DNA from: Blastocatellia bacterium
GTDB lineage: Bacteria > Acidobacteriota > Blastocatellia > UBA7656
NCBI GenBank assembly: GCA_963765495.1
Contig: CAVXWP010000013.1
Coordinates: 104,641 to 168,640, forward strand
Direction: 5' to 3'
DNA length: 64,000 bases
Translations under genes and position numbers: made by a program
Shown here: positions 1-64,000 of the stretch, piece by piece
Layout of the letters: the number at the start of each line of letters is the position of its first letter
Position numbering within the stretch: the first letter of the stretch is position 1
Notes under the pieces: generated by a model
The model's input: the letters and a program-made list of their open reading frames with translations, nothing else
The model's database searches: none
What the model was told of the DNA's origin: nothing

Positions 1-1
1 A

Positions 2-937
2 AGCGAACTGCGCGAAACCGACAGGGCAGTCCTCGCCGTGCACGACGGAAAGACCGAGAAGGTCCTGGCTCCGCCCCTGATCGAGCCCAAAGGTCACATA
101 GGCCGTTTCGACATAGTGCGCTCTTTAGGCGCGGGCGGCATGGGCGAGATATTCGAAGCCTACGACACGGAGCTTCATCGCACGGTCGCAATAAAGGTAC
201 TGGCCTCGAAATATGTCGAGGACGATACGATGAAGCAGCGATTCCTCAGAGAAGCGCGCATGGCATCGCAACTCAATCATCCGAATATCGCCACGATATA
301 CGAAATAGGTGAAGCGGCGGGCAATCCTTACATAATCATGGAGATGGTCGTGGGCGTAACGCTTGCGGATCGTTTGATGAACGGCCCTTTCGATCTGAAA
401 TCCGTCGCAGACATCGGCATACAATCGGCTGAGGCGCTTGCGGAGGCTCACGAGCGCGGCGTGGTCCACCGCGACATCAAGACCTCGAACATTATGATAA
501 ATGATCGCGGGAAAGTGAAAGTGCTCGATTTCGGTCTGGCAAAACCCCTGCCTGTGGTAAACAAGCAAAAGAGCAAGACCCGGCTCACGGAATCGGGCAT
601 ACTGATCGGGACCGTGAATTATATGTCGCCCGAACAGGCTACGGGGCGAGGCGAGGTCAATCACCTCTCCGACATATTCTCGCTGGGCGTCGTTTTATAC
701 GAGATAACCTGCGGGCGGCTGCCATTTGAAGGGGACACATACTTTCAGACTATCGAAGCGATCAATAAACGCAAGCCCTCTCCCGTAAAGAAACACCGCG
801 AAGACGCGCCTGATCGGCTCATAGCGATAATCGAGCGTATGCTTAAAAAAGACTCTGCCGAGCGCTATCAATCGGCCCATGATGTAGCGCAAGACCTGGC
901 CCGGATCAACGCATCCGATTTGCAACAGGGTGAGTGA
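2..937 (+). CDS. Hanks-type Ser/Thr protein kinase (5' end likely beyond window edge)
   Basis: Motifs LGAGGMGEIF, VAIK, HRDIKTSN, DFGLAK, YMSPEQ, DIFSLG. Frame is open back to position 2. Confidence 0.93.
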   Translation, partial: SELRETDRAVLAVHDGKTEKVLAPPLIEPKGHIGRFDIVRSLGAGGMGEIFEAYDTELHRTVAIKVLASKYVEDDTMKQRFLREARMASQLNHPNIATIYEIGEAAGNPYIIMEMVVGVTLADRLMNGPFDLKSVADIGIQSAEALAEAHERGVVHRDIKTSNIMINDRGKVKVLDFGLAKPLPVVNKQKSKTRLTESGILIGTVNYMSPEQATGRGEVNHLSDIFSLGVVLYEITCGRLPFEGDTYFQTIEAINKRKPSPVKKHREDAPDRLIAIIERMLKKDSAERYQSAHDVAQDLARINASDLQQGE

Positions 938-951
938 GACAAACAGGGATT

Positions 952-1011
952 TTTGACAGGATTAACAGGGTTTAAAACGATTCAACCGTGTTCTCTGTTA
1001 ATCCTGTCAAA
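952..1011. repeat. Intergenic inverted-repeat element (GACAGGATTAACAG family), copy 1
   Basis: TTTGACAGGATTAACAG (952-968) and its exact reverse complement (995-1011), between convergent genes. Related copy at 38830-38898. Confidence 0.85.
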
Positions 1012-1069
1012 GAACGCCCTCGAGCTTTTCAGCCGATAGGGCTTTTAACGAGCAGGCTCATCTTTTCGA

Positions 1070-1741
1070 TCAGACTTCTCTGCGATGATGATCGGGGCTG
1101 ATTGAAATCTCATCATCGTAAGTGGATTCGCGTGTGAACATCACAAAACCTACGCCGATAATGACGAGCAACAGCACCAGCACGATCACCAGAAAATACC
1201 AGGGCAGATTTGGCTGATCCGGGTTATCGCGCCCGCCGATTGCCAGCAGCACAAACGGGCCTACGACCGCGCCAACCAGTCCCAGAACCAGTGCCACCCG
1301 GTCAATCATACCTTCCTGCGGCACTTTCACGTGCCAGCCGCTGTAGGCTCCAACGGTTGCCGCGATCAGCGAAAGCCCGAGCAAAAGCAGGCTTCGTCCG
1401 GCAAAGGCGAGATGCCCGGTCTCATCGCTGAGCAGAAGTCCGGTCACAAACTGAGGCTTGTTGGATTCGGGCAATATCAGATAGATCAGCGCGCTCAACA
1501 CGAGCGTCGAAACCGCCACGATCACCGCGTCGCCTATTCGCAGTTCTTCGCTCATCCAGCCGATGACGAATCCCCCGACAAAGAACGTGCCCAGCGTTAT
1601 CCCCAGAACATACAGCGATATAGTGCCCTCTCCGAGATTCGTCCCTGTAAAGGCAATGCCGGTGTAGATTAACGAGAGTATTACCTGAAGCCCGAACGTG
1701 AAGCCGAGCCCGACTAACATCCATTTGATACGATCCTTCAT
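1070..1741 (-). CDS. Hypothetical multi-pass membrane protein
   Basis: About 6 hydrophobic segments. AAGGAGGGG RBS precedes the ATG at 1741 (MKDRIKW). Confidence 0.75.
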   Translation of the reverse strand: MKDRIKWMLVGLGFTFGLQVILSLIYTGIAFTGTNLGEGTISLYVLGITLGTFFVGGFVIGWMSEELRIGDAVIVAVSTLVLSALIYLILPESNKPQFVTGLLLSDETGHLAFAGRSLLLLGLSLIAATVGAYSGWHVKVPQEGMIDRVALVLGLVGAVVGPFVLLAIGGRDNPDQPNLPWYFLVIVLVLLLVIIGVGFVMFTRESTYDDEISISPDHHRREV

Positions 1742-2075
1742 TATTGAACCCCTCCTTGCGCCACGGCTCACACAGCCTGTGGTCCCACGCTGTTCCAATA
1801 AATTGTTTGTAAATCCCTACATGCGCGTATGTACGATCTGGCAACCCCGACGAGTTCCTCAAACGTATTATCGTTCAAACTCAGCGATAATGTTGCAGAT
1901 CAAATCGAGGATAAGTTGCGCCGTTCGATTTGGTCCGGGTTGAGTCGTTGATCGGGATTTCAATCTCTCCTCTCACAACTCGTCTTTGAGCCCATCTTAG
2001 TCCTGTGTGAGGCTGGTGTCAAAGCCCGCAAGACGGGAGTAATTAGCAAAGCAGGCCAAGAACCGGCGTGAAGAA

Positions 2076-4079
2076 TCAGGCGACTCCAACCAGGCGCAAA
2101 CCCTGAACGACCGCCGAAGAGAGCAGATACCCGATTCCCGTATAAAAGAGAAGCTGCAACCCGGCCATGCGCCAGGAATTGGTTTCGCTGCGGATGACCG
2201 CAACCGTCGAAAGGCATTGAAGCGAGAAGAAGAAGAAAACGATCATTCCCAGAATAGATGAAGGCGTAAAGACCCGCCGGGAAGTGCCGGAAAAGGTGGC
2301 CGTGCGCAACTGCTCTAAAAGCCCTTCCTGCCCCGTATCATTGTCGTCGGCCACGTGAAAGACTATTGCCATAGAGCTTACAAAAACCTCGCGCGCCGCA
2401 AAGGCCGAGATCAGCCCAACCCCAACCCTCCAATCAACACCCATAGGCTTGAGGACCGGTTCTATAGTTTGTCCCAACTGCGCGGCAAATGAGTGATCCA
2501 ATTCGCTCGTGCTGATCACGGACGACGAGCGGTTCTCAGATGTTGCAGGCTGACGGGATGTGAATCCGAAGTTTGAGAGCAGCCAGAGGCAGGCGGAGAT
2601 TATTACTATTGGCGTCCCTGCCTTTTTCAGATAAGCCGATGACCGGCTCCAGGTGATTCTAAGCGTCGGTTTGACCAGAGGTTTTCGATATGCAGGCATC
2701 TCCATCGCAAGCATCGAAGAGGCGCGCTTGCGCAAAATCAAGCGGCTTATCAACCCGGCTGTGAGCGATCCAATAAGCAGGCTCAGCACATAAATAGACG
2801 CGAGACTGAGTCCTGAAAGCCACGGAGAGGCGGGAAGCAGGGCGGCAAGCAGCAGCGCGTAAACAGGAAGCCGCGCGCTGCAACTCATCAAAGGAATGAT
2901 CCAGATCGTAAGCAATCGCTCGCGCTTTGAAGGTATCGTGCGCGCTGCAAGTACCGCAGGAATCGCGCAGGCGAAACCGCTCAGCATCGGCACAAAAGAG
3001 CGTCCGTGCAGTCCAAGAAAGGAGAGAGGACGGTCTACGAGCGCCGCGCCGCGTGCCAGATAACCCGAATCTTCAAGCAGGGTCATCAGGAAAAAGAGGA
3101 TTATTATCTGAGGGAAAAAGACCGCAACCGCGCCGACTCCGCCTATCAACCCATCGGCTATGAAACGGGCCAGAATCCCGTCGGGCAGAACTCGCAACAC
3201 GAGCTGTCCGGCCTGGCCAAATCCAGCTTCGATCAGATCCATAAAGGGTTTGGCAGCCCAGAATATTGCGGCGAATAATCCCATCAGGATGGTAAAAAAT
3301 ATGGGGAACCCAAAATAACGATTCAAGACTATGCGATCAATGCGCGAGGTAAACGAGTCTGTAGCCAGAGCCATCGGATTGCCGCGTTTAAGCGCCCCGC
3401 TCTTTTCGAGCAGTTCGCGGATTATTTTGTAAGCAGCAACCGGCTCATCGGGCAACGACGCAAGCGCGCTTGCCTGTCCGTTTGTCTCGGCAAACTGGCG
3501 GCGCAATCGAGTGACAAGTTCGGCAGCGCCCCATCCGGTGCGTCCGTCTACAGGTATGACCGGGACTCGCAGCGCCGCTTCGAGTTTAGCTACGCTGACC
3601 GTTTGATTTGTACGAGCGAGCAAATCCGTCATCGTGAGCGCCACAACAAACGGCTTCCCCTGCCGGGCAGCAAAGGCGGCAAACTTTAGATGGCGCTCCA
3701 ATTGATTGGCATCTACGACGATTATCAGCGCGTCGGGCTTGACCGAATGATGGCGGCCTTCAAGCACCTGGCAGGAGAGGGCTTCCTCCGGGGAAGGCGA
3801 GAAAGGGCTATGGACACCGGGCAAATCCACAAGCGTCAATTGAGGACCGAATTCCGATTTTGATTTGCCGCGCGACAATGCTACGGTCACACCCGGATAG
3901 TTAGCCGTGTGAAAACTGCCGCCCGTAAGCGCGTTCATCAGCGCAGTCTTTCCGGCATTGGGCATACCAACAAGACAGACCGTAGCCGGCCCTGCCTGTA
4001 GCTTTGCCTCTTCGGACTGTGTGTGTGGGGCCCGGGTGTCGGGTTTTGTGATGGTTACTTCTACTGAACCTGTATCCAC
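2076..4079 (-). CDS. feoB: Ferrous iron transport protein B
   Basis: GTPase motifs GMPNAGKT, NYPGVTV, DLPG; gate motifs LEDSGYLAR, MSCSARLP, AREVFV. Confidence 0.95.
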   Translation of the reverse strand: MDTGSVEVTITKPDTRAPHTQSEEAKLQAGPATVCLVGMPNAGKTALMNALTGGSFHTANYPGVTVALSRGKSKSEFGPQLTLVDLPGVHSPFSPSPEEALSCQVLEGRHHSVKPDALIIVVDANQLERHLKFAAFAARQGKPFVVALTMTDLLARTNQTVSVAKLEAALRVPVIPVDGRTGWGAAELVTRLRRQFAETNGQASALASLPDEPVAAYKIIRELLEKSGALKRGNPMALATDSFTSRIDRIVLNRYFGFPIFFTILMGLFAAIFWAAKPFMDLIEAGFGQAGQLVLRVLPDGILARFIADGLIGGVGAVAVFFPQIIILFFLMTLLEDSGYLARGAALVDRPLSFLGLHGRSFVPMLSGFACAIPAVLAARTIPSKRERLLTIWIIPLMSCSARLPVYALLLAALLPASPWLSGLSLASIYVLSLLIGSLTAGLISRLILRKRASSMLAMEMPAYRKPLVKPTLRITWSRSSAYLKKAGTPIVIISACLWLLSNFGFTSRQPATSENRSSSVISTSELDHSFAAQLGQTIEPVLKPMGVDWRVGVGLISAFAAREVFVSSMAIVFHVADDNDTGQEGLLEQLRTATFSGTSRRVFTPSSILGMIVFFFFSLQCLSTVAVIRSETNSWRMAGLQLLFYTGIGYLLSSAVVQGLRLVGVA

Positions 4080-4279
4080 GAAGCTTCCCGCCGTCTGAGC
4101 GCCAGGCGCATGCCGCGCACCAAAACAACCAGTGGATCACCGAGAGGGACAGCCTGAACGACCGCCATCTCTTCACCCGGCGTAATGCCTAAATCGAGCA
4201 GCCTGCGGCATTCTTCTTCCGGCCCTTCAAGGCGATCTACCTGATGCCACATATTGAGCGGCGCTTCCAGCAAACTCAT
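4061..4279 (-). CDS. feoA: Ferrous iron transport protein A
   Basis: RRLLDLGITPG...PLGDPL...LALRRREA signature; overlaps the feoB start. Confidence 0.93.
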   Translation of the reverse strand: MSLLEAPLNMWHQVDRLEGPEEECRRLLDLGITPGEEMAVVQAVPLGDPLVVLVRGMRLALRRREASWIQVQ

Positions 4280-4302
4280 GATTATTCCCCTTGCCTAAGC
4301 AT

Positions 4303-4352
4303 GGTAATGATATTCACTATAACCTTAGAGCTTAATAATGAAATTCATTTTC
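4303..4352. promoter_or_regulatory. Two Fur-box-like operators upstream of feoA
   Basis: GGTAATGATATTCACTATA (4303-4321) and AATAATGAAATTCATTTTC (4334-4352) each match GATAATGATAATCATTATC at 15/19. Confidence 0.75.
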
Positions 4353-4497
4353 ATTTCTGACTACAAGCGGAAGGATATAATTAAAAGGAGGGGTTGTCAA
4401 CCGTTTTGTCGGTTATCATTTAACTGATGTCACGGACAAGGGACAAAGCCCCAAACTTGCTTTTTCGACTGACGGCCCGCAATATCATTTCCAGCGC

Positions 4498-6201
4498 GTG
4501 CCAGATAACAGGATCAGGATAGTGAGCGACATAGTCGAAAGGGTCTTGAATTTCATCGAGCACCATACAATGCTCGATAAATCGAGAGGCATAGTAGTGG
4601 CAGTAAGCGGCGGCCCCGACTCGGTGGCGCTGCTGGATATATTTGTGGGATTGGCCCGTCGTCCGCGCCTTCACGTAGCGCATTTGAACCATCAACTGCG
4701 AGGCCCGGAATCGGATGACGACGCCGAGTTTGTTCGCCTTTTGGCCGAAAAACTTGGCCTTTCGGCCACTGTGGGCGCAGCCGATGTGCGAGCGGCGGCT
4801 CAACTGTCGGGGCGGGGCATCGAAGAGACGGCGCGTGAAATCAGATATGATTTTTTGCTTCAAACGGCACGAGAGCAGGATTGTGACCGCATCACGACCG
4901 GCCACACCATGACCGATCAGGCAGAGACTTTTTTGATGAGACTCGCGCGCGGCTCAGGACTTCGCGGTCTCGCCGCGATGCGCCCGGTGTCAGAGGCGCA
5001 CTTCTTCTGCGAAGAAGTGCGCCGGGGGCCGGGGGCCGGGGGCCAGGGGCCGGTACTGACTGAGGCGACATACAATCAAAGAGTGATAGAAGCTCAGAAA
5101 ACAAATGAGGATTCCAGGCTCGATTTACCCCGGCCCCCGGCCCCCGGCCCCCGGCCCCTGCTCATCCGGCCCCTGCTCATCCGCCCTCTGCTTTGCCTCA
5201 CTCGCGAAGAGGTAGAAGAACATTGCCAAACGCGCGGGCTGATGTTTCGCACAGACTCGACCAATCTTGTGCCTGATTACACACGCAATCAGGTGCGGCT
5301 CAATGTGCTGCCCGCGCTTCGGGCGATCAATCCGCAAGCGGTCAGGTCTATAGCGCGCGCATCCGAAATCATTGCGCGAGACCAGGACGCGCTCGAAATC
5401 CTTGCCTGTTCATTGCTCGACGAGGCGCGAGTCTGCGCGTCGGGCGAGTGCCCGGCGGGTCAGGAGTCTGCTGCTTACAGGGTCGCGGCTCTTCTTGCAC
5501 AGCCCCGTGGTTTGAGGCGGCGAATGATCGTCGAAGCAATAAATCGAGCGCGCACGCGCCCGGATCAGCCCGGGCCGAGCGATGCCGGAATACTTTCTCT
5601 CTCTCCGCCCCCATCTGTGCGCCGGACACAGATAGATTCAAGGCATATAGATCAGGCAGAGCATTTGTTGGATAATCGTATGAGCGGTAAGCGAGTCCAT
5701 TTGCCGGATGGGCTGGAAATCTGGCGCGAGTTTGATGCGCTTCGTTTTGAGATCAAAAGCGGCTATCCTGATAATGGATACGCTTTCGAGTTAAGCGTCG
5801 CGCGACCGGAAATAGAAGCAGGCGGTTTTCGCATCATGCTGCTGCGTGGAGAGCCGGGCCATCTGCTTCGAGAGAAAATTGCCGAGGTTATGAGAGAGAA
5901 AAACCGTGGGGGAAGAGATTGGATGATTGCCGTGCTTGATGATCCGGCGTTGCCTGAAACTCTTGTCGTAAGGCCGCGCGGACCGGGCGAAACCGCCCAC
6001 GTTCTGGGACAGCTTAAGATAAAGAAGTTGAAAAACTTGATGATTGGCCATAGAATCCCTTCTAGCCGTCGGGCCATCTGGCCTGTGGTGGCAACCACTG
6101 ACGGTCGGTATGTGTGGTCGCCCGGACTGCCCCCTGCCGTAGAATTCACCGCACGAGACGAGACTCACCGCCTTGCCGTCTTGCGGGCTTCAAGCGTTTG
6201 A
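4498..6201 (+). CDS. tilS: tRNA(Ile)-lysidine synthetase with in-frame insertions
   Basis: AVSGGPDS PP-loop, HLNHQLR, ARxxRY, GHTMTDQAET, IRPLL, DSTN..TRNxVR. In tilS-hpt-ftsH synteny. Start may be a few codons downstream. Confidence 0.93.
   Translation: MPDNRIRIVSDIVERVLNFIEHHTMLDKSRGIVVAVSGGPDSVALLDIFVGLARRPRLHVAHLNHQLRGPESDDDAEFVRLLAEKLGLSATVGAADVRAAAQLSGRGIEETAREIRYDFLLQTAREQDCDRITTGHTMTDQAETFLMRLARGSGLRGLAAMRPVSEAHFFCEEVRRGPGAGGQGPVLTEATYNQRVIEAQKTNEDSRLDLPRPPAPGPRPLLIRPLLIRPLLCLTREEVEEHCQTRGLMFRTDSTNLVPDYTRNQVRLNVLPALRAINPQAVRSIARASEIIARDQDALEILACSLLDEARVCASGECPAGQESAAYRVAALLAQPRGLRRRMIVEAINRARTRPDQPGPSDAGILSLSPPPSVRRTQIDSRHIDQAEHLLDNRMSGKRVHLPDGLEIWREFDALRFEIKSGYPDNGYAFELSVARPEIEAGGFRIMLLRGEPGHLLREKIAEVMREKNRGGRDWMIAVLDDPALPETLVVRPRGPGETAHVLGQLKIKKLKNLMIGHRIPSSRRAIWPVVATTDGRYVWSPGLPPAVEFTARDETHRLAVLRASSV
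5022..5160. repeat. Inverted heptamer tandem-repeat element inside tilS
   Basis: About 4 copies of CGGGGGC at 5022-5053 and about 4 of CCCCGGC at 5128-5160 flank ~75 bp of more AT-rich sequence; reading frame is preserved. Confidence 0.85.
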
Positions 6202-6247
6202 CTTTTGATCTGGAATCAATGGTTCCGACGCGCTGGGGACAATTAAC

Positions 6248-6760
6248 ATGGAAACGACTCTCCGTATCCTATATTCCAAAGATGTGATTCAAAATCGCAT
6301 AATCACGCTTGCCGAAGAGATAGCTGCCCGCCTCGCCGGGGATGACCTGACGGTTGTCGGCATACTTGATGATACTTTCATATTCCTCGCCGATTTGATT
6401 CGCGCGCTTGATATAGAGATGAGTTGCTGCTTTATGAATGTTGCGCGCCACCGTCACGGCGGGCAGACCGAAGTGGTATTTACAAGCGAATTCGATCCCC
6501 GCGGACGCAATATTTTACTGGTTGGAGGCGTAGTCGCCACGGGAGTAACGCTTGAGTACATCACCAGGCAACTGGGCGATAGGGGCTTGAAATCCCTTCA
6601 CACCTGTGTGCTCGTAGACAAACCTGGCGAGCGGCGCGTTGATCTTACACCCGATTTCGCCGCCTTTAAAAGCGATGAAGGTTTTTTGTTCGGCTACGGG
6701 CTGGGAATTCAGAACCAATTTCGTCAGCTTCCGTATTTGGCAGTGATGGATGGTCAATAA
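6248..6760 (+). CDS. hpt: Hypoxanthine phosphoribosyltransferase homologue (catalytic motifs degenerate)
   Basis: Fold landmarks FIFLADL, LVDKPGERR, FLFGYGL, FRQLPY; lies between tilS and ftsH. PRPP-loop acidic residues are missing. Confidence 0.85.
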   Translation: METTLRILYSKDVIQNRIITLAEEIAARLAGDDLTVVGILDDTFIFLADLIRALDIEMSCCFMNVARHRHGGQTEVVFTSEFDPRGRNILLVGGVVATGVTLEYITRQLGDRGLKSLHTCVLVDKPGERRVDLTPDFAAFKSDEGFLFGYGLGIQNQFRQLPYLAVMDGQ

Positions 6761-6878
6761 CCTCCCATCGCAAGAAAGGTACAACAAAGCTACGCGAGTC
6801 GGTTATTGCGCATCAAAATGATGTAGGCTAGAATTTTAACCAGACGCATAGGCGTTCTTTATTATTGGAGGTACCAGG

Positions 6879-8789
6879 TTGAACTCAACAGTCAGGCAGA
6901 TAATTTTTTGGGTTGTGATAATCGGGGGCGCATTCCTTCTCTACCAGCTCTTTGCCGGTAGGAGCGCGAAACAGGAACAGGTTCTTCCTTACACACAACT
7001 CCTGGATAAGGTCAACGCTGGCGAGGTCAAGAAGGCCACTATCGAAGAGGCTCACGGAATAAAGGGTGAGTTGAAGTCCGGCGGAGAATTCACAACCGAG
7101 CTTAGCAATGAGTTCGTTCAGCGCGATATTGCCGAAGCGATGACAAAGGCCGGCGTAGAGGTCTCTTTCAAGAGCGCTTCTTCGAGCCAGTGGCTCATCG
7201 GCTTGATCAGCTACGCGCCTCTGCTGATTTTTATAGGATTATGGATCTTCATGATGCGGCAGATGCAATCGGGCGGCAACAAGGCTCTCTCGTTTGGCAA
7301 GTCGCGGGCAAAGCTTCTCAGCAATCAGCAAAAGCGCGTGACTTTTAAGGATGTCGCGGGCGTTGAAGAAGCCAAAGAAGAACTGCAAGAGATTATAGAA
7401 TTTCTGAAAGAGCCGCAGAAGTTTCAGAAACTCGGCGGACGTATCCCGAAAGGCGTATTGATGATGGGCCCGCCCGGCACAGGCAAGACCCTGCTTGCGC
7501 GCGCTATCGCGGGCGAAGCCAACGTGCCGTTCTTTTCTATCTCGGGCTCGGACTTTGTAGAGATGTTTGTCGGCGTGGGCGCAAGTCGTGTGCGTGATCT
7601 GTTCGAGCAGGGCAAGAAAAACGCTCCCTGCATCATCTTTATTGATGAGATAGACGCCGTAGGCCGCCATCGCGGTGCCGGACTTGGAGGCGGTCACGAC
7701 GAGCGCGAGCAGACGCTCAATCAGTTACTGGTCGAGATGGACGGGTTTGAATCAAATGACGGCGTGATCCTGATCGCTTCAACCAATCGTCCCGACGTTT
7801 TAGACCCGGCGCTGCTCAGACCCGGTCGCTTCGACCGTCGCGTAGTAGTGCAGAGGCCGGATGTCAAAGGCCGCGAGGGGATACTTGCGGTTCACACGCG
7901 CAAGATTCCGCTCGGCGATGACGTGGATATAAACGTGATCGCGCGCGGAACCCCGGGCTTTACCGGCGCAGACCTTGCCAACCTCGTAAACGAGGCGGCG
8001 CTCAATGCCGCTCGCTACAATCGTAAAGCGGTTTCGATGCTCGATTTTGAGTGGGCCAAAGACAAGGTGCTGATGGGCAGCGAGCGCCGTTCGATAGTGA
8101 TGTCGAACGAAGAGAAGCGCAACACGGCCTATCACGAAGCGGGCCACACGCTTGTGGGCATCAAAGTGCCGAATGCCGATCCTATTCACAAGGTCTCGAT
8201 AATCCCGCGAGGCATGGCGCTTGGCGTGACGATGCAGTTGCCCGAAGCCGACCGCTATTCGCATACGCGAGATTACCTCGAAGGTCAGGTCGCCATTATG
8301 ATGGGCGGTCGAATTGCGGAAGAGATTTTCCTCAATCACATGACGACGGGCGCCTCAAACGACATTGAGAAGGCGACCGAGCTTGCCCGCAGAATGGTCT
8401 GCGAGTTTGGCATGTCGAGTCTGGGACCGATCACCTTTGGCAAGAAGGAAGAGCAGATTTTCCTCGGGCGCGAGATCGCTCAGCATCAGGACTACAGCGA
8501 AGACACTGCCATCAAGATAGATCAGGAAGTAAAGCGGATCGTGATGGAGCAGTACAATCGGGCGCGCCAGATAATCGTTGAAAACAAGGACGCGCTTATA
8601 CGGCTTGCTGAAGCTCTGCTTGAGCGCGAATCGCTCGACTCATTGCAGATTCGCCGACTGGTAGCGGGCCTCCCGCTCGACGATGATTCGGGACCTGCGC
8701 CGAGACGCGAAGATAAACCCAAGGCTGAACATAAACCGTCTATGCTCAACCCGATCATCCCGCCGATAACCGGCGACGCTACAGCCTAA
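6879..8789 (+). CDS. ftsH: ATP-dependent zinc metalloprotease FtsH
   Basis: Two TM helices, [40 protein letters not shown] before the TTG start. Confidence 0.98.
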
Positions 8790-8800
8790 CGGCTCTTTCG

Positions 8801-8873
8801 GAGTTTTGAGTTTTGAATTTTGAGTTTTGAGTTTTTGCTCAATTCCATAATTCAAAACTCAAAACTCAAAACT
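8801..8873. repeat. Inverted heptamer tandem-repeat hairpin between convergent ftsH and dtd
   Basis: Five copies of GAGTTTT at 8801-8835 and three of CAAAACT at 8853-8873, the latter overlapping the dtd stop codon. Confidence 0.85.
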
Positions 8874-9315
8874 TCTTAGAACTATCGAGAAGAATCGTCA
8901 CCGGCCCGTCATTGATCAAACTCACCTGCATCATAGCCTGAAATACTCCCGTTTCGACTCTTCCGCCGAATCGGCGCGCACGCGCGACAAAGTGCTCATA
9001 CAAAGCATTCGCCTTTTCCGGCTCAGCAGCTTCGATGTAAGAGGGACGGCGGCCACGGCGCGTGTCGCCATAGAGCGTGAATTGTGACACGACAAGCAGC
9101 GCCCCGCCCGTATCCGAAAGCGACCGGTTCATCCTCCCCTCTTCATCTCTGAATATGCGAAGCCCAAAGACCTTATCCGCCAGATAGTCTGCATCCTGCT
9201 CGGCGTCATCACGCGAAACCCCGAGCAAAACGAGCAGACCCGCGCCAATGCTGCCCACTGTTCGGTCTTCGATTTTGACAGAAGCTTCGGTGACTCTTTG
9301 CACTACTGCGCGCAT
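8866..9315 (-). CDS. dtd: D-aminoacyl-tRNA deacylase
   Basis: [25 protein letters not shown] motifs. Confidence 0.97.
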
Positions 9316-9346
9316 AATCCGAATCCCTTTTTGTTTGAAAACAGCT

Positions 9347-9859
9347 TCATTTTCCTACCATCAAAGTGCTGAATATCGAGAGCATATCGATGTGCAGCCG
9401 TCTGAGAGCCTGTTCGTATCCGGGCGAGATATACTCTATGGGGTTAGAGGTACCCGTGTGTATGGATTCATCGCGCACCTTTAGAGTGCTGAACAGATTG
9501 GTGCCTGTGACGCGCACGGCTACATCGTTTGGCACATGGACTGTACCTGTACCAAAGATCGAGGAGATGCTGATCTTTGTTTCACCGAGCGGTAGCGTTT
9601 CGGCCTTCAGATCGACGGTTATCGCGCCAAAGATGGTCAGGGCGCTGTGGCCGTCGAGGTCCCGTCCCTCGTTTGATACCTTGCCTCCCGTAAAAAAGGC
9701 CGTGGTCTGACCGCCGCCACGCGCAGTGATCACACGATTTCGAGACTCTGATTGAGCAAGCCGCTCGCCTACAACGGCGAGATTGGTCCCGCACGACCTG
9801 CAAAATTTCTCTCCCTTAGATTGCGCGCCACATTTCGGACAGAATATGGTTTGCCCCAT
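9347..9859 (-). CDS. Zinc-ribbon protein with LiaF/DUF2154-like C-terminal beta domain
   Basis: FCPKCG...FCRSCG ribbon, then repeated xIFGxxxV strands and [11 protein letters not shown]. Confidence 0.65.
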
Positions 9860-9968
9860 TGATCTCCCTCTTCAAAACAAGAACCCTGTTGTTCCCGGCC
9901 AGTTTATCTTCAGATTAAATAGCTTCATAGCTTCGATTGGCTGCTGTCAAGTAACGGCGATGCGAAAG

Positions 9969-11273
9969 CAGGGCTGTTGCAAAGTAGGCTCAACGACGCA
10001 ATATTAGATTTAGGGCCTCTTGCGGATTGGCGTTGTAGCGCCGCCTTGCTTCCGGCAGATTCTTCAAACCCTGCCTTAATACCATTGCGATTACCAGATT
10101 GTTTATCACTGCCAAGCTCTCTGCTGCATGCCCTGTCTTCAACCTACAATAGTCCTCTTTCATTGTCTTATCTCTTCGGTAGTGTAACCCATTCTCCACT
10201 TGCCAATGCTTTCGCACCACCTGTAGCATCCTTTCAGCATCTGCTTCCTTCTTTGTCAGGCTTGTTATTCCATAGCTTGTTTCGCTTCGCTTCTTTCCTG
10301 TAGACACTATTTCAACTTCTCGCTCTATCTTGTAGACTTGTTCCAAGTATGGCCAATCCATCTCTCCTGCCATCATTGAACTTGTTGTTATCTTTCTGTG
10401 TTCAATTCGCCCGTGATGTTTCTCTATAGAGCAGGCTGTGGCCAGATCGTTTTTCATCTCTTTGAGTTTGGTTTTACCCTCTTCTATTTCGAACAATGTT
10501 TCAATCTCTGAGCGCAGGTGGGCTTGATTGTCCTTGACTGTCCAGACGTAATCGCCGCCAGCTTCGACGACTTGTCGAGAGAGTTCACGTTGTGCAAACA
10601 TGGCATCACCAGTCACTATTTTCCCCTGTAAATCTATAGATTTAAGCAAGCGAGGGGCAGCAGATATTTCATTCTCTTTTGATCCTACTTCCATCTGCAA
10701 GAGCACAACGCCTTGATCTGGGAGATAGGCTGCAAGCAGATGCAACCCTTTAGTCTGACCTGCTGGTATAGTCCCTCTAAGAGTCTTTCCATCCATGTTC
10801 ATTTCTACTGATTGTTCTGCTTTATCAGCAGAAAGCAGAAAGAGACTGAGAAGTTGTTGAAATTCATTAAGATCAAAAGCCTTGCCAAGTATACGAGAGT
10901 AAGTAGTAGGGTGAGGAGTGGAATCTCGATCAAAATCGAGAGCCTCACGAAGAAACTGCTTTCTCAAAGCAATCCAATGAGCAATGCCACGAGGCTCATC
11001 CTCGCCAGCAAGTTTAGCCAGAACGACAAAGACCAAAGCAAGTGCAAGAGGGTATCGCTTACCTTTAGCTTTGCGATGATCTTTGAGATTCCCTAGATAA
11101 TGATAGAGACTCCCGACATCGAAGAAAAAGGGAGAATCCCCAGGAACAATAGAAGCGGCAAAAGTGTTATACTCCATCAGAGACCTACCTCCGGTTTGTA
11201 AAGTGTTTGATTCAAAGAACAACCGGATAAGGTCTTTTCTCTTATCTTGTCAAGCTACTTTGCAACAGCCCTG
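9969..11273 (-). mobile_element. ISAs1-family insertion sequence, complete
   Basis: Perfect 19-bp terminal IRs CAGGGCTGTTGCAAAGTAG (9969-9987, 11255-11273); 10-bp target duplication GATGCGAAAG (9959-9968, 11274-11283); lower GC than flanks. Confidence 0.95.
9990..11177 (-). CDS. ISAs1-family DDE transposase
   Basis: DHRKAKGKRY, DGKTLRG, KENEI, VTGDA, VKDNQ, HGRIE, HWQVENGLH motifs. GGAGG RBS before the ATG at 11177. Confidence 0.95.
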   Translation of the reverse strand: MEYNTFAASIVPGDSPFFFDVGSLYHYLGNLKDHRKAKGKRYPLALALVFVVLAKLAGEDEPRGIAHWIALRKQFLREALDFDRDSTPHPTTYSRILGKAFDLNEFQQLLSLFLLSADKAEQSVEMNMDGKTLRGTIPAGQTKGLHLLAAYLPDQGVVLLQMEVGSKENEISAAPRLLKSIDLQGKIVTGDAMFAQRELSRQVVEAGGDYVWTVKDNQAHLRSEIETLFEIEEGKTKLKEMKNDLATACSIEKHHGRIEHRKITTSSMMAGEMDWPYLEQVYKIEREVEIVSTGKKRSETSYGITSLTKKEADAERMLQVVRKHWQVENGLHYRRDKTMKEDYCRLKTGHAAESLAVINNLVIAMVLRQGLKNLPEARRRYNANPQEALNLILRR

Positions 11274-11363
11274 GATGCGAAAGTATCAAGGAAGGAGGAT
11301 CTGAGATTTGAAATTTTAGATTTGAAATCCCCGTCCTCAAGCAGCACGCATCTGTCCGTCTTT

Positions 11364-11392
11364 TTGCCTTTTGTCTTCCCGGTGTGTACAAT
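11364..11392 (+). promoter_or_regulatory. Sigma70-type promoter for the nadK operon
   Basis: TTGCCT-N17-TACAAT. Confidence 0.55.
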
Positions 11393-11425
11393 CGAATAAC
11401 TTGCTTTCGTTAATCTTTCGGAGGG

Positions 11426-12301
11426 TTGATTGTGTCACAGGGACCACCAGCGAGGCTCGGCATTATTACCAAGCCGCACGAACCGCGCGCAGCTGATCTG
11501 GCAGCCCGGATCGCCGAATGGGCGGCCGAGCACGAAATCAACCTCTTTGTAAACGACCGCGTAACGGAACTCCCGCCCGGCACTTTTTCTGCCACAGCCC
11601 GCGAGATAGCAGATCATTGCGATCTACTGATCGTTCTTGGCGGAGACGGAACCATGATTGCCACAGCCCGTCTCGTGCGCGGCAGCGGCACTCCGGTGCT
11701 TGGAATCAATCTCGGCACGCTCGGCTATCTGACCGAGTTTTCCGCCGAAGACGCAATACCGGCGCTCGAAGATGTGATCCGAGGCAATTATAGAATCGAC
11801 CGTCGCACGATGCTTGGCTGGCGCGTGCTTCGCGACGGGGATCAGATAGCCCAATCCACCGCGCTCAATGACATCGTGGTTAACAAATCTGCGCTGGCCC
11901 GCATAATAGATATTGATTGCTGGATAGGGACCAATTACGTCACAACCTTTCGCGCAGACGGGTTGATTGTGGCCACGCCTACCGGCTCGACCGCTTACAA
12001 TCTTTCGGCGGGCGGACCGATCATTTATCCGAGCACGCAGGGGCTTTCAATCTGCCCGATTTGCCCTCATACGCTTACGAACCGACCGCTCGTCCTTCCA
12101 GATACCGCCGACATCAAGCTGCAAGTTCATACGCGCGATCAGGAAGTCATGATAACTGCCGACGGGCAGACGGGACTCCCCCTGATGCCGGGCGATCTGA
12201 TACATATAAATAAGAGCGACAGGACATTCAATACCGTTTGCGCGGAAGACAGCGATTATTTCCAGATACTGCGCAACAAGCTGAAATGGAGCGGACGCTG
12301 A
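11426..12301 (+). CDS. nadK: NAD kinase
   Basis: LGGDGT, GINLGTLGYL, ALND, DGLIVATPTGSTAYNLSAGG. Confidence 0.96.
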   Translation: MIVSQGPPARLGIITKPHEPRAADLAARIAEWAAEHEINLFVNDRVTELPPGTFSATAREIADHCDLLIVLGGDGTMIATARLVRGSGTPVLGINLGTLGYLTEFSAEDAIPALEDVIRGNYRIDRRTMLGWRVLRDGDQIAQSTALNDIVVNKSALARIIDIDCWIGTNYVTTFRADGLIVATPTGSTAYNLSAGGPIIYPSTQGLSICPICPHTLTNRPLVLPDTADIKLQVHTRDQEVMITADGQTGLPLMPGDLIHINKSDRTFNTVCAEDSDYFQILRNKLKWSGR

Positions 12302-12360
12302 AAATTAAATGCCTGAACGCTTCGCCGCGTTGCAAAGAGAAACGTCTATGAGGTTCACTC

Positions 12361-13104
12361 ATGTTGCTGCCTATCGGAGACGATAACCAGGGAAGACTCT
12401 CAACGCCTTTCGTCGTTTATATAATCGTCGCCATAAACGTGCTTGTGTTTCTGTTACAGCTTTCCGGCGGCGACGAGTTCACCTCCGCTTATGCCGTCGT
12501 GCCCTACGAAATCACCCACGGCGTAGATCTTGTCCAGGCAGTCAGGATACCCAACGTGGGGGTCATTCCGCAGGCTCCCGGCCCGACACCCATCTTCCTG
12601 ACCATCTTCACCTCTATGTTTATGCACGGCGGATTCATGCACATAGCCGGAAACATGCTCTACCTGTGGATATTCGGCGACAATATCGAAGACAACTTCG
12701 GCCATCTGAAATTCCTGATCTTTTATCTGGTCTGCGGTGTTGCTGCCTCATTCTCTCAAATACTGGTCGATCCGAATTCGATGATCCCGTCGCTCGGCGC
12801 ATCGGGCGCGATTGCGGGCGTGCTCGGCGCTTATCTGATTATGTTTCCACGCAATCGGGTCCGCGTACTTACACTCACATTGATACTTACGACTTTTGAA
12901 TTGCCCGCCGTCGTCGTACTCGGTTTCTGGATAGTGTTGCAGGTAATCAGCCAGTATACGGCCTTTGCCAACACACAGCTATCACAGGGGGGCGTGGCCT
13001 ACATGGCGCATATAGGCGGATTCGTTGCGGGAGTAATCCTTACTTTTCTTTTCCGGCGACCGCTCAGGACTTCTTACAGAGATTCGTTTTATGAGCGGGA
13101 TTGA
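12361..13104 (+). CDS. Rhomboid-family intramembrane serine protease
   Basis: FMHGGFMHIAGNM, GASG catalytic Ser, AHIGG catalytic His. Confidence 0.95.
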   Translation: MLLPIGDDNQGRLSTPFVVYIIVAINVLVFLLQLSGGDEFTSAYAVVPYEITHGVDLVQAVRIPNVGVIPQAPGPTPIFLTIFTSMFMHGGFMHIAGNMLYLWIFGDNIEDNFGHLKFLIFYLVCGVAASFSQILVDPNSMIPSLGASGAIAGVLGAYLIMFPRNRVRVLTLTLILTTFELPAVVVLGFWIVLQVISQYTAFANTQLSQGGVAYMAHIGGFVAGVILTFLFRRPLRTSYRDSFYERD

Positions 13105-13131
13105 TCCTCAAACAACCTGTCCCTTTGATTT

Positions 13132-13902
13132 ATGATCGTACTAGATAATCTGACCAAGCTCTACTACCCAGCCACCGCCGTGGACCACGTGAGCCTCGTC
13201 ATACCGTCGGGGCAACTTGTAGGCTATCTCGGCCCGAACGGCGCGGGCAAATCGACTACGGTCAAGATGCTGACGGGGATGATAGCTCCTTCGTCGGGCC
13301 GCGCGGAAATTTACGGCCTAGACATAGAACGCGACACCATAGAAGTCAAACGATTGATCGGCTACGTGCCTGAGTCGGGCGCGGTCTATGAGACGCTGAC
13401 AGGCGGCGAATACCTTGAAATGGTAGGCCGTTTGTACGGCATGGAGGACGCAATCATCCGCGACCGCATAGCGAAGTTTGCAGATTTTTTCGAGCTTGAC
13501 CGCGCGACCCTTGACCGAAAGATGCTCTCGGCTTATTCGAAGGGCATGAAGCAAAAGGTGGTAATTTCAGCGGCGCTCATTCACAACCCGCGAGTGATAT
13601 TTTTCGACGAGCCGCTAAACGGGCTCGATGCCAGCACTCAACTTATGCTCAAGACCCTTATCAAAAGCCTCGCCACAGAAGGGAAGACCATCTTTTATTG
13701 CTCGCACGTGCTCGATGTGGTTGAGCGCATGTGCGACCGCATCGTCATCATCGATCACGGGCGAATAGTGGCCGACGGCACGCTGGCCGAGCTTCAGATC
13801 GCGAGCGGCGAAGGGTCGCTCGAACGCATATTCAACAAGCTCACGGCGCACACCAATCTGGAAGAGCGCGCAGAAGAATTCTCGAAAACATTCAGCTTCT
13901 GA
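13132..13902 (+). CDS. ABC transporter ATP-binding protein
   Basis: GPNGAGKST, YSKGMKQK signature, FFDEP, SH switch. Confidence 0.95.
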   Translation: MIVLDNLTKLYYPATAVDHVSLVIPSGQLVGYLGPNGAGKSTTVKMLTGMIAPSSGRAEIYGLDIERDTIEVKRLIGYVPESGAVYETLTGGEYLEMVGRLYGMEDAIIRDRIAKFADFFELDRATLDRKMLSAYSKGMKQKVVISAALIHNPRVIFFDEPLNGLDASTQLMLKTLIKSLATEGKTIFYCSHVLDVVERMCDRIVIIDHGRIVADGTLAELQIASGEGSLERIFNKLTAHTNLEERAEEFSKTFSF

Positions 13903-15605
13903 TGAATACCGAATTCGTCACAACTCGCGCGCTCAAGAGATACGATATCGACGCCCGGCAGGTGTGGACTCTGTTTGTCATCTATCTGAAGCAGGACCTC
14001 CGCAGCGGCAAGGCGCTTATGGGTTCGAGCAAGAAAGAGTATCTCTCTTCCAACCGAACGCTGATCGTGACCTTTGGAATGTACATGGCCTTGAGCCTCA
14101 GCATCTGCCTGCTTGTCGTGATGGATATAGATGTCTTTGTCTTTTCGATTTTTACGTCGAGTTTTACATTCTTTATCGTATCGCTGGGAGTTCTGGCCGA
14201 ATCCGGCAACGTCATATTCAATCAGGCCGAAGTAGACATAATCGGCCATCTGCCCATAGGCGCGCGCACTCTTTTTGCTGCGAAGTTGCTGAACCTGCTC
14301 TCATTCACATTGCTGCTTACGGTTGCCTCGAACCTTCTGCCCGCGATTTGCGGCATCTGGGCGACGCGCTCAAACGCGCTGTTTTTCCTCGCGCACTCGC
14401 TGTCGGCCGCGCTCCTCGGGTTGTTTGCCACGTCGCTTGTCGTCACAAGCTACGGCGCGCTTATGCGCTATGTGAGCAAAGAGCGATTCGACTCCATAGC
14501 CGCATATTCTCAGGCCCTGCTGGCCCTGTTCTTCATGCTGGCCTATCAGTTATTGCCTCGCCTGATGGGCCGGATTGAGCTGGAGCGCATCGCCCAATTC
14601 AACTGGTATTACCTGCTGTATCCGCCCGCGTGGTTTTCCGGCATAACGATGCTCGTGATAGGAGAGGCGGATGCAGGTTCGGTCGCGCTCGCGTTTCTTG
14701 CAGTTCTGTCGCTGATAATTCTGGGCCTGATAGCATTGCGCAAAGTCGCAAGCGTCTATTCCTCTTTTCTGATGCAACTCGCTTACGGCTCAGGCAAGGT
14801 AAAGCCGGGCAAGATGGAAAGCATTTCGACGGGCGCGCAAGTACCGCGCAGGCCCGGAATCAAACAGATGGCGCGCAAGATGTTTCTTCCTCGCCCTGTC
14901 GAGCGCGGCGTGTTCGATCTTGTTTCGGTTTATCTGAGGCGCAACCGCGAGATCAAAGTTCGGCTTTATCCGTCGCTCGCCTACTTCATTATCTTTCCGC
15001 TGATCGCGCTGCTCAGAGAAGGTTTGCCCGACCCCTTTATCGAAGACGGCCCGTCATTTTACTCTTTGATGGGGGCGGCGATGGTCTGTTTCGTCGCGCT
15101 CACGGCTATCGAGGGACTGATCTTTTCCGAGCACTACGAGGCAGCCTATATCTTTTACGTAGCGCCGATAAATAGGGCAGGCGAAATCTATAGCGGCATC
15201 CGAAAGGTGATACTGGTCTATGTCGCGCTGCCGGGGTTTGCGACTCTGTTTTTACTCTACGCGCTCTTATGGCGCACGCCCGTGCACGCATTGCTGGTGC
15301 TCACTCCGTGGATGATGCTCGCGCCTGTTCTGCTGCTGGTTCCCTTCCTGTTCAGGCAGGTGCTGCCGCTTGCGCGCAAGTATCAAAAGGGGCAGCAATC
15401 GGCACGCAATTTCGTTATACTCTTCGCAAGCAGTTCGGGTCTGTTCTGCTTTGGCGCTTTGCAAACCCTGGGCTTGAAAGGCTTCTTCCCCTACTGGCTC
15501 TACCTGATCTTCACCGCTATCGCCTCGCTTTTGATCTACTTTACGCTAGGCAAATTGACCCTTGAGTCGAGCCCTCTGGTCCTGAGACAGGATTTACGGC
15601 AATAA
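13902..15605 (+). CDS. ABC-2-type exporter permease (putative)
   Basis: About 12 TM segments. ATG at 13902 overlaps the ATPase TGA (TGATG), implying translational coupling. Confidence 0.8.
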   Translation: MNTEFVTTRALKRYDIDARQVWTLFVIYLKQDLRSGKALMGSSKKEYLSSNRTLIVTFGMYMALSLSICLLVVMDIDVFVFSIFTSSFTFFIVSLGVLAESGNVIFNQAEVDIIGHLPIGARTLFAAKLLNLLSFTLLLTVASNLLPAICGIWATRSNALFFLAHSLSAALLGLFATSLVVTSYGALMRYVSKERFDSIAAYSQALLALFFMLAYQLLPRLMGRIELERIAQFNWYYLLYPPAWFSGITMLVIGEADAGSVALAFLAVLSLIILGLIALRKVASVYSSFLMQLAYGSGKVKPGKMESISTGAQVPRRPGIKQMARKMFLPRPVERGVFDLVSVYLRRNREIKVRLYPSLAYFIIFPLIALLREGLPDPFIEDGPSFYSLMGAAMVCFVALTAIEGLIFSEHYEAAYIFYVAPINRAGEIYSGIRKVILVYVALPGFATLFLLYALLWRTPVHALLVLTPWMMLAPVLLLVPFLFRQVLPLARKYQKGQQSARNFVILFASSSGLFCFGALQTLGLKGFFPYWLYLIFTAIASLLIYFTLGKLTLESSPLVLRQDLRQ

Positions 15606-15679
15606 CATCCAGCCACGATTGAATACGATTGAAGCAGGCTGCTACACTGATAGTTTGATTTTTTGTGAAGGAGCCTTTC

Positions 15680-16099
15680 ATGACAGAAGAAGTATTAGAG
15701 CATTCGGGACTGGTGATTGAAGAGACGCCCGCCGATGCTCTGGAGCTTTATCCGCTCGACACGTTTGAGTATAAATATGTCGGCAAAGAGATCACCATCT
15801 CATTCACCTGCCCCGAGTTCACAGCCATCTGCCCGTTTTCGGATTTCCCAGATTTTGCCACGATCAAACTCGATTACGTGCCGAACCGGCTCTGCATAGA
15901 ATTGAAATCGCTCAAGCTCTATATAAACTCGTTTCGCTCGGTAAAGATATTTCACGAGCACGTGGTGAATCGCATAATGGATGATTTCGTCCGCGCCTCG
16001 GACCCTCTGCGAGTCGAGATCGAAGGCGATTTCCACGTGCGCGGAAACATCAAGACCGTGATTCGCGCTTCATATAATCGAAGCGAAACCCGGAGGTGA
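15680..16099 (+). CDS. queF: NADPH-dependent 7-cyano-7-deazaguanine reductase (type I)
   Basis: [41 protein letters not shown] before ATG 15680. Confidence 0.93.
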
Positions 16100-16129
16100 A
16101 GAGGCTCTGTTTCGGATGAGGATTCGGCT

Positions 16130-16429
16130 ATGGAAATGGAGAAATCATATTATGTAGTCACCTGCAAACCGGCATATCTTGAATTGCTTCGAGCAACCGG
16201 GACGGCAGGCGACGGCGACGAACCTGTTTCGAAAAGATTGATTATCACCATAACGCAGGGCGGGTTCGGGCAGGATGTTATTGACGACGAGCGACAGGCG
16301 AAGGAACGGTTTCTGGAACATCTATTCTACTCAAGTGATATTGATCTGCCGCGCTCGGCTGAGAGTTTCGATCAGTATTTCGAGCTTGAAGAGGCAGGCG
16401 AATTTATCGACCTCGACGAAGAAGTTTAA
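16130..16429 (+). CDS. Hypothetical acidic protein
   Basis: 99-aa ORF filling an operon gap, with a GAGG RBS. Confidence 0.6.
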   Translation: MEMEKSYYVVTCKPAYLELLRATGTAGDGDEPVSKRLIITITQGGFGQDVIDDERQAKERFLEHLFYSSDIDLPRSAESFDQYFELEEAGEFIDLDEEV

Positions 16430-16434
16430 CGATT

Positions 16435-17337
16435 ATGGAAATTCCTATACTCTCCCCCCTCGGATTCAGTTTTAAGCGAACGGCGATAAGTCACGGCTGG
16501 ACAGATTTGCCGCCCTTCGAGTTTGACGAGCAGAACTGGACCATTACGCGAGTTCTCGACAGCGGAGGCGCGCAACCCGTAACGGTAAAGATATTCGAAG
16601 CAGGCCCGGAGATAAAGATCAGCGTCAAGGGGCGCGCGGGTCGTCGCGCTTCTGAAAAAATCGCCCGCGATGTGCGCCACATGCTCAGACTCGATGACGA
16701 CATGCAGGCGTTTTACGAACGCGTGGCGCGCGAGCCGGACTTCGAATGGATAGTGAGGGCGGGCGCGGGCCGCCTGCTTCGCGGTCCCACGGTTTTTGAA
16801 GACCTGGTCAAGACAATGTGCACTACGAATTGCTCGTGGGCACTGACAAAGAAGATGGTCGCCGGGCTTGTGAACAACCTCGGCGCTGAAGCAAAGGACG
16901 GGCGGCGCGATTTCCCTGCGCCCGAGGCCATGGCCGCCGCACCCGAAAGCTTCTACCGCGATGAGGTTCGCGCAGGTTATCGCGCTCCTTACTTGAAGGA
17001 GCTTGCCGACCGCGTAGCCTCCGGCTCGCTCGACCCGGAGACGTGGCTTTCAAGCGATCTGCCCGATATGGAGCTAAAACGCGAGATGAAGCGGGTCAAA
17101 GGCGTAGGCGATTACGCCGCAGAAAATCTCTTAAAACTCGTAGGCCGGTACGATGGGCTTGCGCTCGATTCGTGGGTGCGAGCCAAGTTTGCCCGCACTC
17201 ATAACGGCGGGCGCGAGGCTCCCGATAAAAAAATCGAGCGGTATTATTCGCGTTTCGGCGTGTGGCGAGGGCTTGCGCTCTGGTGCGATATGACGCGCGA
17301 CTGGCTCGATTCAAAAGAAGAGTTCGCCAAATGGTAA
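16435..17337 (+). CDS. HhH-GPD superfamily DNA glycosylase (AlkA/Ogg-like)
   Basis: FEDLVKTMCTTN, FPAPE, AGYRAPY, HhH motif VKGVGDYAAE, LDSW. Confidence 0.85.
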   Translation: MEIPILSPLGFSFKRTAISHGWTDLPPFEFDEQNWTITRVLDSGGAQPVTVKIFEAGPEIKISVKGRAGRRASEKIARDVRHMLRLDDDMQAFYERVAREPDFEWIVRAGAGRLLRGPTVFEDLVKTMCTTNCSWALTKKMVAGLVNNLGAEAKDGRRDFPAPEAMAAAPESFYRDEVRAGYRAPYLKELADRVASGSLDPETWLSSDLPDMELKREMKRVKGVGDYAAENLLKLVGRYDGLALDSWVRAKFARTHNGGREAPDKKIERYYSRFGVWRGLALWCDMTRDWLDSKEEFAKW

Positions 17338-17346
17338 TTCGTAATA

Positions 17347-17412
17347 GCCACCGCAGGCACAGAGACACAGAGCTTTTATGAATTTTTCTCTGTGTCTCTG
17401 TGCCTCTGTGGC
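17347..17412. repeat. Inverted octamer tandem-repeat hairpin between convergent genes
   Basis: GCCACCGCAGGCACAGAGACACAGAG ... CTCTGTGTCTCTGTGCCTCTGTGGC. Confidence 0.85.
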
Positions 17413-17427
17413 AAATTTTTGTGTAGG

Positions 17428-18102
17428 TCAATCCGGCGTCTCGCCCGTCTTAAGCGATGACGAAGGGCAGAGCGGCTCAACCGAACACTCGCCGCAAAGC
17501 GGATTTCGCGCCTTGCACACGTTGCGCCCGTGATAGATCAAAAGATGCGAAAAATCTATCCAGTCTTTTTTTGGCACCATCTCCATCAAATCGCGCTCGA
17601 TCTTTTCCGGCTGATCCTGATGGCTAAGACCAAGCCGTCTGGATAACCTCTGAACATGCGTATCTACAACCACGCCGCTGGCGACACCGAAGGCGTTTCC
17701 CATCACTACGTTTGCCGTCTTGCGCGCCACGCCCGGCAGCCCGAGCAAGGATTCAAAATCATCAGGCACGCGGCCCGCGAAATTTTCAGAGATCATCCTG
17801 CACGCGCCCTGAATTGATTTTGCCTTGTTGCGAAAAAATCCCGTAGAGTGAATGTCCTGTTCGAGTTCCGACTGCGGCACTCGCAGATAGTCATCACAGT
17901 TACGATACTTTCTGAACAACTCGGCGGTGACTTTATTGACGCGCTCGTCCGTGCACTGAGCCGAAAGTATAGTGGCGATCAGCAGTTCGAGCGGATTCGA
18001 ATGATTGAGGCTGCATCGCGCCTCGGGATATGTTCGCCTTAGCAGGCGGATTATCTTGCGAGTTCTCTGTTTCTCTTCCGAATGTGCCAAGTTTCCTCTC
18101 AA
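17428..18102 (-). CDS. nth: Endonuclease III
   Basis: LSAQCTDERVN, LPGVARKTANV, VDTHV, C-x6-C-x2-C-x5-C Fe-S motif. Start may be TTG at 18090. Confidence 0.96.
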   Translation of the reverse strand: MRGNLAHSEEKQRTRKIIRLLRRTYPEARCSLNHSNPLELLIATILSAQCTDERVNKVTAELFRKYRNCDDYLRVPQSELEQDIHSTGFFRNKAKSIQGACRMISENFAGRVPDDFESLLGLPGVARKTANVVMGNAFGVASGVVVDTHVQRLSRRLGLSHQDQPEKIERDLMEMVPKKDWIDFSHLLIYHGRNVCKARNPLCGECSVEPLCPSSSLKTGETPD

Positions 18103-18125
18103 CTTTCAAAGTCTCAAATCTCAAA

Positions 18126-19466
18126 TCACTCCCCAAGGTGCGCTCCCATCATCAGTCCCTCGATCTCTTCAATCGTCTTTGGGACGCGCGCCGACAGCAC
18201 TTCGCAACCGTTTTCGGTAACCAGCACGTCATCTTCGATTCGCACGCCTATGCCGCGATAACGCGGATCAACGTCTTCGGCGTCTTCGGCGATGTAGATT
18301 CCGGGCTCGATGGTCATCACCATCCCGGGCGCTAGACGACGCCATTCGTCGGCCACCTTGTATGGCCCCGCATCGTGGACATCCATCCCCAGCCAGTGAC
18401 TCGTCCTGTGCATGTAAAACTTCTTGTACTTCTCTTCCTTTATCAGGGTGTCAACATCGCCTTCAAGCAATCCGACTTCGACCATTCCTTCGACAAGCAC
18501 CCGCAGCGCCCGCTCGTGCGGTTCGATAAACGTAGCCCCGGGGCGTACGAGGTTTATGGCTTCCATTTGCGCTTTCAGAACTATGTTGTAAATCGTCTCC
18601 TGGTCTTCGGTGAACGTGCCGCTAGCGGGCAGTGTCCTCGTCACATCGCCCGTGTAATAGCCAAACTCCGTTCCGGCATCTATCAACACGAGATCGCCTT
18701 CTTTGATGCGGCGGGTGTTGGTCGTATAGTGCAGGATGGTCGCATTCGGGCCGGAAGCGACTATTGTAGGGTAGCCTGCGCGAGGGCTGCCGTTTTTGCG
18801 AAAGACATAAAGCAAGGCGGCCTCGAGTTCGTATTCGTAGGTCATCGGGCGGAGCGACCGCATCGCGGTCAGATGCCCGTCGCACGTAATATCAATCGCG
18901 CGGCGCAACAGTTGAAGCTCCTCGTCTGTTTTGACAAGACGCATCTCGTGAAGAATTTCAGCCGGGTCAATCACGGCATTCGGCCCTGTGCCGTTTCGCT
19001 GCCGCTCGCGCTGAAAGCGCCGCATCCAGCCTATCAGCCGTTCGTCGAATGTAGGATCGCTGCCAAAGCGATAGTAAATACTGTTTGCCTTGGCCGCCAG
19101 CTTTGGCAGTTCCTCATCAAGCTTGTCTATGGTGAAGGCGGCGTCGGCCCCGTAGTCGCGTTTAGCCCCCTCATCGCCCGCGCGCCAGCCGGTCCAGACT
19201 TCGCGTTCGCGGTCTTTGGGCTGAACGAAGAGGACGAATTTATGCTCCGGGTGTTCAGGCGCAAGCACAGCGATTGCGCCCGGTTCCTCAAATCCGGTCA
19301 GATAATAAAAATCGGTGTCCTGGCGGTATTCGTGCTCGACATCGCCGTTGCGAAGAAAGGTGGGCGCGGCCGGGAATATCGCTATGCCGCTACTTATGCG
19401 ATTCATGAACTCTTCGCGTCTCTGTCTGAGTCTGATCCCGGATGAATTATTTGGAGTGGCTGTCAT
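18126..19466 (-). CDS. pepP: Xaa-Pro aminopeptidase
   Basis: YRQDTDFYYLTG, LHY, DAG..GDVTRT, HWLGMDVHD, TIEPG, GVRIEDD. Confidence 0.95.
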   Translation of the reverse strand: MTATPNNSSGIRLRQRREEFMNRISSGIAIFPAAPTFLRNGDVEHEYRQDTDFYYLTGFEEPGAIAVLAPEHPEHKFVLFVQPKDREREVWTGWRAGDEGAKRDYGADAAFTIDKLDEELPKLAAKANSIYYRFGSDPTFDERLIGWMRRFQRERQRNGTGPNAVIDPAEILHEMRLVKTDEELQLLRRAIDITCDGHLTAMRSLRPMTYEYELEAALLYVFRKNGSPRAGYPTIVASGPNATILHYTTNTRRIKEGDLVLIDAGTEFGYYTGDVTRTLPASGTFTEDQETIYNIVLKAQMEAINLVRPGATFIEPHERALRVLVEGMVEVGLLEGDVDTLIKEEKYKKFYMHRTSHWLGMDVHDAGPYKVADEWRRLAPGMVMTIEPGIYIAEDAEDVDPRYRGIGVRIEDDVLVTENGCEVLSARVPKTIEEIEGLMMGAHLGE

Positions 19467-19636
19467 CTTTCACCTGAACGTCTTCGAAATTTATTTACGC
19501 CTGCCTGGGCGCATCAATCGTCCACAGGCATTCATATCCTATCATAATTATTATGCGGCGGGGCATTCGACCCGTTTTCGCGCGGCCTTCCATCTGTAGC
19601 TTGACACCCGCCTCCTACGACTATATTTTCGAAGCG

Positions 19637-21124
19637 ATGCTGGATGATTACAGGCGCGAATACACCGATTTCAATTCCGCGTTGATGCGTGAATACTACC
19701 TGTTTTATTCGGGACAAAAGGTTGAATTAACGATAGCGCCGATATTTGAGCGTTACAGCGATCTGTTCACGAAGGATTCGATAGCGAGGCTCAAGCAATC
19801 GCTTGATGAAACGTCGGATCACTTCGAAACTGATCGCGCTGGAATAAATCATTTCCTGATCTTTGCGATGGATATATATCTTGCGAACTCGGTTAAGGAG
19901 TTGACCGAACAGATCAGCGATATGGAAGCCGGCGCAACTGTCGAATGGATGGATCGAAAGATTACCTTTCAGGATTTGATGGGTGTCATCAAAAACGAAG
20001 CGGATCGCCCTTCTCGCCGCGAGATTTACAGATTGAGGCTTGCCGTCATCGACTCCTCGAACGACCTCAGGGCCGAACGACTCACGCGCCTGCACGAAGG
20101 CGCTCGCTCGCTCGGTTACAGCAGTTACACGAAGCTTTATGAGGAGCTATTCAATCTGGATTATCGAGCGTTAGCCGAAGCGAGCAAGTCACTGCTCGCG
20201 CGCACGGAGGCGGTTTATATCGCGCGGCTCGATGAAGTGGTCCGGCGCTCGCTCGGCATCACAGTAGAAGAGGCCGAGCGGTCCGATGCCATGTACTTTC
20301 TGCATCTGAACGAATACGACGACCGATTCCCTGCCGACAATTTGTTGCAGGTCTATCGCGATACTATGCTCGGGCTGGGGATTGATGTAGACCAGCAGAA
20401 AAACATAACCATCGACAGCGAGCCGCGCCCGCGAAAGAACCCGCGAGCCTTCTGTATGCCTATCACTATTCCGACAGATGTGCGGCTTGTATTACGGCCT
20501 ATGGGGGGGCAGGCGGATTACCAGGCACTGCTGCACGAAGGAGGACACGCGCAACATTACGGGTGGGCTTCGGACGGCTTGCGCCCTGAATTCAAGTACA
20601 CAGGCGATTACGCGCTCACCGAAACTTACGCATTTTTGTTCAATAACCTGATTTCAGACCGCGCCTGGCTCGGCCAGTTTCTGAACCTCCGCGACAACGA
20701 CGAATTTATTCGCTCGGTAATGCTCTCTCGGCTCGTGACGATACGCCGGTACACGGCCAAGCTGATTTACGAACGCGAACTTCACGAATCCGACGATCTT
20801 GGCAAAGCTCCCGCTTTTTACTCTGAGCAACTGACCAGCGCGACTTTTTTTAATACCGAGCCGACCGAGTTTCTCTCCGACCTCGACGATTCGTTTTATG
20901 CAGCCAGTTACCTGCGCGCCTGGGCCTTTGAAGTTGCCTTGCGCGAGCATTTGAAGGAGCGATTTGGCTCATCGTGGTGGAATTCGCACCGGGCCGGTAA
21001 TTTCCTCAAAGAGATATGGGAGACAGGCGACCGCTACACGGCTGATGAAATGGCCGGGCAAATCGGTCTCGGCCCCATCGCATTCGACCTTTTGACAGAC
21101 GAATTGAACCGGGCTTTGAAATAA
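19637..21124 (+). CDS. M3-like (gluzincin) metallopeptidase
   Basis: RPRKNPRAFC, HEGGHAQH and downstream LTETYA. Likely start ATG 19637 after TTGACA...TATATT. Confidence 0.75.
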   Translation: MLDDYRREYTDFNSALMREYYLFYSGQKVELTIAPIFERYSDLFTKDSIARLKQSLDETSDHFETDRAGINHFLIFAMDIYLANSVKELTEQISDMEAGATVEWMDRKITFQDLMGVIKNEADRPSRREIYRLRLAVIDSSNDLRAERLTRLHEGARSLGYSSYTKLYEELFNLDYRALAEASKSLLARTEAVYIARLDEVVRRSLGITVEEAERSDAMYFLHLNEYDDRFPADNLLQVYRDTMLGLGIDVDQQKNITIDSEPRPRKNPRAFCMPITIPTDVRLVLRPMGGQADYQALLHEGGHAQHYGWASDGLRPEFKYTGDYALTETYAFLFNNLISDRAWLGQFLNLRDNDEFIRSVMLSRLVTIRRYTAKLIYERELHESDDLGKAPAFYSEQLTSATFFNTEPTEFLSDLDDSFYAASYLRAWAFEVALREHLKERFGSSWWNSHRAGNFLKEIWETGDRYTADEMAGQIGLGPIAFDLLTDELNRALK

Positions 21125-21156
21125 ACAGGGGTTGAAATAAACAGGGGTTGAAATAA
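21117..21156. repeat. 16-bp tandem duplication
   Basis: TGAAATAAACAGGGGT x2.5, spanning the stop of the M3-like gene. Confidence 0.7.
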
Positions 21157-21177
21157 GAGGGCAGCGTAGTTTCTATT

Positions 21178-22269
21178 ATGCCGACGATCAATGTCAAACT
21201 CGGGGATCGCTCTTACCCAATCGAGATTGCCTCGGGGGCGCTTGCCTGTCTTGGCGCGCACGCGCGCGCATCTCTCGGAGAGAAAGCCCGCCGCGCTGTC
21301 ATAATAACCAATCCGGCGATAGACGGGCTTTACGGCAAACAGGTCACGCGCTCGCTTGCCCGCGCGGAGTTTCGCCCGCTCAAATTTCTGATAGGAGACG
21401 GCGAGCGTTTTAAGTCTCTTCGCACAGCCGAATCGCTTTACACATTTTTGATCGAGCAGCACATCGAACGTTCCGATGTGATAGTCGCGCTTGGCGGAGG
21501 CGTAACCGGCGATGTGGCGGGATTTGTCGCCGCTACCTATTTGAGAGGCATACGCTTTATTCAGGTTCCCACCACGCTGCTTGCGCAAATAGACAGTTCG
21601 GTCGGCGGCAAGACGGGTGTCAACCATCCGCTGGGCAAAAATCTGATCGGCGCATTTCATCAGCCAAGCCTTGTTGTGATAGACCCGGAAACGCTTGACA
21701 CATTGCCCGCGCGCGAGATGAGCGCGGGCCTTTACGAAGCCATAAAGTACGGCGTGATACGCGACCGCCGCCTGTTTACAAGAATCGCTCGCGACATAGA
21801 GGCGCTGAAGCGGTTAGACCCGGAAACGCTTTCATACCTGATAGCGCGTTGTTGCCGGATAAAAGCCGATGTGGTCGCCCGCGACGAACGCGAAGGCGGG
21901 TTGCGGCGAATATTGAATTTCGGCCACACCGTAGGCCACGCGCTCGAAGCCGTAACCGGCTATCGCCGCTTCTATCACGGTGAAGCTGTCGGGCACGGAA
22001 TGCGCGCCGCTTCCCTCATAGCCGAGCAGTTGAATTTACTCTCCTTAAAAGAGCGAAAGACCATCGATGATGCCATTTTGAGAATAGGACGGCTGCCAAA
22101 AGCAAATAATCTTGCATTAGGTGATATAATTTCAGCGATGGATCGTGACAAGAAGGCCGAGGCCGGTCGCCTGGCTTTCGTGCTTCCGGTCGAGATTGGC
22201 CGGGTCGTGATCAGGTCTGATGTGCCCCTGCGAATTGTACGTTTAGCCCTCAAAGCTTCTCTGTCCTAG
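21178..22269 (+). CDS. aroB: 3-dehydroquinate synthase
   Basis: ALGGGVTGD, PTTLLAQIDSSVGGKTGVN, LNFGHTVGHALE, HGEAV. Confidence 0.97.
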   Translation: MPTINVKLGDRSYPIEIASGALACLGAHARASLGEKARRAVIITNPAIDGLYGKQVTRSLARAEFRPLKFLIGDGERFKSLRTAESLYTFLIEQHIERSDVIVALGGGVTGDVAGFVAATYLRGIRFIQVPTTLLAQIDSSVGGKTGVNHPLGKNLIGAFHQPSLVVIDPETLDTLPAREMSAGLYEAIKYGVIRDRRLFTRIARDIEALKRLDPETLSYLIARCCRIKADVVARDEREGGLRRILNFGHTVGHALEAVTGYRRFYHGEAVGHGMRAASLIAEQLNLLSLKERKTIDDAILRIGRLPKANNLALGDIISAMDRDKKAEAGRLAFVLPVEIGRVVIRSDVPLRIVRLALKASLS

Positions 22270-22319
22270 CCGTCCCCTCAAGGCAGAGAGTGTTCAGCAA
22301 GTAATCTGGAGAGACCGTC

Positions 22320-22700
22320 ATGAATAATTCAACAGATACAGGCGCTCGCACAGGCGAGCGCGGAGCAGTGCGCATAAAAACGCTGCTGATCTTTACGCTG
22401 TTGGCTGTCGCTACATTCGCATTGATAAAGATTGCACCCGTCTATGTCGAAGAGCGGCAGATGACACACGAAGTTGATGAGATGGCTCGCGTCGCCGCAA
22501 TTCGCAGTTATAAGGAAGAGAAGATCAACAAGGATATCGAGAAACTGCGCAGAGATTATGATATGCCGGAGTCTGCCGTGAATCTCGACCTTCGCGAGAA
22601 CGGCGTGCGCATTATCGTGAATTACAACAGGACTATTGATTTTCTGGTAACAACCTACACCTGGCACATAGACCACACTGCCGTAGGCAAAGAACTCTAA
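22320..22700 (+). CDS. Small single-TM exported protein (DUF4845-like)
   Basis: Pilin-like ERGAV leader, one hydrophobic helix, short soluble domain; GGAG RBS. Confidence 0.6.
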   Translation: MNNSTDTGARTGERGAVRIKTLLIFTLLAVATFALIKIAPVYVEERQMTHEVDEMARVAAIRSYKEEKINKDIEKLRRDYDMPESAVNLDLRENGVRIIVNYNRTIDFLVTTYTWHIDHTAVGKEL

Positions 22701-22851
22701 GGCAGTAGGCAGTAGGCAGACGATCAAGACCAAAGCAACAAGCCCGGGAACAGCAAACCAAGATATGGATATGAGTAGTTGGTATCCGCTTCCGGCACTA
22801 ATAACTGCCTACTGCCTACTGCTTACTGCTTACTGCCTACTGACCACTGCC
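22700..22851. repeat. Inverted heptamer tandem-repeat element
   Basis: About 3 copies of AGGCAGT at 22700-22719 and about 7 of ACTGCCT at 22804-22851, around ~85 bp of unique sequence. Confidence 0.85.
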
Positions 22852-22860
22852 CGGCGCGCG

Positions 22861-22890
22861 TTGACTCCGTACAGAGCGCGACTCTATGAT
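22861..22890 (+). promoter_or_regulatory. Sigma70-type promoter for the M16 gene
   Basis: TTGACT-N18-TATGAT, ~35 bp before the GTG start. Confidence 0.6.
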
Positions 22891-22925
22891 CTTTAGTAGC
22901 AGTCATTATTTCAAGGAGCCACGCT

Positions 22926-25900
22926 GTGCAAGGATTAAAGATCATACGCTTCATTGTCTCTGTCTCTCTTCTCGTAACCACCCTGTTGCCCGGAGCAGGA
23001 AACGCGCAAAGCGGACGGGGACGCCCCAGAGTTTCCGACCGCGAATCAGCGCCACCGCCGCCGCCGCCCGTGAAAGTGCCCGAAGCCACCGCAGTCGTCA
23101 GGAAAGCGCAATCGGGCGAAACGTCGCGATTCGTGCTGGCCAACGGCATGACGGTAATCATCAGCGAACAGCACGCCACCCCGCTCGCATCTGCTGTAGC
23201 CTATTTCAAGACAGGCACAACCTCGGGCGCTGATAATTCAAGCGGCCTCGCGCGCCTGCTCCAGGAGATGATCTTTGAAGGCACACCGACCCGCCCGCAG
23301 GGCCGCATAACAAGCGACATACGCGCTCTGGGAGGATATATCGGCGCAGATACCCGGCCCGCCGGAACGGCTTTTTATACCCTCGTGCCGTCTGGAAAGA
23401 TCGTTGACGGCCTGACCATCCAGGCCGATATGATTCAAAATGCTTCTCTCCCGGCCGAGGCTTTGAACCGCGTGTCCTCTTTGCCTGAAAGATTCGATAG
23501 CCGCTTAACAAACTTAATCACGGAAGGTGAAGGCGAAAGCCATACTCTCGATCTCACGAAATATGATGACCCTGCGTCTTACGCTATGGATCAGCTTTAC
23601 AGAATCGCTTTTGATCGCAATCGGGCCGTCGAGGGTCGGGGAGGGCGCTTGATCACTCGCGATCAGATCGTTGAGTTTTACAAGACGCATTACCGACCCG
23701 AAAACCTTGTCATCTCCGTTGTGGGCGATGTGAGCACTTTTAACACTCTGATCGAGATCGAAAAACTCTACGCCACCTTTAAGCCGGAGGCTGCTGATAA
23801 GGAAACGGCCGGTACTGTAAAGAAACCGGTTGCAAATAAACAATCTGCAAAGATCGAGCAAAAGAGACCGGCCGCGCCCGTGGCAGTCAAACCGGCTGCA
23901 ATCCCGGTTACTCAGAAGGGCGACTCAAAGCCGGAAGGCGAGCCGTCAACCTCCGCAACAGAAGTGCGCGAGCAGGTGCCGGTCGGTCCGAGGCTCCGCT
24001 ATGGAGCGGATCGCGGAGATATAAGCCAGTCAATCGTAACCCTTGGATTTGAAACGGTGGGAATGAACTCAAAGGAGTGGCCCGCCATAGAAGTGCTGGC
24101 CGCGCTCCTTGGTCGAGGGCGCGGGTCGCGCATGCATGGCGCGCTGGTTGACGGATTACAGGTAGCAAGTCGCGTCGAGGCAAATTATCTGCCGTTGCCT
24201 GATAAGGGGTTGCTTATCACGCAAATCTGGTCGCCTCCCGATTTGATTGATAAGGCGGAATCGGCTTTCTTCCGAGAGGCGGATTTGCTCAGACGCGAGT
24301 TTCCGGGCGAAGGCGAACTGGCGCGGGCAAAAGTGATGCTCGAAAAGAGCTTTGTAGATCGGACAGGAACATACCCGGGCCGTGCGCTTGCGCTTGCTCG
24401 CGCAGAAGCCCTGACGGGCGATTACGATGCGGTGGTAAATTATCGAAATCGCATTCGCGCTGTCACGGGTCAGGACGTGCAGCAGGTCGCTGCCAAATAC
24501 CTTATGCTCACATCCACATCCGTGCACGAGTATGAGCCCCGCTCGGCACCCGCGCGCACATTCGATGCGGAGAGTTTCGCTGCGACCGTACGAGCATGGG
24601 CCGCCGGGTTTGCTCAACCCGAAGGCGATATAAAGGTAGCCGCAACGTCCGATGATCCGCGCCTTCCGGCAGCAAAACAGGGCGACGAGCGGCCCGCGCA
24701 GGAGCAAGCCATGCTTGCGTCGATGAAGCCGCTTGAGGTCAGAGATTTTTCCACGTTAAACGGGCCGCGTGCGTTTGTGCGCGAAGACCACACCCAGCCA
24801 AAGGTGACTATTGCCATTCTGTTTCAAGGCGGTCGCCTGACCGAAGATGAAACCACAAGCGGGACTACCGAATTGATGCTGCGCTCAATGCTTTACGGTA
24901 CAGCGCGCCGCCCCTACGCGCAGGTGGTAAACGACCTTGAGCAACTGGGCGCGGAGATCGATGTTCTGGTTGAGCCGGATTACGCCGGGTTGGTGCTGAG
25001 CGTGCTCGCGCGCAACAGCGAGCGCGCGCTCAAGATCGTGCGCGACATCATCGAAGATGCGGCATTCAGAGATGACGATATAATGCGCGCGCGCGCCGTG
25101 CAGATAGGGCTGATACGCGAATCGAGCGATTCAAGCACAGCGCGAACGAAAGAGATGCTCTTTCAGTCGCTTTTCCCCGGCCATCCCTATGCGTTTCCTT
25201 CGCACGGGCGCGAGCAGGTGCTTGCCGCTCTCGACAGGGATAAGCTCTTGAAGTGGCACGAGCAGACCATAAATCGCCAGCTTCCGCTTTTCATCATCGT
25301 AGGCGATACGGATGGTTCGGCCCTTGTCTCAAGCGTGATAGCCAGCGGATTCAAGCGGCGCGAGGTTGACGATTCAATAAAGGTCAAAATTCCGCAAGCG
25401 CCAAAAACGGGTGAGAAGATCGAGCAGCGCCCGCGCAGTCAGACAATACTCGCGCTCGGGTCGGCGGGACCGAAAGGGGATAGTGATGACCTGATAGCAA
25501 TGGATGTGATCGAAGCGGCGATGAATGGGCGGGGCGGGCGATTGCTGGGAGCATCAGGTGACAGGCAGGATATCATCTCTTCGGCTCAACTCGACAATCA
25601 GGCGTGGTTTGCTGCCGGAGCCGTTTACGCATACGCGGTTGTCACGCCTGGAAATGAATCGCGCGCGCGGGCCGAACTGAGCGCGGAGTTTGAGCGCGTA
25701 TCAAGCAATGGGCTGACCGAGCAGGAACTGGCCGCAGCGCAATCGAGAGCAGCCTTGCTCGATCTGGCAATGTTGCAATCGCAGGCAACGCACGCGCTCC
25801 GTTACGCCGACTCAATCTATTACAAGAAAGAGGCTGCAAGAGTCGACAATTATGCCGACCGCGTATCGAAGGTGACCGCCTCAGATATCAAGCGCGTCGC

Positions 25901-26015
25901 GACTGCTTACTTAAAACCTTCGTCGCTTTTTGTATGTATGCTTCGCGGCACGCCTCCACCGGCCGAGCGCCCCGCGATAAAGCAGGACGAATCAACCAAC
26001 AAGCCGCCAAAATGA
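22926..26015 (+). CDS. Exported M16-family (insulinase/pitrilysin) peptidase homologue, four-domain
   Basis: Signal peptide; FVLANGMTV, HYRPENLVISVVGD, LFPGHPY, KVTASDIKRVA. HxxEH is replaced by RLLQE. Confidence 0.85.
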   Translation: MQGLKIIRFIVSVSLLVTTLLPGAGNAQSGRGRPRVSDRESAPPPPPPVKVPEATAVVRKAQSGETSRFVLANGMTVIISEQHATPLASAVAYFKTGTTSGADNSSGLARLLQEMIFEGTPTRPQGRITSDIRALGGYIGADTRPAGTAFYTLVPSGKIVDGLTIQADMIQNASLPAEALNRVSSLPERFDSRLTNLITEGEGESHTLDLTKYDDPASYAMDQLYRIAFDRNRAVEGRGGRLITRDQIVEFYKTHYRPENLVISVVGDVSTFNTLIEIEKLYATFKPEAADKETAGTVKKPVANKQSAKIEQKRPAAPVAVKPAAIPVTQKGDSKPEGEPSTSATEVREQVPVGPRLRYGADRGDISQSIVTLGFETVGMNSKEWPAIEVLAALLGRGRGSRMHGALVDGLQVASRVEANYLPLPDKGLLITQIWSPPDLIDKAESAFFREADLLRREFPGEGELARAKVMLEKSFVDRTGTYPGRALALARAEALTGDYDAVVNYRNRIRAVTGQDVQQVAAKYLMLTSTSVHEYEPRSAPARTFDAESFAATVRAWAAGFAQPEGDIKVAATSDDPRLPAAKQGDERPAQEQAMLASMKPLEVRDFSTLNGPRAFVREDHTQPKVTIAILFQGGRLTEDETTSGTTELMLRSMLYGTARRPYAQVVNDLEQLGAEIDVLVEPDYAGLVLSVLARNSERALKIVRDIIEDAAFRDDDIMRARAVQIGLIRESSDSSTARTKEMLFQSLFPGHPYAFPSHGREQVLAALDRDKLLKWHEQTINRQLPLFIIVGDTDGSALVSSVIASGFKRREVDDSIKVKIPQAPKTGEKIEQRPRSQTILALGSAGPKGDSDDLIAMDVIEAAMNGRGGRLLGASGDRQDIISSAQLDNQAWFAAGAVYAYAVVTPGNESRARAELSAEFERVSSNGLTEQELAAAQSRAALLDLAMLQSQATHALRYADSIYYKKEAARVDNYADRVSKVTASDIKRVATAYLKPSSLFVCMLRGTPPPAERPAIKQDESTNKPPK

Positions 26016-26027
26016 GAAGCGCCGGTC

Positions 26028-26097
26028 GCGTGATGCGTGACACATAATACGTGAAGTTTTCTGCTATCTCCGGTCACGCATCACGTATCACGTATCA
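26028..26097. repeat. Inverted heptamer tandem-repeat hairpin between convergent genes
   Basis: CGTGATG-CGTGACA-CATAATA-CGTGA ... TCACGCA-TCACGTA-TCACGTA-TCA. Confidence 0.75.
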
Positions 26098-26128
26098 AAT
26101 TACACACGTATCCATTTACGTTTGCCGT

Positions 26129-29059
26129 CTATCGACTGGTTATCACCTGAGCCGCGTTCGGAGTGTTGAGCCTCGACACAAGGCTCGGATCTCCCACTAT
26201 GATTACAAGAGTCTTGCCGTCTTCGGCCACCTGACAGGTAACCTTCGCGCTCAGATCGACCACGATTCGCACCACATCTCCTCCGGGGCTTCCGACTCGC
26301 ACTCGCTCGACCGAGGCCGCGTCGATGTCTATGCTCTTGCTGCCGAAATTATGCGTTACACCCAGCACATCAACTACGATGCGTGAAGGTTCGGCGAGCG
26401 AGAAGGCCTTGAATCTGGCCTGACCATCCGCGTCGATGAATATGCGAAGAACCCCGCCGCTTATCTGTGTACGCACGGCAGAGATCACAGTCGCGGGCTT
26501 CAATGAAACGCCGCTTGCTCCACCCGTAGTCACGGTGCGAGAGGATGAAGCGGACGAATTATCTTCGAGTCTTAAAACCGGCTCCGGGATCGGCTCGGGT
26601 CTGCGGCGGCGCGGCGCGCGCCCGGGCGGACGAGAGGTATCCAAAGGTGCGGGCTGCTCTCCGAATAAGACTCGTGGAGATGATCCGGGGGCGCAGGTCT
26701 TCAGTTGCTGTATCGCGTCAATGCTTGTGCCCTCGGGTAGAATCCAGAATTCAACCCTGCGATTGAGCTTCGGATCGCCCAGTTCCTGCGGGCAGGTATC
26801 GCCGAAATTACGGATGGTTATGCGACTCCGGTCAACTAGTCTTTCATTCACAAGATAATCGCTCGAGTTGTTGGCTCGCGTAAGCGATATTCCCACCCGT
26901 TCCGATGAATCGCGATGGCCGTCGATTACGAGTTGCGACCGGGGGTCCTGCTGCAACCGGAGCGCGACTTCATCAAGACAGGCCTTGTGCTCGTTGTTGA
27001 TCCTCGATGAATTGAACGGGAAGAAGATCGGTCCGCACGGTATGACCGGTGGCTTTTCGACAGGCGGCTGAAGCACCGACACCGTTACCGAGCAACTGCC
27101 CCCCGGACACGGCTGGTCGCAACGCGTTCTATCCGTAGACGCATCAACTCGAACCGTCACTCTGCCCGACACGCCGGTCGTATTGAGCGTAACATCCGTT
27201 CCGGTATCGGAAGATAGCCTCCCGCCCGTTGTCGACCATCTGTATGAAAGATTGCTCGCCCCGGCTCCTCTCACACGCAAAGATACGCGCTCACCGGCCA
27301 CGACTTCGGCAGGCGAAGCATTGATGTCGCAGGTGATGGTCGGACAGGGCGGTTCTGTGACCTCGAAGGAGGTCGTGCAGGTTGTCTGGCCTGAGTTCGG
27401 GCAATCCGACGGGCAATCCACTTCGCTTATGCTTGCCGTCACGGATGTCGTTACGCTATAGCTGCCGCAAGCTAGCCGTGCCGTAGGCACTTCGACCGAT
27501 GCGCCCGCGCCGCTAAGGGCGACGGGCCGCCCCAGCGCGTCCCTGACATCCCATCTATATTCGTAGGCAACTTTATTGTCGTTATAGCCAGGAGTGGTCG
27601 GATTCGTGGTCAGGACCAGTCGATCTCCGCGATTCACCTGCGCGGCAGATGTTTCGATAGAGCAACTCGGCACGGGAAGCGGCGGACACTGTTTGCGATT
27701 TCCTACAGAAAAGAAGCCCAGGAATCCGTGGCGGTCGCCTCTGTCTTCAAACCGCTGCTCCTTGGGGCGACACTCGATTCGAGGCTTTGGGGGCTTGGGC
27801 GGATGGCAATCCGGGTTCCACGCCTCGCAATCGTGATCGCCCCAATCGTCCGGCTTTTCGCCGGGGACCTCAAAGCATTCGAGCACCTGAAGCGTCTTAT
27901 CGCCTATGTTGGACAGATTGTATCTGTAAGCGCCTCCAAACGAGATAGCGCCGTCCTTGAGGTAAAATCGCATGCCGAGAGTCAGATCGGTAGGATTGCT
28001 TCGAAACAGGCTTGGAGTTCCGCCCCCGACAAAGCGCGTGTGTGACAGATCGGCAATTACTTCTACGTGCCGGTTGATGGCTATCGAGAGGCCCACATTC
28101 AGCAGCAATTTGTCTTGCAGATCAAGCGCCTTGACCCCCGCCTTTTCGATGTCTCCGGTATGAATATATCCTACGTTTTCATAAAGCCTGAACCGTTTGG
28201 AACTGCTTTCCTGACCAAACATCAATATGGGACCGTATTCGAATTCGCCGTTTGTGCGCCCGCGCGCCCGCGCGCTATCGGTTCGCGATATAGGTAACTT
28301 TACATACCCGCCGACCGCAATACTGAACCAGTGAGTATTTGCGTCTCTGAGGCTGTATTTTGATCCCAGATAAACGTCGCCCGAGCCGTTGGAAGACTGA
28401 CGCGACCCGACGACTGACCTTCCTAATCCATCAAAGCCTATAAAATCGACTTCGCCAAAAAACGGCAGATCGTTATAAAAGCCGGGCAGGTCTGAGATGA
28501 TTGCCGGGCTGAGCCCTATCACGGGCGATGCGTTCGAGCCTCCGGGCGAGATTGCGCCCACGGTCGTGAAGTTGATAGGGGTGCCGAATCTACCGACCGC
28601 GGGCAGTATCCCGCCATAGAGCGCGCCGGTGCCCGGATAAAATGCTGCGCCGCCGTTTCCTCCGATGGGAGGACCCAGCAGCACTACGGGATCGCCAAAA
28701 AATCGAGTCGCGCTGTACTGATATCCGCTCAGGAGGAAGGGGTTGCGCGAGGTTGTCTGCTGCCAGGTTATCCAGTCTACCCATACCTCCCACCTGTCGG
28801 TCAGTCCCAGAGTGAAATTGAAAGGGATCTGGTTTATGTCGAGGTCGCCGGGATCGCGGTCGAAGTTATTCCAGAAGACCGCCAGGTTGAATTCCCCCCT
28901 GCAAAGCGAGCGAGTCGAGAAAGTATTGAACAGCCCTGTGCCGCCCTGTACAGTAGGCGCTTTCTGCTGGTCGGCCAGATTTAGGGTCTGACCCTGAACC
29001 CCTCCCACCATGGCAAAAATCAACAATCCTAGAATTATTACCGGCTTAGCCGCTCTCAT
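26129..29059 (-). CDS. Outer-membrane protein: beta-barrel-like N-terminus, Cys-rich Ig-like repeats, OmpA-C and AMIN domains
   Basis: Signal peptide; OmpA motifs IFFPFNSSRI, DGHRD, LNRRVEF; AMIN motifs FSLAEPSRIVVD, VRIVVDL. Confidence 0.85.
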   Translation of the reverse strand: MRAAKPVIILGLLIFAMVGGVQGQTLNLADQQKAPTVQGGTGLFNTFSTRSLCRGEFNLAVFWNNFDRDPGDLDINQIPFNFTLGLTDRWEVWVDWITWQQTTSRNPFLLSGYQYSATRFFGDPVVLLGPPIGGNGGAAFYPGTGALYGGILPAVGRFGTPINFTTVGAISPGGSNASPVIGLSPAIISDLPGFYNDLPFFGEVDFIGFDGLGRSVVGSRQSSNGSGDVYLGSKYSLRDANTHWFSIAVGGYVKLPISRTDSARARGRTNGEFEYGPILMFGQESSSKRFRLYENVGYIHTGDIEKAGVKALDLQDKLLLNVGLSIAINRHVEVIADLSHTRFVGGGTPSLFRSNPTDLTLGMRFYLKDGAISFGGAYRYNLSNIGDKTLQVLECFEVPGEKPDDWGDHDCEAWNPDCHPPKPPKPRIECRPKEQRFEDRGDRHGFLGFFSVGNRKQCPPLPVPSCSIETSAAQVNRGDRLVLTTNPTTPGYNDNKVAYEYRWDVRDALGRPVALSGAGASVEVPTARLACGSYSVTTSVTASISEVDCPSDCPNSGQTTCTTSFEVTEPPCPTITCDINASPAEVVAGERVSLRVRGAGASNLSYRWSTTGGRLSSDTGTDVTLNTTGVSGRVTVRVDASTDRTRCDQPCPGGSCSVTVSVLQPPVEKPPVIPCGPIFFPFNSSRINNEHKACLDEVALRLQQDPRSQLVIDGHRDSSERVGISLTRANNSSDYLVNERLVDRSRITIRNFGDTCPQELGDPKLNRRVEFWILPEGTSIDAIQQLKTCAPGSSPRVLFGEQPAPLDTSRPPGRAPRRRRPEPIPEPVLRLEDNSSASSSRTVTTGGASGVSLKPATVISAVRTQISGGVLRIFIDADGQARFKAFSLAEPSRIVVDVLGVTHNFGSKSIDIDAASVERVRVGSPGGDVVRIVVDLSAKVTCQVAEDGKTLVIIVGDPSLVSRLNTPNAAQVITSR

Positions 29060-29517
29060 TTATTGCCTCCCGAAATATCCCCATCCCGACTTCACGATCA
29101 ATCTATCCCCTGAGACCACACAAGGCGATTGGCGGCATCCGTTGACAAGTAGATGGGATCAAGTTTTAGCTCAAGCTTTTGTGTAGAGTCATTTTGCCCG
29201 ACGCGCTTTATCGCAGACCCCTATCTCCACTGTGTCCACTCTCAACACAGCGCGGTTGGGCGTAAATAAAGGAATGAACTTGCTGCTCCTCACAACAGCG
29301 AAGCTCGGATCACCGGATTCTTATGTGTCTCGGCAGTCAGGGTGTTTGGCTGCTCTTATTTTACCCGGCGAGTCTCCGAAAACTAGCGGAAGCTTGATAC
29401 CTGGATTGTCACGTTAAGTCGTGACATAGCTGACTATACACTAAAAAACAGGCGAGTCAATCCCCCGAATGGGTAAGAAAAATGTGGACAAGACAGATCA
29501 AATTCAGCGCATCCCAG

Positions 29518-29558
29518 AAAAAAAGGCGGGGCGATCCGAAGATCATCCCGCCTTTTTT
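29518..29558. terminator. Intrinsic terminator (bidirectional form) after the upstream OmpA paralogue
   Basis: A-tract, GGCGGG stem ... CCCGCC, T-tract. Confidence 0.85.
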
Positions 29559-29580
29559 GGCCTGGAGTTTTAGCTCAGGG

Positions 29581-32064
29581 TTATTGATTTGATGTTGTGT
29601 CGGTCGACAGAGGCTGGCCCGTCATGATGACCGGCTCGCCCGGACGACGACGACTGCGGCGACGGCTGCGGCGACGGGGAGCGGGTCGTTCGACCGCAGG
29701 CTCTTCGGTGGTTATGACCTGTCCACCCGAACAGCCCTTCTTCTCCATAATCGCATCATCAACCGACTTGCAAGGCGGATTCGCGTTGTAATCGCCCGGC
29801 ACGATGTAGAACTCAACTCTACGGTTGAGCGCTGCGTCACCGGATGAATGCGGGCAGGTATCGCTGTAGTTCCGCACCGTGATGCGGGCTGCGTCAATAC
29901 CTCTCTCGTTCACCAGATAATCGCGTGCGTTGTTGGCTCTGGTGAGCGATATGCCTACGCGCTCCGACGTATCGCGATGGCCGTCAACGACCACGTACGC
30001 TCGCGGATCCTGTTGCAAGCGAAGCGCGATCTCATCAAGGCAAGCCTTGTGCTCGTTGTTGATTCTTGCCGAGTTGAACGGGAAGAAGATCGGTCCGCAC
30101 GGCAGTATCAGATCGACGCATCGCGGAACCACGGTCACAGGAACATTGATCGAGCAACTGCTACCCGGACACGGCTGGTCGCAGCGTGTGCGGTCTGTTT
30201 CCACGTTCACCGTGACGCTGGCCGAACCGGTTACGCCGGTAGTGTCAAGTGTGACCTCAGAGCCGGTCGTGGACGAAAGCGTTCCAGCGGTGGTTGACCA
30301 CGTGTAGGAAAGATTGCCTTCGCCGTTGCCGGATACTCTCAACGTCACGCGCTGACCCTCTTCGGCTTCCGAAGGCGTCGCAGTGATTTCGCAACTGATG
30401 GTCGGGCAAGGCGGCTCTGTGACTTCGAATGAAGCGTTGCAGGTCGTCTGGCCTGTGGTTATACAATCCGACGGGCAATCGACCGCCGGAACGGTTGCGG
30501 TAACGGTTGTTGTTACAGAGTAGTTGCCGCAGGGAATTCCGGTTGTCGGAACTTCGACGCTCGCGCCTGAACCGCTGACTGTGACGGGTCGCCCCTGAGC
30601 GTCTCTGACTTCCCAGCGATACTCGTAGGTAACTTTGTCGTCGGAGTAGCCCGGAGTCGTGGGCCTTGCGCTGAGTGTCAGCCGCTCTCCACGGTTGACC
30701 GTTGCCGGTCCGGCTTCGACCACACAGGTCGGAACGGGCGGCGGCGGACATAGTTTGCGGCGGCCAATTGACAGATAAGCCACAAATCCGTTTGCATCGC
30801 CGTTTTCACCGAAATGCTGCTCTCGCAGATTTAAGAACGGCTCGATTCTAAAGAAGGGCAACGGCACAAAGACCGACCCCTGCTCAAATACGGGAAGGTC
30901 GCGTTCGTTAGCGTTGGTCAGGAACCTGCGGTATGCGCCTCCAAACGAGATAGCGCCGTTCTTGAGGAAGAACCGCAAACCTATGTTCCAATCGAGCGGA
31001 TTCACCGGATCGAGGTTGGGCGTGCCGCCCCCGACATATACGTTGCCAGCCAGTTCGGTCACGAACTCTACGTGCTTGTTGACCGCTACTGATAATCCGG
31101 CATTCAACAGAAGCTTATCTCGAAGATCGAGCACCTTGACATCATTCTGATCTATATCGCCGGTGTGGATGTAGCCGATATTTTCATAAAGCCGGAAGCG
31201 ATGACCGCCGCTCTCCTGGCCGAGCATGAGGATAGGACCGGCTTCGAATTCGCCGCTTGTTCGTCCGCGTGCGCGGGCGCTATCCTCTCTCGAAATAGGT
31301 ATCTTCAAATAGCCGCCAAGCGCCATGCTAAACCAGTGCTTGTTTGCGTCTATGAGGTTGACCTTGGTTCCCAGGTAAATATCGCCCGAACCGTTTGACG
31401 ACTGGCGTGGCCCGAAAATCGGGCGGTTAAGATTGTCGAATCCGACAAAGTCGACTTCGCCAAAGAAGGGCAACTCGTTATAGTAGCCCGGTCGGTCAGT
31501 CGCTATTGACGGCCCGAAACCCACAACCAGTGGTCCGCCTGCTCCAGCAGGAGAAAGGCCGCTGCTTGGGAACCCGATGGGCGTTCCGAATAATCCTACG
31601 CGCGGCAGAATTCCGCCGGGGAGCGCGCCCGTGCCGGGGAAGAATGCTGCGCCGCCGTCGGTTCCGCCAGAGGGCGGGCCGAGGATATTGAACGGATTTC
31701 CGAACGCCCGGACCAGATTATACTGGTACCCGCTCAGCAGGAACGGGCTGCGCGAGGTCGTCTGTTGCCAGGCCACCCAATCAACCCATACTTCCCACCT
31801 GTTGGTCAAACCCACAGTGAAATTAAACGGAATCTGATTGATGTCTATATCACCCGGGTCGCGGTCAAAGTTATTCCAGAATAACCCAAAATTGAACTCG
31901 CCCTTGCAGAGCGTTCGGGTCGAGAAAGTATTGAACAACCCTGTGCCGCCAAGCACTGTTGGCGCTTTCTGCTTTTCAGCGAGGTTGCCGTCTTGTGCAA
32001 AAACGGTGACCCCAAAAACTAGCAGCGCCAGGACAAGCGTGCTTATTTTTCTAGCCGCTTTCAT
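29581..32064 (-). CDS. OmpA-domain outer-membrane protein, paralogue of 26129-29059 without AMIN
   Basis: Same architecture with long near-identical peptide blocks. CAGGAGG RBS before ATG 32064 (MKAARK). Confidence 0.85.
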   Translation of the reverse strand: MKAARKISTLVLALLVFGVTVFAQDGNLAEKQKAPTVLGGTGLFNTFSTRTLCKGEFNFGLFWNNFDRDPGDIDINQIPFNFTVGLTNRWEVWVDWVAWQQTTSRSPFLLSGYQYNLVRAFGNPFNILGPPSGGTDGGAAFFPGTGALPGGILPRVGLFGTPIGFPSSGLSPAGAGGPLVVGFGPSIATDRPGYYNELPFFGEVDFVGFDNLNRPIFGPRQSSNGSGDIYLGTKVNLIDANKHWFSMALGGYLKIPISREDSARARGRTSGEFEAGPILMLGQESGGHRFRLYENIGYIHTGDIDQNDVKVLDLRDKLLLNAGLSVAVNKHVEFVTELAGNVYVGGGTPNLDPVNPLDWNIGLRFFLKNGAISFGGAYRRFLTNANERDLPVFEQGSVFVPLPFFRIEPFLNLREQHFGENGDANGFVAYLSIGRRKLCPPPPVPTCVVEAGPATVNRGERLTLSARPTTPGYSDDKVTYEYRWEVRDAQGRPVTVSGSGASVEVPTTGIPCGNYSVTTTVTATVPAVDCPSDCITTGQTTCNASFEVTEPPCPTISCEITATPSEAEEGQRVTLRVSGNGEGNLSYTWSTTAGTLSSTTGSEVTLDTTGVTGSASVTVNVETDRTRCDQPCPGSSCSINVPVTVVPRCVDLILPCGPIFFPFNSARINNEHKACLDEIALRLQQDPRAYVVVDGHRDTSERVGISLTRANNARDYLVNERGIDAARITVRNYSDTCPHSSGDAALNRRVEFYIVPGDYNANPPCKSVDDAIMEKKGCSGGQVITTEEPAVERPAPRRRSRRRSRRRPGEPVIMTGQPLSTDTTSNQ

Positions 32065-32331
32065 TATTTTGCCTCCTGATTTCTTCATCCACGGAATGCG
32101 GTTCTTTACCTAGATTTCCTCTGAACTGCAAGAGGTGGTTTCTTAATTGCCTCCCCTCAGAAGTACAAGGCGAGTGGGATGATTTGCTGTGTGAGCGTCC
32201 AGCTTAAGCCCTTTCCTGCCGGGCTCATACGTTGATTCTATTATTACAACATCATGTATATACTCGCAATCAGGCGTCGGGTCAACACAAAAATGACTTT
32301 TTTCCAGCATCTCCCACAGTTTACGCGCAGC

Positions 32332-33612
32332 CTACGCATAGATTCCGCGCAGCCTCGTATCGTAGGCGACGCGATCTATTGCAAGCATATAAGCGGCCAG
32401 ACGGGTGTTCACCTGATACTTTTCGGCGAACCCGTCCACATCGTTAAAAGAGCTGACCATTATATCTCTCAAACGAGTGTTGACGACTTTTTCGGTCCAG
32501 AAAAATCCCATTCTATCCTGCACCCATTCGAAATAGCTGACCGTAACGCCCCCGGCGTTTGCCAGGATATCCGGGATTACATAGATATTTTTATCGGCGA
32601 TGATATCATCGGCGTCGGACGTGGTCGGTCCGTTGGCCCCCTCGGCAAGTATTCGGCAACGAATGCGGTCGGCGTTCTGGCTGTGAATAACGTTTTCGGT
32701 CGCTGCCGGCAGCAGTATCTCGCACTCAAGCTCTAATAGCTGCGCGTTGGTGATATGATCGGCCTCGCGATAGCCTTCGACCGTCTTTTCCTCTTTGAGC
32801 ACCTTGAGCACCCCCGACACATCCAGCCCCGCCGGATTGTAGAGCGCGCCCGTGATATCGCCGATGCCTATGACTTTATAGCCTTCCTGGTGCATGAGCA
32901 GGGCAGCCGTGCCGCCTACATTGCCCGCACCCTGAACGATCACGCGCGTGTCTTTTACGGCAAGATTGAATTTTCTCGATGCCTCGTTGCAGACAAACAG
33001 CAACCCCCGACCCGTGGCCTCGCGCCGCCCGCGCGACCCGCCTATTTCAATGGGCTTGCCCGTCACGACAGCCGTGACCGTATGGCGAGCGTGCATGGAA
33101 TATGTGTCCATCATCCACGCCATCACCTGCTCGTTTGTATTCATATCGGGAGCAGGTACATCGCGTTCGGGGCCTATGAAATCCAGCAGTTCGGCCGTAT
33201 ATCGGCGGGTCATTCGCTCAAGCTCGCCCCGGCTCATCTGGCGCGGGTCGCAGATTATACCGCCTTTCGCGCCTCCGAAGGGTATGTTGACGACGGCGCA
33301 CTTCCAGGTCATCCACGCCGCAAGCGCGCGCACTTCATCGAGCGAGACATCGGGCGAATAGCGCACGCCGCCTTTGGCCGGACCGCGCGCGAAGTTGTGC
33401 TGTACACGATAGCCGGTGAAAACCTGATAGTTTCCATCGTCCATCAATACGGGTATATAAAGAGTGATTTCACGATTAGGCCAGCGAAGTATCTTATAAA
33501 TGTTTGGATCAAGGTTGAGTCTTTGCGCCGCATCATCGAAGCGTTCCATCATGGACTCAAATGGATTGTCTTCCTTGATTTCCTTGGCGTCATCAACGTA
33601 AACGGATGGCAT
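32332..33612 (-). CDS. gdhA: Glu/Leu/Phe/Val dehydrogenase (glutamate dehydrogenase)
   Basis: [31 protein letters not shown]-like, [24 protein letters not shown]. Confidence 0.95.
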
Positions 33613-33814
33613 TAGCTGTCATCTCCCGGCTCGAAGTATTGAGGCGTGTGATAATCAAACATCATGCTCTGGCTTTCACAAGCATACGAGACAACAGATT
33701 ATAGCCGACACCATAACGACAGGCAATGAAGGCAAGCGATATTGGGCAACCAAATCAAACAATTTCAGGGCCATTCAGTTTTCCAAAATGTAGAATTGGA
33801 AAATAGAAATAGGC

Positions 33815-33876
33815 CGCGGATGACGCGGATGCGGCGGATTTGCGCGGATTCGTCCAAATAGGGTCAGATCCGCGTA
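33815..33876. repeat. 9-bp-period CGCGGAT repeat element (partial hairpin)
   Basis: CCGCGGATGACGCGGATGCGGCGGATTTGCGCGGATT ... ATCCGCG. Confidence 0.65.
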
Positions 33877-34014
33877 TCGGTAGCCTGTTCCCACACGCCT
33901 TTCGTCCAACTTAACCTGCAAAAATGGCTTACGCATGTTGCCCGCAAGTCAAAAACTGAATATATTTCCGGTACTCCACTATCCGATGTCATTTCGTTGG
34001 CGTAGTTCGCCGGA

Positions 34015-34986
34015 TTGCAGGTGCCGGAGATGAAGGATGACCGGGATTTACAGCTCGCGCAGTTTCCACAGGTGGCCGAAGCGGTACGAAAGATCGCAGC
34101 CGACAACAGGTCGGGAGCATCGGAAATACTTCGAATCAGCGGCGAGATATTTTCTCTGCTCGAGGAAGCCGCATCAAAACAGGGGCCGTATGAGACGGAA
34201 AAATCCCGCCACCTGGTAATCAGAACATGCTTTGCGCTTGCGCGAGCGCAGCCTTCCATGGCGTCTCTCTTAAATCTTGCAAGTACGGTCGCGCAAACCG
34301 CGCTTGAAAGCTCCGACCATCCCATTGAGTCGGCCAGTAAATCGGCGCGGGACTTTATACTCAAAACCGCACGGGCGATAGATGAGGCTACGACTAAGGC
34401 TTCCAGTCTTATAGCCGAAGGCGCTATCGTGTTGACGCACTCTCGGAGTTCAAGCGTAGTTGCGGCTTTCAAACAGGCGCACAATGCGGGTCGAAACTTC
34501 GAGGTCATCGCAACCGAGAGCCGTCCTTTGCTTGAAGGTCGCTCGCTTGCCCGTGAGCTTTCAGATGAAAACATCAGGGTAACCATCCTGGCTGATGCGG
34601 CGGCGGCTCTCGCCGTAGACCGCGCCGATATTGTCGTTGTCGGAGCCGATAAGATCACAGCTGATGTTTTGATCAATAAGATTGGAACCAGGCTGATTGC
34701 GCTCGCTGCCTCCGAGCGCAATTGCCCGGTCTATGCGATTGCGGACTCGTCCAAATTTATCAACGCGAACGAAACATCGGATGAGGCCGATACAGGAAGA
34801 GATGCCGCCGAGCTATGGCCTGATGCGCCCGGTTCGATAAAGATATGGAATCGTTATTTCGAGCCTGTGCCTCTTTCATATTTCACAGGCATCATTTTTG
34901 AAGGCGGGTTGCTGAGACCAGAAGAGACAGCCCTTCGAGTTCGAAACGAGTTGAGCAACACGAGGCTATTTGACTTCTTCCGTTGA
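34015..34986 (+). CDS. eIF-2B alpha/beta/delta family protein (ribose-1,5-bisphosphate/MTR-1-P isomerase-like)
   Basis: SGAS, AQPSMA, LTHSRSS, ESRPLLEG, VGAD, NKIGT, NRYFE. Start may be 34021 or 34030. Confidence 0.85.
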   Translation: MQVPEMKDDRDLQLAQFPQVAEAVRKIAADNRSGASEILRISGEIFSLLEEAASKQGPYETEKSRHLVIRTCFALARAQPSMASLLNLASTVAQTALESSDHPIESASKSARDFILKTARAIDEATTKASSLIAEGAIVLTHSRSSSVVAAFKQAHNAGRNFEVIATESRPLLEGRSLARELSDENIRVTILADAAAALAVDRADIVVVGADKITADVLINKIGTRLIALAASERNCPVYAIADSSKFINANETSDEADTGRDAAELWPDAPGSIKIWNRYFEPVPLSYFTGIIFEGGLLRPEETALRVRNELSNTRLFDFFR

Positions 34987-35109
34987 TGCTCGTATAGCCC
35001 TATACAAACCTTTAGTAATATTTCTCTTCAAATAGCGCTTGATAATTTCCACTCGATTTCCGGTCATGTTATACCTTATATACTAATCGGGGCACTGGTG
35101 TGATCGCTT

Positions 35110-37200
35110 ATGTTTTCAAGAGAGTATTTCATCGATGCAATTCATCGTTTACGCGAGAAGCTGTCACAATATCTTGCATTGCCCGGCTCACAAATTTCAG
35201 AAACCACCTCAAATACAGGGAAGAATCGCTCTCGCCGTATGATCGTTTGCGGCTGTATTTTTCTTGTAGCTCTCGGCGTCAGAGTATTACACAAACAGGA
35301 CAGGAGTATTGAGATTGAGCGGAAAGAATCCTTGCTCACAAATCTCTCAAAACTCTACGAACCCGAAGCGCGCCGGATGACAGAAAATAAGGCCCTGTTT
35401 TTTCCAGATCAATTGCCGGAGCAGGGCGATGCGCGGATACTGGTACACCCGCCGGGTTATTCGATCCTTAGCGCGGCTCTGTTGAAAGAATTAGGCATCG
35501 GGCAAAATACGATGATCTTTTTACAGATGATTTGTGATGCGGCATCGGCGGTGCTGCTCTTTCTGATCACAGCAGAGTTCTTGCCCTTGATCGTCGCCTT
35601 CATAGGCGGGATTCTCGTCGCCCTGTCACCGCATCTCTCATATTATTCATTGCGGGTTTTACCCGACAGCCTTGCAGTCTTTCCAATCCTGTTTGCGGTC
35701 TACCTGATTAGCAAAGCAATCAAACGGCCTGAGCTTTTCAAGATCATAGCCGGAGGCGCACTCATAGGTCTTTCGTGCTGGCTCAGATCAAACGCGCTTT
35801 TGATGGCGCCGCTCCTTGCCCTGGCCATTTTCCTTCTGTTTGAGCGCGGCAAACGGTTGCGTTATTCGGCGGCGCTCGTCATTGCGATGATAGTAGTGAT
35901 TTCGCCAATCACGATTCGCAACTGGGTCTTATATCATCGCTTCATTCCCCTATCGCTCGGCTCGGGTGTGACTCTGGTTGAAGGCATAGCCGATTATGAC
36001 ACCCAGAACAGATTTGGGCTTCCGGCAACCGATATAGAGACCGCGCGGAAGGATGCCGAATGGCACAATCGGCCCGATTATCGAGGCAACCTATGGTCGC
36101 CAGAAGGCATTGAGCGAGATCGTTATCGTTTTTCGCGCGGCCTTACCGTGATCCGCTCAAATCCCGGGTGGTTCCTCAAAGTGATGCTCAGCCGGGCAGC
36201 CTTTATGCTCAACTATAACAACGCGGGTCCGGCCGCCTGGCCGTTTAATACCTCGCAAGTTCCCCTGGTCTCGGCCACCCCGGCCTTTGGCCACAGCCTT
36301 GCCCTCGTTAACCAGATTGCGCCCCTTCGCTCAATCTCTCCCCGGGAATTGATTGCCGACGGGGCAGCCCTTTCGCCACAGACAAGAGTCTCGCTTGTAG
36401 ACGAAGGCAGGACTTTGCAAATTGCCGGGGACAATTCTCAGTTCGCCGATCAATTCGAATCACCGCCCTTTGCTTTAACGGCTCATACAGATTACGTTCT
36501 CAGATTTCCGGTGAGCCTCGAGCAGGGATCAATGGCCGTCAAGGTGACGAGCGAAGATCGGCGTATCACTCTCGCCTCCGAGTTGGTTCTGCGACCCGAT
36601 AAGGACGCAAAGAAGAGGGCTAAACAGAGCAGCGAAGAGGTCACAAGCGAAGAGGTCACAAGCGAAGAGGTCGCAAGCGAAGAAGACGCAAGCGAAGAAG
36701 GCGCAAATGAAGAAGGCGCAAGCGATTCAGATGTTGAGCAGCCGATAAAAACCATTGAGATGGCATTCACAAGCGATGACAAGACCGGGGCGCGGCTCGT
36801 CATCGCAAGCGATCTGTCGCAAGTCTCGCCGCCCGTAGTCGAAGCCGGACAGGTTGAATTGTTCGCGCTTGGCGAGACTCCACATCGTTGGACCCGTTAT
36901 CCTCGCGCTCTCATCTACGGTCTGCAAAAAAATCTCTTCAAGACCAGGGTCATGCTTCCGCTCGTCATCACAGGCATTGCGCTGCTCGCGTTTGCGCGTC
37001 AGTGGCGCGCACTGGTCCTGCTGCTGATCGTCCCCTTTTATTACCTGCTCTTCCAGTCAATCCTGCATACAGAGTATCGCTACATTCTGGCGATTCACTA
37101 TTTTCTGTTCGCCTTTGCCGGAGTAGCGCTTTACTCGATGGCGATGATTATCCGCCAAGGCAGTGTGTGGGTTATAAGCAGGGGTCAAAAGAAGAGTTGA
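35110..37200 (+). CDS. GT-C fold (ArnT/GT39-like) membrane glycosyltransferase
   Basis: HPPGYS, multiple TMs, PITIRNW, C-terminal EYRY. Confidence 0.8.
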   Translation: MFSREYFIDAIHRLREKLSQYLALPGSQISETTSNTGKNRSRRMIVCGCIFLVALGVRVLHKQDRSIEIERKESLLTNLSKLYEPEARRMTENKALFFPDQLPEQGDARILVHPPGYSILSAALLKELGIGQNTMIFLQMICDAASAVLLFLITAEFLPLIVAFIGGILVALSPHLSYYSLRVLPDSLAVFPILFAVYLISKAIKRPELFKIIAGGALIGLSCWLRSNALLMAPLLALAIFLLFERGKRLRYSAALVIAMIVVISPITIRNWVLYHRFIPLSLGSGVTLVEGIADYDTQNRFGLPATDIETARKDAEWHNRPDYRGNLWSPEGIERDRYRFSRGLTVIRSNPGWFLKVMLSRAAFMLNYNNAGPAAWPFNTSQVPLVSATPAFGHSLALVNQIAPLRSISPRELIADGAALSPQTRVSLVDEGRTLQIAGDNSQFADQFESPPFALTAHTDYVLRFPVSLEQGSMAVKVTSEDRRITLASELVLRPDKDAKKRAKQSSEEVTSEEVTSEEVASEEDASEEGANEEGASDSDVEQPIKTIEMAFTSDDKTGARLVIASDLSQVSPPVVEAGQVELFALGETPHRWTRYPRALIYGLQKNLFKTRVMLPLVITGIALLAFARQWRALVLLLIVPFYYLLFQSILHTEYRYILAIHYFLFAFAGVALYSMAMIIRQGSVWVISRGQKKS
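36631..36725 (+). repeat. In-frame 15-bp tandem repeat (SEEVT-like x6)
   Basis: AGCGAAGAGGTCACA and variants, six copies in a glycosyltransferase loop. Confidence 0.85.
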
Positions 37201-37203
37201 GCT

Positions 37204-38037
37204 TCAACGGTCTGCCGGTTTGTTCTTTTCGGCTTCCGGCTTTTGAATCCCGGCATCCTGCAAGGCGCGGGTCAGGTCTTCGAAGGCACGCTCTATCATC
37301 TGGTCCGCTTCTTCGGGTCTTTTGGCCGACGCCGAGAGCAGCACGCGAAAAGTGATGTCGCGTCCAAAGTGAGAGGCTCGCGATTTTATGTAAACGTCGG
37401 GATGCGCAGTAGCCACGCGGCGGAGCGCGGGCGCGAGAGCGGATTCGTCTCCGCACTTGACCGTAACTTCCCGCTCGCGATAACTGCCTCGCCCGAATAT
37501 TTCGCGCATCGTTTTTTGGAGCGGGCCCTCGATTATCGCTTTCAATTCCGAAGGCACGCCGGGCAGCGAGATGATGCGACAACCCGAAACTTTCAGCATA
37601 GCGGCCGGCGCAGCGCCCACGGGGTTTTCTATCGCCTCTGCGCCCTCGGGCAGACGCGCCATCTTCAATCGCGCATCGGTCAGGCCCGCCTTTTCAACAT
37701 AACCCTGATCGGCAAGCTCTTTATATCGCCACTCGACAAATCTGTGCGCCGCTTCGTCGAGTGAGAGCTTCAAACCGAGGCTTGCGGCAATAGCGCCGAG
37801 TGTCAAATCGTCATCCGTAGGACCAAGCCCGCCGCAGGTAAATATCAGGTCAGCCCGGCGCGCAAGTGAGCGTTTGATCTCATCGGCTATGGCTTCGGCT
37901 TCGTCGCGCACGGTTGCTATGTGACGCACGCGGCCGCCCATACCCCTTACCATTCGGCAGAGATAATTGGAGTTTGTGTCCTGCACTGCGCCAAGCAGAA
38001 CTTCATTGCCGATTACTACTATCTCAATATTGACCAC
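37204..38037 (-). CDS. CinA N-terminal-type molybdopterin-binding domain protein (no PncC domain)
   Basis: IGNEVLLG..DTN, GGLGPTDDDLT, NPVGAAP, LPGVPSE; only 277 aa. Confidence 0.88.
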   Translation of the reverse strand: MVNIEIVVIGNEVLLGAVQDTNSNYLCRMVRGMGGRVRHIATVRDEAEAIADEIKRSLARRADLIFTCGGLGPTDDDLTLGAIAASLGLKLSLDEAAHRFVEWRYKELADQGYVEKAGLTDARLKMARLPEGAEAIENPVGAAPAAMLKVSGCRIISLPGVPSELKAIIEGPLQKTMREIFGRGSYREREVTVKCGDESALAPALRRVATAHPDVYIKSRASHFGRDITFRVLLSASAKRPEEADQMIERAFEDLTRALQDAGIQKPEAEKNKPADR

Positions 38038-38295
38038 GACAGATTACAGGTTACAGCCACAAGGAGTTAAGTGCCAAGAGCCGGGATGCTAAAAGTTCCT
38101 CAAATACAAAGGCGGCTTCCGGGGTCTATAATTCTCAGAATGATCTGTCGAGATCAAAATGCAGGCATCTTTTTGCGCGTCTTGAGTCTCAAACCAGTTG
38201 GTGGGGCTGGACGCTTGTCCGTTTTGGTTCGTGCGGCAACGTCCGGTACGCCCTGCCACTTCAATTTCTTGCATCTGTTCGAGGAGCGATAAAGA

Positions 38296-38649
38296 ATGAA
38301 CAAAAATAGAATTCTGCTGGGCGTTTCCATCTCACTTCTGGCGCTGGCTCTGACGGGCTGCCCCGAGCGAAAACGCATATCGGAAATCACAAACGATCCG
38401 GGCCGCTATTACAATAAGGAAGTAACCGTGGTCGGGCGGGTGACTCGTTCTTATGGGGCGCTCGGCCAGGGTGTATTCGAGATAGATGATGGAACCGGGC
38501 GTATGTGGGTTTTCAGCGAAAAGTACGGGGTGCCAAGCCGGGATGCCTATGTCGGAGTAAGCGGACGCGTGATACCGGGCGTCACCTTCGGCGGGCGCAA
38601 TTATGCAACCGTACTGCGCGAGACCAAGCGCCGATCACGTAAAGAATAA
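38296..38649 (+). CDS. Lipoprotein, probable OB-fold
   Basis: Lipobox LTGC; KEVTVVGRV...FEIDDGTG. Confidence 0.75.
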   Translation: MNKNRILLGVSISLLALALTGCPERKRISEITNDPGRYYNKEVTVVGRVTRSYGALGQGVFEIDDGTGRMWVFSEKYGVPSRDAYVGVSGRVIPGVTFGGRNYATVLRETKRRSRKE

Positions 38650-38668
38650 ATTCTCCGCGAGCCTCTCT

Positions 38669-38704
38669 CGGCGCTCCGGCAACTTATGTGTTGCCGGAGC
38701 GCCG
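38669..38704. terminator. Strong GC hairpin after the lipoprotein gene
   Basis: 15-bp perfect stem CGGCGCTCCGGCAAC/GTTGCCGGAGCGCCG; no clear U-tract. Confidence 0.5.
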
Positions 38705-38829
38705 GGTCGTCTCTGCCCGATTTCCAACAAGCCTTTAGCTTTCGTCCGCCGACCGACAGCGCAATTCACAAACCCGTGTCAGGGATCGTCTCTTACACCG
38801 CGCAGGGAATCAAAGAGGGTAAAAAAGAC

Positions 38830-38898
38830 TTTTACAGGATTAACAGGATATTTTACATATCTTCGGAGATCTTTTTTAATCCTGTTAATCCCGTCAAA
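38830..38898. repeat. Intergenic inverted-repeat element (GACAGGATTAACAG family), copy 2
   Basis: TTTTACAGGATTAACAGGAT ... ATCCTGTTAATCCCGTCAAA, between convergent genes. Confidence 0.85.
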
Positions 38899-38906
38899 AA
38901 AACCGA

Positions 38907-40064
38907 TCAACTCGATGCACTTTCGCGGGTGAGGGCGCGGCCTATCACCATGCGCTGAATCTGATTTGTTCCCTCATAAATTTGCGTGATCTTCGCATCG
39001 CGCATGTATTTCTCTATTGGATAGTCGCGGCAATAGCCGTATCCGCCGAAAAGCTGCACCGCATCGGTCGCCACGCGCATGGCCGTATCGGTGGCAAAGA
39101 CTTTCGAGATGGCCGAAATCTTCGATATATCCTTGACTCCGGCGTCGACTGCCCGCGCGGCGGCGTAAACCAGATGGCGTGCCGCCTCTACCTGAATAGC
39201 CATATCTGCAAGCATAAATTGTATGCCCTGGAATGAGGCTATGGACTGGCCGAATTGCTGGCGATTCTTTGTATATTCGAGCGCAAGGTCGAGCGCCCCC
39301 TGAGCTATGCCAAGCCCCTGAGCCGCGACAAACGGACGCGCTACGTCTAGCGTCATCATCGCGTGTTTGAAGCCCCGTCCTTCTGTGCCCCCCAGGAGGT
39401 TTTCGGCCCGTACGCGGCAATCTTTGAAGTGCGTCTCGTTGACCGGGACGCAGCGAATCCCCATCAGGTCTTCGCGTTTGCCTACCTCAAAGCCGGGTGT
39501 GTCGCGCTCGATTATAAAACCCGTTACACCGCGAGTGCCCCGTTCCGGGTTCACCGTGGCAAGGACGGTGTAGAGGCTTGCCGCCTCCCCGTTTGTGGTC
39601 CATTTCTTATCGCCGTTTATGACGTAATCGTCGCCATCGCGTTCGGCCCGCGTCTTGAGGCTGCCCGCATCCGAGCCCGCAGACTTTTCAGAGAGCGCAA
39701 ACGCGATCAGCTTTTTGCCCTCGGCTATGTCGGGCAGGTATTTTTTCTTTTGCTCTTCGGTGCCGCCCAGAATGATTGGAAACGAGCCCAGCGCGTTGAC
39801 CACATACGTGCAGCCGATGCCGCCGCAGACGCGCGAAATCTCTTCGACGACTATGCAGAGGTTGAGCAGGCCGGAGCTTGCGCCGCCGTAATCTTTAGGC
39901 ACCCACATGCCCATCAACTTTTCCTCTTGAAGCGCCTTGATGACGCCCCACGGATACTCGCCCGTGCGGTCGAGTTCGGCGGCTACGGGTTTGACGTACT
40001 GCTCGGCGAGGGCTCGCGCCTTATCGCGATACTGAAGGTTCTCTTTTGTTAAAAGCTCGTCCAC
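38907..40064 (-). CDS. Acyl-CoA dehydrogenase
   Basis: FALSEKSAGSD, KKWTTNG, RQQFG, QLFGGYGY, IYEGTNQIQR. Confidence 0.95.
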   Translation of the reverse strand: MDELLTKENLQYRDKARALAEQYVKPVAAELDRTGEYPWGVIKALQEEKLMGMWVPKDYGGASSGLLNLCIVVEEISRVCGGIGCTYVVNALGSFPIILGGTEEQKKKYLPDIAEGKKLIAFALSEKSAGSDAGSLKTRAERDGDDYVINGDKKWTTNGEAASLYTVLATVNPERGTRGVTGFIIERDTPGFEVGKREDLMGIRCVPVNETHFKDCRVRAENLLGGTEGRGFKHAMMTLDVARPFVAAQGLGIAQGALDLALEYTKNRQQFGQSIASFQGIQFMLADMAIQVEAARHLVYAAARAVDAGVKDISKISAISKVFATDTAMRVATDAVQLFGGYGYCRDYPIEKYMRDAKITQIYEGTNQIQRMVIGRALTRESASS

Positions 40065-40203
40065 AGATAATTCCTCCTTGTAATTGCTGACCCATACGAA
40101 ATCCTGATTTTGATAAAGGAAGCAGGCAGTGAATGGCGGATTGTACAGCCCTCAACTGTGCCAGTCAATCCGGCCCAAACGTGTTTAAGGAAGCAACGCC
40201 GCC

Positions 40204-42690
40204 TTATCTGTTCACAAGCGCGGTTCGCAGCTTCTGCGCGGCTACAAGCAACAGCCCGCCAATCACACAAACCACAATCACTATGCGCCATTCGATGCCG
40301 CTCATCGGAGAAATCTCATAAAAGGTCCTTATCAAACGGACAAGCCTGTTGCCTGATTGCGAGCTCGCGGCCAGAAAGTAAACCAGTGTCATACAAGCGC
40401 CATACAGGATGTAAGTGCCTCGCCGTTTTCTGCCTCCTCCAACCGCAACGATTAAAAAGCTGAGAACCGATATGACGATCATGATCGAAAGCATCACCAT
40501 ATGCGCAACCTCAGAATCTACGCCCGACAGTCTGCCGCTTTCTCTGACAAGGTAACTTCCCACATATCCCGAGGCGACAATTACAAGGGCGGAAATCGCT
40601 ACAAAAGAGATCATATCCAGAACGAAGCGTTTAGGCCGGTCTGTGTTTGAATTGGTCAAAGCGATTATCATGGCCGGCAGCCCGATGGCAAAGATATTGA
40701 TCAGGGATACTCTTCGAGGGGTCAGAGGGAAATCCCACAGCAAAAGGGCAGAGATGAGCGTCAGGTATACGACCATGAAATTCTTTGTCAAAAACAGTTT
40801 GGCCACAGACCCTACGGTGTTGATGATCTTCTTGCCTTCCTCAAACACTTCGGGCAAAAGGGTAAACCGGTTCTCAAGCAAAATAATGTCGGCCACCTCT
40901 TTGGTTATGGAGGCCCCCTCATCCATTGCCAGGCCGAGGTCCGCCTGCTTAATGGCCGGCACGTCGTTGACCCCGTCTCCGATCATTGCCGTGTGAATAT
41001 TGCTGGCTCTCAGCGCCTTGATGATCTTCACTTTGTGCTCGGGTTTCAATCTGGCAAAGACTACCCTTTTATCAACTATCCGGGCTAGCTGCTCTGCTTC
41101 GAGTGCGTCGAGATCAGCGCCTGTTATTATATCTTCATCGGTAACATTCCATCCGATGTCGCGGCACGTTGCAAGTATCGAGGTTGCCGAATCACCGGAA
41201 AGAATCTTGAATCTGATTCCCTCGGGTTCGAGCCCCTTTATTACATCGCATACATCCGTGCGTACGGTATCGCTCAGCGACACCACGCATAATGGATTGA
41301 CTCGAATAAGACCCAGGTTATCCGAGCGCCGGTCAATTGCTTCAGGATTTACAAGCACGCCAAATAAGAGGTTGCGGTAAACATCGAGCTTCGCTTTCGA
41401 GAAAATCTCGAGCGACATTTCGCGGGCTTCGTCGTGGCAATGATCCATGATCACTTCAAAAGCGCCAAGCACATACACGACCTCCTGCCCTCGGCTCGTA
41501 ATGCTCAGGGCGCTCATTTTTCTTTGAGAGCTAAACGGCACTTCATAGGCTGCCTGACAAAGAGAGTCCGCCTTGAATGACTCCAGGGCTCGAATGGTCG
41601 CGTTCTTATCCGACGAGAGCCGGGCATAAGTTCCGAGAAGGTTCTCAATCGCATCAGATGACAGGTCTTCGGCAAGCGTGGTGACTTCGCGCACGGTCAT
41701 ACGATTTTGCGTAAGCGTCCCCGTCTTATCCATGCAAATTACTTCTACGTTGGCGAATGATTCTACGGCATTGAACGCCTGAACGATGGCTCCGACCTTG
41801 CTGATACGGTAAACGCCTATGGCAAACGTCACAGAGGCCATCAGGACCAGCCCCTGAGGGACCAGGCCGATAAGAATAGTGGCAAGCCTTCTCGCAAAAT
41901 CGGCATCAACCTGTTTCTGGTAAATGCTTCTTGAGCCTTCAAGCAGACACAGCAACAGGGCAACGACAAACAGGATCATCACAATGCGATTGATATGCCG
42001 CTGTAAGGGGCTTACGGCGATCTTGAGTTGCTGGGCGGACCGCGTGAGTTTCGCGGCATAGCTGCTGTCGCTTAACTCGGTCACGACATAATAGCCGTTT
42101 CCCGAAAGACAGAAACTGCCGGAAAGAATAGTATCGCCCTTCACCTTTTCAACCGGGACCGACTCGCCCGTCAACAGTGATTCATCGATCTCCATGTGAT
42201 TTGAGTATATTACTCTTCCATCGACGACAGCCTGATCACCCCTTTTTACAGCGATGACATCATCAAGAACTATCTGATCCTGCGGGATACTTGAGACCGT
42301 GCCGTCTCTTAAGATTCCGACTTCCCTCGTCAGCAACATGTTCACTTTATCGAGCGCCAGCTTTGCTTTGATTTCCTGAAAGATGGCGATGGCGGTGTTA
42401 AAGAGAGCTATCGAGAATACGCCGACGGCATCAAGCAGCAGGCGGCCGTCCCGCGTTCCGACATAGAAGGCAAGAAGAAATAAGACAATAAGACCGATAA
42501 TTACATTGAATACCGATACGATGTTGTCGAAGAAGATGCGGCGGATGTTCTTTGTAGCCGATTGAGGCGGTCTGTTGTATTGGCCGGCCTCAAATCTTCG
42601 GGCAACCTCGTCCGAACTGAGCCCCCTTACCGCAGCCCCCACCGGGCCTTCTCCGCTTTGTGCTGCGCCGATGCGCAAGCCTTCTTTCAT
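40204..42690 (-). CDS. Cation-transporting P-type ATPase (HAD-IC)
   Basis: LTGES, DKTGTLT, SGD, MIGDGVND; PQGL in TM4. Confidence 0.93.
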   Translation of the reverse strand: MKEGLRIGAAQSGEGPVGAAVRGLSSDEVARRFEAGQYNRPPQSATKNIRRIFFDNIVSVFNVIIGLIVLFLLAFYVGTRDGRLLLDAVGVFSIALFNTAIAIFQEIKAKLALDKVNMLLTREVGILRDGTVSSIPQDQIVLDDVIAVKRGDQAVVDGRVIYSNHMEIDESLLTGESVPVEKVKGDTILSGSFCLSGNGYYVVTELSDSSYAAKLTRSAQQLKIAVSPLQRHINRIVMILFVVALLLCLLEGSRSIYQKQVDADFARRLATILIGLVPQGLVLMASVTFAIGVYRISKVGAIVQAFNAVESFANVEVICMDKTGTLTQNRMTVREVTTLAEDLSSDAIENLLGTYARLSSDKNATIRALESFKADSLCQAAYEVPFSSQRKMSALSITSRGQEVVYVLGAFEVIMDHCHDEAREMSLEIFSKAKLDVYRNLLFGVLVNPEAIDRRSDNLGLIRVNPLCVVSLSDTVRTDVCDVIKGLEPEGIRFKILSGDSATSILATCRDIGWNVTDEDIITGADLDALEAEQLARIVDKRVVFARLKPEHKVKIIKALRASNIHTAMIGDGVNDVPAIKQADLGLAMDEGASITKEVADIILLENRFTLLPEVFEEGKKIINTVGSVAKLFLTKNFMVVYLTLISALLLWDFPLTPRRVSLINIFAIGLPAMIIALTNSNTDRPKRFVLDMISFVAISALVIVASGYVGSYLVRESGRLSGVDSEVAHMVMLSIMIVISVLSFLIVAVGGGRKRRGTYILYGACMTLVYFLAASSQSGNRLVRLIRTFYEISPMSGIEWRIVIVVCVIGGLLLVAAQKLRTALVNR

Positions 42691-42846
42691 GATATTTGTT
42701 ATCTCCTGTCGCAGTGAAAACCCTGAGAATCAAGATCAGCAAAAAGCGATCTCGAAAGGCGACGAGGCGAGCGTTATGCCCGGGCGCGTATTCAATCACT
42801 GCCGCCTTCGAGAAACTATACTGGTGGGGATCGGGCTATAAAAGCC

Positions 42847-43875
42847 TCAATTGCTTGTGGACATCAGCAAGACGCCGTCGGTAGCCATTGCGGTCAATTG
42901 CTCTTCGGCGTGCTCGCGCAGTTGAGCGGGCGTCATACGCACCATCTGTTCGAGCGTGTATGCGGCAAGCACTCGTCTGGTGACTTCGTATCCGAGCAGG
43001 TATCCGCCGCGCAGAGGCACATCACCTGTGGGCGAGTTTGTAAACCATTGCTCATAGAGATCGGGGGGGGCGTCGTCTGCGATTATCCCAAGATAACGCT
43101 GCGAGCTTACGACGAGGTCTTCTTCCTGAGCGGCAAATTCCGAGCTCGAAAAATGCAGATATAGCTCGCCCGGCTGAAAAGGATAGACCGCCTCGGCTCC
43201 GGCAACGGCCATGCCTTCGATCATCAAGGGCATGTGAGCCGTGCGAATCTCATCAAGCGAAGGTTGTTGAAAGAGAAATCCGAAATGATAAAGATGAAAA
43301 AATTCGTGACTGAGCGCCACAAGCAGTTGTTTCTCCGAATAATCCGCAAGCACATCGGCACCAAGGCACAGAGTGTCGGGAATGCCTTCTTCGTTTTGAA
43401 CGGGTCTGACAGAACCGTCAAAGCTGAACATGCTCAAGCCTATGTAAATATCTTTCTGCTGCCGGTATTCGGGAAAGCGCGATTTGAAATAGACGAGCGC
43501 CCTGACCAGATTATACTTAGCTTCCAAATTGAACTTGCGAATCCCTTCAATGCGCTCCGGCACGCGCAGGAGGAACTCTTCAAGCATCAATCGTCGCTGT
43601 TCGGGGTCGGCGTGGCGATAGACAGCCCGCTCGAAATAATCTTTATGTGGTCTTTCGACCATCCTCCTCCAGAGTCGCTGCTGGCGTTTGGAATTGAGGT
43701 CTTTAGCCAGATCCCAGAAGGCCAGAAAATCATCCACCACGTTTATGATTTCGTGCCCGTCAAGCAGACTGCTCAGCCCCGAGCGGTCAATCGGCTGATT
43801 GGGGCGGGCAAAAGAAAGCTGTCCTGAAACAAGGATGACAATAACGGCGAGAGCTAGTTTTTTTAATCCCGGCAT
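42847..43875 (-). CDS. Exported putative Zn-dependent protease (DUF2268-like)
   Basis: Signal peptide; HEFFH, EGMA, GYLLGY. Confidence 0.7.
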   Translation of the reverse strand: MPGLKKLALAVIVILVSGQLSFARPNQPIDRSGLSSLLDGHEIINVVDDFLAFWDLAKDLNSKRQQRLWRRMVERPHKDYFERAVYRHADPEQRRLMLEEFLLRVPERIEGIRKFNLEAKYNLVRALVYFKSRFPEYRQQKDIYIGLSMFSFDGSVRPVQNEEGIPDTLCLGADVLADYSEKQLLVALSHEFFHLYHFGFLFQQPSLDEIRTAHMPLMIEGMAVAGAEAVYPFQPGELYLHFSSSEFAAQEEDLVVSSQRYLGIIADDAPPDLYEQWFTNSPTGDVPLRGGYLLGYEVTRRVLAAYTLEQMVRMTPAQLREHAEEQLTAMATDGVLLMSTSN

Positions 43876-44109
43876 CTGCTTGTTCCTTATTCCACTCTGT
43901 CAGAGCGAACCCGAATGAATAAGAACACAACCCTCGACATCAGGGCTGCTCGCTGCTCGGAGGAAGCCGCCGGCAAACCTACCGGAGCTATCACTGTGAA
44001 CGCGCGGAGCGGACAAAAGTTGCAGCCTCATTACTTTAAAACAGATTAATGGAAACTCAAACGGTAATCTTGCTGCCCGGCATCTTGCGCCCCGTTCAGG
44101 GCGAACAGT

Positions 44110-47100
44110 TCAGGGGGTCAATCGCTCGTAGAATTCGAATTCGGCCTCGGCCTCGCCCAGTTTGCCAAGCCTGCGATAGGCTTTGCTCAGATAATAATGG
44201 GCCAGAGCATGATCGGATTTGATCGTGAGCGCCCGTCTTAATTCGTCAATCGCGCGATAGGTCATCGGATCGTCAAGCGAGCGTTCGGCCATCACTTCAT
44301 AGGCCGAGCCAAGCTGGAAATGGCCCTCCGCGTCCGAGGGGGCAAGCCGCACATACTCTTCAAACATCTGCGCCGCCTCTTGATAAAGGCCGAGTGGCAC
44401 CAGGGCGGTCCCGAAATTCAGATAGAAAGTCTGGATGCTGCGCGCATACCGGGCATCGGGCAGAACCTTGCGATATTCGATCACGGCGCGTGCGCTGTCG
44501 CCCGTAGCTTGATAGGCAAGCCCGCGCAGGTGATGAGCGCGCGTGTTTTCGGGTTCTACTTTCAGCGCGTGGTCGAGAAAGGGCGCGGCGCGCAACGGTT
44601 CCTGCTTTGTCAAATAGAGCTTGCCGAGATTGATCAGCGTATAGAAATGATCGGCGTCGAGTTCCAGGGCGCGCTGCCATTCGCTGACAGCCCTCTCCTC
44701 ATCGCCCCCGGCAAAGCGGAGTTCGCCCAGCACGCTTCGCGCTTTCGCCGTCTCGAACGTGTCGAGCGAATAGGCGATAAACTGTTCAGCCCGACCCGTG
44801 TCCTCACGCTTTATTGCCGAGAGCGCGGCTTCGGTCAGAAGATCGGCCGTCGCGCGCTCGTATTCGTTTACGCCGTCCAGATAAGGCAGAGGCGATCCGG
44901 CAGCCGCAAGCAACTGCTCGACGTTGCGCTCAACCGTCTCTTCGGTAGTGCCTACGTGACGGGGCGCGCTGAATTCTATCAGCGCGTTGTCGTCGGTATT
45001 GATCGGAGCGCCGGATGAAAACCGCCGAACCTCGTCAGTGCCCAGATAAAATCGCGAGACAAGATCGCTGGCCTCGGATATGTTTATGCGCCTGAGTGTG
45101 GCGGCCACCTTCTCATCCTCAAGGTGAGATTCGATTGAATCGCGATTCAGCCGCAGGGGGCTGTTGCTGCCTAAAAGCATCAGATCGCCTTCGGCCCCGC
45201 GAAAGATTTGCACGTGTGGAAAAGCGGCGTGAAACGTGGCCACGAGCGCCCTCACATCTTCGGGCGGCATCTCGTATATCTGCAACCACTGGCTGAAGAC
45301 GCCGCCGTCTTTAAGCCTCTCAGCACCACGCTTGAAATACTCCAGCGTAAACAGATTTGCCACTCCCGTCACCCACGGATTCGACGGCTCTGAAACTATC
45401 ACATCGAATTTTTCGGTGGTCGTATAGATGTAGTTGCGCCCGTCGTTGGCAATCAGGCGCAACCGGCTGTCTTCGAGCGGGCGGTTGTTCACATCATCAA
45501 AATAGTGCGAGGCTTCAATCACCGCTGGTTCAAGCTCCACGCAGGTGACGCGATTGATTGGAAACTGCTCGATGGCCCCAAGCGTTATGCCGCTGCCGAG
45601 TCCGACTACAAGCACATCGTCGGTTTGCCTTCGCGTAAGCAGAGGGAGCGCGCCTATCAAAATCTGGGTAGGCATATCGCCTGCGGTCGAGGCTTCGGGC
45701 TTGCCGTTTACCTTCAGAATGCGATGCCCGCCCTGCTTCTGAACTATGACCGTTGCCGTGAGCCCTTCTTTATAATATGCGGTCTCGCCCTGCCCGTGTT
45801 TGAGGTATTCGGAAAACTCCTGCCGACTCAGCTTCGCAAGCGAAGGCGCATAACGATAGACGGCGCTCGACATCACGTCGGAATCCCAGGGCGGATCGAA
45901 AATAATCACCGCAAGCACGAGCACACAGGAAAGAGCGGCCCACAACCATTCTCGCCCTCGATATGCGCCTTTCCATTTCGCCTTCGACCCGACCGCCCCG
46001 TCATCGCTTTTCCCGCTCCACATGTTGATGACGAGAAGCGCTGCGGCCACTAGGAAATTGAGAGACACGCAAACCTTCAAACTGCCGAGCAAACCGAGCC
46101 ATGGTATCAATATGAACCCGCTCGCGAAGGACCCCGCGATAGCGCCTACGGTGTTTGCCGCGTAAGCGTCGCCCACCATACGGCCCGCGGCCTGCCCGCC
46201 AGCGCGAGCCGATACGACTCTTACTACCAGCGGGAACAGCGCGCCAAGCATCAGCGTAGGCACGATCATCACAAAAGACGCGATCAGAAACCTGATGAGA
46301 AGCAACACGGTGAAGGCCGAACCTTCGAACCACTTATAGACCTGCACGAAGACATAAGGCAGATCGTTGAAGAGATAGGCGCCGATCAAAGATGTAAGGC
46401 CGACGCCAATTTCAATCAAGGCAAAGGCGAAAACAGGTCGAGGGATTCTGTCTGCGACGCGCGCCGAGAGGCTGGCTCCAAGCGCGATGCCAGTAAGAAA
46501 AGTCGTCAGCATTATGCTGAAGGCATAAACGGAAGAGCCTATGATCAGGGCCAGCACACGGCTCCAGATCACCTCATATGACAGGGCCACAAACCCGCTG
46601 AGCGCAAACCCCACGAGCACCGCTATCAATTGCCCGCGTCCGAGCGGCTCTACCTGAATCGGGGAGACGTCCCCGCTAGAGCGGCCTTTTCTTTGACCGT
46701 TTGCCTGTCTTCTGTTTCGGCGCTGGCTCAACAGCGCGAAAGGCCACGCAAAGACTGTCTTTCGCTCACGCCGCCTCTCGCTGCGTTTTTCCGTAAAGCG
46801 AGTCTCTTCCGCAATCTGATCAGGAGAATAATTTGTTTGATCCGAAGAGCCGGTTTCCAGCCTGCGCGAGAGCGCGAGCGCCACGGCCCCGAGAATCAAA
46901 TTTATACCCGCGGCAGTACTGGTAGTGGCTTGCATGCCAAGCACCGGGATCAAAAGAAATCCCGTGGACGCCGCGCCGATGACCGCTCCAAATGTGTTGA
47001 TCGAGTAAAGCGAGCCTACGCGAAAGCCTATGCGGCTCAGGTCGCGCGCATAGTAACTTGAAAGCACCGGCAGAGTAGCGCCCATAAGCGCTGTCGGCAG

Positions 47101-47508
47101 AATCAGGACAAGCGCCGCAAATAAAAATCTGACCACGCTCAAAGCAAAAAACGACAGATGGAGTTCCTGATATATCGGCTGATAAACCTTAGGAAGAACA
47201 GAAAAAATTATAGGGACCGCAAGCCCGTAAAGACCTATTCCGAGTTCAAGCAGCCCGTAAAGACGGAGCGGGCGATTGATCTTTTCCGACCGCCGGCCAA
47301 AGGCGAAACTCCCAAGCGCAAGTCCGCCCATAAAGGCCGTGAGCACAGTGCTCACAGCGAAGGTCGTAGCTCCAAAGATGAGGACAAGCTCTCGGGCCCA
47401 GATCACCTGGTAGACCAGGCCGCTCATCCCGGAAGCGAAAAAGCACAGCAATATGGTCCATACTGCCTTGCGCTGTTGATTGCTGCTAACTGCTTTAGAT
47501 AAGGCCAT
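44110..47508 (-). CDS. Fused MFS-like membrane domain / spermidine-synthase-like SAM domain / TPR protein
   Basis: FASGMSGLVYQVIW, LMGATLP, VGLGSG, VELEP, DGRN, DVIVSEPSNPW; C-terminal TPRs. Confidence 0.9.
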   Translation of the reverse strand: MALSKAVSSNQQRKAVWTILLCFFASGMSGLVYQVIWARELVLIFGATTFAVSTVLTAFMGGLALGSFAFGRRSEKINRPLRLYGLLELGIGLYGLAVPIIFSVLPKVYQPIYQELHLSFFALSVVRFLFAALVLILPTALMGATLPVLSSYYARDLSRIGFRVGSLYSINTFGAVIGAASTGFLLIPVLGMQATTSTAAGINLILGAVALALSRRLETGSSDQTNYSPDQIAEETRFTEKRSERRRERKTVFAWPFALLSQRRNRRQANGQRKGRSSGDVSPIQVEPLGRGQLIAVLVGFALSGFVALSYEVIWSRVLALIIGSSVYAFSIMLTTFLTGIALGASLSARVADRIPRPVFAFALIEIGVGLTSLIGAYLFNDLPYVFVQVYKWFEGSAFTVLLLIRFLIASFVMIVPTLMLGALFPLVVRVVSARAGGQAAGRMVGDAYAANTVGAIAGSFASGFILIPWLGLLGSLKVCVSLNFLVAAALLVINMWSGKSDDGAVGSKAKWKGAYRGREWLWAALSCVLVLAVIIFDPPWDSDVMSSAVYRYAPSLAKLSRQEFSEYLKHGQGETAYYKEGLTATVIVQKQGGHRILKVNGKPEASTAGDMPTQILIGALPLLTRRQTDDVLVVGLGSGITLGAIEQFPINRVTCVELEPAVIEASHYFDDVNNRPLEDSRLRLIANDGRNYIYTTTEKFDVIVSEPSNPWVTGVANLFTLEYFKRGAERLKDGGVFSQWLQIYEMPPEDVRALVATFHAAFPHVQIFRGAEGDLMLLGSNSPLRLNRDSIESHLEDEKVAATLRRINISEASDLVSRFYLGTDEVRRFSSGAPINTDDNALIEFSAPRHVGTTEETVERNVEQLLAAAGSPLPYLDGVNEYERATADLLTEAALSAIKREDTGRAEQFIAYSLDTFETAKARSVLGELRFAGGDEERAVSEWQRALELDADHFYTLINLGKLYLTKQEPLRAAPFLDHALKVEPENTRAHHLRGLAYQATGDSARAVIEYRKVLPDARYARSIQTFYLNFGTALVPLGLYQEAAQMFEEYVRLAPSDAEGHFQLGSAYEVMAERSLDDPMTYRAIDELRRALTIKSDHALAHYYLSKAYRRLGKLGEAEAEFEFYERLTP

Positions 47509-47845
47509 CCGGTATAAAAAAACAAACAAGAATTAGAGCGTGAAATCCACTGTGGCCACAAAGGGCCGTCGACATTGCACGGGCCACGGTTTCAGATGCC
47601 TTGTTGGGCCTGAAACTATGGCATCCGTGTCGGGCTGAAAGCGACCTCCTCTACTATTTTTGCAGACAGCCCTCACAGGTGACAAGCCGCAGACAGTTTC
47701 AGGGAGAAGATATGGACATTCAGGTTGTGATACGGTATTTTCATGCTACGAATAAAGGTGATTGACAGATAGCGAAGCGAGGCAGATCGCTCGGGTAAGA
47801 ATTAATATCTGGAAGTTACCTGCGAGACCGATTTTAGAATCAGAT

Positions 47846-47890
47846 AAGGCGGCGTAGCTCAGGTGGTTAGAGCGTGGGATTCATAATCCC
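47846..47890 (+). other. 5'-half tRNA-Met fragment (attachment-site direct repeat)
   Basis: 41 bp (47846-47886) identical to 55421-55461; similarity ends after the anticodon arm, with no T arm or acceptor 3' strand. Confidence 0.9.
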
Positions 47891-48452
47891 GATACTTCGC
47901 CTTCCTTCCTGTTCTATCTAATCTTATAACCTTCTATTTACTGCGATTTGCAGCCAGCCGCGTAGTAGTGGATTTCGATAGATTTCTATGACTTTCTATA
48001 AAAGTTTGCCACAAATATGCCACACGCTTTCTCGATCTAAGTTTCGGCACGCCACACAATAGGCGCTTGTGATCTTTGAAGGCCAATGTCTGGCGGAGCG
48101 CATCAAGTGTGGGCGACCTAATTGCCGGTGTGCGAGGGGACAGCTTCACGGTCCCTACTTCTACCGATGCTGGACACAGAACGGGCAAAGGCGGAAGGTC
48201 TAGTGCGGAAGCGTGATGTCTCAGCCGTCAGAGCCGCTTGTGATGTTTATCGCTCCGAGAGAAGGCTTCTCCGACTTGAACGACAGGTGGTTACTCAACA
48301 GATTCGCCGGTTACTCGACAAAGAAGGGCGGGGCCAAAACCGGCGAGAATGATCCGGTTGATCGCCTCCCTCAACGGTAGCGACAACGCTACGACCCTAG
48401 CCACTCTACACCCTGGGACATTCATCAGCTACGCACAGATCGGCCCGGCAAG

Positions 48453-48629
48453 TATGGGGATCTGCCGATTATAGTCGGCCTTATCTCTTTCACCTTAACG
48501 ATGCTAGCAATTAAAGCGGGCGCGATAGACCTTATGGAGCCTTCGTTTCACTGGCAGGAGCGAACCAGGAAGAAGCGTAGCGGCACGATCCGCGAATCGG
48601 TCACGCATATGACCAATTCGCGGATCTGA
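48453..48629 (+). pseudogene. Degenerate receiver-domain (FixJ-like) remnant
   Basis: Translates as DLPII...AIKAGAIDLMEP.F, resembling receiver beta4-alpha4-beta5; no N-terminal part. Confidence 0.4.
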
Positions 48630-48643
48630 TCAATGGCGCGCGG

Positions 48644-50662
48644 CTAATCGGGCAGGCCGATGCGTCGCATCAATTGCGAAAATCTGGGGTCTGAGCGCAA
48701 GGGGTCAAATTCCGCAGACGTCTTGGCGATCACGATCTCTGCCGCATGCTCTGTGCAAGCAATCTCCAACCACTTGAAGGCTTCTTCTTTATCCCCCAGC
48801 AAGGTATAAAACCATGCCACTGAGATCGGCGGGCAACGGCCTGTGGCCCCCCGCTTCGTTAATAATCCGTCAAGCTCTTTTTGATAGATGCCTCTCAGCC
48901 CCTTTTCTCTGTATGCCTTTCGATAAGCCGCGACCCGCGCAGCGCTCTCGCCATTGAGCGCCATCGCCTTGAGGTATTCATCAAGCGATTCTTCCGCGCG
49001 GCCCTCTATATGATAAGCGGTTGCAAGAAGCAGGTGCGCATTGGCAAAGCTGGGATCCATCTCGACGACTTTCAAGGCTTGTTCAATCGCTTCCGCCTGG
49101 CGACCGGCACTCGAAAGAATGAATGCTACATCGGTGTTGATCACCATATTCAACGGGTCAATCGCCTGCGCCTGTTTGATGGCTGCAAGAGCTTCATCGT
49201 TCCGCCCCATCAACAGCAGATGAAACGCATAAACATGATGCGCCCGCGCCAGTCTCGGATTGAGCGCCAGCGCATGCTCAATCTCTTGTTCAGTGCCTGA
49301 CCAGTTCCAATCCAGTTGATAGGCATTGGCCAGCGCCGTGTGCGCTTCGGCAAGCTGATCGTCAATTTCGACCGCCCGCAACGCCGCCGCTGTGGCTTTC
49401 GGCAAGACGGCTTTGGAATCAAACGGCACGTGCCAGATGCCTTGAATGTAGCTGTCGGCCAGTCCCGCATAGGCCAGCGCATAATTCGGATCGATGGCAA
49501 TGGCATGCTCAAAGTAATCGATGCTGCGCAGGATGCCGTCAGAGGTGCGCTTGTTCCAGTAATAGCGGCCTTTCAGGTAAGCCTGATAAGCCTCGATGTT
49601 GCTCGTGTAGCGCTTCGCCGCTTCGGCCTCGCCGCAAAATTTGACGCGCAGCCCGGCAGCCACGCTACAGGCAATCTCATCTTGAACTGCAAGAATATCC
49701 TTGAGGGCGCGGTTGTAACTGTCGCTTGTCCAGATGATGCTGCCATCCCTGGTGTTGACCAGGCGCACATCGACACACACACTGTCGCCGCTCTGTCGCA
49801 CGCTGCCTTCAAGAACCGCCGCGACATCAAGCCGATGACCGATTTCTCGCGGATCAATAGCCTGGCCTTTGAAGGTGAAGACTGAATTGCTCGACACCAC
49901 CCGCAAGCCGTCGATCTTCGCTAGCTCGGTGATGAAGCTTTCGGTCAGCCCGTCGCTGAAATACTCATTCGCCGCGTCGTCCGAAAGATTTTTCAACGGC
50001 AACACGGCAATCGATTGAATGGGCAATGCCTCGACTGTGCTGCCGCGCGCTTCAGAAAAGATCGAGCGATGGCGCACCGCGGGCCCGCCGAGCAGTGCAG
50101 CCACAGCAATGATAAAGACAGCCACCAGCGCCGGGATATTGCGCCGCCACTTCACCCGCGCCGCGCCTGCTGGTTGTCCCGATGGGCTTGCCGAAACCGA
50201 TTCTGCGCCTAGCCAATGCGCAGCAGCCGTTGCCTCGCCGTCCGGCAGAATTTCGATAGTCTCTTCTTCGATGATGACCTTGAAGCCGCGCTCCTTTTCG
50301 ACTTCGACGAACCGGGCTTCGGGCGCATGCGAAAAGCTCTCTTCTAAAGGCCCGATGTAGCGATAACCTTTCGCCCATTGTGTTTCGATGAAGCGCGGCG
50401 TTTCCACCGTATCACCCATAACCTTGCGAATCGCGCCGACGCATTTGGTCAGGGTGTTTTCGTAAACCTCTTTGCCGTCCCAGAAGTGGTCGAGCAATTC
50501 CTTGCGGCTGACCATGCGGTCGCGGTTCTCAATCAAATGCAGCAAGACCAGGAACGGGCGATTGGCAAGATGCACGGCCCGGCCTTCGCGCGCGAGCCGC
50601 TTCTTACCCGGATCTAATGCGAATTCGCCTAAGAGATAGGTTTTTCTGACTTGAACTGCCAT
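48644..50662 (-). CDS. CadC/OmpR-type wHTH - TM - TolB-like - TPR transcriptional regulator
   Basis: FALDP...VSRKELLDHFW...IRKVMGD...FIET..KGYRY; SIAVLPLKNLS; AYQAYLKGRYYW; TPRs; FDPLRSDPRF. Confidence 0.92.
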   Translation of the reverse strand: MAVQVRKTYLLGEFALDPGKKRLAREGRAVHLANRPFLVLLHLIENRDRMVSRKELLDHFWDGKEVYENTLTKCVGAIRKVMGDTVETPRFIETQWAKGYRYIGPLEESFSHAPEARFVEVEKERGFKVIIEEETIEILPDGEATAAAHWLGAESVSASPSGQPAGAARVKWRRNIPALVAVFIIAVAALLGGPAVRHRSIFSEARGSTVEALPIQSIAVLPLKNLSDDAANEYFSDGLTESFITELAKIDGLRVVSSNSVFTFKGQAIDPREIGHRLDVAAVLEGSVRQSGDSVCVDVRLVNTRDGSIIWTSDSYNRALKDILAVQDEIACSVAAGLRVKFCGEAEAAKRYTSNIEAYQAYLKGRYYWNKRTSDGILRSIDYFEHAIAIDPNYALAYAGLADSYIQGIWHVPFDSKAVLPKATAAALRAVEIDDQLAEAHTALANAYQLDWNWSGTEQEIEHALALNPRLARAHHVYAFHLLLMGRNDEALAAIKQAQAIDPLNMVINTDVAFILSSAGRQAEAIEQALKVVEMDPSFANAHLLLATAYHIEGRAEESLDEYLKAMALNGESAARVAAYRKAYREKGLRGIYQKELDGLLTKRGATGRCPPISVAWFYTLLGDKEEAFKWLEIACTEHAAEIVIAKTSAEFDPLRSDPRFSQLMRRIGLPD

Positions 50663-50785
50663 AAACGACCTTCTGAGTTGCTGATGTCAGATTTATTTCA
50701 CTTTTTTTTCAGGACTCAACCCGGCGCTATCGAGTAGAAATCTGTTTGTAGCCGGATTGAATTTGTCGGATGGAGTTTAGCAGCT

Positions 50786-51067
50786 ATGGTTGCAATTATA
50801 AAGAGACGCCGGGTTGAGATCGTCGGTTTCGAGCGCGAGCGCATCATTGCTGCCCCGATGCAGATGCCGTGTCCGGTCTGCTGCTCGCCAAGCGAATTTC
50901 TGCCGACGCGCCAGGCGTGCAGCCTCGCGCAAGTCAAGCCGCAAAGCCTTTATCGCTGGCTCAGGCAAGGCAAAGCCCACGGCGTCAGAACGGCTGGCGG
51001 CGGGTATCGCATCTGCCGCAATTCGCTTTTTCACCTGCTCAATCCAGCCTTTTTGTCAAAGGAGTAA
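50786..51067 (+). CDS. Small Cys-motif / excisionase-like HTH protein
   Basis: CPVC, then FLPTRQACSLAQVKPQSLYRWLRQGK.H...GGYRIC; GGAG RBS. Confidence 0.7.
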   Translation: MVAIIKRRRVEIVGFERERIIAAPMQMPCPVCCSPSEFLPTRQACSLAQVKPQSLYRWLRQGKAHGVRTAGGGYRICRNSLFHLLNPAFLSKE

Positions 51068-51071
51068 CCTC

Positions 51072-53699
51072 ATGAAGCATTTTGCCTGTCGCACAGTCAT
51101 CACTCTGTTCCTGATCTTTTCATTTCTGCTGTTTTCTGGCGTACCAAGACGAGGCGCAGAAAGTTCGACCGCAATCGCTGCCGAGGCAGCAAGAGAGACT
51201 CCCCATACCCCTGCCGGAAACCGCACGCCATTCAAAAGACAGCCTTTGCGTTTTGAGGTCAATCGCGGACAAACCGACGCGCAGGCTCACTTCATCGCCA
51301 GAGCCAGTGACAGCACCCTCTTTCTAGCCTCACAGGAGGCCGTGTTGCGTCTGCCCAGAATGATGGCAAAGCCTGAGACCAGACACGCGGCTCACAAAAA
51401 GGCTTTTGAAGCTATTTCACAACCGGGCGAAAACGCAGTCATTCGCCTGCGTCCCGTTGGCAGCAATCCAGAGCCACGCATCACAGGCGAAGATAAATTG
51501 CCTGGCGTGTCAAACTATTTCATCGGCAACGATCCACGAAAATGGCGAACAAATGTCGAAGCCTATGCGAAGGTTAAATATGAAAATCTCTATCCGGGCA
51601 TAGATTTGATCTATTACGGCAACGAAGCCGGAGAGATCGAATATGACTTCAAAGTGTCTGCGGGGGCCAACCCTGCGTTGATAGCCATGTCGGTTGAAGG
51701 AGCGGAAAGGCTCGAAATAGATGAGCAGACGGGCGATTTGATTTTAGAGACAACAGTTGGCCGTCTTCGACAGCACGCGCCGCTCATCTATCAAGAGGTC
51801 AACGGCAAGCGTCAGGAGATCGCCGGACGTTATCGGTTCGTTACAGATGAAAAGGAAGTCCAAAATCCAAAATCGAATACCCAAAATCCCCTGATCGCTT
51901 TTTCGCTTGAAGATTACGATGAGAGCAAGCCGCTTGTGATTGACCCGGTCGTCGTCTATTCGACTTTGCTGGGCGGTGCGGCGGGCAACTTCGACGCCGC
52001 AAGAGACGTGGCGGTTGACTCGCAAGGCAACGCGTACATTACCGGGCGGACGGAATCGAGCGATTTCCCGACGCGCAATGCGCGGGATGGAGTGCCGCCG
52101 CAGAGATTCGCATCCAAGGCGTTCATCGCAAAATTCGCGCCGGATGGAACATTGATTTACTCGACGTTTTTAGGCGGCGCGGACGGCAGCAGCGGTGCTG
52201 ACGCCATCGCCGTAGATGCGACGGGAGCGATCTATGTCGCGGGAACTGCGAACCCTGGCTTCCCAATCATCAACGCGTTTCAACCGACTGCGGGCAGTTT
52301 CTCCGATGCCTTCATCACCAAACTGAATGCTGACGGCACGATGATTATCTATTCGAGCTTTCTGGGTGGCAATCAGGGTGAAAGCGTAAGAGACCTCAAG
52401 CTGGATGCGCAGAATAATATTTACCTTCTTGGCGAAATTTCTGGGCGCGGCGCGGCGAGTGTGACTTTTCCAACGGTCAATCCGACCCAGGCAAACTATG
52501 GCGGCGGCGACAGCGATATGTTTTTATCGGTAGTTTCGGCAACCGGAACGAGCCTGTTGTTCTCTACTTTTGCTGGCGGCAATGGCGACGAGGAAGCGAC
52601 TTCGGTTTCGGTTTCATCCGATGGAAAACTGATAGAGATTGTCGGCGCAAGTAATTCGACGAACCTGACCACAGGCGGGATTGCTCCGCATGCAACTGAC
52701 CCAAGCTGTGACACATTAGAGTCAATTTTGGTTGAACTGAAGAGCCTTGGAATAGACGTTGATATTACCGCTAGGATAGTCGAATTATCATATGTGCTCA
52801 ACAAAAAGACGACAGAGGTGACCTGCACGGACATAGTAAAAACACTTTTAAAGAACCAAAACTCAACAAGTGGGGTGGTTCTCGGCAGTGGACAACCATC
52901 TGCCTCTGGTAGCGGTCTGGTAAGCCCATCGTCACAAACCGTACAGGCAACGGGCGGAGGATTCGATGTCGGCATTGCAACTTTCGATCAAAATTATGTC
53001 TTTACCCCGAAGGTTAGTTTTGGCGGCAGCCGTAACGAATTTGTTTCATGTGGTGTGAGAGACCAGCGCGGCGCAATCTATATCACTGGGGATACCAACT
53101 CGACCGACTTGCCAACTGTCAATCCGACGCAAGCCACACGCGGTGGCGTAAACGAAAACGGGTTTGTCGTCGTCTTTGCTCCAGACACCTATGACGTGTT
53201 GTTTGCAACCTATCTCGGCGGCGACGGATTTACCCTCCCGCAAAGCATCGACGTTGACCCGCAAGGAAACATCTTTGTCGCCGGCGTCGTCACCATCGGA
53301 ACAACGTTCCCGTCAACGCCGGGCGCGTTTCAACGCGAACGCAAAGGCCGCAACGACGCGTTCCTGGTCAAATATTCGCCCGTCGACATCCCCATCGGGC
53401 CGGACTTTTCGCTCTCCTTCAGCCCCTCGACCATCACCACTTCATACGGCAAAACCAAAGTCACAGCCGACATCAATCGCACCGGCGGATTCACGGGAAA
53501 CGTCACGATTACGCCAGCAACCGACTGGCCCGAAGGCATAGTTCTAAAAGGCGGTTCAGCTTCAACGACCGGGGGCCGGGTCACTTTCAAATTGAAGGTG
53601 AAAGCCAAGGCCGCGCCCGGTTCGCATTTGCTGACCTTCAAAGCCAGGGACAATTCGGGAAGAGAAAGAATCGCGACACTCAATTTGATTTTGCAATAG
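51072..53699 (+). CDS. Secreted SBBP (beta-propeller) repeat protein
   Basis: Signal peptide; FEVNRGQ, SNYFIGND, YPGIDL, PLVIDP, repeated YSTFLGG / AVDxxGNAYITG. AAGGAG RBS before ATG 51072. Confidence 0.9.
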   Translation: MKHFACRTVITLFLIFSFLLFSGVPRRGAESSTAIAAEAARETPHTPAGNRTPFKRQPLRFEVNRGQTDAQAHFIARASDSTLFLASQEAVLRLPRMMAKPETRHAAHKKAFEAISQPGENAVIRLRPVGSNPEPRITGEDKLPGVSNYFIGNDPRKWRTNVEAYAKVKYENLYPGIDLIYYGNEAGEIEYDFKVSAGANPALIAMSVEGAERLEIDEQTGDLILETTVGRLRQHAPLIYQEVNGKRQEIAGRYRFVTDEKEVQNPKSNTQNPLIAFSLEDYDESKPLVIDPVVVYSTLLGGAAGNFDAARDVAVDSQGNAYITGRTESSDFPTRNARDGVPPQRFASKAFIAKFAPDGTLIYSTFLGGADGSSGADAIAVDATGAIYVAGTANPGFPIINAFQPTAGSFSDAFITKLNADGTMIIYSSFLGGNQGESVRDLKLDAQNNIYLLGEISGRGAASVTFPTVNPTQANYGGGDSDMFLSVVSATGTSLLFSTFAGGNGDEEATSVSVSSDGKLIEIVGASNSTNLTTGGIAPHATDPSCDTLESILVELKSLGIDVDITARIVELSYVLNKKTTEVTCTDIVKTLLKNQNSTSGVVLGSGQPSASGSGLVSPSSQTVQATGGGFDVGIATFDQNYVFTPKVSFGGSRNEFVSCGVRDQRGAIYITGDTNSTDLPTVNPTQATRGGVNENGFVVVFAPDTYDVLFATYLGGDGFTLPQSIDVDPQGNIFVAGVVTIGTTFPSTPGAFQRERKGRNDAFLVKYSPVDIPIGPDFSLSFSPSTITTSYGKTKVTADINRTGGFTGNVTITPATDWPEGIVLKGGSASTTGGRVTFKLKVKAKAAPGSHLLTFKARDNSGRERIATLNLILQ

Positions 53700-53913
53700 T
53701 TTGCAGGGCCGCAAGGCGTAGTTCTAAAGCGTTCTTTGATGGCCGTTTGCGGCCCCGCTGAACGTGAGCGTTAAACGCACAGGAAGTCGGTCTGTGAAAA
53801 TAGACGACACTGATAGCCATCACTCGGAAGTGAATTTGCCTTTGCCAGTCTCTCGGTTACAATCAACCCGCCGTGCTATTGGAGGATTGCTGGTTTACAG
53901 GAAGCGATCTGAG

Positions 53914-54240
53914 TGGAGTTGACCCGGTTTAGTGGACAGGAGAACATTTTCCAGAAAGGAGTCCACGATGCCAAGAACACACAAACCTTACTCACAGGAA
54001 TTTCGTCAATCAATGGTCGAACTCGTCCGCGCTGGTCGTTCTCCTAACCAACTCGCTAGGGAGTTTGAGCCTTCTGCTCAGGTCATCCGTAATTGGGTCA
54101 AACAGGCCGACCTCGATCAGGGTCTGAGTGATGATGGGCTGACCACTTCCGATCGCGATGAACTCCAGAGATTGCGCCGCGAGAATCGTCGCCTTAAAGA
54201 AGAACGTGAAATCCTAAAAAAAGCCGCTGCCTTCTTTGCT
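53914..54240 (+). mobile_element. IS3-family fragment (left end + orfA only)
   Basis: TG-starting end TGGAGTTGACCCGGTTTAGTGGACA; orfA from 53968 (YSQEFR...LRRENRRLKEEREILKKAAAFFA), then abrupt truncation. Confidence 0.88.
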
Positions 54241-55295
54241 CCCTCCTCCAAACCTCACTCCCGCAACTGCCCAGATTCGCTCTGCCATATGATAGAAATC
54301 CATTATCCTTGTTGCACCTTAGAAGATCATTTCCACCGTCTGGTCTATCCATTCTGCTCCATCTCCTATGACGACTATCCTATCTGTTTGCCTCACTCCC
54401 ACTCTTATCATCAAGCCCCAAAGCCTCCGCCGAAACTCCTCGACCTTGCCTCTGACCTCGCATACCTGCTTTTGCAACAATTCCCATCTCCGTTTGCTGA
54501 TCTCGACTCGGTCACCCAACTCATAGATTATTCCAACTTTAACTTCCGAACTTCCACCTCCTCGCATTGGAGCCATGAGGCCATCCATCTCTACAATCCA
54601 GACTCGACTTTGCGCTTGCTCTGCTTTTACCCCAACCAATTCGACCATTCCTTTCTGCTGTGCCAGATGGGTTGATTCTTCTTCAATCAGGTCGGCCTCC
54701 TCTCCTACTGCTTCTGCCACAGTTTCGACTTGTCGGCTTGAGAGCTTCACATTACCTATCTCTTGCAAGACAAGTGTTGCTGTTGAGAAAGATAGATGTG
54801 CACTCAACAAGGATAAGGCTCGCTCAAGGCCAGCCGATATTTCTCTCTTGCTTTGTCCCAACTCCTCATCGAAAGGGCAACGACTGGCCCCACACTCTCG
54901 ACAGTAGTAATAAGGTCTTGAGAAAGTAATCTCGCCGACAAGAGTGCGAACACGACGTTGAGCCAATCGCTGGAAGGAGAGTCGCCCAACTTCACACTGG
55001 CAATCAAATGAAGCAGGGACGGCACAGGGATCAGGCTGATGGATAGAGCGTTGAAGGCCGATGAGAGCGACTTTACGCCCCAATTGTTGAGCAGTTTTTT
55101 CCAAGACAGAAACCTTGCCCGCTTCTAGGGGATTGAGTTTTTGGAATTGCTCAAGCTGTTGGCTCCACTGGGTGACAGCTTCTATAATCTCATCAACTAA
55201 GGTCATAGTGGGATAGGAATCCTTTCTTTTGGATATTGTATTTGTGGAATCTATCCCCTTTGACCTCTTTCTTACAACTTTGACTTCGTACACCC
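54241..55295 (-). mobile_element. ISKra4-family fragment with truncated transposase pseudogene
   Basis: ORF from 55206 with TLVGEI..RPYYYCRECG, EMDG, IGDGAEWI; an in-frame TAA (54319-54321) is followed by MDFYHMAERIW; putative GGG end at 55295. Confidence 0.8.
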
Positions 55296-55422
55296 GGCAA
55301 GCGACGTGCAGTTGAAGCAGCAGCGAGAGGTAGTGTAAAATCAGCATCTGTCACAAATCTGCCACACAAGGTAAAAGCGACAGGGTGACAGATCTTCTTA
55401 AGTATATGGAAGAACAGGACAA

Positions 55423-55496
55423 GGCGGCGTAGCTCAGGTGGTTAGAGCGTGGGATTCATAACCCCAAGGTCGAAGGTTCAAGTCCTTCCGCCGCTA
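55423..55496 (+). tRNA. tRNA-Met (CAT), elongator-type
   Basis: Full cloverleaf: GGCGGCG/CGCCGCT acceptor stem, D arm, TTCATAA loop, GAAGG-TTCAAGT-CCTTC T arm. CCA not encoded. Confidence 0.93.
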
Positions 55497-55528
55497 CTTA
55501 CAACCACATACATTTCAACAATTAACAA

Positions 55529-56618
55529 CTATCCAACAGCGGCCAGATTCGGTCGCTGTTGCTCTTTGTGGCCCATTTGTGGCCCACTTTCTCGATTTGC
55601 CCCTTCAAGCGCACTAACAGCCCGGCGTTTTGCCTCGCGTGTCGCGTGCGTATAAGTGGCCGTTGTCTTGATGTCCTTATGCCCCATGATAGATGCGATA
55701 GTGAATGGGTCTATTCCTGCCTCGCCCATTCTTGTCGCGGCCGTGTGCCGCAGATCGTGAAACCGCAGCCCTTGAATCTTTGCATCCTGACAGGCCGAAA
55801 CAAACGCTTTCTTGATGTCGGTGATTGCCTTGCCTGTCTTCGGATTCATAAAAAGGTATTCCGAGTCGAGGCCAGCGCAATGGGCCGACAATTCAATGCG
55901 GATAGTTTCATTCATCGGTATTCTGCGATCTTCATCTATCTTGGTTTGGGTTACAAGGATTTCGCCGCGATGAAAATCTAGGTCCGATGTTCCTGAGCCT
56001 TAGAATCTCACCTCGACGCATGCCGGTTTGGAGCGCAAGCATTACGATCATTCGCAGGTGCGACCGCTTGCCTGTGAATTGACCCATCAAACGTGTCTCT
56101 TCATCGGGCAGCAAATAACGGGTTCTGCGAATCTCGCCCTTCAGGTGATCCACTTCCGAAACCGGGTTAATGCGCGCCACACGGTTGCTTATCGCCAGCG
56201 TGTAAATGCGTGATAGCAATTCAAGCTCACGATTGACGGTTGCCTTTGATCTTTGTGCGCCGCGTATAGTTATTGTTTTGCTCCTGTCTATTTTGTACTT
56301 CTCTACAGTGAACGGATTAATATCTATCAGCTTTCTGCCCCCAAAGTATGCTAAGATGGGCTTGAGCCGGGAGACATCATTTCTCCAGGAACGTTTATTA
56401 GCTTTGGCCCAGGGCAGATAGATTTCCTCGACAAACTCTCCGAGGGTCTTATTGCTCTGGGCCGCTCCATATCTACCCTCAAAGATTTCATTTCGGATTT
56501 TCCTTTCCGCTTCCTGTGCAAGATACTTGGTACGCGCTTCCGGGATTGCTCCACGATAGCGCACCCCTTTGATCTTGATGTAGTAGTACCACACCGATCC
56601 ACGCTTGGACACTGACAT
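55529..56618 (-). pseudogene. Tyrosine recombinase/integrase, frameshifted near 55990
   Basis: 5' ORF ends after TGMRRGEILRL; the other frame continues DLDF...TK...RIPMN, RFHDLRHT, IMGH, TYTH. Confidence 0.9.
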
Positions 56619-56620
56619 GG

Positions 56621-56995
56621 CTACTTTTCCCTTTCCCAAGTTGCAGCCAACCGGGATGATGCTATTTTACATTGAATGAGTGATGAGAGTCTATGTTTAG
56701 AATGCCTGTCATTTTCGGGAATAGTCCATTGAAGCAATTCCGCTAACATAAAGATAACTCTACCGTTAGCCTTGCGATAAGGAATCTTTTCTTGAGACAC
56801 CCAAGCTCGAATAGTCTTAGGCTCAACCCTGAGAAGTTCGGCCGCTTCATCGGTTTCAAGAAAGACAATCTGTAGCAGCTTCACGATGTCTTTAGGGGCC
56901 ATACGCCGGGCAAGAATCGCCGCCACTTGGCCCGCTATTTCTTCAATCGAGGGTTGCATGGCTAAAGGTTCTTCAGTGGTTTCCTGGCTATTCAT
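56621..56995 (-). CDS. Excisionase-like HTH (HTH_17-type) protein
   Basis: FLETDEAAELLRVEPKTIRAWVSQEKIPYRK.NGRVIF; ATGA overlap with the upstream gene. Confidence 0.82.
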   Translation of the reverse strand: MNSQETTEEPLAMQPSIEEIAGQVAAILARRMAPKDIVKLLQIVFLETDEAAELLRVEPKTIRAWVSQEKIPYRKANGRVIFMLAELLQWTIPENDRHSKHRLSSLIQCKIASSRLAATWEREK

Positions 56996-58706
56996 TGATC
57001 TATCTCCTGATTGGTTGCGTATCGGGTCCAGCAATAAGCGCAAATTCCTGGCTCTGGTGATGAATCTGTGTAGGACTGTTGGCAGGTTGAGCAAACGCCC
57101 TTGACCTTTGATGAATGCCCCTTGCCGTTGCCATTCATTGGTGATTTGTGCATTTGTGCATCCTCTATAGGGCTTGCACTTTGCACGAATCCTGTATCTG
57201 GTGAGAAATCAGCATTTGGCCACAGGTCTGGTGTATCCGCATTTTGGGCTTTGCATAAACGCCAGGGAGCCTTTTGTGAAGGCTTTTCGATTAGGTTGAG
57301 CCTTTCCGCCTCTGATATTCGATCTTTGATTGTTCGCTCTCCCGCCCGATTCTTGAAGTGTTCGCATATCTTTGTTGTATTCGCCTCGCCACTGGCTACA
57401 TAGTTGGCTATCTCTTGAGCAGTTAAAGGCCCCGGCTTTTGTTCCGGCTTCTCAGCACAGATGAGGAACCATCGAGATTCAAAATCAAGCTCCAACAGGA
57501 CTGGCTCAAATGCTTCACCTTTCGATTTTGAGCAGCTTAGAATTACATACCCTTTACCCTTCGTCTTGTCCCGTTCGAGAGTAAAGACCGTTCTTGATAG
57601 TGCTCCGAATGCGGAAGCACCCCGCCCCTTATAAGCAGCTTCGCCGGTCTGCGATTCATTAGCCTTGCCTATATGGTGAGTGAACACGACAGCACAATTA
57701 ATTTCTCTGGCCAATCGAATAAGGGGTTTCATAACCTTACTACTAACTTCTGCATTTGAATTTTCATCCCTTAGCTCGAAAAGACTTGATACAGTATCAA
57801 TGATGATTAGATCAGCTTGATACTGCTTTGCTATTGCCATAAGCCATTTGAAATGCTGGGGCTTGCTCAGACAAAGTGGTTCGTCCTTGATAAAAGCATC
57901 AACTACTACTATGAAGTTCACACGCGCAAGCGCAGGATTTTTTATTCTGCGTAGCATCTTCCTCAAGTCATCACGCAAGCGACCGGAAGGCGATTCACCA
58001 TCGACAATCAGAATTCGCCTGGGCTTAATGGCATCAGGAGCAAGCGGAATGCACATCTGGCCCCCTGCCAGCGAAAGACAGAGGTTATGGAGCACAGTTG
58101 TTTTTCCAACATTGGTGATGGCATCCAGACAGGCTACTTCGCCGCGATGAACCCCCTTGATGATTTCCTCTGACTCTTCAAGGTCGGCAGCAAACAGCGC
58201 ATCAAGCGAAGCGTAAACGCCGCGTATTGCTTCGCCTGAATTAGTCTCAGAATCTATCGAGAAATTTCTTCGCTGACACTACCCAGGATGGTTTCAAGTT
58301 CTTCTTCGCCATCAGCGAGTTGGGCCATAGCTTGGTTGAAAATAGAGATGGCTTGCCGCTCTCTGGCTTTACGTTTGACGATCCTTGCGTAAGGCTCGAT
58401 AGTGTCTGTTCGTGGTACGCCATCAATGAGTGATGCAATGTAAGTAGCGCCGCCGGTCTGCTCGAAGATTCCGCGAGCTTGCAGGTCGGCGGTCAGAGTA
58501 ATGAGATCAATCGCCATACCCTGTCTGGAAAGGTTGAACTCGGATTCAAGTATTCGCTGGTGAGAGTTGAGAAAGAAATCCCCTATCTCAAGCAATGAGT
58601 CTATTTCAGATATGAGCTTATCATTAAGCAAAGGAGCGCCAAGGATGGTTTTCTCTGCTTCTAAATCAGCGGGCAGACCGTTTTCAAACAGGGCGTCTGA
58701 TTCCAT
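56992..58706 (-). pseudogene. DnaB N-terminal domain fused to RepA/AAA_25-type helicase, frameshifted near 58258
   Basis: LPADLEAEKTILG...DFF..SHQRI...IDLITL (DnaB-N); a shifted frame gives Walker A ITNVGKTT, VDGE, IIIDT, HHIGK, RGASAF. Confidence 0.82.
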
Positions 58707-58864
58707 TATGCCGCCTTCCTGCAATATCGGCGGCACTGCATTTGTTTGTGCCGTTCATGTGGAAAATTCGGAAAGATTCTGGTAATATGTGACATTGCGT
58801 AAATCAAATTTAAGTTTTCGTAATGAAGTCCGGCCGTCTGATACACGCGCCGGGCTTAACTTTG

Positions 58865-59065
58865 TTAATTGCTTATTACCTTTTGTGTTTTTGCCTGTTC
58901 ACGTTCCCGCTTCAAGCGATCCACATCTTCCGCTCGAAAGATGCGATGACCTCCTGCTGTTTTCTCCGCTGGAAGTTTGCCTTTGCGCTCTAATACCCGT
59001 ACATACTCAGCAGAAACGCCTAGCTTTAACGCTGTATCAGTTGTGCCAAGAAATTGCTCTCCCAT
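58865..59065 (-). CDS. MerR/Xis-type HTH protein
   Basis: TTDTALKLGVSAEYVRVLERKGKL...TAGGHRIF...DV; AAAGGAGG RBS. Confidence 0.85.
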   Translation of the reverse strand: MGEQFLGTTDTALKLGVSAEYVRVLERKGKLPAEKTAGGHRIFRAEDVDRLKREREQAKTQKVISN

Positions 59066-59080
59066 AGTTCCTCCTTTAGC

Positions 59081-59096
59081 GTTGAGCATGCTCAAC
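59081..59096. promoter_or_regulatory. Perfect 16-bp palindrome (putative operator) upstream of the MerR-type gene
   Basis: GTTGAGCATGCTCAAC next to the RBS. Confidence 0.5.
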
Positions 59097-59195
59097 ACGG
59101 CAATTAGAGCACAAATCTCTACTTGATTCGGTGCAGTTTACTGCAAGAAATTGGGGATTTTTTGGATTTGTAGAAAAGGGCGTCGGAGAGCGTAA

Positions 59196-60470
59196 CTACT
59201 CTCTCAAGACAGCGCCACGAAGATTCTGCAAGTTGCCGTAAGTATGTTTGAGGTATGTGTAGAAAGTACGTTCGCTAATACGAATGCCAACTATTCCTAC
59301 TATTTCTTCTGTAATTTCAAAGTCAGACGGCTCTCTTTCTTCACGCTCGATAAAGGCTTTGTAAGCCTTGAAAGCCAAGTCTTCGAAATCTTGGAGTGAT
59401 ATTTTCGTGCCCCCTTCTTTGCGGCCAGCATTGCTAAGTTTCCAAAATAGCTTGCGTCCATTCCATATTTTTCTAATCTCCTTTTCTAAATCTGCATCTA
59501 CTTTTAGATTCTTTATCTCTATATCTGGTTTCTGCTTATGACCATGCCGAATTTCAAGAAAGGCTACTGACTCTCGATGCCGAATCCGTATTCGACAAAT
59601 CCAGTAAAGCTTTTTAGGGTCTTCCTTATCAAATACCAACAATCCATTAAATGGATACGGATCAAAGTCAGGGCCGGGAGGTTCTTCAAATTTGGCCCAG
59701 AGGATACCAGTATATGATATATGATACTCTTCCCATTTCTTCCCAAAGGCTTGCCCTTGCTGCCTATCAAAGTACCAATCGAAATACTCTACTTCCTCAC
59801 GTTGTTTGTTCAATTTCTCAGGTGTAGGAAAACCTGGGGGATCACCCTTCCTTACAAGTCGCAATTGGTCAATAAGAATATCAAGGTCTTCAAAGCTCCG
59901 ATCTGTTCCCCCACGATTTCTTAAGAAATCCATATAGCCTAGAGGTAAGGCGCACCAAGAACAGAGATATTCATACTTGTACTCTCCTGATTCAGTCTTA
60001 CCTGTAAATTGCTTCTTCACTGTGGGGGAATCTTCTTCTGGATCATACTCTCGAAGTTCTGCCGGGTCATCAACTGGACTCGAACATTTAGAGCATTTGC
60101 GCTCGCTGTTTCTTTTGTGGGTGCAAGACTCGCAAAAGAAACCCTCATGAGACACCGAGAAGACTTGACGGGTATCAGCTTTTCCGCCGCAATCGGCGCA
60201 TGGATGTATGGACCACAAATCTGGATTTAACTTACCGAGCTTGGCCCCTACGCTCGTATCGAAATGGGCGAGCACCCTATCTGCACACTTGATACGGTCT
60301 TCACTGTTGCCTCTTTGGAGTAATTCGTCACGCGTATGATTCTCGTAATGGTTTAAGCTGAAGCCGAATAGAAAGCCCGTTTCTATTGCCTTCTCTATCG
60401 TTTCACCATAAATATCATCAAATGACTTGGTGCTTGAATCTTCGCCTTTTTTCCTTTTATTCTCAGCCAT
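59196..60470 (-). CDS. Hypothetical protein with four CxxC motifs and C-terminal HTH
   Basis: CADC..CESC, CSKC..CSWC; C-terminal GRKEG...ISERTFYTYLK; low GC. Confidence 0.75.
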   Translation of the reverse strand: MAENKRKKGEDSSTKSFDDIYGETIEKAIETGFLFGFSLNHYENHTRDELLQRGNSEDRIKCADRVLAHFDTSVGAKLGKLNPDLWSIHPCADCGGKADTRQVFSVSHEGFFCESCTHKRNSERKCSKCSSPVDDPAELREYDPEEDSPTVKKQFTGKTESGEYKYEYLCSWCALPLGYMDFLRNRGGTDRSFEDLDILIDQLRLVRKGDPPGFPTPEKLNKQREEVEYFDWYFDRQQGQAFGKKWEEYHISYTGILWAKFEEPPGPDFDPYPFNGLLVFDKEDPKKLYWICRIRIRHRESVAFLEIRHGHKQKPDIEIKNLKVDADLEKEIRKIWNGRKLFWKLSNAGRKEGGTKISLQDFEDLAFKAYKAFIEREEREPSDFEITEEIVGIVGIRISERTFYTYLKHTYGNLQNLRGAVLRE

Positions 60471-60502
60471 GCTCGCCCTCTCTGTAGGCCATCTGTTCCT
60501 GC

Positions 60503-60574
60503 TTTTCGGCTCGCCACCCGCCCAGATATTGCGAGATGTCCTCACACTAGCCGGTGTGAGTGAGCGAGCCAAAA
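60503..60574. ncRNA. Structured RNA-like element (multi-stem, c4-antisense-like)
   Basis: Outer stem TTTTCGGCTCGC/GCGAGCCAAAA enclosing hairpin CTCACAC-TAGCCG-GTGTGAG. Confidence 0.4.
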
Positions 60575-60906
60575 TGTTATTTCCGTAATTTTATCATCGA
60601 AACGCGAAACAGTCAGAGCTTAATCAATAGCGGCCTCTAATGATCTTGGCCAATGGCTTTAATCCTTTCCCCGTGGCGCATATTAGGGGCGATTTGAAGC
60701 CGCACGGCCCTTGCCTGTACATTTTGACCTTTGACCCGTCCGAACGCTTACAGGCGATTCTAGCGCGTCTGAGGCCGGGTTTTCGGTCTACTTATGGCCT
60801 ATCTTCCACCGCTCGCCATTTCGGCCATGTATTTCACGGATTTTCAAGCCATGATTTTCAAGCCTGATATTCACCTTATGAGTATTCAACCGGCCCGGCA
60901 TTTTGA

Positions 60907-60930
60907 TTGATTTTGATTAATCAAAATCAA
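60907..60930. repeat. Perfect 24-bp AT-rich palindrome
   Basis: TTGATTTTGATT|AATCAAAATCAA. Confidence 0.85.
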
Positions 60931-61042
60931 ACCCTTTGCCGGTCGCCTTTAGCCTTTCGCGCCCGCGCATGATAGGGGTGACATTTGGGAACATTTTCAG
61001 CCCTGCCCGCAAGCGAGAGAGAATTTCTTGCATGGGGTTTCG

Positions 61043-61286
61043 GGCGTGCATGGAGTATCAATCCGAGAAAGACAGTCATGGAACATCAGCGGGTTTAAGA
61101 CAGTCATGGAACATCAACCCGACTGAGCGCCGATTTTCTCTTTTTTTTAGTTCCAAGTTGTTTCAACCGCGAGCGACTATCATGGCTGATTCGCATTTTC
61201 GGGACTGTCATGACTGATTGATGACCCGGCCACCTTCATGGAGTATCAACGATTTTCAGACATTCATGGAGTATCAAGTCGAAACC
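61043..61286. repeat. 28-bp-period array: seven ~19-bp repeats with 9-bp variable spacers
   Basis: CATG cores at 61049, 61077, 61105 and 61181, 61209, 61237, 61265; consensus GACnnTCATGGArYATCAA. Confidence 0.85.
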
Positions 61287-61296
61287 GGCCGCTTCC

Positions 61297-61594
61297 GGTG
61301 AATCTTTGGTGTACTTTTGGTGAATCCACAACCCGGCCTTTTCTTCTAACTTCCGTCTAACTTTCTTACAACTTCCGGTAACCGCTGGGGCGTGCTTTCT
61401 GCCGTAGTTTTGCCGAACTCTTCCCGAACTTTTACCGAACCCTTTTACCCTGCTTTTGCCTAACTTTTGCCCTACACTTTCGATACACTTTTGCTACACT
61501 CTACAGATACTTTTCTACTACCCTCCCTGACTACTCTTTGCTAACTCTTTGCCAACCTTTTTAGTGTGGAAAATACCGGAAATAAACCGGAAAG
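61297..61594. repeat. Mosaic of ~11-bp-period tandem motifs with changing unit sequence
   Basis: GGTGAATCTTT x3, TCTAACTTCCG x3, TGCCGAACTTT x4, TTTTGCTACAC-like x6, GCTAACTCTTT x3, CCGGAAATA-like x3. Confidence 0.8.
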
Positions 61595-61598
61595 TTGA

Positions 61599-61877
61599 CT
61601 ACTGCACAGTGTCGGAGATTTGTATATCAACATCCTGAGAGAATATGAGCAGATGATTGCAGTCTTCACAGTATCGCCACGGCGCAAGGCGAGCATTTAC
61701 GAACGTGGCGCGCAATTGTGCAGCTCTCGCTTTTGCCCTCGACTCGGCCGCGCCGACCACCGCCCCGGCAGGGTCGAACACAACGAAGCGCCGACCGCAT
61801 AAGCAGCGCAAACTCCACTCGACAGGCGGCCGAGTGCGCGGCGGTGGTATGCCTTGAAGAGGAGGGTAGCCTGCCAT
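61599..61877 (-). CDS. Small Zn-finger-like hypothetical protein
   Basis: CLCG ... CEDC; co-oriented downstream of the Xre gene. Confidence 0.55.
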   Translation of the reverse strand: MAGYPPLQGIPPPRTRPPVEWSLRCLCGRRFVVFDPAGAVVGAAESRAKARAAQLRATFVNARLAPWRYCEDCNHLLIFSQDVDIQISDTVQ

Positions 61878-61890
61878 TGGTATTCACCTG

Positions 61891-62229
61891 TCAGCAATTC
61901 GATTGCACGGAAAGGCCCGCGCTACTTGCGCGCCGCGCTGTTTGCTTTGTCCGGGTAGGCTTGCTCCGCTTGCCTGTAGTGCTTCCGGCGTGTGTGCTTT
62001 CATCGCCCGCGCCGCTATCTACATCAGGAGTGTAATCAAAGAGCATGGCCGGGCCAACCTGTAACACGTTGCAAAGCGTGTTCAATGTGCGAACCGCTAC
62101 CAGTTCGGCTGTGCCGTTCCAGAGTTGATATGCAGTCGTAAGCCCCAGGCCGGTGCGCTTATTCAGTTGAGAAGCATTCTTGATGCCTACTCGCTCCGCT
62201 ACTTCTTTGACTCGCCATTTCATTGCCAT
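61891..62229 (-). CDS. Cro/CI (Xre, HTH_26-like) transcriptional repressor
   Basis: MKWRVKEVAERVGI..ASQLNKRTGL...TLNTLCNVLQVGP..LFDY; AAGGAGG RBS. Confidence 0.88.
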   Translation of the reverse strand: MAMKWRVKEVAERVGIKNASQLNKRTGLGLTTAYQLWNGTAELVAVRTLNTLCNVLQVGPAMLFDYTPDVDSGAGDESTHAGSTTGKRSKPTRTKQTARRASSAGLSVQSNC

Positions 62230-62250
62230 AGCCTCCTTATACCACAAAGC

Positions 62251-62435
62251 TACCATCAATGGTAAATCAAAGCTCAGTATATTACAAGTCCTAATAATCA
62301 AGTCTCGCGTCATTTTCTACCATTAATGGTAAGAAAATTAGAACAATATGCCTATAAAGCGTTAGTTATAATTTCAAGTTTTTATCATCGTTGGTAAAGA
62401 AAATACTTGACTATTTTTACCATCAATGGTAAAAT
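62251..62435. promoter_or_regulatory. Divergent switch region: four palindromic operators and a rightward sigma70 promoter
   Basis: TACCATCAATGGTA (62251-62264, 62418-62431), TACCATTAATGGTA (62318-62331), TATCATCGTTGGTA (62383-62396); TTGACT-N17-TAAAAT at 62407-62435. Confidence 0.85.
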
Positions 62436-62615
62436 CCTTATCAGTTAGTTGGTTGTTTGAAAATTAAGCGCGACGGTTCGAGGGTCTGGTTAGAAAGTTT
62501 GCCGTGCTGAGAACCAACGGGCGCAAGGCGAAGATAAGAATTGATCTTACTCGCTGACAACATCGCAAACACTCACCTTAAACAATTCACTACTTCAAAT
62601 CAGGAGGCTACCAAG

Positions 62616-62738
62616 ATGAAAGAGCAGCGCACGCTTGAGCAGGTTCTTGCAGGTGATATACCGCAAACCGAATTTGAAATGACCGCCGAAGAGTATGACG
62701 AACTCTTACACGGCGACGATCAGGATATGCCCTTCTAA
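62616..62738 (+). CDS. 40-aa acidic peptide ending DDQDMPF
   Basis: Strong RBS CAGGAGG; first ORF with a clear RBS after the rightward promoter. Confidence 0.6.
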   Translation: MKEQRTLEQVLAGDIPQTEFEMTAEEYDELLHGDDQDMPF

Positions 62739-62744
62739 TAGCGA

Positions 62745-62776
62745 AGAGGCTAGATGGTTGCACCCGTCTAGCCTCT
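62745..62776 (+). other. Intergenic hairpin in the early operon
   Basis: AGAGGCTAGATGG-TTGCAC-CCGTCTAGCCTCT. Confidence 0.6.
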
Positions 62777-62818
62777 CGAAACTCTCACCGATTAAAACCA
62801 ATGAAAGGTTAAATCAAG

Positions 62819-63124
62819 ATGAAATCTAACACGACACCGACCGACTTGCAATCACTCACTCAGGATTACTACCCCGCAGCCTACAGCCTCCAACTTCAAG
62901 CCGAAGAGTTAGCCGCTGCTGATGACTTTGAAGGCTACACCGAATGGAGCGAAGACCTTGACGCAGTATGGATGGCCGAACAAGAAAAGCAAGCATGGGA
63001 TGGCGCAAAGCCCGTCACCTTAGACGATGGCGCGCAAGTGCTGGTCAAGAAAGCTTGCGAGCATCCGAAATGCCCGCTTCACAAGTGCGAGAAATCCACA
63101 CGGATAGGAGGGATAGAAATCTAA
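62819..63124 (+). CDS. Acidic hypothetical protein with C-terminal Cys/His cluster
   Basis: GAAAGG RBS; CEHPKCPLHKC; TAATG coupling to the next ORF. Confidence 0.65.
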   Translation: MKSNTTPTDLQSLTQDYYPAAYSLQLQAEELAAADDFEGYTEWSEDLDAVWMAEQEKQAWDGAKPVTLDDGAQVLVKKACEHPKCPLHKCEKSTRIGGIEI

Positions 63125-63407
63125 TGAATCCTATCTGTTGTCTTTTGCACCAAAGAGATTCGACCGGGCCAGCCGGTTGATTATCATCATCCGATCTACA
63201 AGAGCGCCGGGGGCAAAGTGGTTGCCCCCGCTCATAAATCCTGTCATGTCTCTCATCATTCAACATGGCGATTTCCGAGCATTCGGCCGCATCGGTGGCC
63301 AGATCACAGCGACAACAAAGCGATGGGCTTTCAATCTCAAGAACGTAAAAGACCATCCGGCCTATGAACTGAGCAGGCAATTTTATCGAGCGCACTACGC
63401 GCACTAA
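63124..63407 (+). pseudogene. HNH-like small protein, apparently frameshifted twice
   Basis: Joined frames read MNPICCL-CTKEIRPGQPVDYHHPIYKSAGG...HKSCHVSHHS-GDFRAFGRIGG. Confidence 0.55.
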
Positions 63408-63417
63408 TGGAGGGAGC

Positions 63418-63695
63418 ATGAGCGCAGCAAGATTTTCACTCGGAAGGATGGTAGCCACACCGGGCGCACTGGAAGCACTCGCACAGACCGGCCAGGACGC
63501 ATTTGAATTTATCCGCAGACATCGCAAGGGGATTGGGGTTGCTTGTGCGATGAAGACAAGCAAGAAAACGAATTTTCGGTTGATAAAGACCTCAGAATCT
63601 TCTCAGCCTATCGCCTAAAAGATGAAACCAAGATTTGGGTAATAACGGAAGCGGACCGAAGCGCAACGACTGTGCTTTTACCCAGTGAATACTAA
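63418..63695 (+). pseudogene. Conserved plasmid/ICE hypothetical (ITEADRS..T.LLP.EY family), frameshifted in a G-run near 63530
   Basis: FSLGRMVATPGALEAL...RH, then a shifted frame GDWGCLCDEDKQEN...IWVITEADRSATTVLLPSEY. Confidence 0.8.
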
Positions 63696-63747
63696 CCAAA
63701 CAGACCGGGGCAAGGTCAGAGCTTGCCCCACACTCAGGAGAAAGACC

Positions 63748-63997
63748 ATGATTCATCAGATGCCAGATCGATAGAAGCAAACAACAGGAGTTGATAACCG
63801 ATAGTGAAGACCTCGCAATTGTGCGAGAGCAGATCAAAGATGCCGAACTTGACGCGATATGCGAAGCGGCCGACGCTCGCAACGATGAAGGAAAGCCACT
63901 TTACACAAACGATAAACACACGCGAGCGCGCCGCCCGGCAGAGCTTGAGAGCAGATGCACAGTACACACGCGACAGAGAAACCGCCCGAATACTTGA
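63748..63997 (+). pseudogene. Phage-type coiled-coil hypothetical, probably frameshifted
   Basis: CAGGAG RBS + ATG 63748 stops early; an adjacent frame carries ...NDEGKPLYTND. Confidence 0.35.
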
Positions 63998-64000
63998 GCG

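Follow-up and report, generated by a model that had tools for sequence, protein, structure and literature searches.

A degenerate array of 11-bp direct repeats in a tRNA-integrated element of a Blastocatellia bacterium

Introduction

What is the role of a gene-free tract of some 300 bp, composed of short tandem repeats, in an integrated element that is otherwise tightly packed with genes? The tract lies in a stretch of 64,000 nucleotides of contig CAVXWP010000013.1 from a Blastocatellia bacterium; this whole stretch is called the window below, and all positions refer to it. A first-pass annotation described the tract as a non-coding mosaic of different motifs with an 11-bp period and offered two explanations for it, a library of sites for several DNA-binding proteins that acts as a decoy or sensor array against other mobile elements, or a curved scaffold. 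The tract turned out to be a single diverged family of repeats, and the explanation tentatively preferred here is that it is a track for a small DNA-binding protein encoded in the same element.

The element and its genes

The repeat tract belongs to an element that adjoins a tRNA-Met gene and has a tyrosine integrase gene beside it (Table 1), in keeping with the tRNA-integrated setting proposed in the first-pass annotation. All the genes from the integrase to that of a 424-aa protein are transcribed leftwards, starting after the tRNA-Met gene. The integrase and helicase genes are each split between frames by one frameshift, and the open reading frames of the element are otherwise open. The element appears to be decaying and, because of these two splits, may be dead.

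The 424-aa protein is rare, with 7 matches in 5.8 billion proteins, the closer ones at 40-55% identity, and 71 among 1.84 billion cluster representatives. It has no match in Pfam, PHROGs or NCBIfam, and tblastn searches of phages and plasmids with it were empty. The AlphaFold model of the protein has a pLDDT of 87.5, with no PDB matches at E <= 0.001, and its atlas look-alikes all score below 0.9. Eight conserved cysteines are arranged in four pairs, a layout that may correspond to zinc ribbons.

On the other side of the gene-free block lie ORF92 and an Xre/Cro-C1-type gene. Three TACCATYAATGGTA palindromes are found at 62251, 62318 and 62418, where 0.06 would be expected by chance. They are likely to be the operators of the Xre protein, and they are unlike the units of the array. 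A PADLOC search made no defence system evident and gave only HTH-type matches: mad1 for the 66-aa winged-helix protein (E 1e-12) and for the HTH_17 protein (E 0.0018), and REase_II for the Xre protein (E 0.003).

Table 1. Features of the element in the window
Feature	Position	Strand	Remarks
tRNA-Met	55423-55497		array lies in the element adjoining this gene; integrase adjacent
Tyrosine integrase, two overlapping frames	55529..56639	-	frameshift near 55930-56000; next to tRNA-Met
HTH_17 excisionase-type protein, 157 aa	56621..57094	-	Pfam; adjoins integrase; second candidate array binder
DnaB-like helicase, two frames	56992..58736	-	DnaB N-terminal domain 58254-58736; AAA_25 domain 56992-58095
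66-aa stand-alone MerR-like winged-helix protein	58865..59065	-	best candidate array binder
424-aa protein	59196..60470	-	first gene downstream of block; rare family
Non-coding repeat-rich block	60471..61598	.	1,128 bp, GC 0.48; from 424-aa gene start to ORF92 stop
Promoter-like site CTGACT-17-TAAAAT with TG	60588..60616	-	upstream of 424-aa gene; consensus match only
14-bp tandem repeat GATTTTCAAGCC(AT), 2.6 copies	60839..60873	+	repeat search
24+24-nt palindrome (48 bp), ATTTTGATT repeats	60895..60942	.	inverted repeat I1; A+T peak of block (75%)
Five copies of 14-mer TCATGGARYATCAA, iteron-like	61048..61277	+	same strand; spacings 28, 28, 132, 28 bp
Degenerate direct-repeat array	61292..61601	+	27 head-to-tail units of 10-14 bp; majority unit CTTTTGCCGAA
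Best-kept array core, TTTTGCCGAA-type units	61395..61476	+	Tandem Repeats Finder period 11; five in-register copies in repeat family D1
ORF92, small Cys-pair protein	61599..61877	-	homologue of ORF 9627-9851 of the Chloracidobacterium locus
Xre/Cro-C1-type HTH repressor-like gene	61891..62313	-	domain match
Divergent promoter-like site	62407-62435		facing rightward small ORFs

The gene-free block

The block between the 424-aa gene and ORF92 is the only long non-coding stretch of the element. Five of the six matches of the 14-mer TCATGGARYATCAA in the window lie in it, and none of 100 shuffles contained six matches. These copies form two clusters that flank a T-rich stretch (61133-61172, 68% A+T). 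DnaA boxes are at chance level, with 9 found compared to 8.5 expected. There is no promoter-like site within the array.

The block is bordered by an inverted repeat that matches at 14 of 16 positions (60577-60592 and 61570-61585); by our own estimate, about 0.2 such pairs would occur by chance. An origin of the block by MITE-like insertion was considered and rejected, since no flanking duplication is visible by eye and the window contains no second copy. Other short tandem arrays are also present in the window.

The structure of the array

The array is 310 bp long and consists of about 27 degenerate copies of one 11-12-bp unit, all on a single strand. The identity of the array to itself at a lag of 11 bp is 0.519, compared to 0.271 ± 0.027 in dinucleotide-preserving shuffles (z 9.1; n = 1000), and none of the 1000 shuffles reached this value at lag 11 or at any other lag from 1 to 40. 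Identity is also raised at lag 22 (0.402, z 4.8) and is at background at lag 33 (0.253). When lag-11 identity was scanned in 150-bp segments over the entire 64 kb, the maximum (0.613, at 61396) fell in the array, the mean being 0.250 and the standard deviation 0.040. Tandem Repeats Finder reports a period of 11 at 61395-61471 (6.7 copies, 72% matches), 61473-61500 and 61533-61560. The tandem periodicity of about 11 bp that the first-pass annotation had noticed is thus borne out by autocorrelation.

The units were called with a cyclic profile of 11 columns, to which the region was aligned and which was re-estimated from the region itself. The 26 spacings between units range from 10 to 14 bp, with 13 of them at exactly 11 bp. 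The tract noticed earlier is therefore real, but it runs from 61292 to 61601, and its mean spacing is 11.54 bp rather than 11.0 bp. Of seven units quoted in the first-pass annotation, six occur exactly once each (at 61297, 61345, 61454, 61489, 61540 and 61576), whereas the seventh, TGCCGAACTTT, is not present as such and is matched at best with one mismatch, at 61411, 61422 and 61457. The suspected shift of one base after 61470 does not exist, as the exact units begin where they had been placed. Nor does every quoted unit have 3-6 copies; at up to two mismatches the counts are 1, 3, 5, 4, 2, 1 and 1.

The description of the array as a succession of different motifs had to be abandoned. The mean identity of all pairs of units is 0.573, compared to 0.453 ± 0.033 in 100 shuffled controls that were segmented identically, and this exceeds every control (maximum 0.534). 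The units are therefore one diverged family and not a mosaic of unrelated motifs. Nevertheless, the block-wise look of the array is real, and it is the pattern produced by local tandem duplication or slippage: neighbouring units are closer to each other (0.657) than all pairs are, and only 8 of 10,000 permutations of the unit order reach the same value. Conservation across the 11 columns of the unit is uneven (chi-square 21.7, nominal p 0.017), which could have been taken for a protected recognition core. A neutral simulation with uniform mutation, the same segmentation and matching identity, however, reaches this chi-square in 36 of 120 runs, and the core was dropped for this reason.

The + strand of the array is rich in T (35%) and C (29%), with 21% A and 15% G. 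Sixteen runs of at least three T, T3-5 in length, are distributed across units 1-24. The last three units (61571-61601), which are A-rich and of CCGGA type, contain four runs of at least three A instead. About one third of the units have no run of three or more T or A. At a mean spacing of 11.5 bp, successive short T-tracts do not stay on the same face of the helix.

Curvature was predicted with a wedge model that used approximate wedge angles. The most curved 120-bp piece of the array has a ratio of end-to-end distance to contour length of 0.869, a value reached by 38 of 6388 segments of the window. When the bases of the array itself are shuffled, 21 of 200 sequences equal this curvature, and over the full 310 bp, 92 of 1274 segments are at least as curved as the array. 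The predicted curvature is therefore modest, not clearly above that of sequences of the same composition, and the curved scaffold suggested earlier finds little support in it.

The array is non-coding, as first annotated. Its frames are rich in stops, its period is not divisible by 3, and a Pfam search of 12 of the 21 stop-to-stop frames of the block (at least 35 aa) gave nothing beyond one chance match of 14 bits. Rfam has no match at E <= 1 between 55000 and 64000 except the tRNA and chance-level miRNA matches at an operator palindrome. RNA folding of the array is no better than that of shuffles, with z values of -0.02 for the minus strand and +0.45 for the plus strand. A sponge RNA of the CsrA type was rejected, since a hand count gave 6 GGA motifs on the minus strand compared to a rough expectation of about 9.

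Neither the array nor the block has a second copy in the window, the single shared stretch being a 14-nt match at 55267. The consensus unit, with up to two mismatches, has 23 matches in the window, 6 of them in the array, while 20.2 are expected by chance. As no unit recurs elsewhere in the window, nothing connects the units with the sites of other elements. Integrase arm-type sites were likewise rejected: the array lies 5.8 kb from the tRNA-Met gene, and its block shares with the rest of the window no more than the 14-nt match at 55267. The phage and plasmid collections, searched with the DNA of the array and of the block, and the genome scan described below contain no sequence relative of the array.

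A related element without the array

The scan of genome contigs with an alignment of the 424-aa family yielded 29 pattern matches and, from these, one locus, L001, carried by a Chloracidobacterium MAG. Its module comprises an HTH_17 gene, small ORFs, a 74-aa ORF, a 471-aa homologue of the 424-aa protein (39% identity), a 762-aa prim-pol-like protein and an integrase, and its gene order is common to that of the element. ORF92 is homologous to the 74-aa ORF at 9627-9851 (E 6e-13, 39% over 76 aa). In L001 the first bases of the 471-aa gene (9848-11263) lie within this ORF, whereas the block parts the corresponding genes in the element.

L001 has no counterpart of the block and no 11-bp array anywhere in the locus. 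The 14-mer TCATGGARYATCAA is not found there above chance, and the repeats that L001 does have are of different sequence. Comparison of the block with the small ORFs of L001 revealed no remnants of decayed genes; the sole match was ORF92, which lies outside the block. Because L001 lacks the block at the junction, the block is either a gain in this lineage or a loss in that of L001. Furthermore, since L001 has the same gene order without block or array, the array appears from this comparison to be dispensable for this type of element and no fixed part of it.

A candidate binding protein

The 66-aa protein consists of a winged helix alone, matching MerR_1 and HTH_17 in Pfam, and has one relative with 82% identity. 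In NCBIfam it scores 27.6 bits with the 'excise' model, the cut-off of which is 28.8, and 22 bits with HTH_BldC, well below the cut-off of 77, so that it does not belong to the BldC subfamily as defined there. Its sequence matches in the PDB are RacA (6e-5), CarH (1e-4) and chains of BldC (E 0.2-0.28). The structural model of the protein is of moderate confidence (pLDDT 69.9), and its best fold matches are the complexes of RacA with DNA (E 2.6e-4, TM 0.68) and of BldC with smeA-ssfA (E 1e-3, TM 0.63/0.72). Domains of the MerR family and then Pukovnik Xis (E 0.02) follow lower down, and CarH appears in the same fold search with 34-36% identity. By sequence and predicted fold, the protein thus resembles RacA, BldC and CarH.

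Comparison with known systems

Direct repeats spaced one turn apart are a form used by small DNA-binding proteins, as had been pointed out in the first-pass annotation. Its statement that no named feature covers the array was too strong: 11-bp direct repeats are the substrates of ParR of plasmid R1, of CarH and of pMV158 RepB, and those of BldC are similar. The literature contains such analogues and nothing on this element. By analogy, the array would have the form of the direct-repeat protein-binding arrays known from the control regions of mobile elements, and would be unusual only in its length and degeneracy.

The closest likeness is to the sites of BldC, Xis, Cox and RdfS. BldC filaments are described as assembling head to tail on direct repeats whose number varies, with the site AATTXXXX(C) for each protomer; degenerate repeats such as CTTTTATCG are tolerated, and the AT-rich minor groove is read indirectly (PMC5859096). 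According to another account, each DNA turn in the BldC filament takes up one protomer, and the filaments of RdfS, Cox and Xis are superhelical (PMC11963761). The array has in common with these sites the same-orientation repeats about one DNA turn apart. Each repeat of such sites has a short AT tract followed by a few specific bases; in the array, a run of three or more T or A is missing from about one third of the units. Binders of this type are stand-alone MerR/Xis-like winged helices of about 66-70 aa. The element itself codes for a protein of this kind. However, the known sites have 2-7 repeats compared to 27 in the array, and the sequence of the unit is different. A further MerR/Xis-like protein, Gp36 of D29, is reported to bind spaced direct repeats (PMC12266134).

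The MerR-type domains of CarH are described as occupying one face of the DNA along 3-5 tandem direct repeats of 11 bp (PMC9304148). These operators resemble the array in the repeats and in the winged-helix class of its candidate binder. Unlike the array, they overlap a promoter, and the size of the CarH oligomer is set by a B12-binding domain; the TnnACA motif of CarH is, by eye, absent from the array units.

Partition sites offer a likeness in architecture. The parC site of R1 is described as strongly curved, with 11-bp direct repeats in two groups of five and one ParR dimer on each repeat (PMC2241845), and tubC of the Clostridium botulinum prophage c-st as 352 bp long, with blocks of two iteron types (PMC6009700). 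The array resembles the former in its multiple 11-bp repeats and the latter in its block-split form and a length of the order of 350 bp; both sites are coated cooperatively by protein. In contrast to these sites, the array is not at a promoter, its predicted curvature is modest, and in the part of the element up to 64000 no motor gene and no ParR or TubR gene was found.

Two replication systems are also comparable. The Vibrio phage satellite PLE is described as having a non-coding region with four types of repeat, only one of which, the origin iteron, has a proven role (PMC7145576). Like the element, PLE is integrative and has one long multi-repeat non-coding region beside a replication gene, but there is no sequence or protein homology between the two, and the PLE initiator, a RepA_N protein, is absent here. 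The bind locus of pMV158 RepB is described as three 11-bp tandem repeats (PMC9943647). It differs from the array in its copy number, 3 compared to 27, and in belonging to a rolling-circle origin with an HUH initiator, a type of protein not found here.

The array as a possible binding track

The explanation that we tentatively prefer, possible though far from assured, is that the array serves in cis as a track along which a small protein encoded in the element binds cooperatively, in head-to-tail order, and that it regulates the iteron-like region and the replication genes. The best candidate for this protein is the 66-aa winged-helix protein. The 11-bp unit CTTTTGCCGAA would have been multiplied by local tandem duplication to about 27 copies on the same strand, which then diverged. 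The block would be a control region that splits the repressor-side genes (Xre and ORF92) from those of the replication side (the 424-aa protein, the small winged-helix protein and the DnaB-like helicase). The 66-aa protein would coat the array head to tail, with about one protomer per repeat, each protomer reading the minor groove of a T-tract and a few adjacent bases. A long filament of protein and DNA would form in this way, and the adjacent iteron-like region and the replication genes would be silenced or insulated by it.

The regular architecture of the array argues for such a track: 27 units have the same orientation and follow each other at 10-14 bp with strong periodicity, and most of them carry a short T or A tract. 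The element encodes a fitting protein, a 66-aa winged helix of the MerR type, and the class is known to bind repeats of this kind. The Xre repressor has its own putative operators, and because these differ from the array units the array needs another binder. Furthermore, 310 bp of repeats of one polarity have been kept in a compact element, and their degeneracy is far older than the decay of the element itself.

Several observations speak against the track. The units are very degenerate and have no sign of a protected recognition core, and L001 has the same gene order without block or array. The known arrays of winged-helix proteins are several times shorter in number of sites. The 66-aa protein is below the BldC cut-off, and its model is of moderate confidence only. 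The mean spacing of 11.5 bp takes successive units off a single face of the DNA, and the element, with its integrase and helicase split between frames, is possibly dead.

A more ambitious version of the track is distinctly unlikely. In it, the 27 sites (about 310 bp) would nucleate a chromatin-like filament of a mini-winged-helix protein of the BldC/Xis type, which would insulate the repressor operon from the replication module in a switchable manner; the change of the unit from block to block would tune affinity along the track or admit a second protein.

Alternative explanations

The array may instead be a functionless minisatellite, the main alternative and only slightly less probable than the track. 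An 11-bp unit would have slipped and expanded in slack DNA of a decaying element and would since have drifted, with occasional local re-duplication. The greater similarity of adjacent units than of distant ones is a signature of slippage, and the neutral simulation reproduces the column pattern. The absence of the array from L001, the frameshifts in the integrase and helicase genes, the presence of other short tandem arrays in the window and a curvature no greater than that of shuffles of the same composition also speak for it. However, the simulation needed a per-site replacement setting of 0.45 to reach the observed identity of the units, whereas the ORFs of the element are open but for one frameshift each, and therefore the degeneracy of the array predates the decay of the element. 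The retention of 310 bp in an otherwise compact element also argues against a minisatellite, as do the single polarity of all 27 units and the fact that half of the spacings are exactly 11 bp.

An accessory role at a replication origin is unlikely. The 14-mers would be the iterons of an initiator, and the array a bent or architectural flank, or a second set of iterons that titrates the initiator. The arrangement of the five 14-mers in two clusters around an A+T-rich stretch favours an origin, and so does the position of the block, which adjoins the genes for the DnaB-like helicase and for the 424-aa protein with its four cysteine pairs; in L001 the homologue of the latter lies beside the prim-pol-type 762-aa protein and the integrase. 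The non-coding region of PLE and the bind locus of pMV158, as described in the sources cited above, provide precedents. Against this, no recognised initiator family was found in Pfam, PHROGs or NCBIfam, and the 424-aa protein has neither a family match nor a fold match in the PDB at the threshold used. DnaA boxes at chance level, the modest curvature and the lack of the block in L001 also disfavour it. The 14-mers fit an origin better than the array does; the 11-bp units are poorly conserved.

A centromere-like partition site, coated by a centromere-binding protein, is improbable. The likeness to R1 parC and c-st tubC, as these sites are described, and the fact that the best structural match of the modelled 66-aa protein is the kinetochore-like RacA would be in its favour. 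However, no ParA, ParM, TubZ or ribbon-helix-helix ParR was found among the 16 (Pfam), 14 (PHROGs) and 12 (NCBIfam) proteins between 55.5 and 64 kb, a search that covers the element up to the end of the window at 64000, beyond which the element continues. The sole related match, 19 bits to partition_RepA, involves only the HTH and is far below the cut-off of 348 bits. In addition, the array does not lie at a par promoter, and the element is a chromosomally integrated one.

The library of sites for several proteins, a decoy or sensor directed at other mobile elements, is very improbable. In its favour stands only the change of the unit's variable middle from block to block. All units belong to one family, outside the array the consensus unit shows no enrichment, and the block is single-copy in the window; no match was found in the phage and plasmid collections, and the Xre operators and the 11-bp repeat near the tRNA are other sequences. 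Least credible of all are a low-complexity coding sequence with a frameshift, a gene for a structured RNA and an artefact of assembly. The only match in their favour, one weak low-complexity tblastx segment to an ORF of L001 (24 aa, 24 bits), is not reproduced by direct tblastn. The period, the background identity at lag 33, the empty Pfam and Rfam searches and the RNA folding speak against a gene, and the imperfect copies (72% matches) are unlike collapsed or duplicated reads.

Significance

If the array is a drifting minisatellite, it serves only as a warning that diverged tandem arrays normally look like a block-wise 'mosaic' of motifs. In both cases, the locus represents a compact and unstudied type of element, found in Chloracidobacterium-like genomes, whose 424-aa protein is rare and is modelled with confidence in a fold unmatched in the PDB. 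If, on the other hand, a small MerR/Xis-like protein does polymerise over the 27 degenerate repeats, the array would be among the longest natural tracks for this mode of binding. It would then provide a simple model for the way in which mobile elements assemble, through indirect readout, nucleoprotein filaments that silence or insulate.

Genes of the integrated element

The element that adjoins the tRNA-Met gene carries an integrase and a DnaB-like helicase, and the reading of each is split across two overlapping frames. Neither frame-split site shows a homopolymer run. The element looks immobilised, unless the two splits are sequencing errors.

The 424-residue protein, encoded by the first gene downstream of the non-coding block that holds the degenerate 11-bp array, belongs to a rare family, with 7 matches in 5.8 × 10^9 proteins and 71 in 1.84 × 10^9 representatives. 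It has eight invariant cysteines, arranged as four pairs. The C-terminal half is the only part common to the shorter relatives. Searches of Pfam, PHROG and NCBIfam assigned the protein to no family. Its AlphaFold model is confident (pLDDT 87.5, pTM 0.71) and has no fold match in the PDB at E <= 0.001.

The three copies of TACCATYAATGGTA around the start of the Xre gene, which encodes a Cro/C1-type repressor-like protein, are palindromic, and their arrangement resembles that of a three-operator switch. The small rightward ORFs are kept in a leftward operon of L001, a related Chloracidobacterium locus, with a best identity of 61% over 46 residues; a family search assigned none of them.

Repeats in the window and in L001

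Among all lags from 5 to 30, the window's strongest periodic signal is that of the 15-bp repeat. The heptamer repeats, which form potential long hairpins, pair GCCGGGG (4.7 copies) with CCCCGGC (4.4), GAGTTTT (5) with TCAAAAC (3) and AGGCAGT (2.9) with ACTGCCT (6.9). In this they resemble the cyanobacterial heptamers known as short tandemly repeated repetitive (STRR) sequences. The histidine-kinase ORF with the GAGAGTCTT-type repeat adjoins the L001 integrase.

Positions of the features in the window, or in L001 where named
Feature	Position	Remarks
Heptamer tandem repeats	5021-5158, 8801-8873, 22700-22851	inverted pairs
16-bp perfect repeat	21116-21156	2.6 copies
15-bp tandem repeat	36631-36725	6.3 copies, 90% matches
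Partial tRNA-Met copy	47843-47890	48 nt
TTTGCCACAAATATGCCACA, then CTTTCTCGAT	48004-48040	
tRNA-Met 5' part	55418-55465	
Integrase	55529-56666	
DnaB-like helicase	56992-58754	
424-residue protein	59196-60470 (-)	
TACCATYAATGGTA palindromes	62251-62431	three, around Xre gene start and divergent promoter-like site (62407-62435)
Small rightward ORFs	62899-62962, 63131-63407	
Their counterparts in L001	L001 7722-8141	in leftward operon
9/18/27-bp tandem repeat	L001 18473-18538	GAGAGTCTT-type, 3' end of histidine-kinase ORF

A partial copy of tRNA-Met

The 5' part of the tRNA-Met gene occurs again, as a 96% identical copy, 7.5 kb upstream of the complete gene. The repeats that follow this copy, TTTGCCACAAATATGCCACA and CTTTCTCGAT, are similar by eye to the two copies of TTTGTGGCCCA plus CTTTCTCGAT directly past the real tRNA. 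The pattern suggests that an older, second integration took place here, or that a remnant lies between tRNA repeats.
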